DNA of 64,000 nt, from positions 9,155,859 through 9,219,858 of the forward strand of contig NC_134036.1 in the NCBI RefSeq assembly GCF_964204645.1, written 5' to 3'. Positions 1 through 64,000 of this stretch are shown piece by piece (the first letter of the stretch is position 1; each line of letters starts with the position of its first letter). The notes beneath the pieces are model-generated. The model did not search any database. It was not told where the DNA came from and worked only from the letters and a program-made list of their open reading frames with translations. Source of the DNA: Tubulanus polymorphus. Its lineage: Eukaryota > Animalia > Nemertea. The position numbers were made by a program, and so were the translations under genes.

Positions 1-535
1 ATTATTATAAACACTTTTGATTCGAAAATAAATTGTGATAAATTATCAATCCTAAAATCATTCTATTACCGTTATACTAATTTTTATCAATAATTTATCT
101 AATTCTATTATGATACAGGAAAAAGCGAAACAACAATGTCTCCCTATACTTCCGTTTTTTCCTTTCATAAAATGTAGCCGGGAGAATCGGTTAGTAACAG
201 CGAGATCCCTTCATGGGCCACTATTAATACACGGCATTGTTCCGACCCAACCAAATATAATTCCGTCTATTCCAAAGTTTTATATATATGTATATAAATT
301 TCTGAATGTTTTTCAGATATCGCAGCGGAAGAACCGAGAAAATTTTATTTTCAAACCAGGCTGATGCATTATGGTCAGCGCTGATAGATTGAAGCATCAA
401 ACAGCATAAAACAACAACTTGCGTTATTCTTACTACATCGTTTGTTGTCTGACACCCATAAAGAAACACCAACGCATACAAGAAACCAAGATTACGAACC
501 TTTCTTAGCTACTACGATATCTTGCTGCGGATCAC
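1..535 (-). repeat. Diverged inverted copy of the dispersed repeat at 23600-24860 / 55334-56800 (runs off window start)
   Basis: Reverse complement aligns by eye with 23600-24130 (shared cattgttccgacccaaccaaatat, gatcccttca, gtagccggga). Confidence 0.8.
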
Positions 536-1299
536 TTTGGTACAACAGTAGGCTCTAGAGTACCAATGATTGATTTTGATGCTGATTAAACATACACTCA
601 TGTAAATTACGGAAAGTCCATTTTCAGAATTTCGTTACTTGTAATTTCGTATTTGACATTATGGTGGAAATAGGGAGGTGATCAGAAATCTTATGAAGAA
701 GGACACCTATATTACTCATTAAGTTTACCATTAAGTTTACCATTCAATATGTTAAACTTTGTTATCATTTGAATACCCCTGCAGTATTCCAAAAAAATAA
801 ACATTTGCAGCAAGATTCCGCATGTGTTGCATTAGGAGTACCATATAAAATAGCAGAAAATCAATCTGCATACCCTGAGTTGGTTGCTCAGCATAAGAGT
901 AAAAACCATAACAGGAATATTTTCCTTACGGCTGACGCACATCTCTTATATTGATGATTTTGAAAATCTTCACAGACGGATCATTTTTGGTAACAACCCG
1001 ATCATTGGTTTATTTTTCACTCTTAGTTTATTTTTAAATCTAGTTAAAACACATAATTTGACGCTTGAGTTACAACGGAATATGAAAATTCTATTCGAGC
1101 TTTTTCTTAAAGCACACGAGTCGTCGGTAAGCTATGGTTGAGTTTCGATATTTCCCAATTCACCAAAAGTATATCCGATAATAAACCAACACTACGAATG
1201 ATTAGGAACATACTCCGTTACTACAATTGTAACTGCGCTCATTACTTTCGTCACACATATTATTGTTTTCCTCGCATCTGTCGTATCCTAAAAGCGTGA

Positions 1300-3830
1300 A
1301 ATTGAGTTTAAAAATACTGTATTGACCCCCAGTCACGAATGAAAACCGGTCAAAAAGACATTGAAAAAATTCAGCTCAAATTCTATAAAGACTTATATAG
1401 AAAAGAAGAAACGGATTTAGAAACCCAAAATATATTCCTGACTAATTTACCTCAAATCTCTAATCAAAAGAAACTTCAGCATGACTCCGAAATAGATATC
1501 GACGAATTAACAAATTCAGTAAAATCTTTTCAAAATAATAAATACCCCGGTATAGACGGACTACCTATTGAATTTTATAGAATATTTTGGCATACTCTCC
1601 GAAATGACTTTCTACAATTAATACATGCGTGTATACAAGAAAATAGACTTTCTAAATCAATGCAAACCGGTATTATATCATTAATTCATAAGAAAAATGA
1701 CAAAACAGACTTGAAAAATTGAAGACCAATCTCGATACTATGTACAGAACACAAAATATTCACAAAAGTTCTCGCTAACAGATTAATTAACTGCCTAACA
1801 AACAAAATACACCCAGATCAGGCATGTTGTGTTAAGGGACGTCGAATCCAAGACAATGGCCATATAATTAGAGACTTAATTGATTACGTTAATTATGATA
1901 ATTTAGAAGCATTTTTAGTAACCATCAATCAAATGAAAGCTTTCGATCGCTTTGACTGGCAATATATGTTCAAAACTTTAGAATCTTTCGGTTTTTGAGA
2001 AAATCTAATTCGATACATCAAAACTTGCTATTCAAATCCAAAATCTAGAATCAAAAGTAACGGCTTCTTAACTAAATCCTCACTTTAGAAAGAGGCGTAA
2101 GACAGGGGTGTCCCATGAGTGCAATACTCTACATAATAGCAGCGGAACCATTAGCAATCAAAATACGCGAAAATAACAATATCAAAGGAGTAAAATTACC
2201 AGACGACACAGAAATCGAAATCAAACAATACGCAGATGACACCACACTATGTCTAACCGACTTAGCAGGTGCAAAAATTAATGAAAATAAAACTGAATGT
2301 ATGTGGTTAGGATCTTAGAAAACTAGAAACGATAAACCTTTAGACTTAAATTGGAAGAAATCCATGAAGATTTATGGAATTCATTTCGGAAATGAGAATA
2401 GTGATGATTTAAACTGGTATCCGAAAATAAATAAAATTCAAAATGTCATAAATCTTTGGCGCCAAAATAAATTATCTTTACATGGCAAAAAGGTCGTCAT
2501 AAATTCTTTCATATTACCTATGTTATGGTACACTTCCGAAATTTTTCCAATCCCAGATAAATATATCAAAAACTTTTTGAACAAAAGTCATCATTTCCTA
2601 TGGGACAATGGAAAACGCCTTGTCGGTAAAGACATAATACACAAAACAATCGAACACGGAGGCCTCGACATACACAGCGTCAAAGACAGACAGCAAACAC
2701 AGGCAATTAAGACGATAATTAACCTTGCTTTTAAACCTAAACACTGGAAACCACTAATCAACTACAACCTGCAAAAATATCTAGGCCCAGGCTGGAATAT
2801 TTCAAGCATGATTCACAATGAAATACCAAAAGGAGTCATTACAAATGACTACTACAGACATCTATTAAAATCATGGACAGTTTTTCAACAACATCTAGTT
2901 CCAACTGAGACCATTACCGAAATTCTGCAAAAACCTATTTTTGGCAACCCAAAAATTAAACTCAACAAGAAAATCAGGTTTACAGAATACATACATCACG
3001 GTATAACCAATCTAAGACATCTATTCGATAATCATGGCAACTACAAAGCATTTAACGAAACACCATTAACAAATAGATTAAAACACACATGTATATACGA
3101 GCGATTCCGCAACATTGGAAACTAATTTTATCGGAACAAAATTTAGATCCTGGTGAATTACCAAAAATCTATGTGCAATTTGATAATATAGAATTTGATA
3201 ATATAGACTGTACTATAGGAAAACTTTCATCATCCCAAATTGATAGAATACTATTATTAAAAAATCTCCATCAAATCACACCGATTGGGCAAACCAAAAT
3301 TACTGAAATTCTAAATACTAATCTGAATTGGCCGGAAATTTGGAATGAAGTTTACAATAAACATATTGATAGACGGTATAGTGATATTCATTGGAAATTA
3401 CTACATAATACTCTTGCAACAGCTTCAAAATTAGTGTTTTGGAAAATTAAAACTGATCCAAATTGTAAAATTTGTGGACGCGCGGCTACAAATGACCATG
3501 TAGTATATTCATGCACAGAAGCACAGCAATTATATTCACGTATACAACCAATCTGTCAACGCATACTAAACGCACCTATAAATATCACTCAAGGCATCGT
3601 CTACACAGGAATTACTAAAACAATAGAAACAGATTTCTTCAAACACACACTCGCGAACTATCTTTTATTTCTCGCACAATCCATTTTGTACAAAAATCCT
3701 TACAATCTAGAACAAGGCTCTGGACGCATCAACACGATAATTTATCTCAAAAACTCACTAATAGATCGCCTAAACCAAGAAATCATGCTTCAACAAAACC
3801 TTCATATTTGGAGTCTTAACAATATACATA
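1300..3830 (+). mobile_element. Decayed L1/Tx1-clade non-LTR retrotransposon ORF2 (RT and C-terminal zinc-binding region), 5' truncated
   Basis: ORF fragments with KYPGIDGLPIEFY, [W]RPISIL, KAFD, RGVRQGCPMS, QYADDTT, EHGGLDI, CKICG...TNDHVVYSC; multiple stops and frameshifts. Confidence 0.92.
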
Positions 3831-4276
3831 TACATAGTGGAGCAAGTAAGCGGACTGAATGCAGTAAACAGAATCACAATCGATACGATTAGCGAAGTCT
3901 AACCCAATTAAACCCAACGCCATTTTCTTTTATTAAATACACCTACATACCCCGATTTTGACACTTGGGGTATTTTTTGATATAGATCGAACTGGAATGA
4001 CGGTCTATCAATACGCATAGAACTTTCTAACCACTTTTGCTTTATTTCACCACATACGCATTACATAAGTTTACTGTTACTGATGTTTTGATTGTGAACT
4101 CAGTCCCACAGCCGCGATAGCTGGAAAGCTGCCTCCGTTTTTTGGCTTCGGGATAGCAAGCTCAGTCTATCTCAGACTATCGCGCAATGGTGACTGGAAA
4201 GTTGCCTCTTGATATCGGTCTCATTAAAAGCTACCAAAAACCTAATCGTGACAATGTAAATAAACCCGATCAAGAC

Positions 4277-4628
4277 TGTAAAAATATCAATTATATTCAA
4301 TATCCACCAATAATCATCATTATCTTTCTTCACATTTTTCATATCAATTAAATCTCCTTGCCACTGTTGATCTACATAACTTACCATAGTTTTACGAGTT
4401 TTATATTTTCTAACAATTTTTTTATGTGTTGTGTATGTTGGTTGTTCTAACATAAATTCATTTATATCTTTATATTTAACTAAATTTTGTGGGATTATCT
4501 TATCTAATTTATCTTGTTTTACTTGACGCCATATATTTTTGGTAGAAGAATAAGCAACCGAACTTCCAGGGTTGTAATATAAGTTATAAATATTGTTCTT
4601 TAGTATTAGGAGTTTTTTTACCACCCAT
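4277..4628 (-). pseudogene. Retroviral-like (rve) integrase, N-terminal part only
   Basis: LYYNPGSSVAYSS...QPTYTTHKKIVRKY...VDQQWQGDLIDM...WWILNIIDIF, the Polinton integrase pattern with the first catalytic D; similarity stops at ~4277. Confidence 0.88.
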
Positions 4629-4658
4629 TTATATATCGTTAATTTTAACTTTATATTT

Positions 4659-5907
4659 CTAATATTGAATACTATCTAATTGTGAATTTACAATATTTAA
4701 TTGTGCGTCAGATATAATATAAATGTGCATTTTGAAATTTTTGTCTTCTCTTTTCTTTGCCATGAAAAATTGTATTCCATCTTAAGTGTTCTGTAGTTTT
4801 TTCCCAGAACAATGTAATGAATTATCCTCTGTTATTCTAAAATCTAACCATAATGCATATCTATTACCGGTACAATAATCAATTTGATTAATATTACAAT
4901 TTTCAGATGATTTTACTTTTTCATTCATAAAATGTTTTCTAATTTCTGGCCATTGATCTATCATTCTCATTCCTTGACAAAATATTTTATTTGCTATTCC
5001 TTCGATAGTTATTTCTACTTTTGTTATTTCAGGATTATAATAATTATCTACCTTTATTGCACCATTAGAATATGTTACAATGGTAAAAAAATATTAATAT
5101 ACCTTTAATAGATCTTCTTGGGAAGTTAATATTCTCATTAATTATTTCATCATTTGCATTAATAGTTACAGTTTTAAATTTATCAATATAATCATATAAT
5201 AATGAAAATCCTTGATTGTATTGTGTTTGAATTGCGTTAGCAATATTTTCATTAGTTACTGTATTATATTCTAAACATATATTCGATAATTTATAACCCA
5301 TATCTTTAGCAACGCTAGATAATACAATTTCATTTACAGGAGCAAATGTTATCTCACATATGATATCTTCTTGAATTATATATTTATATGAAGGTGCATT
5401 ATTATTTATCAATTCAAAGTCTAATGGAATTTTATATTTGCTTCCATAAATCTTTTTAATCAAATTATCTACATCATTAGCTACTACTGCATTATTGGCT
5501 TCAGATCTTAATTTATTTTGGTTTTCTGATTGGATGCCTTGAAATATCATATTATTTCTATTTTCTTTAGTTAACCATAAATCTTTATAATGCATAAATA
5601 AATTATAATCATCTAATGAGAAAACTGTTTCTGGGCTAATCTTTATAGTTAATTCTTTAATCAAATATCTTCCGACATTATCAACAACATAATTATTATC
5701 ATTACCGGTTACTTTTATATCGGCTGATAAATAAATACTATTTGGAACATAAAAAGTATTTTGTGTTAATCTAGGAATTCTAACATATAAAGTTTCATCG
5801 GGATTAATATTTGAAGGATTATGAGTGATTATATGATGTGATCTTTCTGCTTTAATAGCATTAGATATTCTATGATTCTTAGAAGGATTGATATAACTCC
5901 CACTCAT
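4659..5907 (-). pseudogene. Putative double-jelly-roll major capsid protein (hexon-like), frameshifted
   Basis: ORFs 5065-5907 and 4782-4970 join into ~415 codons rich in beta strands (NPSNINPDETLYVRIP, LIKELTIKI, YYNPEITKVEITIEG, YALWLDFR, HIYIISDAQLNI); size and context fit a Polinton/PLV MCP. Confidence 0.7.
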
Positions 5908-5947
5908 TTATTTAACAAAAAAATTAATTATTTATTTTTTATCATGT

Positions 5948-7386
5948 TTACTTGATATTTTTTGATATCATATTAACTAACCCAAAAATAATTGCACTTA
6001 CAACTGTAATTAAAAATAAAATGATATGTTCAGCAGCAAAGTTAAGAATATTACCTGCAGATTTCAATATAAAACCAACAATTGATGCAATAATTCCTGG
6101 TAAAGCTGCAGCAGATTTTTTAGATAGTTTCCATGAATAATTTGCTAATTTCTTTAAACCATCTTTAACTTTATCTTGTATAGAACTATTATCCGGGGGT
6201 TTATCTGGTTTATTGGGAGTAGGAGTAGATTTCAGTGAATTTGATATAGCTAAACCAATTGTTGTAAATAACATAGTTACAGCTGTTAGAATTGAAAGAA
6301 TTGTTATTCCTTCTAATTTAAATAATAATTTTGTTCTATTTTCAATGATATTTCAGAATATGGTTTTATCAACAAATTTTAAAAAATAACTTTTAATCTA
6401 TTAATAATATAATCATTTGATTTTAATAATGATTTAATTTCATCTTTTTGTAATTCTAAATTATCTTTTAAATTATTAATTTCTTTTTCTAAACGTAATT
6501 CTTTTTGCCTATATTCTATTTCATCAATTACTTGATGATCTAAATCAGACTTTAATTGTTCTATTTCTTTATTTTTATCAGTTAATTCTTTTTCTAAAAA
6601 TCTAATTTTAAAATATCTTATACTTTTATTATGTGCAATTTTATCAGCTTCATTTCTTATACTAATAATTTCTCTAATTGTTTCATCAGAAAACATATTT
6701 AAATCTTCTAATTGTTGATCTGTTGCATCAATTAATCCATTCGGTAAAAGTTTTTCAATTGGAACTTTATTTGATTTAAGTTTATTAGTTTCGGAAGTTA
6801 TATTCTGTTCAGAAGTTGTTTCTGTTTCTGATTTCTTTTTGATTATTTCAAATAATTCATTAATTCTTTGTTTAAATACGTCTATATCATAACTAGTTAA
6901 TACTTGTTTTATAACATCAGTTATTACATTACTATTACTAATTCTTTTGATTCTATCTGGATCTTAATCACTCAAAGTTGATTTTGTTGATATTTAATTT
7001 TTATTATTTTTATAAGTGATATCAATATAATAATCACCTTTCAATTGATAATACCATTTACCATTATCTAAAAAATTTAATTGATCTGCTAAAGGTCCAA
7101 CGTCTTCATCATTTATGTTAAGTTTAGAATTTTCAATTATACGTTCTAATTTAGGTATTTTGTTTAAATTATCTAAATCATGTTTTACTAAATCTGGGTC
7201 TAAATCTTCAGGATTTAATTGTGATTCTGCATTTTTAATATAATCAGGCATATTTAAATTATTATTATATCCTGGCTCATTACCGTCATTAAAACTTGTT
7301 TCACTAAAATCAGGTTGTTGTTCATCAGTTATGCCAGGTTCATCAAAATTATCCATTCCAATATCTTCTCCACCTTCTACATCCAT
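5948..7386 (-). pseudogene. Viral protein with acidic N-terminus, coiled coil and C-terminal hydrophobic helices (fragmented)
   Basis: ORFs 6994-7386, 6379-6696 and 5948-6274 are collinear and share a single upstream ATAAATG start motif. Confidence 0.6.
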
Positions 7387-7402
7387 TTATATAATAAAGA
7401 AA

Positions 7403-8704
7403 TTAAAATTTAAAATATAATATTCCTCCTATAACAATTCCTATACAAGTTAAAGCTAATTTAGTATTTTCATGGGATTTATTATCATTATCAGTTTTAA
7501 TTATATCACGTTGAATATTATCAGTTTTAATATTTTCTGTAGTATTGTAATCTTTTATTTTGGAAACATTATCCAATTTAATATTTTTAGTTTTAGTTTC
7601 TGTTAATTGAATATGTTTTTTATTTGTTTCACCTTCCATTAATTTTGGAGCAGTAATAATCTTTTTATTTATATCATTTAATCCAAATGAATTTTTTATT
7701 GTTGCAGTTTTAATTAGATTATTATAACCAATTATATTTCCCATCTTTAATACTAAATCATTAGAAATAATTAATAGATTAGGGCCTATACAATAATTTA
7801 ATCTAATATGTGATTTATCTAAATAATTTTGATATCTTACAATGTTTTCTGGAATCGATCTATTTTTATCATTATGAATGGAATCTTCAAATAATACTTT
7901 GAATTGTTTCTGCGCATCAAAAGAAGTACTATCATTTCCAACTATTGGTGATCTTGTTTCAACTTGTGCACCTAAAATACAAATTAAATAAGTTCTAATT
8001 GATTGATTTATTCTTTGTATACCAGGTTTTGTAAAACCTTCACCATTATCTATAGTAAAATTATTCCAACCATCATCATTATCGATTTTATAATTATGAT
8101 AAGCTGAAATTCTATGCATATAATCGATTATTTTTATTTCATACTCTTCACCAACACCTTGCAATTTACCATGCGCTCTAAAATCGGAATTAATATTTAT
8201 ATTAAATTCATTACATATTTTATAAAACTTTGATAGATTTATATTATTATCCAATTCTTTAAAATATTTCGATCCAGGTAAAGGACATTCTAATTCATTT
8301 AATATAACTCTAATTTGAAAGTATGCATGAAATCTAAATATTGTATGAATGAATTTTAAATCTGAATAAGACAAATTGTTATATAAATTATTCAAGTGAT
8401 CATTTCAACTTATACCACACCCTGTTGTTGCACAATAAACAGCAAAATTTAATTGATTCTGCCAATATTTCATATTAGATTTTATTTTATATATATTATA
8501 TTCATCTCGAGTAAAAGTAACTTCATATGTATTAAATATATTTTCCATTCTAGAAATGAAAAACTTTTTTTCAGTAACATAAATTTCTAAATTAATCAAT
8601 GAAGGTGAAACTACATTTTTATGTGTTATAATACTATTAAAATCTATAGGTGGAATTAAATATCTATATGATTTATTATATTGGAAAGCTTTTGGAAACC
8701 CCAT
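7403..8704 (-). pseudogene. Polinton-like uncharacterised protein with C-terminal TM anchor (split by stop/frameshift)
   Basis: ORFs 8405-8704 (WQNQLNFAVYCATTGCGIS) and 7403-8395 (RINQSIRTYLICILGAQ ... LALTCIGIVIGGILYFKF). Confidence 0.6.
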
Positions 8705-8739
8705 TTATATAATTGAAAAATTAATAATTTATTAATTCT

Positions 8740-9155
8740 TTTAATAATTTATCTTGTTCTTCAACCGTTATATGGCCATTTAAACTTATTATATAATCTA
8801 GTGCATTCTTCAATTTATTAATTTCTTTTATATTAGTTTTAATTTTTTCTTTATTACTTTTTTATATTTAATTTTGAACTTATGCCGGTTAAAACACTTG
8901 AACTTAAACCTAACACACCAATTGATATAGCTAAAGGTGTTAATGGTGAGAATACCGTCGAAATGTTATTACAGAACTAATTGTAACTGAACCACTAATA
9001 ATAAGATAATATATAATTTTACTTTTTAAATATTTTTTCTTTTTTATCTTTAAGTCACTTTCAAATTCTAATATTTGTTTTTCTAAATATATTTTTAATT
9101 TAGTTTTATTTATATCATGAGGAATAATATCAATATTATCAACTTTTTCATCCAT
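8740..9155 (-). pseudogene. Small viral membrane protein (two hydrophobic segments, frameshifted; left end approximate)
   Basis: ORF 8940-9155 continues after a frameshift as PLAISIGVLGLSSSVLTGISSK. Confidence 0.5.
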
Positions 9156-9174
9156 TTATTTAACAAAAAAATTA

Positions 9175-9597
9175 CTAATTAGTAAATTTATATGCAACAA
9201 ATATAACAATAACTGTTCCACCTAAAATCCAAATTATTTCATATTTCTTTTGTTCTTTACTTGGGGAATAATAATCTAATAATTTAGGTTGGTATAGATG
9301 TAATTTTTCTTTATTGGTTACCGCGTTATATAAACTCATTGCATCATCAACTGATTGGAAATCTCTATGTGAAATCTTCTGATCATATAATTCTTTATTG
9401 ATGTAATCCATATAGTTTTGCCTCTTTTCTCTGTATTCTTCTGCTGCTTTATTACATTTCTCTAATGCTATGTTATGTCTTTTTTGTTCTTCTAATGAAC
9501 TATTTTTATCTATATGCCTAAATAAATAACTACCACCAGTAAATGCTAAAGCGTTAACAATTGCTGTTCCTATAATAGTTAGAATTACAGAAGCCAT
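9175..9597 (-). CDS. Small viral protein with N- and C-terminal hydrophobic segments and central coiled coil
   Basis: Intact 140 aa ORF: MASVILTIIGTAIVNALAFTGG...EEQKRHNIALEK...IIWILGGTVIVIFVAYKF. Confidence 0.7.
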   Translation of the reverse strand: MASVILTIIGTAIVNALAFTGGSYLFRHIDKNSSLEEQKRHNIALEKCNKAAEEYREKRQNYMDYINKELYDQKISHRDFQSVDDAMSLYNAVTNKEKLHLYQPKLLDYYSPSKEQKKYEIIWILGGTVIVIFVAYKFTN

Positions 9598-9621
9598 TCA
9601 TTTAGAAAAAAAATTACGTAA

Positions 9622-9843
9622 TTATATAGGAGGAATATATTTTTGTTTTTCCAAATAATCAATAGTTAAACTAGATAAAGTAACTGCTAATGTTAATTTT
9701 AAGATATCATTTATATCAAATCTATCAACATTAACACTTCCCATTTTAAATACTTTTTTTAATACCATTGAATAACCAACAGTTCCAACTGATAGTAATG
9801 CTCCATTATATAAGCCAGTTATTATCCACTTATTATCACTCAT
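9622..9843 (-). CDS. Small hydrophobic viral protein (73 aa)
   Basis: Intact ORF with two amphipathic/hydrophobic helices; TAAATG start. Confidence 0.65.
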   Translation of the reverse strand: MSDNKWIITGLYNGALLSVGTVGYSMVLKKVFKMGSVNVDRFDINDILKLTLAVTLSSLTIDYLEKQKYIPPI

Positions 9844-10203
9844 TTATTTATCAAAAAAATTACTATATTCAAAATATTTAGTTATCTTATTTATGATTAA
9901 ATCAACATTTATTTCATTACTACTTTTATGATTATCATATATTTCAATTATTATTTTTTTTATATCATCCATGATAAAATCTTCATCTAATTCATAAAAT
10001 CTTAAAGATTCTCTAATTAAATTAGAAATCTTTTCTGCATTTAAAGTTTCTTTATCTATTGTTGTTTCATACTTAAATGTTGTTTCATTAGAAAATGCAA
10101 TATTTTTAATATGTGTTATTCCATCATTAATGTTAAATTTCATTTCATTCTCACGTTTAAAATCAAATCCAAAACATATACTCGGTCCAACAGTTATATT
10201 CAT
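9844..10203 (-). CDS. Viral hypothetical protein (119 aa)
   Basis: Intact ORF preceded by the conserved TAATTTTTT-N-ATAAATG motif. Confidence 0.6.
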   Translation of the reverse strand: MNITVGPSICFGFDFKRENEMKFNINDGITHIKNIAFSNETTFKYETTIDKETLNAEKISNLIRESLRFYELDEDFIMDDIKKIIIEIYDNHKSSNEINVDLIINKITKYFEYSNFFDK

Positions 10204-10219
10204 TTATATAATGAAAAAA

Positions 10220-11011
10220 TTACTCTCTACATCTTATAACTAATTCATATATCACAGGAAAGTTATTTGAATCAATTAAATATCCATTATGATTTCTTAT
10301 TTCTAATTTAAAATTATTAAATTGTGGTATACAAGGTTTAAAATCACATTCAGCTAAATTATAATTTATTTGCGTTCCAAATTGTTTAACATTTTTTAAT
10401 GGTAGAATATTCAATATACTAGAATTACAAATTGTATCTTTTGTTGCTTCAAATGTTTTTGTAGGATCAATTAAATTGCAATAAATATAAAATTGTGTAA
10501 AAGGTATTAAATTTGATATACCGTATATGTTTCCGACATTAAGTTTATTTGGAAGAATTCCTAACAGTTTAGCAAAAGGTTTTTTTTACCAAGTAAGCAT
10601 GTCTTCTTGTAAATAAAGCAGGATTAATATTTTCATCATCAAACTTTACTTTAATTTCATTAGAGATCTCACTTTTTATGAATTTAATATTAAATTTAGA
10701 ATCACTACCTAATCCAATCCGAGATTTACTATTAATTTCTTTCGCTAATGTTTCTAAATTATATAATCCTGGTGTAAGCATAAGTTGAAACCATTTACTA
10801 CTAATTTTATCAAAAATAAAAAGGCTTCTATGTTCATCAGTTTTATCTGATATATTATAAAAAGAGTTACATAAACTTATATTTACTAATTTTCATTAAA
10901 ATCAACACAATTCTTAAATTCTCTATCTAATTGAACTAGTAAATTATGTGATTTATAATTTGTAAGTTTTCTAGAATCAACAAATATTCTGTATTCTTTT
11001 AATTCTACCAT
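10220..11011 (-). pseudogene. Putative single-jelly-roll minor capsid (penton-like) protein, fragmented
   Basis: Fragments LTPGLYNLETL, FYIYCNLIDP and FKLEIRNHNGYLIDSNNFPVIYELVIR resemble the usual Polinton penton pattern; ~260 codons. Confidence 0.55.
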
Positions 11012-11079
11012 TATTTATAACATAAAAAAATTACCGCTCATCACTAAAAATTAATTTTAATGAAATTTTTCCTCAATAA

Positions 11080-11946
11080 ATGGACAAGAAGATACCATGC
11101 GAAATTTGTGGTGAACTTCTAAGAAAAAGTAATATGGCTCGACATATGAAAAAACATGATGAAAATTATAAACCCCCTAAAATAAACTGCCCAAAATGTA
11201 ATAAATTATTCTCAAGAAATTATGTTAAAAAACATTCAGAGAAGTGTAAAATTAATGGCGCAACGGCTAATGTTGATAGTAACGAAAGTAATATATTTAT
11301 TAGTAATTCTGTTGAAGTTGAACCTGAAATTATTTGGAAAAGACCTTTCTTATTCTATGACAAGGATAATATAAAAGATCATTTCTGTGAGCCTTGTCGA
11401 AAAAAATATAACCCTGAAAATAAAGAAGATTGGGAGAATCATCAACTTCGTAAAGTACATATAGATAAAATTACTAATAAATTTGAAGCAGAATTCAATG
11501 AAAGAAAAAATAGTTTATTAGAAAAAATAAAATATGAGAAAACGTTACCAGATAATAAAGAAACAGTTAAAAAGTTAGAAAAACCATATAATGAATTAAC
11601 AAGAAAAACATATTATTGTAAATATTGTAAATTGATTATTACAACAAGTAATTCAAATCTACATAATAGAACAATAAAACATAATGAAAACGTAAGAAAA
11701 TACCAAGAGCTTAATGAAGATTTATTACCAATAAATTATAAACAAAAATGCCCACAATGTAATTATGCGACCTTAAGGCAAGAAGGTACTGTGTTATTTT
11801 GTAATGAATGTGGATGGCAAAAGAATTTATGGCGTGAAGAAAAAACTAGAGATTTTCTCATGGAACCAAAATTAAATTATCTAGATGAAATTTTTAAAAT
11901 ATTTTCTATAGAAGATCATACACCAGATTACAAGCAATGGCTTTAA
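11080..11946 (+). CDS. Viral multi-zinc-finger protein
   Basis: CEICG..HMKKH, CPKC..HSEKC, CEPC..HQLRKVH, CKYC..HNRTIKH, and a CPQC..CNECG zinc ribbon. Confidence 0.75.
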   Translation: MDKKIPCEICGELLRKSNMARHMKKHDENYKPPKINCPKCNKLFSRNYVKKHSEKCKINGATANVDSNESNIFISNSVEVEPEIIWKRPFLFYDKDNIKDHFCEPCRKKYNPENKEDWENHQLRKVHIDKITNKFEAEFNERKNSLLEKIKYEKTLPDNKETVKKLEKPYNELTRKTYYCKYCKLIITTSNSNLHNRTIKHNENVRKYQELNEDLLPINYKQKCPQCNYATLRQEGTVLFCNECGWQKNLWREEKTRDFLMEPKLNYLDEIFKIFSIEDHTPDYKQWL

Positions 11947-11959
11947 AAAAATGAAAATA

Positions 11960-12483
11960 ATAGAAAATAAAAATGGTGAAATAACTAGAAAAGATATTAT
12001 AAAAACAATTATTCCATCAACATTTAACACAAAACAAAAGAAAATGTATTTATATTTATTATTTAATGATTATTATGAAAAAACCTAAATTAACAGAAGA
12101 AGATATGGAAAATATAAAAAAAAACATTCAAACAAATATTAACGTATCATTTGGAAAATAGAATAACAGATTCAATTAATTATGAATTCTTTTTAAATAA
12201 GATTGTAAATTATTTAAACATCGATATTATAATTCCATTTGACGAATTAACAAACAAAAAGAAACAAAGAGAGCGAGATGAAATGTGGTACAAGATAGAA
12301 CTTTATTTAAATGAGAAAAATGGAATGGAAGAACCTAAACAAATTATACAAGAACAATTAAATGAAAATGAAGAAGCCAATATTGATTTCGAGTATGATG
12401 ATATTGATTTATATGGCCATAAGGTAATGATTTTATACCATCATCTAAAATATGCCTTTTATTGTCAAATGGATTCAAACTAG
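11960..12483 (+). pseudogene. Viral hypothetical ORF (or continuation of the zinc-finger gene), disrupted; 3' end overlaps PolB 3' end
   Basis: ORF 12151-12483 plus upstream AT-rich coding-like sequence. Confidence 0.4.
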
Positions 12484-15400
12484 TTTTTTCAACTTCATTA
12501 ATGTACATCTCGTGATTTTCGGATCTTAAACAATTCATTTTATGTTTCATTACAATTGAGTTATATAAACACTTTATATAATCTTGAAATTCTATATGTT
12601 TATCAACCACATGTTTTGTTATTCCTTTTAACTTTTTAGCTTCATGATCTTTTGTTCTGTAACTATACATTTTACTTCTTATCCCAACAAATTCAATCAT
12701 TTCATCACCCCCTAATTCATCTTTAAACTTACCAGGAATCGTTTTATTATCATTGCTAAATAGTTCATGATCTTTGGGATAATTGCTAAAATCAAAATGA
12801 TGTTTTAATGTTTTTAAGTCTTTTGTTATGTCATTTGTCTTGATTTTTAGCATGTAACTGTCAGTATTGAAGCAAATTAATGGAAATCCACAGTTAAATG
12901 TGCCATCTTCAGTTGATAAATCATAAACATAATCTGTTGGGTTATATATTTCAAATAAATCTTTAACTTCTTCAGTTAAATCTTTATCTGTGTGGCTTAA
13001 ATTAAAGCAATTTGGTTTAGATTTAATCAATCCAATATTCATATAGAAGCCTAATGAATTACATAATATATTTAACCCTGATGAAGTAACTTTTCCTTTC
13101 TGTGCAAAGGTTATCTTTTTATCCTTTGTAAATTTTTTAGCACCATCTGCTGCGTAGAATCCAATGAAGAACCATTTTCTTAGATTATTTTTTTGCATTT
13201 AATACATAATCTGGAACTATCTTTTCTTTAGTTGAAGTATTACTTTTCACTATTGCATGAATATAGAATTCATCATTATATTTTATAGCAAAATCTTTAG
13301 GATTATTTACAAGTATTCTATAAACTGCTGATGATTTTATAACATCCATGATTTTAAATGTTTTATTTGGATAAACTTCTTCACAATATTTCTTTATTCT
13401 TTCTAATAATATCAAATCTTGATTGCATAAATACCAACAATATTTATTACCACAAACATATTTATACACACCTGCTGAACCATCTCCCATAAAAATCCTT
13501 CGATAAAATATTCTTTTTCTTCTAATGTTTAAGGTTCTATATCATAAATATTATCAATAATTTCGTCGAATGACGTATGATTCATTCTTTGGAAAAATCT
13601 TTTATGTAATAATTCATCTCCAATTTTTATATCAGTTGGTTTTATTTCATTACCATTTCGTTTAATTAAACTATGATCTTCTGTAACATCTACAAACCCT
13701 AATTTAGTTCTAACCTTATAGATTTTGTTATTTGTTTTAGGCCTAATAGTATTCTTTAATTTTTTCCATCCATTTCTTGTCCAAAAATCCATTAAACCAT
13801 TTATTTGTATTAAGTCTTTTTCACCATATGAAATATAACATTCATTTTGTTTTGGAATTATTTCTGAAATTCTTCTTATCAATATTTTATCATTACATTT
13901 TAACAATATTGGGGTGTCAGCTGTTACAGAATCAAAATATAATATTTCAATATGCTTTTCCCCAAAAAGTGGTTGTAAAACATTATAATAAAAATCATAC
14001 ATTAATAATTTTGATACTCTTAAAACAGTTGAACCAATGAATATAGGTTTATTAAATTTCATTGACGTTCTTTTTAATTTAACTGCTAGTAAATAATCTT
14101 CAAATCTTTTATTTCCTAAATGTCTAGGACTTGATTGTAAATGTCTTAATCTTTCAGAATTATTTACTAATTCAATATCATTTCTATTTCTAATATTTTC
14201 ACATGTTTTACCATAAAAACTATTATTCATTAATTTGAAGAAATCTTTTTCAAAATCTGTTTTTGATATTGTTCTCTGTTGAGTATTGAAATCTATATAT
14301 TTTTCTAACCACTTCGATTGATTAAATTCAATATATCTATGTACTTTCTTTAATTTCATTCCTTGTTTTAAATAAAATTTTAACATTCTATAATGAACGA
14401 TATAATTGTATTTATTATTTTGAGTAAGTATTAATTTTTCTGTAAAAACACGATCTTTCGGTTTTATTTTCTTCTGGTATTCACTTAAACGACTATCATC
14501 TACAGTTAAATGTTCTGGGCAATAAGGTAAGTTTCTTGTTTTAAACTTTATAATTTCAGGATATTCTAAATCAACTACAAAGAAATAACCAATTGGTGCT
14601 TCATCTTTTAAACTCATAATTGCGCTTTCCCAATCAGTTTTATCATCATTTTCAACTTCTGTTAATATAAATTTTTTATATGGTTGAGGTTGCATCATTG
14701 CCCAACCATACAAATTATTGGCGTCAATATATAATAATTTATATTCATCATTTGCTTTAAAATACCTCCCATAACACCACTAATTCCACCTCTAATTGAT
14801 TTTTCAAATAATGAAACCATGTCTGGTTCTTTTAATAAATCTAATTCTACATTTATGTATTTTAAACCACATTGCCGGGTTAAACCAGCAATAACAAGGA
14901 TCAACATTAAAATGATTCAAATTAACTTCTCTAAAATTTTTCAAATATGTCAGCCAATATCATAACATCTGATTTTAAATATAAATCAACTAATTCACCA
15001 TGATTTTTCATCTTAAAATGGTTCCAAATATTTAATGTTCTATTAAACACTTCGTCTTTCACATACTCCTCTTTAAATTGATCATAAAATTGATCTTTTA
15101 ATAATTCTGTTACATTAAAATCATTGTGTGTTTTATAAAATGAATAAGGAATTGCACCTTTATATCTCAATAATTTAAAATCTTGTTCATTTGGATAATA
15201 ATATCGAGTTATAACAAAATCGTTATCAACTAAACTTTTTGATGAATTATCTAATGAACTTGCTAGAAATCTATAAGAATCTAAAAATCTAATGCAACCA
15301 AATTGAAATGAAACATAATTTTCAGATGTTTTAGCTAATAGTTTAAAATCATATTTTCTTACATTTACACCATTCATAGCATTATATTCTTCTATTTCTT

Positions 15401-17444
15401 GATTAATTGTACCCAATTTCCTTGATAATTGTTTTATAAATAGATGGGTATCATAGCCTGATAAATTATGAAATAATATTGGTACGAAATTAACTTTCTT
15501 AGCTTGTAAATTACAATCTTCATGAGCAGCTCCACGATATTTTGAATTTAAATGATCATGATCTCTAACTTTTTTATCAAATGAATAAAAACGATTTTCA
15601 CAATAACAACAATGAGTTGCATAATTAAAATCAATTTCATCTTCTTTTGTCATAACTATTCTTTTATTTTTGTTTAATAATTTTGCAAAATCACTTTCTA
15701 ATTCAATCATTTTGTTACAAAAATCATTAACTACATTTTCACCTCTAAAAGAAATATATTGACTTTCATATAATTCAGGATAATTTGATTTTATATAAAT
15801 TCCATAAGCAGCAGCTCTTTGATGAACCTTTTTAATTGTATTTATAATTGGTGGGTCTTGTGTTGTGTCTTCATTTAATTCATTTCCTTTATCCATTGAT
15901 TTTAATAATTTTTTTTTTGTTATATATTTCTTTTCTATCTTGATCAGTTAATTCTTTATTTAACGATTCAAAATCCCCATAAATTACAAATTGAACAGTT
16001 TTTTTTAAATTTATGATTAGTAAATTTCAATTTATAATCTTTTTCTGTTGGCATTATTAATTTACAAAAATCTTTATTATTCTTTATGTTTTAATAATGT
16101 ATTCTCAGTCATGAATTTAGATAAACATTTTCTACATAGATAAATTTTATTATGGTGATCACTTTCTGTTCTAAAGAATAAATCAATTTGTTTTAACCAC
16201 ATATAATGTTCATTTTCATCTTTTTTGTAATATAACAAATCTATAGCATTTTCATCATCATAATATTCTGTTAAATATAAAGCTTCCAATGTATAATCTT
16301 TGATATTTTCACCTTTTGTCTTTGGTAATTGCATTAATTCAAATACATTTATTTTTAAATTATTAACTTTTTCTATTTTAGGAATCATTTTTATAGTTAC
16401 TGGATATTGATCAATTTTATATAATGTTTCATATTTCGGTAATTTGTTATTCTACAAACATTTTCCTGTGTTGGATGTAAGCAACTAATAATTGACCATA
16501 GAAAACATTTATTGTCTTCATTTTGAATATTTATTACTGCTTTTGTTGTAAATGGTAATTTAATATAAGATGATGCTTTAATATCCTTTTCTGTTGTAAA
16601 GTTTGAATCATTTTTAAACATTTTATTACTTTTTGATGTTTTATTTCTTTTTGTATTGTAAACATTTAAATCTAAATATATAATTTCATTCAATGTTAAG
16701 CCAGAACCCTCAAAATATCTTTCTTCAATATGACGTTTAAATTCATTAAATATTTTTTCTAACTTCTCTTTTTTTGTGTTTTTGAAATTATTTCCTGTGT
16801 TTGAAAATTATAATTCATTTTTTCTTCTGACTTTATAAAACTTACTTTCCCAGAGATACTAATTTTTGGATATTCAACATCTGTTATCAAATCTAGTATT
16901 TTTTCTATTATTTCATTAAATGTACTATAATCTTCTATTGTTATACCTTTAAAAAATCTAAATATAATAGCTGCAGGACATTTAACTATGTAATGTTTCT
17001 AAAATTTCAATTGTATCTTTTATTTCTAGTGAATCAATATAATTTCTAACATTTTCCATGTAAGGTTTATTTGAAATGGATTTAGTTTTTGAAGTTGTTT
17101 TTTTTTACTTTTTGAGGTTTATCATCAAAATAATCTTTTCCTAAAACATTATTACTCAAATTTTGATGGTGTTTTTGTGATTCGAGATGTCTATTATAAT
17201 TCCTTTTTACTATAAATTCATTACAAACTTCACATTTTATTTCATCCACATTCATATTTTCTAATCTTTCTTTTCTTTCATTGGAATTTTCTGGAGTTTC
17301 AAAATCTATTACATTTTTTATATGATTTGCAGTTTTTTCGTGTCGTGTTTTATGAGATGTATCGACGTATTTTTGACAATATGTGCAATAATATTGATTT
17401 TTATCAACATTATTATTTTCTGGCTGGTGTTCATTCTCCCCCAT
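12344..17444 (-). pseudogene. polB: Protein-primed family B DNA polymerase (N-terminal zinc fingers, OTU-like, endonuclease VII-like, exonuclease, polymerase) containing an intein; many lesions
   Basis: VINIQNEDNKCFLW, KVRDHDHLNSKYRGAAHEDCNL, FHNLSGYDTH, FLDSYRF, IRGGIS, NNLYGWAM, KLMNNSFYGK, YFD/TDS, PGKFKDE, SKMYS, KGI. Confidence 0.95.
12866..13930 (-). other. LAGLIDADG homing-endonuclease intein inserted at YFD|TDS of pPolB
   Basis: Block A SVTADTPILLK, block B VTEDHSL, LAGLIDADG helices FIEGF(F)MGDGS and FFIGFYAADG, block F DYVYDLSTEDGTF, block G ICFN followed by +1 Thr. Absent from the paralog at 63730/63731. Confidence 0.93.
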
Positions 17445-18458
17445 TTATTAGGAAAAAAATTACTTGTGGTGATGAGTGGTGTGTCGCCCTCTCGCCCTCT
17501 GATCTGAAAGCCTACTTTTCCAATTACTTAGGCATAATCGATGCACGCGCATCACTATGTACTCGTATAGAGTCGATCATAAGTACATCGTTTTTCATTG
17601 GTTTCATAGGATCGGAAATCATTATATTTAATGAGCTGTCACTGATATTAGGTTTTCATATACTATTTTATCATTTTCGCTGATGTACTGCGCGTGTATA
17701 GAACACACACGGCTGTACAGCGAGGAAACTTGAAGCAACCTTGACCCTACTTAGTATGCGAACGCGCACCTGTAGCATATTCAGCCAGCGGAGTCATCGG
17801 CGTTTGTCGATGATTTCCGATTCATATTAAATAAGTTTGTAAGCTATATTTTATTAGTCTTGTGATGAATATTCAATTGTATTTTGCTAATATACGATAT
17901 TTAAACTTTCTTTTCATAAATAAATTGATATTACGGTATTTTATAAAATTAGATTTCGTGCGGAGTCATGTGACCGTACATCATGGCGGATTGTAAACAA
18001 AAAGTGATGACAGCTAGAGAAGATGAATATGTCTTTAAATTACACCCAAAAATGTGTTTTCCTACCAAATAACAATGATCAACTATTAGGATACGACGGT
18101 TACTATTGTTTTAAGATCATCATGCTTTCAAATGGAAGAATGAAACGACAGCTTGTCACCGGAAAGCGATTCAATCCAAATTCAATTAGTTTTATTGAAA
18201 ACTGCCGCTGATCAAATCACGTATAAAGGATAAAGCATGAGTTCACCCACGGTAAGTACTTTATTGCTATATGAATAAACAAAATATGAGGCCAGAATGT
18301 ATGCACCTTCGTTCGATTTGCTGCCGATAGCCTAGGCTACTAGCCTACCTATACATCACGTCCACAAACTCCATTCATTTGTAGTACACGTCTATTCAAA
18401 TGTATAGTTAATTATCCTCTATAAACCGCCATACTTTCTATACTGTCAAAATCCTTAA

Positions 18459-18685
18459 ATGTAGCGGCACACAAGCGTATTTTCGCCCGATCGCGGCGAA
18501 TTTATAAATCGCCCGAAAAATTCGCTCGTGTGGCCACTCACGGCGACGACGATTTCGTCGGCCGACTCGATCGCCCGGCGAATCGCCCGTATCAAACATG
18601 TTTAATATTTTCGGCCGATTATTTACACCGGCGATCGGGTGTATGAATTCGCCGGCGAATTCGCTAGCGCTCGTGTGTCCCTAGC
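18459..18685. mobile_element. GC-rich MITE nested in transposon 1 (possibly Harbinger-like)
   Basis: Imperfect terminal inverted repeats (tagcggcacacaagcg / cgctcgtgtgtccctag), TTAA on both sides, internal tcgcc/ggcga palindromes. Confidence 0.5.
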
Positions 18686-19097
18686 TTAATACTGATGCGG
18701 GCGGGCGGTAGGCCTATCAGAGGCTTGCTGGCTGTAGGCTACATCTCTCTCCCTTGCCCTCCCTATTTTGTTTTATCTCTCGTCATCACTTAAGACCGAA
18801 TCAGGCAGGGCTGTCAATGAGAATCAGTAATTAAGTATGAACTAAAACTGGTTATAAGTTTCAGCTTGTTTTTTCTTTTATTTTTCAGAAATTACATAAA
18901 TTTATGACGTGCAACAGTGATTTACATCATAGAACAAAAACTAATTAGAGAATCTGGAACTGATTGGGAAGCTAGCTTCGAAGGTACAGTTCCTCAAAAT
19001 TTTCGGCATTTTAAGTTTTTAAACATTATAACAAGTATGATGAATAAACTTATATCAATGCATATTCAGCTCATGAAGAAATATTTCTCATTATAGG

Positions 19098-22000
19098 TTA
19101 AACCTGATCACTGACATTGCTACATTTCTGGCAAGTTCGTGTATTACTCGATGGTGACATTTTCTTGAAGAATCCTCCACAGTTACACTTCCGGATTATT
19201 TTGTGTAAGTGCAGTGATTTTGTTGAGTAGAGACCTTGATTCAAAAACATTAATTTTGTGCGGACTACTCTGTTCCGCAAACAGGAATAGATTCTGGCAT
19301 CTTGGTTCATACTCGCATGCTTGCTTTCAAGCCCCTGCTCTCCAAAGAGCCCCAATGACTTCCATGTTTGGATGAATTCAGGCACGTGATAGATCAAAAC
19401 ATGCAATTTGGGAGTTATATTCGCCGTGGGGAAATTTTGAGGAAACCATGTACCAAATTCATGAATACTGTTCACTACATGTTCTATTTCAGGTTCGGAC
19501 AAAAACCGACAAGCTGAATATACTTGATAGATATCTTGAAACTTCTCGAAAAGATCCAAAAATAACTTTCGGTCATTCGGATAATTGTTGAGACAGGATA
19601 ATAGTATTTGTGGATTGTTAATTCCATTTTCCTCATCCTTTTTAAACAACTTGTGTACATGGTTTCCTACAAAGCTATTCGAGTGATATGCCTGTCTGTC
19701 GACTCCTATCTTTTTAAGATTTTCATTTAGATCTTTTTGTATTGGTCCCATCTCTAAGGTTATGTCCTTATATATTTGGTTAAGCTTGGTTCTTCTCGGA
19801 TTTAACAGTACTTTTATTGATGGAATTTCTATATCTTTGATTTTGCTCATGTTTTCTTCTGCTTGTTTCAGGAATTTATCCGGTGTTATTTTTTTGTCCG
19901 CAAGTGGCCGACATTTCAAACAAAGGAAATCGCTATCAGAAATATCAGGATCATATACAGATTGAACACATTGGCTGTGGTATGGTGCTTCGCAGTTCGT
20001 GCAATACAAATATATATGTGGCTGCGGATTCTCAATAGAACGAATTATACAAATCGGCGCCCCACAGTTTAATGGACTAGAGCGTTTTTTCTTTGCATTT
20101 TTCAATAAGTCGACTAGCTCTTGACAAGATTGTAACTTCTGTTTTAGGCTATCCAGTTCATCCTGCAAGCTAGTTACAGATGCTGAAGCTGCTCTCCATG
20201 CTTCCCATTGCTCGGGAAAACGTTCTCCGAGGGAAGATTCATCAAGTTCACAACAACGTTTTTCTAGCATCTCGAAGAACATTAACCCTAAGCCAAGAGA
20301 AACATGGAGACCAGGAGGAACTAGATGGCCTAAATCAGAGGGCTTGAAAAGCATACTACTTTGAATATTTTGTGTCTCCGCACCAATAACCCGTGGTGTA
20401 GCTTCAGCAGTTTGTGCATTCCTTAAATAGGACCCGATTGAACGCGATTGGTACTGCTTGAATGTTGGGGTATGAGGTGTTGCATCTTTTTTGCGCAAAT
20501 CATGGAGTGTTACCTCACACCATAGGCATGGATAAGATGATGCGCTGCCTTGATGGCCCATCATCTGGCAAAGGAAATGAAGGTCCCCCATTAGAAATAG
20601 TCTAACGGTAATTTCTTGATCAAAAACGATGATGGTTTTGACAGTTGAAATTTCACCCTGGAATTTTCCAAAAACCTTATTCAAATTCTCCAAACAGTCA
20701 ACCCCTTCATAAAAACTGATCAAATGCGTTTGATCTGGACTATTCGGGGATGGTCCGTTTATGATGGCTAGTACCATCTTTGTACTACCGCCCCCTTTAT
20801 CCACCCCGATCTTTGCCCATATTTCGTCATGAAATTCTGGGGACCTATTTAACTGATTTTTCATTATCAGTTTTTCTACTGACTTTTGTATTAATAGCTC
20901 TATTGATGTCACAGAAACAAACGCTGACAATTGCTTTTCATGCGTTCTGCTATTAATTTCCAGTTCTATTTCACCAGCTTCAATGAATGTAGAAAACGAC
21001 TCTTGTCTGGCTGCAAGCTCTTGTCTAATATTTCGACTAGACGGAAAAATCTGAATATTGTAATGTTTCAAGATTTTTTTAAGTTCAAGTAACTTATTCA
21101 TCGGTAGTCTCAAATTTAATTTCAATTCTATTACTTGAGTTGGATCTAATTGATTTACAGTTGCGATACCGGCCAACTCCAGAGCCTTTTTGACTAAATC
21201 AGGATACCTTTTCATGAAACAAGATAATGTTACAGCCATATCATTGCCTGACGATGAAATAGAGGATAATTTATCCAAAACAAGTTTCAATTTTCTTGCT
21301 CTCGAGTCAAGAGTTTTCTTTGAGGCTGAACTGGAATTAATTGTTGGATGTTCTAATTTGGTGTAACAACTGCTTTTACTGCGAAAACTAGTAACAAGGG
21401 GAGTAGCTTCAAATGTTTCTAAGTTTGATGAATCTGTGTCAATTTTTAATAAATCTTGTGAATAAATTTGCTCAAGTTTCGCTTTCAAATTTTGAATTTC
21501 TTCATTCTTCTGTCGAATTTGGTCGGATAATTCATCGATTTTCTCTTTCATGGTAATCAAATCAGGATGACAAGAACATTGACAATGAGACTTAACAGGT
21601 GATATTGAACATAAGGAAACCGAATTTAGATCACTACACTGGAGGAGGACATCAATATCAGACAAATCTACACCATCTACACCATCAACAGCAGATATCT
21701 CGAGTGGATTTTCCAGCAAAATATCGTCATTAGTCGAGCTTTCCTCTCTTTCCGTAAATTCACTACTCTGGCTTTCTTCAAATGTTGAATTTGCAACTAT
21801 GTCCCTAGTTTTTGTTCCTAGGGAAATGTTAAGAGGGAAGAATAAATATGATTGTAGAAAATGGGTCCTTTCAAAGACCTTCATTATTTGAATGAAATAT
21901 GTGTTGAATTGAGCAGAATCAGAAATATTTGTCTCATATTTTTTGCAGATGTTAGTAAAAAATAAACCTGTACCGAATAAACCTGTACCACCTTAAACAG

Positions 22001-22466
22001 AGAAACTGAAACTGGCCTCAGGGGTTTAATAGAGAACAACATATTTATCATACCTGCATTATCCTCATACTTATACTTGCATTATCCTCATTGTCGTTAT
22101 CCTTTCATTTAAGTCATTTGATTGACAGTCACTCAATCAGAGTTCGAAATATAAAAAAACTTGTAAACCTCACAATCAACTAACGAATAACCAAAATTTC
22201 TAACATGTGTAATGAATTTTAATTCTTTAATAAAAACATTCCAAAAAATATAGATATAAGACTCACTCCTACGCTTTTTTCTGGAACTTCCGAAGTACTT
22301 CTTTCTCGAATGGGCACCTTGCTTGGTAGTGAGATTTACTGAGCGCTTTTTTGATGCTGTAAAAAGTGAAATATAGTGCATCTTAATGTTTTCATATTGC
22401 CTTAATCTTAATCTCAAGTTTAAAAAATTTGATATATTTACCAGTGGCTTGCTCAGCAGCAGACAT
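19098..22466 (-). CDS. Chapaev/RAG1-like DDE transposase with inserted PHD finger; predicted exons 22466-22442, 22356-22267, 21817-19098 (~944 aa)
   Basis: GVDKGGGSTK, FLMGDL..GHQG..YPCLWC, PPGLHVSLG, RQAYHSNSFVGNH, TPKLHVL.YH..GEQGLESKH; GT-AG introns join in frame. Confidence 0.85.
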
Positions 22467-23599
22467 TCCTAACGGTCAGTACTAATCATGCTAAAAATGA
22501 AAGAATAAATATCTGGTCAAATAAATGTACTTCATTTCACTAAATAAAATTTCTAGGCCTTTTCATCGGGTATTTCTGGGCTTCTTATATATCAAATTTC
22601 TGTAAAAAAATAGGAGAGCACCATTATTCTACTCCAAGAGGAAATACATGGGAGGGGAAATCATTTTAGGGGCCGGAAAGTGGCCGCTCTATAAAATCGG
22701 TCGAATTCTTACGAGGTACAAATTTACGAGCGTCAAAAAATCTCTGAAGCCCTAATTCGTCAATAGGGGTTATTGTATGTCAATTTCTTCATCTTTTTAT
22801 GATCTACCTCGCTAAATCGGAATCCACTATGAAGTATTATGTTTTAATGTTCGCTTTGGCATTAAACTATGAATAGCTTGGCATTTGGAGATGCCTAAAT
22901 TATCAAAAAATTACTTACGATTTCGGAGCAGGTTGTCACGGTTTCTCCACCACGAACTAAAGTCTCAAACAATATACCGCGAGGTACCTCGGGTCTTCAG
23001 GAAGCGATCTATACTGGTTACGAATTAATATATGCCTATCCATTCATGTACTATGTACGCTCAAATACGAATGCCAAAGCCCGGTTTCTTCAGCTTTAAA
23101 GCGTTACCAGCAGGTGCGCGTTAGGTCACGTGCGCGCCTTAGCCTATCAACAAGACTTTCACGCCGAAACGTTTAAAAGGTCAAGTTTCTAACTTCGTAG
23201 AAGAGCTGTAGAGCCGTGCACAACATTCTGACTAGTAACGCACCTGTCTTAGGTCTATGATTGTAAAGCGACGACGGGATCATTTTTTCGAATTGTCGAA
23301 TTGAGCTGTGCGTATTTCTTTGGGCCGAAAGATGCAATTGATCTAGACTGCCGAATAGATATTGTAAACCGCAGTCATTCAGTGTGTATAGCTATCCTGC
23401 ATATTCGCCTCACGTTTCGAGTAAAATTGACCGTAATCTGGTCGTCGATGGCAGTAAATATGATTTTACCCTGAAACACTGTTCTTTCAAATTTAGGTAA
23501 TTTCATTCTGTCAAAATGAGATCCTTGACAGCTACGGACGATAGATCAAAACAATACTAACGCATTTACTTTAATTTTTTCTTTAAATTATCCGAACAA

Positions 23600-24860
23600 T
23601 TGATCCACAGCTAGATTTTCGTAGTATTTGAAAATGTTTCGTAGTATTTAGAAATGTTCTTAATGTTGTTTCCGTATGCGTGGGGATTACGTTAAAGCCG
23701 TCAGACAAGAACGTATTAGTAGTAAGAATTACGAAAGTTCTTGTTTGATGCTTTCATCTACCAACGCAAACCATAAATCAGTCTATAAACAACAATTCTT
23801 TCTCGGTTCTTCTGCTGTGAGATCTGGCAAACATTCAGAAAATCTTTATATAAAACTTTTAAATAGTTGGAACCATATTTGGTTGGGTCGGAACAATGGA
23901 GTGTATTTATAATGAGGCTCGTGAAGGGATCACGCTGATACTTGAAGATATTCCCGGCTACTTTCCGTAAAAGGAAAAACCGGAAGTTTAGGAAGATGTA
24001 GTTGTTTTGCTTATCCTGTATTAAAATAGAATTAGTTAAATTGTAGATAAAATAATTAGTATAAGTATTTCAAATAATTTAAGAATTGATAATATATCAC
24101 AATGTATTCTGAATCGTAGTTAATTATAATAAATAAAAAAAGAAACTATGAATTTGTACTGTAATTAGAAAAGAAAACAAAGTTTTGAAAAGATATTTAA
24201 TTTGAGTAATCTAGATGTTGTTTAAGAACAAATTGTTAATAATCGCTAATGTTTTAGAAAAATTAATTTGTGTTAAATGTTAAAACTAGCTGTCTGAAGT
24301 TTCTGTTGTCTGTATGCACTCGTTGGTAATTCACAGACAATAGCTGCTCTCTCAACAACGACTAGCAAGGAGCGAGTAAATCACGCGTCATGACAGGAGG
24401 GTTGGAAGAAAAAGTTTATATCAGCAAATCAGTTTCTAAAAAACCTTTAGATCAGCAAATCAGTAGGGCTAAATTTTCCGTAACTAAAAACGGTCATGAC
24501 AGTTGGGTAGCTGCTCCTTGCTAAAAAGCGGAAGACCCTGCGTGGGAGAATCGGAATTCTGAAAATGCCGGTTCTTTCTACAAAAGGGGGCCGCTATCGA
24601 GAGAGGAGAGAATCTGTACCTTAGTAAGACGAGTGTCGACAGCAGGACAGGAGAAGCTTCGGAACAATAGGGATTCATATACAATAGGGATTAGGAAAAT
24701 CATTCTTTGTTCAAGGTAAATAAAATATATTATCTTCAATATTATCATCCGGTATTTCAATTTATTCATTCGGATTTGTGCACGGACACGTTCTCTCGCC
24801 AGGGCCTTACTCAAGTATTTTATAGATAACGATTAAAGAGAGGATTGTGACCGGTGTATC
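23600..24860 (+). repeat. Dispersed ~1.26 kb repeat, near-identical to 55334-56800
   Basis: Shared from ttgatccacagctagattttc to ggattgtgaccggtgtatca. Confidence 0.92.
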
Positions 24861-26829
24861 AATACGAATATTGGAGGTGTAAAAGATATTATACAGAATC
24901 TGAGTTCTCATACATTTTTCCCAATATGTTGACAGCTCAGCTTTTATAGGGCCGAAACGGTTGGCTTCAAGATTACTCTAAAAAGCATCAATAGACGGGC
25001 TTTCTCTGCGTTTTAGGTATTGAATGCCAAAGGTGAAGTACTTAATACTTAGTTCCTGAAAACTATATTTCCATAATTTCATATCGAAACACGTTTGACT
25101 AAAATAGTAATTACTTCTGGCAACATCGTTTTGCTCTTGGTTCTCAATTTTAGCCATTGAACTGTTGGGGCAAAGTTTGATCCTATCGAATGGACCGTAA
25201 ACCGATGAAATCTTGAAGCATTTGTCGTTTCCTGTCGGTGACCAACCCGTCTCGCATTTACACTCTAAATAAGAAACAAACGGTGTTTGGGACGGAACTG
25301 GATCTAGGGTCCCTCCTGTGGATGAATTTGATTATTTGATACTCAAATAACTATTCCGAACAAACTTAGTATACTGTGCAATAATGTTGAAGTATTCGTA
25401 TAAATAGTTTTGAGAACTTAGTCATTTCTAAGAATTATATCTCAAGTGTTTTTGGTTTTCAAATTCCCTGTTATAGCATTTTAATTGCCACTTTACTATC
25501 AGTGTTCGTAGTGATGTCTTACCTATAGCCAAAGAGTCAGGTGACATTTATTTAACAGTTTAATATATTCGCTTTCTTATCAGAACTCCGTTCTTGGACG
25601 GACGGCGTAAAATGTAGCGACAATTTCAACTACTTCGTTTCCTCGTTGTATTTTTGGCTAAATAAATTTGGGCGTGACAGTGACAGCGCCGCTTCACTAT
25701 AACTTACTAGCCCTCGATATCAGACATGACGACCTACAAGACGTCACCAACAGCAGCAGCGCGGCTCCCAGAGTTATGACGTAATGCATCTGTCTAAAAG
25801 ACATAGACAAATATTGTATAATTCCTATCTAGTGACATTTAAGTATAGTATGATTATATATTTGCATTTTATCTAATTGTAATTATCTAATTTATCTAAT
25901 TAATACTTGCATAATCGTCATAATCTTTGTATTACACATGTATTTGCATAAAGTTGGGGTTCTCAGATTCGTATACGTCACTTTTTGACTTCTCATGATC
26001 CCCTCTATTTTCATTAATGCTATATATTGTAAAAATTTCACGCGAAACTCTGTTAATTTTTCCATTTCATAATGTAATTTTGAAAAGCAAAATAAATTCA
26101 ATTCAATTCAAACAGCTATGTGCCTTATTTGAATGTAGCCCAAGACCAAAACAATAAGTAGTTAGAGAACTAAACTTACATCCAGTGGTTATGCTTCATT
26201 TTCAGTGAAATTGGATATCGATGAAAATTGAAACGCGGTCGACTAATAACCCACCAGCGAAACCTGTCGGGACCTCAGTGCGACTTAGTCCAAAAGTGGT
26301 CATCATCACAAGTCTGGTCATAGATTGTAAGATCGACTATAGAACCAAGATGGTCTTAATCCCATCTGGAATTTAAGCCCCTACTTTGCAATTGGCCCAT
26401 GTTCATATGCATCACATCCACTTGTTACTTTATAAAGCCAGTCAGTCCATCACAGTAATTGACTTTAGAGTCTCGCAATTAATCTTGCGTGGAATGTTCA
26501 TTATCGCATTCAATTGAATCTTTCGCTGAGCATATGAAATAATATAATAATTCTATTTATCATGAAACGAATGATTATTTCGCCATCGAGTTTATCGAAA
26601 ATCAATAAACGGGCGAGGGCTCCCATATTGTCACTCGCATCGTCGTGCGCGATGGTTACAGAATGTTAAGACGTAAATACCATACCTTTTCACCGATTGT
26701 CGCGGCTTTCTCATATTTCAGTTCGTCGTCGGAGTAATGCGTCTACAGCAAACAGCTCAAAGCGTAAACAATCGTCGAATTTATAAGAATCGATCTCGGA
26801 AGCGACGACGATAGCAGCTTGCGAGCGAG

Positions 26830-27095
26830 TAAGTACTAGCATAAGCCATCCGTTTCGCCAATTCACTTAACGACGTTTCAGTTGTGAAAACAGTTTTGAA
26901 CTAGCGGCGATCGAAGCTTTGGAGCTAGTAAGTATCGTCAAAGCTACTCGTCTTGCTTCATAACCAATTCACTGCGCGTTTCAGTTCTGAAAACAGTTTA
27001 GATGAGCGGCCGGTGATCGAAGCTTTGGAGTTGGTATATAAGTATTGTTATCATATATACTCGTATCGCTCGTAACCAATTCACTGCGCGCTTGT
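26830..27095. repeat. ~105-110 bp degenerate tandem repeat (about 2.5 units)
   Basis: Recurring ccaattcact..cgtttcagtt.tgaaaacagttt..gatcgaagctttggag. Confidence 0.7.
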
Positions 27096-27746
27096 CAGCG
27101 TGAATATTTCTCGTCAACGTCGAAACGGTCGGTTCAGTCGTTCTAGAGTTCAAGCCGAACAGCTGTTCAATAATACCGTACGATTCGAATAGAAACGCAC
27201 ACGTATTCAGTATTTAACACGTATTCAGTATTTAGACGCAATACGAAAAAACGATGAAATTGAAACTCTAGAATAACCAACGTATATAGAAATATCTTTT
27301 AAGGAAAATATAATACTTAACAAAAGATAGGCGTCTGTAGGATTAAAGAGGTGATTCGAACGGTGGGCGGACGTATCGTTCGAACGCCTGTTTATTTGAC
27401 ATGTCACATTTTTGATCTCGTTGATCGCGTTTTCAACAGGGTAGGGTTTCGGGTTTCACGAACGGGAATTTAAGCCCCCCCTCATTCCGGTGCATAATTA
27501 GCGACGGGGCTGGTCATTCTATGAATGATAGTTTCTTCATCGTATAGGATTAATGCACTAATTAATTTGGAATTAACTTCGGAGATAATTACAATTAATT
27601 CACTTTTCCCTAATATGCGTTGGTGAAACAGATTTCATTATCGAATTCACTAACTAAAATATAGCACTTTCGATTCGAATTATCACCTAAACCGGGCCCA
27701 GGGCATTAACCCATTTGGCTGTGGGGAAAAACGACATATCACAAGT

Positions 27747-27936
27747 AGATAAAAACCCACAATAAAAAAGAAAAACTATCTGGTAGCTCAACGTTTCAAC
27801 TCAATTCTCTGAGCCATTTTCAAAAACAGTTTTTGAAAATGGCTCATAGAATTGAGTTGAAACCAGATAGTTTTTCCATTTATTGTGGGTTTTTATCTAC
27901 TATTGATATTGGGCAGCCACTTGTCTATGGAAACCT
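27747..27936. mobile_element. Fold-back Penelope-like non-autonomous insert
   Basis: ~75-bp inverted arms plus ~36-nt tail, flanked by the 13-bp direct repeat acatatcacaagt (27734-27746, 27937-27949); the homologous locus at ~42750-42835 lacks the insert. Confidence 0.7.
27787..27826 (-). ncRNA. Minimal type I hammerhead ribozyme-like motif (U3:A8 variant)
   Basis: UUGAAAA-U-GGCUCA/UGAGUU stem II-GAA-ACGU palindromic stem III-U; stem I only weak (UUU/GAG). Confidence 0.5.
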
Positions 27937-28239
27937 ACATATCACAAGTCACTCGTACAAGCGATCTCGTAGCTTCATACATTCATATCGGAATGATGAC
28001 GTAGTAGCAGCAGCTTGCAGTTTATAATAAGAAAGACATTTCCGAGGATTTCGCTTATTTCACAAAACATTCAATGAATGAAAGAAGATATCATGACTTG
28101 CTGAGTCATAGTGTAGGTCAACACTCCGGGCAACGCTCGCAGTCAGTGGACATGGTTGCGCGTTGTGTTTAGACGTCTCGATTGCCCTCGTCTCGACTGT
28201 TGGTCAAGGTTACGGCTAGCACTTCAAGAGCAGACACCA

Positions 28240-28700
28240 TGCTTACGCAATCATAACATTAAACTGTCCGCAATAGAGTCGAATCGAATAAGTAGCCAGC
28301 TTTACATTTTGAATCGGGAGCCGAACCAGTAGCCGGCTACCGGTTCCCGGTTCCCGGTTCGGCTCCCGATTCAAAATGGTTTTGAACCGGGAACCGGGAA
28401 CCAGTAGCCGGCTCCCGGGAACCAGTCCCCGATTCGGCTCCCGATTGAAAATGATTTTGAATCGGAAGGAAATCATCACACGCATGGTGTTAATTCAGAC
28501 GTCTCGATTAGCCTGATGGACGAGGTCAAGGTTGCGGTTAACTCATTTCAGGAGACATAGTTACGCAATTATGTTTACCTGCTGTCCGCAATAGAGTCGA
28601 ATCGAATAAGTAGCCAGTTTCACATTTTGAATCGGGAGCCGAACCAGTAGCCGGCTCCCGCTTCCCGGTTCGGCTACCGATTCAAAATGATTTTCAAATA
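28240..28700. repeat. Duplicated unit with GC-rich gggagccgaaccagtagccggct / ggttcccggttc motifs and internal inversion
   Basis: 28243-28380 is repeated at 28561-28695; related motif at ~43050. Confidence 0.75.
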
Positions 28701-29199
28701 TGTTGACAATGCGTGTAATGAAGATATTTATTTCATTACACATTTCAATAGCCCATAATGAGAATGCCGGTTTGCTAGCGTATCTATTTAACACCCGTAT
28801 TGCTCGGATGACTTTTACTACCAACGGGTGGCGCTGTGTGTAAATTTCACATAAATCAATGACTTTCGGCTATTAGCGGTACTTAAGACCAATTGAAAAC
28901 ATCATAGTCAATTACGGTAGTAGTGAAAATAAAAAAAGTTACAGTTCGGTGTACAGCACCATAGCACCCATATAATACAACATACATTTTATTCAGACTA
29001 AGGACTTAGTTAACACTGATCTTCATTTCCATTAATTAATGATCTGTTGAATTAATTAGTAATTCAGTCTTTCGGTGGTTCGAGATAAAATGCCCGCAAA
29101 ATAAGAACCAACGAACCAGGGCTGACCACAAATTGCCCAACAGATAAATTTTCGGAAACGACACAATCATGTTTAATATCAAATAACTCGTGGCTTGGA

Positions 29200-29740
29200 C
29201 CTTGGTCTATCAACTGACCAATGCATGACCAGTACTGGCTATATAGTAAATTATCTGTTTTGCAAACAATTAAGTTGTTTGGTGTCAAATAACCAGATAT
29301 AATGCGGACATAAAACTAAAAATTGTTTAACTGACCAATGCTTGACCAGTACTGACCAGTTACCACTAACTAGAACCCACCATAAGTAATTTATATGTTT
29401 AGTAAAGCAATAAAATCGTGTTTGGGCGTCGAGCTACTAGATACGGTGCGGGCTATGATCTAACAACTATTTAACTGACCAATACTGACCTTAAAGTAAT
29501 TCGTTTATTCTAGAAGCAACACAGTCGTGTTTGGTGTCAAATAATTAGAAATGGTGTGGGCTTTCATCTAACAACTATTCAAGTGACCAAATCTTGACCA
29601 ATACTGACCACATAGCTATATTTATCTGTTTCGGACACAACTTAGTCGTGTCTTGTATCAAATAATTTCATTCGGTCTGAACGTAAATGTAACAACTCTT
29701 TTACCTGTACAAGCTACACCAGTACTGTCTGATTACCGGT
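29200..29740 (+). repeat. ~120-bp degenerate tandem repeat with TGACCA motifs
   Basis: 4-5 units of aactgaccaat..tgaccagtactg..gtttggtgtcaaata. Confidence 0.75.
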
Positions 29741-30055
29741 TAAATGTTTTTAGAAATAACACGGGGTATTGCCTGAATCCTTCGTCAGTACTACTCTTAT
29801 TAAATGTGTCGTTTTAAAAGTCTTGTCCAATTTTTATTGTAGGAAGCGAGCTAACTTTGAAATTTCCCACTAAATGCAAATGATTTTCACGTCGGGTTTT
29901 GAACGAACAACGTTTCGATTTGTAATTGTAACGTGCGCATTTGAGCCTGTAACGTGCACATTTCACTAGTGTGAACGTGCGTATCGGTACCATTATGCGA
30001 AACTTGTAAAACTTTTGCGTTCAAGACGTTTAAACTGAACACTAAAGGAGATATT

Positions 30056-30093
30056 ATATCATATCATATCATATCATATCATATCATATCATA
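30056..30093. repeat. (ATATC)n microsatellite
   Basis: About seven perfect ATATC units. Confidence 0.95.
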
Positions 30094-33000
30094 TATATGA
30101 ATAATAAATAGATGGAAGATAATGTAGTAGTTTTGAATGTTTCGTAACTGCTGACCGCAGATCATCAAAGTTAATCGCCTCATATGAAATATATATATTC
30201 GTTATAAGGGATGTAGTAGTTCAGTGAGAATTCAAACTTATGGGTAATTTTTAGTGATCACAATAGAGAAAGCTGTATCACAACAAAAGTGCGACTTACG
30301 TATCTTATCGAAACATTGTAAAATACCAGAGAGTAAATGGGAGAACCCTGAATTCGAAACAATTCCACACTCGGATCGTTTACTTTGAAAACACAATTTG
30401 CAATTTGTGGACATCCATCATTTCTGCACCAAAAGCATGAAGTATATCATCTTTGCTCGTAAAAATTTGAAATTTTGAGGAAGATTTTTGGCCTCGTTAA
30501 CCTGTGAACACGTCCTTCACATATTTTCTAAGACCGATCTTGATATAATGCTGAGAGTTTAGAGAAAATTATGGTAGGATGTAAACTTAGGCCGCTTCGT
30601 ATCCGTGGAAGGTTGCTCATTATTGATCTTATACACAATAATCATAAGTACGTAACATGAGACTCCATAGAATATCGTTTTTCAATCATACGTACACAAA
30701 TTATTGCGATATAAAGATAAATAGTACTTTAATGTACTTTTTACTTCTTATACTGAATATTTCTTTAGTAGTATTAATAAAGAGTGGATCTGCAGGCTAC
30801 CTGAGCCCATTCCACGATTAAAGGTCAGTTGCCAAAAGTAAGTAAGTTTACATACCAGTGGATAGTTAACATTTAAAATGACAATTAAAACTTCATTGCT
30901 AAAAATAACTTTGTATTTGTAGAATAGTCACACTCAAATGCGGAGAATTGATAATACCATAATACGATACGAAAATTCACTGTGTACAAATTCAACAAGA
31001 AAATTAATTTTAGAAAATTATTTGACGCCTGCGAAAAAAATGTAGAATTTCTGGGCTAAGCTAATGTGGAATTGCAAATTTGAAATCGAAGTTTTAAGAA
31101 ATTTGGGGAAAGATGAGATTTGGCGATTGGGTAGATGATACAGGTCTTCGACTCTAGTAGTGGTTTAAATTTTTTTATTGAAAATTCTCAATAATTGATC
31201 GCGAACTTGCGACCGACTTCATTTACTTATGCCTCTAAGCTGGTCTGCAACTTCATTACCTCCATGGTTGAAGAAATAGATCTTCTGATGTCTGCTTCAT
31301 CATGACTTCGAGCATATCGTGTGGCCTAGCCAGCCGGCCCGGTCCTCGGGCCCGTGCCACGGATTTGGCTGTCACTCGATATCCTAGAGTCTTGAGTCTG
31401 GGTGGGTTGAAGTAGACATTGTCATTTAAAATAACATGCTTATGTTGTTCTGTATGAATTACCCGTGTGTCATGTATGTTGTATTAATTTATTTTAAAAT
31501 TTGTAATTATTGAATTTGGGAATTTTATCCCGGAATTTCAATGTAATCAGGATCAATAAAGAATTGAATTGAATTGTCACCTAATACACATGCCATCAGA
31601 GGACGCGGAGCCGTATATGACAGCTATGCTATTATAAATTGCTAATCTCACGAAACCCGCATACTCCTAATATCAAACATATTTTCTAAAACGTTTGAAT
31701 ATTGAAATTATATGTTTACACATTTTCATCTTAACCGCTTGTAGCCGCTGATGAAATTCACGCCGGCCCTACACACATCGTAGATAGCTTCGTCATTCCA
31801 CCGGCATGCCCACGTCAGGGTCTGACTTTTATATCAGCCTTCCGCATCGTGTATACATCCGCCATTTAACCGAATAATCCGATTTACTTATCATTTCTAT
31901 TTATGCCTGCCGCTTCTGATATAATCATACATCCTTTATTATTACAATACGTCTTCTAATGATATTCAATGCAATATAACATTTCGACGTTCAAATATGG
32001 GTCATTATATAATCACAGGAAGCCATTCTACATCTATGTCGATAATATTTTGCCAGATAGCTTGTTTGTGTACACATAGACCTGTGAGGTTTTGCACATC
32101 GATTTACGGCTGTCGTTTGTAAAATGACGCTGAATGGTTAACATTGTTTAGGTTTCATAATGGTAACGTTTTATAAGGCGTCAAAAAAGATGATCTCTAG
32201 TGAACGATCGAACGTTGTGTCGTAATTTTCTAATGATAAAACTTGGTTTGAGATTTGAAATGTGTACATAGTGGATCTTTTTCATATTAACAGTGTATTT
32301 GGTCATGTAGCCTATCATATTGTATAATGGTTAATTTAAACTAACTGGTTTTAGAGTTGTATCCTTAAATCCTGTAATAGAGGATGCAATATTTTTGCGG
32401 CAAACAGTACAAATAGCTAGAAAAAGCAACGATAGTGCATTGGTAAACTTAAAGCAAGCGTACATTGGTTGTTTAGGTTTTTCGTTGGGAAAATTAATTT
32501 TTAATCATTATTGAAATATCCGAGGCGAGCTTTTCCAGGAATTTACGAAGTTGAGCTTTACACAAGGAATTTTTTTGTAGTCCGATATCCGTGATTACCT
32601 CTGGCTTGGAGAGATACAATCTAAAACCAACCGTCGAGTCAAATATTTTACCACAATTTTCTATGATTAGTAAAAAGATTATGTAATAGACATAGGCATG
32701 CAAACAGTAATATCTGAAGTCCACTCCATTTCAAACTCATTCATCTTTACACAAACTCCAACTTGTTGAACAGTTCAACATCGCGTGGCTTGAATTATTA
32801 CGATAACTAAAATCAGGGACCACGATACTTGCTCATCTACACTGGCTACCAATTTAACAAAGGATTGAATTTGAGTGTTTGATGTTGTAACAATAGGCCT
32901 ACCATACTGAATTACGGATTCACTTTCTACTTTTCGATTGAACATTTATATCACATATTGGGTCATTTCATTTTTACCAGTATAGGCCTAATTGGAAGAA

Positions 33001-33099
33001 CCTATCCGTACATCATGTTTAATTTTATATAATCTGACTTTTGAGATGTCATTCAATCAATGCATTCATATGCGGTCGTCGCTTTCAAAAGCCACCACG

Positions 33100-33315
33100 G
33101 ACTGACTCCTTAGCGATACCTTGGCGGACGATCCCACAAGTTTCTTGCTCCAGCCCTAGAATGCTCAATTATAGTCGTCATGAACACCCGATTTGAATTC
33201 AAATTCAAAAGACTCCTAAAAACGCACCTGTTTACTCGATTACTGTAAAGCGCCTTTGAGCATTATATGCAAGAATCAGTGAAATTGGCGCTTTATCAGT
33301 TGTATTCATCATTCA
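33100..33315 (+). mobile_element. 3' end remnant of an L2/CR1-group LINE
   Basis: Encodes FKRLLKTHLF followed by ctgtaaagcgcctttgag...ggcgctttat, a typical L2-like tail. Confidence 0.6.
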
Positions 33316-35528
33316 AACCCATTATTCTCCTTATCCTATGAATTTGGAGACCCATCCTCGCATGAGAATGAATATAATGTGATTTCAATTAAAGATGACA
33401 CATGGCCTCATATCATTACGTTATGTTTTTTAACGGGTGGGCGAGATTATATCCTTATGTTTTTGTTTCTCTGAATGTCGCTATTTAAGAGTTCAATAAT
33501 AATTTCAGTCAACCAAACAAAGGATTTTTCTGTATGTTTCGTGTCCTGTTTTTCCATAACCCTAGGACTGCATTTTAGGTATTTTTCGTGGATGACCGAA
33601 CGCTGCCGTCCCTTTCTAGTAATTTGATGATATCTGTCGAAATCTGAATTTTAAAAAGGAATCAGGCATATCTCCTTGCTTGACTAAGTAAGAACTCAAC
33701 TTTAAGGGACACTCCCTTAAAGGCGCCATAGTAAAATCAGGTGTCGAGTGGAGATGATATTGTGTCAGAATTTCTTCAAAAGCGGAGAAAATTGAATATT
33801 TTGAAAATAATGATTTCACATGTATGTTTGAATCCGTTATAACTGGAGCAATTTTCATAAAAACATATCTATGGAGTCAACGAAATGTAATTAAGAAGAA
33901 TACTATGTTTAAGATGTTATCAAAGGCATTCTGATTTCGTCAACTGTGAAACTAGTGTCAACCAGATGTGTTCCCATTAAACGAACCGACTGCGAGCCGA
34001 GTCGATGTGAGATGTGGCCTACACTGAAAATCTCAAGCGCTACCACTGGTTTTTAGGTGCTTCTGAATGTCGGCCGTTAAAAAACTAAACAATTGCCATT
34101 TGGAAAGGGCCTAGTTAGAGAAAATGCTAGATGTGTATATTGTGTGATATTTCATGTGCGTTTGGAATTTAACCTTGTTTATAACGAAACACACATGTTC
34201 TTTTCTATTTTAGAAGAGCGCATGATAGTGCAATAAAGAACTGACACACGACGATACGCGATAAGGCAATAACGACTAACAATGTGAGCGCGTAGTTAAG
34301 CAAGGGCGCGCTATTTTTAACTTTCTGATCGCGTGACTTCATGACGTCACGAGGCATAATGCTAGTGAATAGGAAAATCTACGGTTTTTAGTGGCATGTT
34401 TCTTGCGCTATTTAGCATAATCGTCCCCTGCCAGATTGCAAATAACATTCAACTGGCCTGGCTCCACCGCGCTAAATTTGCCGTTTTTTGAAATTTCCCC
34501 GACGTTTTTCGCCTGTCCGGCTCGAAAGTCTAGCGATAATCGGACGACCTATGTGTAAGTATACCACCAAATACATCAGGAAATACTTAATCTGAGGATA
34601 AGAATAATTATATCTGTAAACATAGCGCTGAGCGTGAGCTTATCTAGTTTTAATTGATATATTATAAGTGGTGTTTTTGTAACCGTATCGCTGAGAAATC
34701 GTGTCGCTCCTAACCCGGAAATAAGTTTTAGTCGATTTCGATCATCATTCAAATTTGCAGTATCTTTATCTTTATAGGCCTTGCCTCATTTGAACACCGA
34801 ATTTAGTGATATCCATGAGAGATAATTCATATTGAATCGTATGTTCAATAGTAGAGAGGCCTGATTCATGTCCAAAAGCAAAGCCAAATCAAATAGTAGT
34901 CCCCTTTTAGACTTTCTGTTCGAATATCCACTTTTCTCTTTCAGGATATTTTTCGTCGTTTAAATTCCTACTGTACTCATAAAATAAGATATCGTCTCGT
35001 GAGGTAGGCTCAAAAATCAGTCATTTTTCAAATCGAAAACTTTTTCTTGGACTTTGAAATAAAAAAATTGATCAATCATGCATGTAACTTCAATAATTTC
35101 AGATTTTTCGTGGTCCTTCAGTGGCAGGCTGCCGTCGGGTGGGGCCCTTCAATATCGTCTAGTTAGGTAGGCCGAAAAATGTATTTCATACTAAAAAGTT
35201 CTCCTCGGGCTAAAAATTCCTTGATTAAGCTGTACTTTTGTTTATAATTTCAGATTTTTCGCAGTCGCAGTGTCAGTCTATACCAAAAAGTTAAAAATTC
35301 CTTGATTAAGCTGTAGTTTTTTGTTTATAATTTCAGATTCGCAGTGTCAAGAGTCCAACCGCAAGTGTTGATATTGATATCGTTTAGACTGCAGTCTGGC
35401 CATATTTTTAATTTAGTCAGGTGAGGTAAACCAACAATTTAATTTCGTATGCTAAGTTGAAAAACCATCTCATGCTTACAAATAAGCGGTTACTTTGTTA
35501 CTTGAATTGGCATGATTTCAATTTCAGA

Positions 35529-38500
35529 ATGGCAGAAAATTTTGACAGGAAAGTTGGTCAAGGCAAACGTAAGCTTTATTATGGGTCCAACCAGAAAAGT
35601 AAGAAAAATAAAGCTAAAGTAAAAAAAATGATCGAAGCAAGTACGTATATCAATACAATTCTTTTTATGTCCCAGTAGTTTCATTCTTCACTCCCAAAAT
35701 GCCAACTATGAATCATGCCTATGCCTCGGCTGTGCCCATTGCATTTTGCTGGCAAGTTAGTTATTCATGAATAAGGTATACATTTTCGATTTTTGATTTG
35801 TAAGTATATTTGTTAAAAATATAATCTATAGCTGCATTCAAATGAGAGTGAAAAATAAACTTTGGAATTTGTTATTTAAATTAAGTGTTTATTTTCTGAT
35901 TGAATAAAAACAATAATTATATTTTCTGACTTATTTTCTGACTTTTTAAGTTCTGATTTATTTTTCAAAAAGGAACTGATTTCTAAACATGCTCTGAATC
36001 AAAGTATCTAGGGATCATGAAGATCTTAAATGGCAATTCTCAAATAAATGTGTTTCGTGTATAGTCTACTCCTGTTGTGCCTATTAACCCATTCCCCCCT
36101 AAGCCAATATCAGTATTGAAACATTAATAAGAGTCTCGTATGTATTCTTGGAAAACAGGCCTCAGGTTTACAATGTATACAATGCACATGTTCATATTTA
36201 AGAATTGTTCAGAAAAAGGAGGTGAAGTAATTATATTATGATGACTGCCAGTGAGTGAGACTGAGAATTTGAGGGTTTATGAGTGACAACAACCCACAAT
36301 AACAAAAGGGTAAAACTCTCACCACTATTCCATTGGCATTTATCTGGATTGTTGTTAACTACAAACTTAAGAACTCAAATGAACCCTAGCAAGTGTAAAG
36401 ACACAATGTTCTACGTATAATGTTATTGTGGGTCTTATATTTGAAATGGAAAGAAATTATGATAAAAATGGTTAGGTAAGTTGAATTATATTTACTAACT
36501 GGTGACTAATACTTCCTATTTATGAATATATGGATTAATGAGAAAACAACAAAACTAAATTAATTAGTACCATATGTACACTTCCATTGATCTTTTATTT
36601 CAACTGATAATGATCGACATTGGTTTATAAATGAAGGGACTCGTATGCATGAAAATTAATTCATTGAAATTGATTGTATTTTACCATCTATTGATTCAAT
36701 AGGAAATGCAAAATGGGGAAATACGAGCCTATTGAGTGAAAGTGTGTCTAGCCAGTTTTCTCCTCAATCGCAAACTTCATTTGACGAAAAAGAATCAAAT
36801 ATTCAGCCTCCATTTACCAGTACTCCATTTACGTCCCCTGTTATGTATGTACCAAGTACCAACGTTGAAACATCTGTACCGACCTATCATTTCAAAGAGG
36901 ATCGCAGCTGTCAAACGGAGAACACTGCAACTGAAAATAAACAAGAAATTAAGATCAAACTACTTGAGTCGAAAATGAGACAGATAGAAAGTGAGAAATT
37001 GGTTTTGCAATCAGAAAATGTAAATTTAGCAGAGCAAATCAAAATTAAAGATCAGAAATTAGAAGAGTTACAAAATCAGATATTGCAATACGAACAATAT
37101 GAATCTCTAATCAGAAATAAAAGCTTATTAGAAATATGCGGAGGAAATATGAATAGCATCTTCGATGCTCGTCACTTAACGAAGTCTCGCCCTGAAAAGT
37201 TTTGCAAATTGAGCATCCCTAATGTCCCATCATCAGCGGCAAGTTCCCAAACTCTAGAAGCTCGAGCATTGACAATGAAAAATGTATTAGACACAATATC
37301 AGCTAAACCAATCAATTCATATCAGAGCAGCATCACGCTTTCAACATTTCTATCACACAATCCCAAATTATCTAAATCTGCAATAGACCATTCTCAACAA
37401 TTACATCTACTCAAACCATTAACCGCATCGCAATCTGTTGAATTAAAACTTGCTCTGCGTCTGCCGATGAGACGACTTTTCGACTTGAAACGGGTTCTAA
37501 AAAGCTATGGAACGCCAATCTTTCCATCTGCAAACAAAATCCGACAAGAGATCTTGCAGAGGGGAAAATCTTTCACCCCCTATATCACTGTAGGCCAAAC
37601 AGAATTAGAAGTTAATTCGAGAACCCATGAAAAAAAGACAGCTCCTCATGCAACTCTGACCAATTTGAAGTTACAAATTCAAAGAACTGTACAAAATCTA
37701 TCTGACCGAAAGAAAATGAGTTTTCATCCAAATTTTCACAATGAAGTTTGGGTCAAAGTGGGTATTGACAAGGGAGGGGGTAGTACAAAAATTATATACT
37801 CGGTTATAAATGGGGAAGGGAACAACAGTGCAGATGCCAGCGAAATGATTGGCTATTTTGAAGGCACTGATATTGTTGAGAATATGAGAACGGTATTCGG
37901 GATTTTCAAAGATGAAATCGATGCTAATGATATCACTATATCAACAATGATTGATAATAGAAAATTAGATTTGCCTGTTAGGATGTTCCTCATTGGGGAT
38001 TATGCATATCTGTGTAACTGCATGGGTCACCAGGGGCCCTCGGCTACCTATCCCTGTTTATGGTGCCAAGTAAAACTTGAAGATCTTAGGAAAAAGAACA
38101 GAACACCACACAATCCATCTTCCCATCCATATCAAAACCGTACTATCGCATCATATCTCGAAAATTCATCAAAATCACCACAATCATTCGGCCCAGAAAC
38201 CTTGAGTATTTCATCATCAATGCTATTCAAACCATCAGACATGCTTCATCTCGTTCCTCCAGTTCTCCATATTTCCCTAGGATTAGGCCACCGTTTCTTT
38301 GAGATGATGGAAAACAAGTGCAAAGAACACGACCAGACAAACTTAAGGGAATCGAACCCTGAATTAAACAAAAAAATGGCAAGACCAATCAGAAGTAGTT
38401 TCAAAATTAAGACTAGAAATCGAATCGAAACAATTGTCTTTTGAATCATCCAGCCAATTACTTAATCTCATGAAAATTTCCCACCGTAAAGGTTCATCGG

Positions 38501-39408
38501 TAATTGACTGCACGGCATCCATCTGCTTCATTCGCTCTATTGAAAATGCAAACCCAAATGAATATACATACTGCGTAGATTGCAACTTACCTTTTCATAA
38601 ACAATGCGTATCGAATATAGAATGTTTTACTGGTCGCAAACCATCAGCAGATTCTATCATAAAAAAACAAAACATCATCATCACAAAGCTAAAAAAAGAC
38701 ATCTCAACTTTGAAAACACAAATAGCCCCGGAACAATCTCTTCTGAATGAAATTTTCAAAGAAATTAATAGTATTCAAGGACCGACCCAAAAAAAACTCA
38801 ACAATATCCTATCTGAGATTGGTATTGATCGACAGGCCTACCATTCGAATAGTTTTGTCGGCAATCATATCCATAAAATGTTCAAAATCGATGAATCAAA
38901 AGGAATCAATAATCCGCGTAAATTATGTGAAGCACTAGAATTTGACCCAGCTACTCAGTCATTATTCCAACTTTTGTTTGAGAAATTTCACTCAATCTAT
39001 ACATTATATACGGCAAACCGTTTCCTTGAAAATTCTGAAGTTGAAGAACTAGGTAGGCTTTGTGATGATTTCGGTATGTGGTATCCGAACGCGTTTCCGG
39101 ACACAAACATCACTCCGAAAATGCACATGCTAATTTATCATGTACCAGAATTTGTTCGTGTCTGGAGGACAATTGGCATGTTTGGCGAACAAGGACTGGA
39201 ATCTAAACATGCTAGTGTCAATAAAGATGGACGAGTTTATTGCACTATAAGGGACAATATTCTACGAACCAAGTTAATCTTCATTAATCAGGGTCTATAT
39301 ACTACGAAAACGCTAAGTATCGAAACTGTTCCACGCAAATGTCTGTGCGGTGGATTTTTTATAACTAAACAAAATGAACGAAAATGTCAAAAATGTAGTA
39401 AGAGCTAA
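35529..39408 (+). CDS. Chapaev/RAG1-like transposase; predicted exons 35529-35640 and 36703-39408; one +1 frameshift in an A run at ~38370
   Basis: Same motifs as the 19098 protein (GIDKGGGSTK, GHQG..YPCLWC, RQAYHSNSFVGNH, TPKMH, GEQGLESKH). Removing one A restores NKKWQDQSEVVSKL. Confidence 0.82.
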
Positions 39409-39488
39409 ATTTTCAATCAAGTACCAAACATCAAGGCCTATACTTTGTTATGTGCATTTTCGGAGTGATAGTAATATTTTCACCGTGA

Positions 39489-39927
39489 TGTCTGACAGTA
39501 GAGAAGTGGATGGGAAATGGGCAACTTTATGGTTTTTAAACCATAGAGTTATGTTCGGGTTTATTCCCTCCCGCTCGCTCTACTGTCAGTCTATTAACTA
39601 TTAATGTATTCTGTATATCTATGTCTGTCTATCTATCTGTTTGTCTGACAGTAGAGAAGTGGATGGTAAATGGGCAACTTTATGGTTTTTAAACCATAAA
39701 GTTATGTTCGGGTTTATTCCCTCCCGCTCGCTCTACTGTCAGCCTATTAACTATTAATGTATTCTGTCTATCTATGTCTGTCTATATATCTGTTTGTCTG
39801 ACAGTAGAGAAGTGGATGGGAAATGGGCAACTTTATGGTTTTTAAAACATAGAGTTATGTTCGGGTTTATTCCCTCCCGCTCGCTCTACTGTCAGTCTAT
39901 TAACTATTAATGTATTCTGTCTATCTA

Positions 39928-39960
<33 letters not shown>

Positions 39961-40061
39961 GTTTGTCTGACAGTAGAGAAGTGGATGGGAAATGGGCAAC
40001 TTTATGGTTTTGTTATAGAGTTATGTTCGGGTTTATTCCCTCCCGCTCGCTCTACTGTCAG
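39489..40061. repeat. Four-unit ~153-bp tandem array with inverted ends and TCTG/TCTA microsatellite spacers
   Basis: Each unit runs ctgacagtagag...ctctactgtcag; units are near identical. Confidence 0.92.
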
Positions 40062-41854
40062 CCGTAGCCTATAGTCCTATACGAATAAAATAAACAATTA
40101 AGATATAATCTGCTTACCAGTTATTACTTCGTACATGGGGCAGGGAGGTTAAAAAATCAGAATTTCGTGCTTACGTCTGTTCGTAGGCCTATGAGATATT
40201 GACTTACCGAGATATAACTGTGGCCACAGCCACATTATCAGCCAAATCATCTTTCCTGTTGGTGAATTCCATCCTTTTCTTAAAACATGAAATTCTGGTC
40301 CACTTATTTTCGACTGGAAAGTCTTTACGGCATAGCCAATCTGAGTTCAGTCCTGGTACAGTCTGCAATAGACCTATATTCGGATAAAAATTCATGTCAC
40401 ATATTCTGCCGAAACAGCTTCGGTGCATTAGGCCTTTTCATTTCAAAGTATCAGCATGAACTTTTTAGTATTGTGGAGCTGCGGTGACCTACGGCTACTA
40501 CACCAGGTCCAGTCCTCCAGGACAGGAGGTCTTTCGAGTATCATTTTACTATTGAATGTCGAATTATCTGCCATTATACAAAGAGAATCTACCATACCTA
40601 TTTATCATTTTGCGTAAAGAAATGGTTCAGGTGGTTTTGGTAAGCTACAAAGTCAACTAAAAGCCTACACACGTATCAGCAGTACTTACTGTCAGCTGGT
40701 CAGTCGACTCGAGAACCCGGAAATAGAACAGAAATATTGCATTTCAGAGGTAAATACAGCATCTATCGTACGCATTTACACCAATTAAGCCATCGTTATC
40801 TTCCTTCATCTGTTGCCAATATCAAATATGATATCGTATGCACATAATCCAGTGTTATCCTGTGAAATCTTTGAATTTGACGTCAAAAATTATTGAAAAC
40901 ATCGCCGACGGCGGCCATTTTAGGAAAATCACCACCAGGAGGACCACTGCGTATTTTTATAATGAAATATGATTTTATCAATCTAAAAACCACAAAAACA
41001 TATTTCCTGAATGAATATCTGTTAAAGATTTAGAACAATGATTGAAAATTCATATTATGACACACAGCGCAGCGCAAAAATATAATCAGCAAGTTCACGC
41101 ACGGTAACTAAGGACGCGCACGTACGCCACTGTCAAGGGTCAAGGTCAAATTCAGCTGAAAGCTTGTACACTCGTGGACAATGAAAAAGGGGTAACAGGT
41201 GACTGATATCACACCGAATTTCAATTCCTATGAATACTTTTCATATAGTGAATTCTGTACAAGAGTTAAAAAAAACTTGAAATATTAACGAAACAGTTTT
41301 TTGACGGACAAATCGTTACCATCGAATTTTCAAAACTTTTTTAATGCCTTGGTGACCACTGGTCTAGTACGCGGTTTTCTGAAACAAAAGTGGCCAAGTT
41401 TACAGAACGACAAATGATTACAAATATTAGGAGCCTAATGCGTTTAATGATTTAATTAATTGGCATCGCGCTGATTGGTTGAAAGACGGTTGTTAGTCAT
41501 CTTGCCTGTGATTTAATTGTTTTTTTTAGTATCGATTAACCATAGATTTAATCTTATCATAACTTATTTGCAGGTGCTTCTCGCAAACATTTTCTATTCG
41601 TTTTCAAACGCAGTACTGTTCAGATGATTCGCGTCAAGCTTTGAGTCAAGTAGTAAAAAAGGTTATGTATTAGCATTACTATGCAGTCAAAATAACGCAC
41701 TGCGGCAAGTGAGGTGCTGTGATCCAGATGTGTAACCTATTAAGGAGTAATATATTTCCATCATGTCAACGCCATTCAGAAACAGTAGCAAAACATACTG
41801 CTGGTCTCTAAAAATAACAATACGACGACAACCACTTTCGAATTCGACGATATT

Positions 41855-42340
41855 CGAGAAGTTTCACTTGGGCAGTGGTGGTCAGTGATTCTAATGGGGA
41901 ATGCTTTCTAGTTTCACACCAAATGCGGTACCGGTATATCTTTCTTAAGTTCGAGAAGTTTCAATTGGTCAGTGGTGGTCAGTGATGGTCAATTCATGAA
42001 TTTTCAATGGCGAATCCTTTCTAGTTTGACACCATAACGCGGTATATCGTTCTCATATTCGAGAAGGTTGAATTGGTCAGTGGTGGTCAGTGATGGTCAA
42101 TTTATGAATTCTCGATATTTATGGCGAATCCTTTCTAGTTTGACACCATAAGGCGGTATCGAACTCATATTCGAGAAGTTTGAATTGGTCAGTGGTGGTC
42201 AGTGATGGTCAATTTATGAATTTGCAATGATGATGCCTCGGTAGTTTGAAAACAAACATGACTTGATAAATTTTCGAAATTCGCAGTCAGGTGTTCAGAC
42301 TCGGGAATATCTCAATTGGTCAGTTTCTGACCATCATGGT
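41855..42340 (-). repeat. ~110-bp tandem repeat with TGGTCA motifs
   Basis: About 4 units of tcgagaagtttcaattggtcagtggtggtcagtgatggtcaat..ctagtttgacacca. Confidence 0.8.
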
Positions 42341-43099
42341 GTCACCATTGTGGTCTATAGCTCAAATGAAACACGTGGGACCGTCGAAAGGGCCCAAAAG
42401 CGTGAGTCATTTCCTGAGTGATGTGATCCAAAAATGCCCTAACCTAAGGCAGTCTTTCGATTGGACGAAACCAAATCGGACAGATCAATTAAAATTTGGG
42501 AAGGCCACAGGCAGTGGTCTTTCTACGAAGCCCACGCGGTAGGCCTATACTTTGAGCGTATTATTATGAAATCTTTTTTTAAACCACCATATGTACCACA
42601 TTAAGTAATAAGCAAACCGGAGCTTTCATTTGCCTATCTAGACTACCCCGCCAGTACGGGTAGCCGAGCAAACCGTAAAACTCATAATGAACTTCATATC
42701 GCTGACAAAGGTAAACCAATTAACTACCCCCAATTAAGCATTTTCCATTAGAATTATCACCTAAACCGGGCCCAGGGCAGTAACGCAATTGGCTGTGTGA
42801 AAAACTAGCAACATATAACAAATCATGCAGTACAATCTTCCTCGTATCAGACCGGTGATGCTCACATCGCAGTATTCTCCACTATTACATTCTCCAGAAT
42901 TGAGGTCATCCGCATCTCTGTAGGCAGACAAAATGAAATTAGATCACCAGCGTCTCTGTAGTCAAGCACACTATACAAAATCCGAGCAACAGCTGACGCT
43001 CACATCGCGCAAATGTTTGTTTTGATCATCGCACACAAAATGATTTTCAATCGGGAGCCAAACCGGGAACCGGGAACTAGCTTCACGGGGGTTGGTTTT

Positions 43100-43460
43100 C
43101 CTGGGAGTATTCATCGACTTAAGAGTACTGTTGGTCAAAAATGAAATCTATAAAAGATGCAGCTTGAATAATATTTACCTCTTCATAACATTCGATATTG
43201 CATCCTTATATGTGTCACCACCTACTTTTAATCAACTTAAACAACATACCAGTGTTACATGTTTCTCAGGGTCGCTTAATTCTGATTTGAGAAGCTGGAA
43301 AATCCTCTATGTCCGATAATGCGTTGATATGAATGTCCGATTCATTATCTTTTCTATCAGCTAGGCACCTCCTCGCATCAGCTTGGATTTCGGTAAGCAA
43401 GTGTAGTACCTTGCGCTGAAACTCTGAGATCAAATTGAGCGCTAGCGTGTACTCTACATG
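43100..43460 (-). pseudogene. Fragment resembling transposon accessory (DUF4806-like) proteins
   Basis: SEFQRKVLHLLTEIQ...LSDIEDF and downstream LKVGGDTYKDAISNVMKR followed by a gt donor; pattern recognition only. Confidence 0.35.
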
Positions 43461-43989
43461 AACGCTGGATGATAACTGTGGTGCGTAGACACCGTTTGAT
43501 GCTAAATATAAAACTGATCGAGGCAAACACTATAACTACTTCGACTTCTTTTGTGATGATATAAATAGCAGAACCGGATACCATCCTACATTCCATAGAC
43601 GCGTCGCGTGGCAAGGGCCTTTGAATATTTGTTTTTCACGGGGACATTCATAGAGAATACGTTCGATTTATACGTAATAGCGCATCGTCTGTGGCGGCGA
43701 CATACGCTCGGGCCTGCGCTGTATGTGCCAATGTGAGCTGGTGAGGAGCGAGTGATCTCGTGTTGCAAGTTTTTCAATCCGGCACCGTCTGCCAGGGGCT
43801 TCAAGTCCGTCTAGTGTTGAAACTACAATATGGATATCGTGTTGTTTATTGTCGGATTTATATTAATACTGATTGCTGAGAATTACGCGAAAGAATACAC
43901 TAACAGACCCGGTAAGAAATTACATAGCCATACGAGAAGAGTGGATTGTGAACACCAATGTAAACAGTTGAAAAATTGCGTGTGAAACA

Positions 43990-45399
43990 ATTTCAAACAA
44001 TTTCTTGAAAATAACGTGAATCTAAAACCAAGGTCGCGATTTCGTGAATGGAAACCTGTAACAATACATGAAATGAAAGCTTTTATTTCTATATGCTTCA
44101 TAATGGGACTGGTAGAAAAGCATGAAATTGAACTATACTGGGATACTTACTGGACAACAGAAACACCTGGGTTCAAAAAAATAATGAGAAGAGATCGATT
44201 CACCTTGATTATGAGTTTACTTCACTAAGTCAACAATGAGAACAGAATACCACGTGGGGAACCAGGTCATGTGAGAGCCTTCAAAACAAAACCACTTATA
44301 GATCTACTTATACCTAAATTCAAGCAATTTTATGTGCCGTCATAACATATAGCCCTAGATGAAATGACAATTGCTTTCAAAGGCGGAAGTACATTCAAGC
44401 AGTACAACCCAAATAAACCAGATAAATGGGGGTACAAGGCATTTGTTCTCTCAGGTTCCAAGTCAGCATATATAGTAGATTGGATTCCTTACACAGGGAA
44501 ATCCATGCTGCCGATGATCGAAATGATGTGGACACTGAAGATGAGAACAGCGCTACGTATAGAATTGTTTATAAACTTTGTGAGTATAACTATGATAAAG
44601 GCCACATTGTGTTCATGGACAATTTTATACCAGTGTACCGCTAGCTACATTGTTTAGTGATCGTCAAACTGGTATCTGTGTAACAATTCGTGTGTCACAA
44701 AAAGGATTACATTTGTCAATTAAACCGCATCACAACCCACTATCTAAAGGCGATGACCCAGTTTTCAGTCGTAATGGAAAGATGTTAGTTGTCGCATGGC
44801 ATGATACAAAAGGGTACATGTCCTCACAAATGTATATACAAATAACTGTGTGGATAAACAGATACGTGCACGTGGAACAGAAACGGGTTTTCGGGACATC
44901 ATGAAGCCGAGTTGTATCAATGAGTATAACAAATACATGGGAGGCGTTGACGTCTCGGATCAGCGTACAAAAACCTACAGATTTCCACATAGATCTCGAA
45001 AGTGGTACCCGAGAATATTTCAATCCCTCTTATCAGTGTGCATGCTGAATACCTACATAATCAATACACAAGTTGCATAACAATGGCAATGTCACTCTGC
45101 AGAGATTTCAGCGAATGGCGTCCGAATCACTACTGGAAGGATATATAAACGAAACCCCACTTTCTCGTGGCCGTCAACCAACTGGAGAAATGCCACAAAG
45201 TTTGGTAGAAACACCCTTTCCAGGGAATGTTGAAAGCGGCAGGCCGAATTGTGTAGTTTGCTCAGATTCTACTCGACCCAGAGGCAGAAAACAATCGAAA
45301 TATAAGTGTATTCAATGTAACGTTGCAATGTGTGCTGTACCTTGCTTTCAACGGTTCCACACCCTCATGAATTATACGTTATGCCACCTGGACATGTAA
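43990..45399 (+). mobile_element. Decayed piggyBac (PGBD4-like) transposase
   Basis: WKPVTIHEMKAF, MRRDRF, IALDEMTIAFKG, QYNPNKPDKWGYK, VFMDNF, YNKYMGGVDVSDQ, RSRKWY, C-terminal CVVC..CIQC..CAVPCF..FH; stops and frameshifts; TIRs not located. Confidence 0.92.
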
Positions 45400-47615
45400 A
45401 AAGGTAGGAAAAGCCTTTTTTCTTTCTGTTTTCACCTTAAGAATTATGTTTTTTGAATGAGGTTACTTACCTTAGATCACAAACATAGTTCCTTTCAATA
45501 TCTTTTCTCATAAACTTAATTAACGCATTTTACTGTTTGGTACGTCGCTGTGTTCAGCATTAAGGTATGTTTGACTTTGGTGATGAATAAATAATGGAAT
45601 GAAAATATATTAGTTTTCTATGGAAGCCCTGAAACGACATTACGAATTACGTTTTACGAATTACGTCTTACGAGTTACGTTTTACGACTTGCATTTTGGG
45701 CAACGATTTACCACAACATTTCGAACAAGAGGTCAAGGTTGTGGTGCACTCTCCGTGTCGTGAATATTAAACTTTGGGTAGCAGGCAGAAGGCAGTACTT
45801 AAGTAGTGTGATCGGTTGTATTTTTTGCCGAATGCTTCAACTAATAACGATCATCGATGACATTGCAGCCCAAACAAACGCTTTGCTTTCAAATATAAAT
45901 ATATATTTTCATTATTAAAAGCTAAGACTTGTTCTGATCATTTGTTACAATTGAACAATTGTATCCGCACCGATATGGAGTCCAATTCCTTTTTATCTCC
46001 ATGAACCCCGAATAATGTCCAGTTTTGTATCGTCTAAATCATTGTTCCCTTGCCAAACAGGACAGTGCCAGTGTTTGTAATTTATTAATTAATGAATCAG
46101 GGTGTATGCAGGCTGAATCTCCATACGTTTAATCATTTGAAATTATCATAAGTCACTTTTTGACTTCCTTGGTCTCATTATTACTTGTAATAAGAAATGC
46201 GTACGAAACTCCCTCAATATCACGGATATATACATGTATATATTTCGAAATGCAAAATAAATTCAGTCAGATTCTACTGCAATCTTCAGTCATGATTCGA
46301 CTCCATTGCAAAGCCCGTGTTTTTCCGAAAAAAATTTGAAGCAATAGCTAATAAGAAAATGGAAAACGTTTGTAAAACGTATTTCGTAAAACGTAATTCG
46401 TAATGTCGTTTCAGGGCTTCCATAGTTTTCTCAATTTTTTGCCTAATTTTTCGAAGGCGATTGTTGCTATTTGGTTCTTCACATATTCCCGCAGTACGAT
46501 CTCTACGAGATGATCGCCACTGCCAAGGTGAAACAGAAAATCGACCACTCACGCGCGCGCCTTGCGCTAAACACAACCGGTGGCCGCGCGCGTTTCTATG
46601 AAAAATTTTTTACGATTGCATCATTGATAGATCTTCTGGTAAAACTCTCTTCTTCGGAAAAAAAAGTTCTAAATTGTATCTGAACTATTCACAGTGCCAC
46701 GAAATTACCTATTTTTCTCAAACGTTTCCTGAAAAAAGACGTATTGCTTTTAAACTATAGCCGTGTCAGAATTTTGCGGAAAATAATATGAACACAATCA
46801 GAAAATAGAAATCGTCACCTTTTTTAACGATATGTAAATCTAATCGGTGTGGCAAAAGGGGATGAACTACAATTAAAATAAGTAGTGATAAAAGAAAATA
46901 AGTAAATCGCGCTTGAGGTTTAAGTGCAACAGAAATAATATGTTTAAATCTGTTCAACGATGCTGCGGCACGCTGAGGTACATGCCCCCATAATGGCGCC
47001 TGGTGAAACTGAAAACATCCCTAACTGCCGAAGATAATATTATGCGCTCTAATGCAGGAAGCAAAAAACTAGAATCGAATAGATTTACTGAACTAGATAT
47101 TTAAAATATCTAGTTCAGTAAATCTATACACATATTCGCAACACAAGTTATGAAAGAGGAAGTTTATTCCGTTTTCGTTTGTTTGCTTTTTCTATGAAAG
47201 TTACCATTTTAGGACGATAGTGCGCGTCCAGCTGTGGTAGAGAACGACGTAATCAAATTGAATCAAATTGAACCGATCGAAATCGGCATTTCTGTTTGTT
47301 TTTACCTTTTTTACGCGTTAATTGGTTTGTTTTTAAACACGAATCGACAGGCTCTCGCGCACGGGTGCGACGGGAAACCCGGGTGACATACCCCACGGGG
47401 TACTTGTAAATAGACATTCCGGAACATTGCGGAACATATTTAGCAACTTACTTCTTATTCTTATTTATGCAGAAGACTTTTTTTATTGCGAATTGGACAA
47501 TAAACTCTCCAAGTTCATCGTTCTAAAACCGTATAGACCGTAGGAAGACAATTGTCTACGATTTGACTGGATCTAACATTTACCGACTTAGGAAGTGAAC
47601 TCGTATTCGAATCCG

Positions 47616-47685
47616 ATGGCCACCAAAGTCTTACTATTTCTAGCTTCGTTTCTAGTCGTATTTTTTGGTTCAACCCGCGTAAAAG
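47616..47685 (+). CDS. Host gene exon 1: signal peptide MATKVLLFLASFLVVFFGSTRVK
   Basis: ATG, hydrophobic core, G|gtacgt phase-1 donor that joins 52214 in frame. Confidence 0.72.
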
Positions 47686-49021
47686 GTACGTTCAGTTATA
47701 ATACATAAAACTTGTGTTGTTCATTTTGTTTCTTTGAGTTTTTATGGGTTTCGTCGTTAGATGAACCCATCAAAACTATTTTTAAGTAATTAAAGATGGT
47801 TTAAAGTGTCATCAATTGAACTCATTTTATGCCCTTACGTTAGCAATCGCCCGATTATCTGTGTTTAGTTTGCAACACTGATTGATGATTTTGATTTTGT
47901 TTATACTTAGTATTAAGCTAAGGCCTGAATTGCTTTACATTAAAAGATGCATCCTATCATAAAACAATTGAAAGCCACATTCAGTTGATGAACTTGATTT
48001 CAACAGTCACCGGCCGGCCTGGTTTAATATGTACTGCCCTGAAATTTGAAAAACTTATATATAGAAGCTTCTGGTTTAGTTACTGTCCCGGCCCGAATCG
48101 CAGTTTATGCTAAAGTTGTTTTATGTCACTGTCTCACGGGTTCAAAATTGTCAAGTCCAAAATGCCCATTATTAATATTGCGTAACTGTCTATCTTCCGC
48201 TGGTGAATATTGTTTTCCTCTTCCACTTGGTCAATCGTTAGACTAGCTATAGGCCCTCAGGGTACAGCTAGCAGTTGGCCTTGGGGTTCAGTCTGTGAAC
48301 AGCTTCAAAACACTCGTGTTGAATCTTGGATTTGAAGCTTGTACCCCATGTACTGTATGGCCAATCTACTTGGCCTATGTCGTGGGTTCTTGGCGCTTAT
48401 ATCGAGAGCAGACTGTATCCAGTGGTCATGGTAAGTATAATTACTGACGTTTTACCTTGAAAGTATGGATTGAACATGCACCGCATCAACGCAGTTATTT
48501 CCATTCACTTTTCAAGTTCAAAGTCAATACCAAAACCCATCATGGAAAGTTTCTTTCTGGTTAAATGATTAAATCGCAAAAACGAATGATCAGGGTTTGT
48601 TTTTTCTTTAATCCCCAACGAAAGAGTCTTAAAGAACGCTACGATTTTTGATAGAAAAACAAGTGCCCCAGTGATCAGTGGAAAATTAAATTGCGAAATT
48701 GAGGTAATTAAGATTTGATGAATGCGTTGAAGTTATAGAGAATGGAAAAGTCTTTGTATTAGTAACTGGTCGTAATTTTACTGAATCGTTGAAGTAATTG
48801 AGAATGGGTAGGTCGTCATACCAATAATTATTTTACTGAATCTTTGAAGTCATTGAGAATGGGAAGGTCGTCTTAAGTAACTAATCATAGTTTTACTAAA
48901 TCGTTGAAATTATTGAGTTAAGAATAAAAATGTCGTCATTAGTAGCTTATAAAATATGAGTCCCACAATCACAAGTTCGAAAAAGATTTAAAACATCAAA
49001 ACTATAAGGAATTTATTAAAA

Positions 49022-49063
49022 ACTCGAATTTTCGGTTTTATCCTAAAAACCATTCTCAAGAGT
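49022..49063 (-). ncRNA. Minimal type I hammerhead ribozyme (U3:A8 variant)
   Basis: ACUC-UUGAGAA-U-GGUUUU(uaggau)AAAACC-GAA-AAUU-C-GAGU: stems I and II, palindromic stem III, UUC cleavage triplet. Confidence 0.65.
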
Positions 49064-49420
49064 GACTAAAATTATGACATTTCACAGTATATATACCAGT
49101 AAGAACGACGCACACTATTGCACATGAAAACTAGGTAATATTAACAAATTATCGATAGCCTACTACGGTACACACAGTTGGCAGCTATATTTCTCGAATA
49201 ATTTTTCCCTCTCACAGTATTACCCGACGTCACATAGTTGAGTCGGCTTTAATAAATTCCCATTCAAATTCCTGTGTCAATGGTAACCTTGGTTTCTCCC
49301 CTCATAATAAACTTTTGTGCCTATACATTTCCTCTCTGGTTAATATTACCTAGTTTTCATGTGCAATAGTGTGCGTCGTTGTTACTGGTATATATACTGT
49401 GAAATGTCATAGTTTTAGTC

Positions 49421-49462
49421 ACTCTTGAGAATGGTTTTTAGGATAAAACCGAAAATTTGAGT
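49421..49462 (+). ncRNA. Second copy of the minimal hammerhead motif (UUU triplet)
   Basis: actc ttgagaa t ggtttt taggat aaaacc gaa aatt t gagt. Confidence 0.6.
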
Positions 49463-51394
49463 TTTTTATAAATTCCTTATAGTTTTGATGTTTTAAATCT
49501 TTTTCGAACTTGTGATTGTGGGACTCATATTTTATTCGTCTCTCGCGATTTATTGCGTAGTTTTATCACGTTATTAGTAGCTTATCATGATTTTTACTGA
49601 ATCGCTGAATTCATTTAGAATGAAAAGGTTTCTTCAATTTGTGTAATCTTTATTTTACCGAATAATTAAATCAATTTCATACATTATTCGAAGTGCGCGT
49701 CGTGATTGGTATTTATCGGGTTTTTCTCATTTTCATGCCATTTTTATGAATTCAACATCGCCCAAGTGTACTTTCGTGTGCTTTTCAGAACTGACATTTT
49801 CATTCTTAATTGCGTGCGCGCGTCTTCACAAACAACATTACGAAACCAGCTTTCAAGGCGGATTTCTGAATTGATCCAAAATGTCATAGCAGACAGACGA
49901 AATTAAAATAAGGCTAAATATGATACCTGAAGTAACTTTTATATTTTCTCGTCTTTATTGTCGGATTCTCGTTATAGAATCGTCTCAACACGGACATAGT
50001 ATTTTATCAATGGTGTTTTTAAGTAACCAGGTCGGATCAATCATGCTGAAAATTAACCAAGTATGAAAAAATTCCTAGCGGCTAATCCGGCCTGCCGTGG
50101 GTAAATAAAACTGGATGTGAGTTCGTATTAATCATTTATCGTGAATGAAATTCGAGTGGAAATTCAACGGAGAGACGGTAAAGAAAATTCATTAATCTAT
50201 TGATGTATAAGTTTTCCGTGGCGCATTCCATTTTAGGAAAAACTTTGGTTTACCACGCGTTCTCACGCTCAGGGCCACGGAAGGAGTTCAATGTATAGCT
50301 GTACTTTCGACTGTTGGTCGGGCCATTTTACATGATATTAACACAGAACGCCGACGCCCACTCCATCTCGGCGACTATTCCCTTATAGTTCCATGATATT
50401 TGGTACCGGCAATATGGCCATATGTCACTTGAAAACATTAAGACCTTAAGACACCGTGCACATGACGTCACAGCTTGTTTCCTTGTCAGCATTGGAGTGT
50501 TGACAATCATAAGCTGCCTCTTTGATATCCAATATCCATATTCGGAAACTTCCATTTCTATATTTCAAAAAGAATTCCATACATTAATTGTTGAACAAAA
50601 TCCTGCCTACCTGATGATCTTTCGATCCGATCGGTTCGTCTATCGGACTATGTTCAAGAAACACGACTATTCGATTTCAAGTCTGTATGAATTCTCAATT
50701 TATGTAACCTAACAACTATATCATATTAACCAGTGCATGCAGACATTATAGCAAGGTGAACTAAACCGATTTGAACGATATTTTTCCATGCCTGCCGTTC
50801 AAAATTATTTTCAAATCATCTAAGTCCATTCGTAGGCAGGAAATTGACAATCTAACAATGACTTAAAATCTTTCCACTTTTCAACACGAAAAAGTAGGAC
50901 GTTTTAGAAATCCTTCAGTACAGTGTGGAATTGATATAGAAAACGACGGTTTATTCGGAAAGTATAGTTTCACTGGTGGTATTATGACCAAATTGAGGTG
51001 TGCGTTCCAAAGATTGAGAGAAATATCTAAAAACAAAATGGATCGCAGACAAATTGAATAAATAGATTTAAGAATTAACGATTTTCGAAAATAGGACGGT
51101 CATCATATATCATCCAGATCCAGAAAACTTCCCATTTTATTGATCAACGCGGGCGGAAACCCGACACAAAAGGAAAATTGGCAAATGATCGAAACATTTG
51201 CTTTTGTTCGTCTGTTTTTTACGCTGATAATTTATTTCCGGTGTCATTTATGACGCAAACGTTGCTATAGAGATAGATCGGGAATTGAAATGCGATTTGA
51301 AAGCTTCTTTTGTTCAACCGGAAATATCCCCAGTTCATTCAATTTCTGAAAAAAGTATTTTTTTTTCTCTGAAACAACCGAGTCCTGGTACCAG

Positions 51395-51573
51395 CAGGTT
51401 CGAATCTCCGAGAGAGGGAGTAACGAGGTAGTCTCGCGAAGCTATCAGGTTTGAATCCCTGCGAAGGAGGAATGTGACAGTCTCACGATGCCATCAGGTT
51501 CAAATCCGTGCGAGGGAGGAACGTGGCAGAGTCTCGCGATGCCATCAGGTTCAAATCCCTACAAAGAAGGAAC
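51395..51573 (+). repeat. Four ~50-bp tandem units each with a Pol III B-box-like GGTTYRAATC (tRNA/SINE-derived)
   Basis: caggttcgaatc, caggtttgaatcc, caggttcaaatcc (x2), separated by ggaac...agtctcgcgatgccat-like linkers. Confidence 0.7.
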
Positions 51574-52213
51574 TTCACTCGAACGATATAAGATATAATC
51601 CGACAATACAAAAAAAGAGTCCAAAAATCTTCCCATGAGCTAATATTTTATTCAGCGTTTTGACTTCATCCTAATCGTCAAGGAATTCTAAAGTCAAAAA
51701 CAAAAATACGAAATACATACTTTACACAACGTACATTTGTACAGGGAGTGGTGTGGTATGACAAGAATGTCGCCCAGCTAACATATTCATATCATAATAC
51801 GAAGCTCGTTTGTCAATATCACTTTTAGCCTCAATACTTCTATCAACGAGGTTCCATTGTAGAAAGTGTGGTGATCATGTCTAATGTATGGTGCTTGTAT
51901 TTCACTTTTCAATTCGAATTATCTCGGGGTAGCACTGAACACATGTGAAGTGCGGATGATCAGTGTTTTAAAGTGTGCAGATAATATGTCTAATGTAGTT
52001 CTTATTCAATTAAAAAAGTCTCAGGTGAAGCACTGAACACAAGTAAAGTGTGGATGATCAGTTTTGAAAGTGAGCTGATAAAATATTTAACGTCTGCTTT
52101 TTGTAGTTCATTCAAAAGTCACTAAAACCCGAACTATAGACTGGAAGACGAACAGTTTTTCAAGGTTTGTTGATAAAATGTCTCTCGGATATGTTTTACC
52201 TATTCTTTTCTAG

Positions 52214-52369
52214 CCACAACTTGTTACGGTAGTAGTTGTAACAACAGCAAGTGGGCGAAACACTGTAAACCCGGTCTGGCACCAGTAACACAGACACCTG
52301 GGGTTGAACTAAAATGTCCAGACGACAGCGAGTGTGATGCCGGATGGAACGGACCCGGATGTCAAATCG
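52214..52369 (+). CDS. Host gene exon 2: Cys-rich/EGF-like (TTCYGSSC...ECDAGWNGPGCQI)
   Basis: ag/gt boundaries, 156 nt, phase 1-1, C-x-x-G-W-x-G-x-x-C motif. Confidence 0.85.
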
Positions 52370-52804
52370 GTAAGTTAAGATCGAAACGATATAAATTACG
52401 TTTGCTGCCGGTTGCGAGTCCGAAGCCTCGAACCATTCCGATTCGGACATCAACACTCACACACCTGACGCGGTTCTCTCTAGCAGGAGTTCGAAACGCC
52501 GAGTCATTTTAATTCGTCGATTAAATGAATTCTTAGTTTTGAAAACATTTTCAAATCGCAGGGATTTTTCATCATCATATCGCCTATAGTCTCCATGTTT
52601 GAATGTACTGTCGTTAAAATCCCTGGTTTGGTTCTGGTTCGGGGAAAGAGTCCGGAAAGTTTCATTCGACGTTTTGACTATATCCCAATTAGTCATCCTA
52701 CGTGAGAAGATTACGGTATTTCCGCGTAAGTTTAATACGCGAGATATCGCCGAATAATTTCAGCAAAAGATAAAGAATGCAACGCAAACGTCTTTGGTCT
52801 CTAC

Positions 52805-52911
52805 TATAGCCGCGATCACGAGGAGATGATTTGGCCTGGACCAAATTGGCACGGATCAGGCTCGAGCCAAATTTGGCCGGTGCTAAAAACGCTCGTGTGA
52901 TCGCAGCTATA
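52805..52911. mobile_element. Small MITE-like inverted repeat
   Basis: tatagccgcgatcac ... gtgatcgcagctata. Confidence 0.55.
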
Positions 52912-53260
52912 TGCAAAATAGTATAAATGGAAAATTTGAGGTTGCGACATCCCTTTTAACTGACAAAAACTGATCAATGTTATGTAATACTCAAACCTGG
53001 TGACATATGAAACGTATAATGAGCAAACTTTCATTATACTGCTAAGTTATATAGGACTGATAGTTTTTTAACTATATGTGTTGTCGAAAAGCATAACAGT
53101 GGCTGAAAATAATTGAATTTGTGTAGTCACAGTGTAAAAAACATGATCGGATAATGCCATCGAAAGGATTTCGTCGAAACAGAGAAATCGCTGTATATAT
53201 GTTTTCTAATGCCATGTACGACACACGTATCTGAAATGTTGTTCTGTTGTTGTCTTCTAG

Positions 53261-53503
53261 GTAATGTAGCTCGCGACAAACAGGCAACGTCGTCTTCTGT
53301 TCTCACTTATAGTCTTTATGGACCTGACAAATGCGTCGATGGGTTGATTAGCGGCGGGAGAGAAAAGGGACTTTGCCACACTAAGAATGAAACTGACGCC
53401 TGGTTTCAAGTTGATCTTGACGCGCAACACGTCGTGCTGGGTGTCGACCTGTATGATCGATCAGACGCTACTAACTGTGATAACAATCCAGATAATTCGT
53501 GGA
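53261..53503 (+). CDS. Host gene exon 3: F-type (fucolectin) lectin domain, first half
   Basis: NVARDKQATSSS...CVDG...CHTKNETDAWFQVDL...YDRSD; 243 nt, phase 1-1. Confidence 0.9.
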
Positions 53504-53969
53504 GTAAGCTTTTTTTCTATTATCGTATTCGTTTTAGGATTTTGCGCATGAGAACATTCGACGTGATCTGGGTATTCCATTTTTGAGTTGAAATTTGAGT
53601 CGAAAGCTAATCTTACCTTTAACCTAACAACCCAGATCTATGGGTAAGGATCATGTGACAGCATTGAAAAGTAATTCCTCCTATCATTAAATAAAAGTAC
53701 TGAAAATATATTTTTTCTTCTCGGCATCGATGTGGGCCAATTTGTGGCCATTTCGATGGCTTTTTCCAAACGTAACTTTACAGTGTGAACTCGCTTAAGT
53801 TGTCTATAGTTAGGCAATTTGCGACCTAAAATTGTATATATATGCACTCCATTGATGAATTGGTGTAGGGTTTATACCTACTTCGAAGAATTGGTGATTT
53901 TTATACCTATGAAGGGAATTTTACCCGGGGGATTTTTACCTACATTCGTTTACATTAATGATATTTCAG

Positions 53970-54209
53970 AACGAAGATCTCGTAATCTTGAAGTACGTGT
54001 AGGTAACAATACTGCTAGAACGAACGCAGGTGTTCCCGGATCTAACGTGAAATGTGGATATCACGGTCCTGCTCTGTGCGGGGGACATATTTTTATACGT
54101 TGTAGTACACCTCTAATCGGTAGATATGTTACAGTTCAACATCACGGAATTGGAAAACGGGAATATTTAGGTTTAGCCGAAGTTGAAGTGCGCGGATACG
54201 TATATACAG
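53970..54209 (+). CDS. Host gene exon 4: F-type lectin domain, second half
   Basis: NLEVRVGNN...KCG...IRCSTPLIGRYVTVQ...LGLAEVEV; 240 nt, phase 1-1. Confidence 0.9.
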
Positions 54210-55333
54210 GTAAGCCTTAATTAAATCTTTGAATCGGGCCGCCCCGAATGTTAAGATACCTTCAATCCTAGAATCGCGAGAATGGCCCTTATCTATAGAT
54301 ATCAGGGGCCAGTTGCTCAAAATTGTTCGTTAAACGTAAACTTGATACATTTAAACTAAAAGACAATTTTCTCAAACAAAGTTTTTTAAATTTTAAAATT
54401 ATTAAATTGATAAATTTAAATTTATGTTTAAATCAAGTCAAAATTCAGTTTTCTTCTCTCAAAAACTGAAATAGAATAACCTTAAAACAGAATTCACTAC
54501 TTTAACATGGACATTTTTTAAACTAGATCTACGCTGGTAGATATTTGGATGTTTTTTTTCTAAAAAAATCGTCTTTGGTTTCTGTGATGACGAAGTTTAG
54601 TGAAAAGCCTCGAAATTATCAGAAAATGAAAGGTTGAATCGTCAACTGCATTTGCAAATAAAAGGCTTCGGGTTATAGTTTAAACTGATCCAGAGTAGTC
54701 ACCTACCTGAAAATCAGTGAAAAGTCGGGGAAGAGACAGGGAATTTCGTTTTCAAAAAATCGGGAAAACTCGGATAAATTTGTCGAGATTGCTAGATCGC
54801 GCTTGGAATCAAACAGTTTCTGTCTAGGTTATACGGATCAAATCAGGGAAAACAACGCGTGCGTGTCGGGGAATAGTCAGGGGAAAAAGCGAGTCAAATA
54901 AAAGTGGCCGGCCTGTGAATATGTACCAAAACCAAAAAAAATATAACTAGCTAGGCAACTAAATGACAATCTCTTAATGAAAAATATTCCTACGCTTATT
55001 CTCTGAGGATGGACTAGGGGCAATTCCGCAAAGACTCCTCGCCGAAATCTGACGATGATGTTGATCGCCGTTCGGACAAATGCTGCTACGGTAGCGATGC
55101 GCTTTTAATCGTCACTATACGCTCTATGACCGCCCTCTATTGTCGATGTCATCTTCCAATACAACGACCAGGATTGTCGTAATTGCTCCACCTTGTGAAC
55201 TTTCCTTATTGTTCTTTCTTTTTCCTTTCGCATTTTTTACCGCGGTTCTCGCGACGGCGGCCAAGTTACTTTCGCTTATTGCAAAAAATTGTAAATTTAT
55301 CATTCGTTTGTTTTCTATACATCTCTGTACGTA

Positions 55334-56800
55334 TTGATCCACAGCTAGATTTTCGTAGTATTTGAAAATATTTCGTAGTATTTAGAAATGTTCTTAATGT
55401 TGTTTCCGTATGCGTGGGGGTTACGTTAAAGCCGTCAGACAAGAACGTACTAGTAGTAAGAATTACGAAAGTTCTTGTTTGATGCTTTCATCTACCAACG
55501 CAAACCATTAATCAGTCTATAAACAACAATTCTTTCTCGGTTCTTCTTCTGTGAGATCTGGCAAACATTCAGAAAATCTTTATATAAAACTTTTAAATAG
55601 TTGGAACCATATTTGGTTGGGTCGGAACAATGGAGTGTATTTATAATGAGGCTCGTGAAGGGATCACGCTGATACTTGATGATATTCCCGGCTACTTTCC
55701 GTAAAAGGAAAAAACCGGAAGTTTAGGAAGATGTGGTTGTTTTGCTTATCCTGTATTAAAATAGAATTAGTTAGATTGTAGATAAAATAATTAGTTAAAA
55801 CCGTTATATCAATATGTTTGCAATGATATTTGAAATACTATGATTTTTCTACACCGATTTTTATTGACCCCAGCCGGTGAAACCGTTTAGGATAATCATG
55901 TTTGTTTCATACCCTCATATGCTGATTACGACATTTGAATCCGTCAAATACATGCAATAATAGATGTTATGATACATGTAAAGCCAAAACTGCCTTAGTA
56001 TTTCAAATGATTTAAGAATTGATAATCAATCACAATGTATTCTGAATCGTAGTTAATTATAATAATTAAAAAAAGAAACAATGAATTTGTACTGTAATTA
56101 GAAAAGAAATTAAAGTTTTGAAAAGATATTTAATTTGAGTAATCTAGATGTTGTTTAAGAACAAATTGTTAATAATCGCTAATGTTTTAGAAAAATTAAT
56201 TTGTGTTTAATGTTAAAACTAGCTGTCTGAAGTTTCTGTTGTCTGTATGCGCTCGTTGGTAATTCACAGACAATAGCTGCTCTCTCAACAACGACTAGCA
56301 AGGAGTGAGTAAATCACAACGCGACATGACAGGAGGGTTGGAAGAAAACGTTTATATCAGCTAATCAGTTTCTAAAAAAACCTTTAGATCAGCAAATCAG
56401 TAGGGCTAAATTTTCCGTAACTAAAAACGGTCATGACAGTTGGGTAGCTGCTCCTTGCTAAAGAGCGGAAGACCCTGCGTGAGAGAATCGGAATTCTGAA
56501 AATGCCGGTTCTTTCTACAAAAGGGGGCCGCTATCGAGAGAGAGGAGAGAATCTGTACCTTAGTAAGACGAGTGTCGACAGCAGGACAGGAGAAGCTTCG
56601 GAACGATAGGGATTCATATACAATATGGATTAGGAAAATCATTCTTTGTTCAAGGTAAATAAAATATATTTTCTTCAATATTATCATCCAGTATTTCAAT
56701 TTATTCATTCGGATTTGTGCACGGACACGTTCTCTCGCCAGGGCCTTACTCAAGTATTTTATAGATAACAATTAAAGAGAGGATTGTGACCGGTGTATCA
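55334..56800 (+). repeat. Dispersed repeat copy (intronic), with ~200 bp extra at ~55795-55995
   Basis: Near-identical to 23600-24860. Confidence 0.92.
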
Positions 56801-56922
56801 GTATCCTTAGATATGCCCTCCGTTAATAGATTTGAACTTGGAACTTGAATTGTCACTGTGAAGTATGAATAACTTTTTTAGCAACTGACGTTTCGTCCTC
56901 ATGTGATATTGTTATTTTGTAG

Positions 56923-57063
56923 CCAAATCGGATTGCAGCAAACCGGCATCGTTTGGTTGTATGCTCGACTGTCGCTGCGACGGTAATGCAATCTGCGACT
57001 ATCTGAGCGGTACATGCTCAACTGGATGTTTGCCGAATTACATCGGGCACAGCTGCGAACAAG
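56923..57063 (+). CDS. Host gene exon 5: EGF/laminin-EGF-like domain
   Basis: CMLDCRCDGNAICDYLSGTCSTGCLPNYIGHSCEQ; 141 nt, phase 1-1. Confidence 0.88.
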
Positions 57064-57573
57064 GTCAGTTTTATTACTCACTCCTTTTATGTAGGCCTAG
57101 TTGCAAACGAAATTCTATTATCAGAGTGTCAGGTTTTCCATTTTTTCTTCGTTAACAGGCTCCCTACAGCTCCCTTTGCTTCTGAAGGTGCTCGAAGCTC
57201 CTTTCACTTGCTTGTTTGTCTATTTTGTAATTGTCGAGTAGACTATACGCTTCCTCGAAATTTGAAATCTTCTCCAATAAAAAACTCCATGAAGACTCCT
57301 TAAATCCAGGAATGACCGATCTGTAAGGACCGTGCATCAAATTTTCTAACTTCATTCGAAGAAGGAATGCTAACTGTAAAAGTTATTGCGTGTCGGTAGT
57401 TCAAAATTACTGCGTTATAGTGATAGTGAGAGCTAGATATTTCTATCGCACCCTTTTAACTGTGATACAATTTTCAACAGCAAATTCCATTAAATCGGTA
57501 TTATTACCCCCAGCCTAAGATTCTAACTTAATCAGTAATCTTTCCATGGGAAGAAGTAACATAACAGCTGCTA

Positions 57574-57760
57574 ATATGGGCGGCCATCCCCGCCAAACAG
57601 ACGCTAAAGTTATCACGTGAAGGATAAACCCATAACGTGAAGTATAATGTAGTAACGTGAAGGATAAACTCATAACGTGAAGGATATTGTCATGACGTGA
57701 ATGGGTTTATCCTTCACGTGATGACTTTAGCGTATGTTTGGCGGGGATGGCCGCCCATAT
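57574..57760. mobile_element. MITE with ~60-bp TIRs and 4-bp TSD GCTA
   Basis: atatgggcggccatccccgccaaaca... / ...tgtttggcggggatggccgcccatat; internal acgtgaag repeats. Confidence 0.8.
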
Positions 57761-58004
57761 GCTAAGCGCTCAGGAGTCATCGATCAGGCACCCATTTTCT
57801 TATGGGTGGAAAGAAGCAATGAGGATGTCGCCAGCTCGTTTGTCGTATGACTTAAGCACGAGAATAGTTTCGTCTGCGAAAATAATGGCAGAAGTTGTCA
57901 GAAATTTCATTCGAGTGGTTTATAATGTAGCGCTGGCTTTTGTGCGTAATTGCTAACACGCGTATCATGCGGACCGTGCGTGTTCGATTTGCTTCTTATT
58001 CCAG

Positions 58005-58346
58005 AATTCAAATGGACTTCGCCGTCGACTCCGACGACTACCAGCACCGAGAACAGTATCACTATCAACTGGCCGGCTTATTCCGGTTCCGTCGTCGATT
58101 CCGGACGCGGTAACATCACTGTGTACTACGATGTCTGGTACATTGTAGAATCGAAGAAAGGTGATGGCATCCCGCCCTGGTTTCACGTCGGCGTCACTAG
58201 TCAAACTCAAGCACAGCTCACAGGTTTGACGCAGAATACCAACTACACCGTGGCCGTGTACCTCCACAAATATCAGGGCGATTCCATGGTGTCAAAATCC
58301 AGTCTACTAGTGAAATTGGTATCGAATGCAAAAACCACATGTGGAG
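58005..58346 (+). CDS. Host gene exon 6: fibronectin type III domain
   Basis: STENSITINWP...YYDVWY...LTGLTQNTNYTVAV; 342 nt, phase 1-1. Confidence 0.9.
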
Positions 58347-59296
58347 GTAAGTTCCGGGATAACGGTAGGGAAATACGGAAACTTTTAAGCAATCGCTGAT
58401 TCTACTTATAGCAGGCGAGAATCCGCCAGGTTCGCTGTTAGAGTAGGTTACTCGGTCTTGCGCGATCGATTTCTTCTACATTTCTATCAAAAAACCGAAT
58501 GGACTTTTCTCTCGATTAAATCAATCATTAATTAATTGAAACTGTACCGATCACTGAGTAGAAAGATTATTGTATATTCGGTGGGGCCTATAACGATATA
58601 CGGATTCGGGAGCCTAGAAATGCAGTTTAAAATCAATTGGAAATGAACTAATTTTGACAACGCATGGTTTAGGATTTTATTAGGATTTTATTTACACTCC
58701 AACCATTTCTATGGTACATGGAGGGAGACTTATAGAAAGTATACAATATTTACAATCAACATTAAATATAAACTTGTCTTAATAAAATATCACAAAGTTA
58801 TTAACAACATACACTATTTACAACCTAATTATTGGAGAGACAGAGTGCTCGTCACCCCATCTGGCGGGATAGGCGGTGCTGCAGCTCCCTATTATAATCG
58901 CCGAGTAGAAAATACGAATCCTTCATACAAGACTCGCGTTCGCGGGGACTCGTCACACATTGATAGTAAATGGATAACCCCCAGTATATCCGCTTATATA
59001 TCATACTGCGCTCGCGTTATGATATTTTGGTTCGCCGTGAGCCTCTGCAAATCCAGCGATCAAAATTAGATCGAAGGTGAATAAGAAATGATCAACCAAT
59101 TTTCGACTAAACGTTAATCGTCTGTTTGTCAGACCATCCTGGAATTGGTGGCGGCGGTGTATGGCCGTTATCCTGAATAAAAAACTATCCGAAATTCGAA
59201 GGACCTAAAATGTTTTTGACAGTTTTCGCACATTTCTACGGAAATACTGCACGGCTATTGTCAATGATTTATTATCGATTCTTTTGATGGAAATAG

Positions 59297-59403
59297 AGCC
59301 TGCGAAAGGACCGACCGGTTTGAAGTTAGAATCCACTCAGCTTCAGGGTGATAGTAGACCTTTGTCGCAGTACACCAAGGCCAAGGCAGAAGTATCGTGG
59401 CAT
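59297..59403 (+). CDS. Host gene exon 7: first half of a second FN3 domain
   Basis: (E)PAKGPTGLKLES...AEVSWH|gtaagt; in frame with exon 6; the gene must continue beyond the window. Confidence 0.7.
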
Positions 59404-59872
59404 GTAAGTATCGATTTAGGGGCGGATCCAAGTGCGGACTTGGACAGGAGCGCAAAAAATGAAAAGGGCATTATACTGAAAATGGGCAAGTTAAGTTTCC
59501 ACGCAGCCAAAACTAGGGTCTGGAAAAATTTGAAATTCCAATGCATTTTCAGAGGGCGTTGGAAGTGCAAATTTAGTGAATGACGTTTTTTATGATACCA
59601 TGTTTTTGACGAAATTGAGGTAAATTTTGCGTGTCAAAATGGGCAATTGGCCGCGGCGGCAATAAAAAAGCTTCCAACGCGCTTGATTTTCATACACACA
59701 ATTTCTAGAAACTCGAGGGACAATAGCGAGAATTTAAGCTAAATCTTGCGCCGCGGACTGCTGTCTTGTTAGTTGCCGGTGGGAAACGTGCCCTGAAAAA
59801 TATCGCCACTGTATCTTCAAGATGGCGCGAAGTAAAATGAGTTTTGAATGTTGGGGAATTCGGTATTCGATA

Positions 59873-60142
59873 AGAGTAATAGGGATAATAGGCTTTCAGG
59901 CCAAAGGTCGAACGGTCGAGCTCGTAAAAATGAAAAACATAAAAATAATTACAATTTCTACTTGAATTAGGAGTGAAACTCATAAAAATGAAAAATAAAT
60001 TCTCACACGCTCGAATTTATTTTTCATTTTTATGAGTTTCACTCCTAATTCAAGTAGAAATTGTAATTATTTTTATGTTTTTCATTTTTACTCACCCACC
60101 CGTTCAACCTTTGACCTGAAAGCCTATTATCCCTATTACTCT
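59873..60142. mobile_element. ~270-bp almost fully palindromic MITE flanked by TA
   Basis: agagtaatagggataataggctttcagg... / ...cctgaaagcctattatccctattactct; ~130-bp arms. Confidence 0.85.
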
Positions 60143-60224
60143 TAAATGTTATTCATATATATATGAATAACATTTAAATCATTGAACTTCTAAAATCAAT
60201 TTTAATAAAAAATATAGTATTAAA

Positions 60225-63200
60225 ATGGAAGCAAATAAATACTACTGTCCAACATACAATATCGATATAGACAAGTCTCAAAAAGCAAGACACAATAAAA
60301 CTATAACACATTTAGAGAATAAATTGAAACTAGAATATAAAGATGATATATTAGAAACTAAATTAGAAGAATTAAAGAATGAAAAAGAAACATATAAATG
60401 TGATACATGTAATCAATCATTCAGTGATAAAAGATATTATAAAGAACATTTAAAATCTATAAGTCATATTAGAAATAAGAATAATGATATTTTAGGTGAA
60501 GATTATTTTGATAATGATAACGATAAGAAACAGAAGACAATTAAAAGAATACAAAATAAATTAAACAATAAAAGACCATATATGGAAGATGTAAGAAATT
60601 ATATTAATTCATTAGATAATAAAAAAGATATAGAGATAACCGAAGCATTTAAAAGTGATATTGGTCCAGCAGCTATTGAGTTTAAATTTCATAAAAGTAA
60701 AACATTAGAAGAAAATAAAAAACATTTAGAAAATATGAAAGAAATAATAAAAATAATTACAGATGTTGAATATCCTAAAATTAGTATATCAGTTAAAGTA
60801 AAGTTTATAAAATCTGAAGATAAACCAATATATAATATAAATTCTCATTCACAACATATTATATCTAAACAACATATAGATGATAAATTAGATAAATGTT
60901 ATAATGAAGTAAAAACTAAAATAGAAGAGAAATATTTTGAAGGATCTGGTTTAATATTTGATGAAATAATATTTATAACTTTACATGTTTATAACACAAA
61001 ATATAATAAGTTAACTAAATCAAAACCAATTGATGAAAATAATTTATCATATTATAAAGAACCTGATATTGAAGCATCAAGTTATATTAAACTACCATTT
61101 AAAACTAATGCTGTAATAAATATACAAAATGAAGATGATAAATGTTTTCTATGGGCTATAATAAGTTGCTTACATCCAGTTGAAGATTAAAATAAACATA
61201 CTTATAGATTAACTCATTATAAACCATTTGAAAATAATTATAAGATAGATAAGTATCCTGTTAGAATTAAAAATATTCCAAAAATAGAAAGAGATAATCA
61301 TTTAAAGATAAATGTATTTGATTTAATCAAATTACCAAATACAAAAGGAAATAATATTAAACATTATACATTAGAACCTTTATACCTATCAAAAGATTAT
61401 GATTCAAACGATGTTATAGATATATTATATTATGAGAATCATTACATGTGGATTAAACAAATAGATTTATTTTTCAAATCAGAAAATGATCACCATAATA
61501 AAATATATCTATGTAGAAAATGTTTACATAAATTTAGTAATGAAAGTACATTATTAAATCATAAACAACTATGTGATAATCATGATTATTGTAAATTAGT
61601 TTTACCAAATGAAAAAGATAAAATATTAGAATTCAAAAAATATGATTACAAAAATAAAGTACCATTTGTAATATATGGAGATTTTGAATCATTAAATAAA
61701 GAATTAACAGATAAAGATAGAAAAGATATATATTATAAAAGAAAGAAATTAAATTCTAATGAAAGTGATTATTCAGAAGAACCACCAAAAACAAATACTA
61801 TTAAAAAGATTCATCAATCAGCTGCTGCTTTCGGGTTATATATAAAATCTGATTATCCAGAACTAATTGAAAGTGAATATTATCATTATAGAAATGAAAA
61901 TGTTATCAATCATTTTTGTGACTTATTAATTGAATATGAAATAAGATTTAATGAAAAGTTGAATACAAATAAAGAAATAATTATGACAGAAGAAGATAAA
62001 GAAGAATTTGAGTTTGCAGATAAATGTTATTATTGTGAAAAGATATTTAATTATAAAGATAAAAAAGTAAGAGACCATGATCATTTGAATGGAAAGTTTA
62101 GAGGCGCTGCACATGAGAATTGCAATTTACAAGCCAAAAAAGTAAATTTTGTCCCCATTATATTTCACAATTTATCGGGGTATGACGCGCATTTATTCAT
62201 TAAGCAACTGTGTCATAAAATAGAAGAAATCAATAATGAAATAGAAAGATTAAATTCAAATAGATTAAAAGATGACAAAGTATCAACTTATAAATTTAAA
62301 ATACTAGCTAAAACATCCGAGAATTATATATCTTTCCAATTTGGGTGTTTAAGATTTATAGATTCATATAGATTTTTAAATAGTTCATTAGATAACTTAT
62401 CTAAATCATTAGTTGATGATGAATTAAAGATATTAAAAGAATATTACCCAAATAATGATGATTTTAAATTAATGAGATATAAAGGAGCGATTCCATATTC
62501 TTTCTATAAAAATCATAATGATTTTAAAATAACTGAATTATTGAAAGAACAATTCTATGATGAATTAAAAAATGAATATGTTAAAGATGAAGTTTATAAT
62601 AGAACATTGAATATTTGGAATCATTTCAAAATAGAAAATCATGGTCAATTAGTAGATTTATATTTAAAATCAGATGTATTATTATTAACCGATATATTCG
62701 AAAGGTTTAGAGATGTAAACTTAAAATATTTCAATATTGATCCTTGTCATTGTTATTCATCACCAGGATTAACATGGGATTGTGGATTAAAATTTACAGA
62801 TATAAAAATGGATTTGTTAACAAATATAGATCAATTACTATTATTTGAAAAATCTATAAGAGGAGGTGTTTCAGGTGTATTGGGTGATAGATATTTCAAT
62901 GTAAATGATAATCCTGGATATAAATTATTATACATAGATGCAAATAATCTTTATGGTTGGGCAATGATGGAACCACAACCTTATGGGATGTTTGAAATAA
63001 CTGAAGTTTTACAAATTGATAAATTTGATTGGAAGAAAAGAATCCTAGATATTGCAGATGATTCAGATATTGGTTACTTCTTTGTTGTAGATTTAGAATA
63101 TCCTGAAAATATTAAATTCAAATCTAGAAATCTAGCATATTGTCCCGAACATAAAACTGTTAAACATGAAGAATTATCAAATTATCAAAAAAGAATTAAA

Positions 63201-64000
63201 CCTGAAAATCATATTCATACTGAAAAGTTAATGGTAACTCAAGAAGATAAATATAATTACGTTGTGCATTATAGAATGTTGAAGTTTTATTTGAATCAAG
63301 GAATAATATTAAAAAAGTACATAGATATATTTCATTCAATCAATCGAAGTGGTTAGAAAAATATATAGATTTTAACACCAAACAGAGAACTGAAGCAAAA
63401 ACTGATTTTGAAAAAGATTTTTTTAAGTTAATGAACAATGCGTTCTATGGTAAGACTTGTGAAAATATTAGAAATCGAAATGATATTGAGTTAGTTAGTA
63501 ATGGTAAAAGGATAAGGCATTTACAATCATATCCTAAGTTTTTAGGTAACAGAATATTTGATGAAAATTTAGCAGCAGTTAAAATGAGAAGAACAAGTAT
63601 GAAATTCAATAAACCAATCTATGTTGGTGCATCAGTTTTAGAATTATCAAAATTACTAATGTATGAATTCTATTATAATATATTACAACCACTTTTTGGA
63701 GAAAAACACATAGAAATATTATATTTTGATACAGATTCTTACATATTAAAGATAAAAACTGATAACATAACAGATGATTTAAAAATATTAAAACACCATT
63801 TTGATTTTAGTAACTATCCTAAAGATCATGAATTGTTTAGCAATGATAATAAAAAAGTTCCTGGGAAGTTTAAGGATGAATTAGGTGGTGAAGAAATGAT
63901 AGAGTTCATTGGTATTAGATCTAAAATGTATTCATATAAAACTAAAGAACATGAAGCTAAAAAGTTAAAAGGAATAACGAAAAATGTAGTAGAAAAGAAT
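60225..64000 (+). pseudogene. polB: Polinton/adintovirus-like copy B: protein-primed PolB, intein-free; one in-frame stop (61188) and one frameshift (~63315); runs off window
   Basis: Collinear homolog of 12344-17444 (VINIQNEDDKCFLW, KVRDHDHLNGKFRGAAH, YIDANNLYGWAM, KLMNNAFYGK, ILYFDTDSY). Confidence 0.95.

Follow-up and report, generated by a model that had tools for sequence, protein, structure and literature searches.

A class 1-type intein with a LAGLIDADG endonuclease domain in the protein-primed polymerase of an endogenous Polinton, very likely in an animal genome

A DNA polymerase gene in Tubulanus polymorphus (Nemertea) is interrupted in its catalytic motif by an insert that, as judged from its sequence, is near-certainly an intein of class 1 type with a LAGLIDADG endonuclease domain. 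The gene lies in a stretch of 64,000 nucleotides (contig NC_134036.1, positions 9,155,859 to 9,219,858), which was analysed as a whole and is referred to here as the window. The intein is real, and its host is of a kind new for inteins: a protein-primed polymerase, encoded by an endogenous Polinton that very likely resides in an animal genome. We consider it probable, with good though not full confidence, that the intein occupies motif C of a decayed, multi-copy Polinton polymerase in an animal chromosome, and that intact copies would splice and spread by homing. The donor of the intein and its current activity are the weak links of this overall explanation.

The insert and its empty counterpart

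The insert is 1065 bp long (13930-12866, minus strand) and interrupts the sequence ILYFD|TDSY of a Polinton-type protein-primed polymerase (pPolB). In the minus-strand frame of the polymerase, ...FGEKHIEILYFD (HIEILYFD) passes into SVTADTP at the first insert base, 13930. At the 3' boundary, ...TFNCGFPLICFN (GFPLICFN) ends at the last insert base, 12866, and is followed by TDSYML. A second, related Polinton-type pPolB in the same window (60186-64000, plus strand), which has one stop and one frameshift and extends past the window edge, provides an internal control with an uninterrupted ILYFD|TDSY, its empty site lying between 63730 and 63731. The two polymerases align at 73% over 3.5 kb up to 13931 and at 83% from 12857 down, and the insert is precisely absent from the second. 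Translation and this empty allele thus bear out the original prediction that a 1065-bp insertion splits the motif. A spliceosomal or group I intron was ruled out, as coding blocks reach both junctions, and a Hedgehog or stand-alone Hint domain was ruled out by the Asn/Thr junctions, the endonuclease and the empty allele.

Based on sequence, the TIGR01445 profile and the empty allele, the whole insert (12866-13930, minus strand) is read as a two-motif LAGLIDADG endonuclease nested in a Hint splicing domain, the whole located at the Pol-c site YFD|TDS. Its N-terminal splicing region (13673-13930, minus strand) runs from block A, with Ser1 in SVTADTP, to block B, with TEDH at 13684-13673. The endonuclease core (13142-13510, minus strand) extends from helix 1 (about 13510-13479) to helix 2 (13174-13142), and the C-terminal splicing region (12866-12928, minus strand) holds blocks F (VYDL) and G. 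According to the available text of PMC4031507, the source of the block nomenclature, class 1 inteins have Ser or Cys at position 1, a C-terminal Asn, and Ser, Thr or Cys at +1. The earlier statement that every canonical block is present holds for Ser1, Thr B:7 and His B:10 of TEDH, Asp F:4, the terminal Asn, the +1 Thr and the two LAGLIDADG helices, both with their catalytic Asp, but not for two histidines: the penultimate residue (G:6) is Phe rather than His, and the F:13 His position is occupied by Gly. An FN ending was found in two of the 146 extracted inteins, the window insert included. Both histidines are present in P0052 and neither in P0061 or in the GVMAG locus L001, the latter two with open frames. 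The available text of PMC4031507 mentions inteins without His G:6, and His G:6 and F:13 are common but not obligatory.

A check against Hint and LAGLIDADG profiles came out in favour of an intein. The N-terminal 133 residues passed the curated cut-off of TIGR01445 (intein_Nterm; 27.4 versus 24.5 bits, E 5e-6), and the Pfam matches to pieces of the window insert alone stayed below cut-off (Intein_splicing, E 0.009; LAGLIDADG_3, E 0.027). PF14528 was weak on the window piece and above cut-off in five of five full-length pPolB relatives. Zero matches were returned by a Pfam scan of three ORFs spanning intein and exteins, and likewise by a PDB sequence search with the C-terminal piece. The best homologue, P0001, is a PF03175 polymerase of 1693 residues with an open insert of 354 residues at the same site, and its intein is 61% identical to the window insert (with X at the breaks) over 356 columns. 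A structure model of the P0001 insert, made from an 18-row alignment (pLDDT 88, pTM 0.89), found its best PDB folds in TliVMA, PI-PkoII, PhoVMA, PI-PfuI and PI-SceI (E 2e-16 to 3e-9), and the best solved matches are all endonuclease-bearing inteins. A profile of the intein alignment matched PI-PkoII, TliVMA, NEQ068 and I-DmoI; NEQ068 is the Pol-c split intein of Nanoarchaeum, its site identity being given in the available text of PMC549080. The model, which was made on this intact relative and not on the window copy, predicts that P0001 folds as Hint plus an I-DmoI-like LAGLIDADG domain.

The window copy itself is dead. As the original prediction had described, the intein is broken at three places: by a stop at 13531-13529, just upstream of the endonuclease core, and by changes of frame near 13493 and near 13191. 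Each of the three lies in or just before the endonuclease part. About ten further breaks lie elsewhere in the polymerase gene; upstream of the intein, tblastn with P0324 as query recovers the N-extein in eight pieces, with seven changes of frame and three stops. Polymerase and intein are, by these reading frames, beyond what this copy can produce. The absence of both assisting histidines may, in addition, have slowed or ended splicing in the window copy.

Carrier element and host genome

The intein lies within an A+T-rich stretch from about 4.2 to 17.5 kb, an element of about 13 kb. Its N-extein (13931-17402, minus strand) is a Polinton-type pPolB that contains zinc fingers as well as an endonuclease-VII-like insert. 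It matches PF03175 above cut-off and PF02945 weakly, and the former match supports the kind of host that had been proposed. The C-extein (12416-12865, minus strand), recognized by sequence and tblastn, begins with the +1 Thr of TDS. A right terminus (17504-17528, minus strand; AGTAAT...GGCTTTCAG), AG-starting at 17528, was identified from sequence and reads. Here, 778 reads of run X5 have loose ends at 17528 with an agreement of only 0.35, and such mixed loose ends are expected for copies at many insertion sites. No left terminal repeat was found in the window copy, in which only the right terminus is present, and the left end of the element looks truncated. A frameshifted gene on the minus strand (4782-5907) can be assigned with moderate confidence to a double-jelly-roll major capsid protein: its match to PF16903 (E 0.006) is below cut-off, and its Atlas features stand at 0.96-0.97 to capsid-type clusters, the recognition value being low. 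At the left edge of the element lies a truncated, probable N-terminal fragment of an rve-type integrase (4260-4582, minus strand), which was read from the translation by eye and has zero Pfam matches. Neither a packaging ATPase nor a maturation protease was found among ORFs of at least 45 aa or in a Pfam scan of 17 ORFs, 16 of them within the element.

With Polintons or Mavericks (adintoviruses, as described in the available text of PMC8502044), the element shares the pPolB, the double-jelly-roll capsid gene, the probable integrase fragment, the AG-starting terminus, the length of about 13 kb and the multi-copy state. Unlike typical Polintons, the window copy is without a detectable left terminal repeat, ATPase or protease. 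Identification of the carrier as a decayed, multi-copy Polinton with a protein-primed polymerase (PF03175) is supported by these sequence features.

The flanks of the element contain a non-LTR RT, a piggyBac-type transposase fragment, FN3 and an F-type lectin matching fish FBP32 (E 8e-9), and reads reveal GT..AG joints in the flanking DNA. Named relatives of the polymerase extein are aphid, beetle, spider and hagfish proteins. The flanking genes, the joints and these named relatives make an animal host very likely, and the element thus very likely sits in an animal chromosome. Run X5, which comes from a different study under the same species label, covers 30 of 30 bins, intein included. Its summed depth is 182 and 278 in the intein bins versus 330 and 375 in the adjoining extein bins, which indicates that many related copies carry the intein, depth not being a copy number. 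Of the 15 joints listed among 196, none skips the intein.

Contamination had been raised as an objection together with the original prediction. None of the reads and contigs listed spans the whole stretch, as would be compatible with an intein-bearing element that is a non-animal contaminant or an assembly mis-join. Such an artefact is nevertheless very improbable, as the raw reads of X5 cover every bin, contigs of run X2 match the flanks at 17708-18509 and 18597-19500 with 0 differences, the decay of the element resembles that of an old insertion, and a sister element is found 43 kb from it.

Relatives of the intein and its probable source

The best 120 of 1302 matches to the P0001 intein comprise five pPolBs (P0001, P0052, P0061, P0065 and P0066, the last two assigned to pPolB by about 38% full-length similarity to P0052), one topoisomerase II and, for the rest, PF00136 PolB. 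A search of 50% representatives (best 150 of 1512 matches) added fragments, for example P0200 with 68% identity. One more pPolB, L012, was found by DNA pattern; the degenerate block-G pattern is not specific for pPolB, and four of four viral and 10 of 11 metagenome loci are RNA-primed PolB, L012 being the sole pPolB. A pattern search of viral contigs based on P0001 gave 57 matches, 0 of them confirmed. Among the best 120 of 5839 matches to the empty allele, one (P0001) is filled and block B occurs in 0 of the other 119, and the intein is therefore rare among Polintons. The original prediction had missed the whole clade of Polinton inteins, its intact members, the pairs of filled and empty alleles and the lack of both assisting histidines in the window copy.

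A tree was computed from 51 full-length inteins (LG+G4, rooted on topoisomerase inteins), for which 245 extracted sequences were reduced to 153 of full size, to 86 by dereplication, to 70, and finally to the neighbourhood of the pPolB clade, to which seven loci were added. All seven full-length pPolB inteins group together (100/100), and their clade is placed among the Pol-c inteins found in giant-virus-type PolB, several of which come from GVMAG contigs. The immediate sister of this clade is joined at a node with support of 83/63, and the nesting hinges on the topoisomerase rooting. Within the clade, the P0061 intein is nested beside that of the window (96/86). By these comparisons, the inteins of Polintons constitute a previously unreported clade with intact members.

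Of 592 candidate stretches on viral contigs, 540 code for relatives of the intein, and the 80 loci kept match at 32-42%. The best E-values fall on GVMAG contigs, every readable N-junction is of the xYGD-type PolB, and the best relatives, at up to 42%, are YGD|TDS PolB inteins on such contigs. YGD|TDS is described as the Pol-c site of Mimivirus and archaea in the available text of PMC549080; together with the kinship in the tree, this agrees with the earlier claim that the site is shared with archaeal and giant-virus PolB inteins. The start SVTxDTP, which the original prediction had named for these Pol-c inteins, is indeed common to the window intein and giant-virus PolB inteins. A search of 185,579 prokaryote genomes yielded only 9 loci, headed by two giant-virus-like PolB contigs in Bacteroidales MAGs. 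Five more are archaeal (22-30%), and the other two are short segments, one of 32 aa at 53% and one of about 85 aa at 33%. An archaeal donor was rejected, as long archaeal matches reach only 22-30%.

The closest known systems are the Pol-c inteins of Nucleocytoviricota PolB (Mimivirus, in the available text of PMC549080) and of archaea (PI-PkoII and the Neq Pol split intein), which have the same insertion point, Ser1, TxxH, terminal Asn and +1 Thr. A two-motif LAGLIDADG endonuclease and the SVTxDTP start are likewise shared, and identity to GVMAG PolB inteins is about 35-42%. These relatives reside in RNA-primed PF00136 PolB, whereas the host of the window intein is the protein-primed PF03175 PolB of an integrating Polinton. 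Unlike them, the pPolB inteins form a clade of their own and are inherited through the nuclear genome in many copies, the window one having Phe as its last residue but one. Inteins of animal-infecting iridoviruses (Chilo iridescent virus; available texts of PMC549080 and PMC5784728) are also cases of an intein in an animal DNA virus, but their carriers are large nucleocytoviruses, whereas the window carrier is endogenous.

A large DNA virus is the best reading of the donor of the pPolB inteins that these sequences allow. What stands of the earlier proposal of a large-virus origin is the nearest kinship, with GVMAG PolB inteins rather than archaeal ones; the sister node limits it further. The low support at that node (only 83/63), the occurrence of the same intein family in topoisomerase II and in P0009, which we read as a phage-like PolB, and one weak phage match leave some weight for a donor that was not a giant virus, be it a phage-type or other PolB source, or for a transfer directed from Polintons to large DNA viruses. 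We regard such an origin as unlikely, given that the near relatives are mostly PF00136 PolB, several of them on GVMAG contigs, that the pPolB inteins are a small clade amid far more diverse PolB inteins, and that the few prokaryote loci are headed by two giant-virus-like ones.

Descent, homing and biological meaning

In the extein tree (8 filled and 69 empty rows), seven changes are required to explain the filled state, and starred branches force five of these. The clustering of the filled state does not exceed that of shuffled labels, 124 of 500 shuffles being as low. Seven of the eight filled rows fall within one starred subclade of 35 rows. The separate phylogenies of intein and extein that had been called for agree apart from P0061, and filled alleles are about as similar to one another in their inteins as in their exteins (identities of 58/61, 49/50, 48/51 and 80/77%). 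These data point to mostly vertical descent inside a single pPolB subclade, in which close relatives gained or lost the intein, and the scattered presence of the intein could partly be due to repeated loss. Free jumping among all Polintons was rejected, as 0 of the 35 rows of the FTD|TDS-rich clade are filled and the trees are mostly congruent. The extein of P0061 aligns with the other exteins in short stretches only and presumably carries a VSR-type motif. Together with the nested position of its intein, this indicates a jump of the intein to a different pPolB class.

The strongest sign of homing comes from the P0052 cluster, which has 136 members; of the 15 listed, 13 span the site, on contigs of up to 1 Mb. 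Among the members listed, seven alleles are filled, with open inteins of 346-348 aa, and six are empty. Filled and empty alleles differ by 25.2% within -10..+45 aa of the site versus 1.7% elsewhere, and filled alleles differ from one another by 1.6% near the site and 0.7% elsewhere; these values apply to the members listed, which are related and non-independent, and the near-site segment was picked after viewing the alignment. The filled alleles read YMD|TDS, and the empty ones listed read YTD|CDS, YFD|TDA or YGD|TDA. Homing and escape would be expected to leave a flank derived from the donor and variants of the target, and the pattern can be described as a homing-like signature. In the window lineage, comparison of the extein with its nearest empty relative, P0327, gave no excess divergence at the site (four of 30 positions upstream and five of 30 downstream, like the rest).

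The same data bear on a quieter history, in which a single entry into the ancestor of the pPolB subclade was followed by inheritance and repeated loss, through precise deletion or recombination with empty relatives, and homing is inactive. The agreement of the trees and the similar identities would fit it, as would the stops in the endonuclease part of the window copy and of L012 (two in the latter), the window lineage without site-centred divergence, and P0003, in which Asn replaces Ser1. However, the catalytic Asp of both helices is kept in seven of seven full-length pPolB inteins, the seven filled alleles listed for the P0052 cluster have open inteins and site-centred divergence, and P0061 testifies to a jump across classes; we therefore judge an inactive intein of this kind to be rather unlikely.

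Our preferred explanation is splicing and homing of intact copies, the steps of which are inferred from the anatomy of the insert and established class 1 chemistry. In an intact copy, Ser1 would form an ester, Thr+1 would take over the N-extein and the terminal Asn would cyclise. Splicing would rejoin the D-T-D-S motif and restore the polymerase, which would allow the intein to be tolerated in an essential site. Once freed, the endonuclease would cut a YxD|TDS allele that is empty, and the break would be repaired on the template of the filled allele, which would bring in the intein together with some flank. The history would comprise one entry into a single pPolB subclade from the RNA-primed PolB of large DNA viruses, a polymerase in which this site commonly holds an intein. 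Descent and homing among close relatives would then have maintained the intein, and at least one later jump would have taken it to a different pPolB class (P0061). Many Polinton copies per nucleus, or free virus genomes during co-infection, would supply empty targets, and single-copy animal genes would be without them.

A more far-reaching version, that an active homing intein seeded by giant viruses drives through endogenous Polintons in animal genomes while empty copies change their catalytic motif, is a possibility that we put forward tentatively and at somewhat less than even confidence. If true, it would amount to an intragenomic arms race of intein, virus and resistant siblings, and to a transfer across the divide between RNA-primed and protein-primed polymerases. 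The endonuclease might also be kept to cut the empty Pol-c sites of competitors, either other Polintons or a co-infecting large DNA virus, and so confer an advantage beyond homing. The target motif is common to pPolB and large-virus PolB, the empty alleles vary at the catalytic motif itself, as escape from cutting predicts, and PLVs are associated with entomopoxviruses in the available text of PMC11296320. Variation of the site is equally expected under ordinary homing, however, and we hold this role to be improbable.

HNH and VSR inserts in Polinton pPolB (available text of PMC10748475) likewise place an endonuclease in a Polinton polymerase, and the window extein has an endonuclease-VII-like insert too. 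No Hint domain is reported for them, and they stay in the mature protein. The window insert, unlike these, has all splicing nucleophiles and interrupts the catalytic motif, and would therefore have to be removed. Inteins are stated to be absent in metazoans in the available text of PMC8529194. Those of eukaryotic viruses are placed by PMC5784728 only in Iridoviridae, Marseilleviridae, Phycodnaviridae, Mimiviridae and unclassified viruses, and the word "polinton" is absent from its main text. The word "intein" has 0 occurrences in the main text of PMC8502044, PMC10748475 and PMC11131425, and 0 also in that of PMC11296320, and inteins are mentioned only generally in the available texts of PMC12220804, PMC3671162 and PMC5718144. 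In the full-text literature searched, main texts with few subscription papers among them, a Hint-type intein in a Polinton polymerase did not turn up; within this scope, the novelty expected by the original prediction was upheld.

The finding qualifies the rule that metazoans are free of inteins: carried by integrating viruses, and outside host genes, inteins do enter animal chromosomes. With this finding, protein-primed polymerases join the list of known intein hosts, and it gives substance to the suggestion, in the available text of PMC11071308, that HNH-type inserts of pPolB stem from intein invasions of Polinton polymerases. The near-identical filled and empty alleles with variant targets offer a natural test set for inteins crossing to distant alleles, and the same set bears on how homing persists without sex between single-copy alleles.

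Mobile elements and a host gene in the window

On its left, element 1, the decayed Polinton with the intein-bearing polymerase, adjoins a decayed non-LTR retrotransposon with an RVT_1 match (1312-3892), and this retrotransposon or another repeat may have cut off the integrase end of the element. A 266-bp piece directly left of element 2, the second Polinton-type polymerase, is flanked by a perfect 25-bp inverted repeat (59875-60140). This repeat is similar to the terminus of element 1, and the piece is possibly a non-autonomous mini-element or a collapsed Polinton end. The window also holds a multi-exon host gene (52177-58399) with EGF-like, F-type lectin and FN3 pieces, the lectin piece matching FBP32 (E 8e-9).

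DUF1280 reading frames and the X1 contigs

The window has a 964-aa DUF1280/PHD ORF (19098-21992, minus strand) and, at 36660-39408, another DUF1280-containing ORF that a frameshift divides into a pair; the latter probably represents a transposon-like family. Three GT..AG stretches adjoining the former (17838-17953, 18250-18888 and 18981-19095) are skipped by contigs of sequencing run X1. Judged from these skips, X1, whose library kind is unrecorded, behaves like an RNA library. The coverage bins of the intein are likewise covered by X1 contigs, which is a hint only.

Relatives of the intein in other proteins and contigs

Short fragments resembling additional inteins of protein-primed PolB were observed in the database proteins P0292, P0279, P0240, P0202, P0217, P0220 and P0200, all left out of the intein tree. 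The P0292 fragment has a different extein type before the intein (...HYTD|SVTADMP), and the intein of P0202 starts with Cys.

In two Bacteroidales MAG contigs (L096 and L097) an intein-bearing PolB has the same flanks as in the viral contigs L030 and L036; both contigs are probably of viral origin and were assigned to bacterial genomes by mis-binning.

The SVTxDTP intein family also occurs in type II topoisomerases (P0002, P0005, P0008, P0011, P0014, P0024, P0221 and P0248), at two sites, D[QAS]D|TDG and EGD|SAA, and in the intein tree these topoisomerase inteins form a separate clade of their own.
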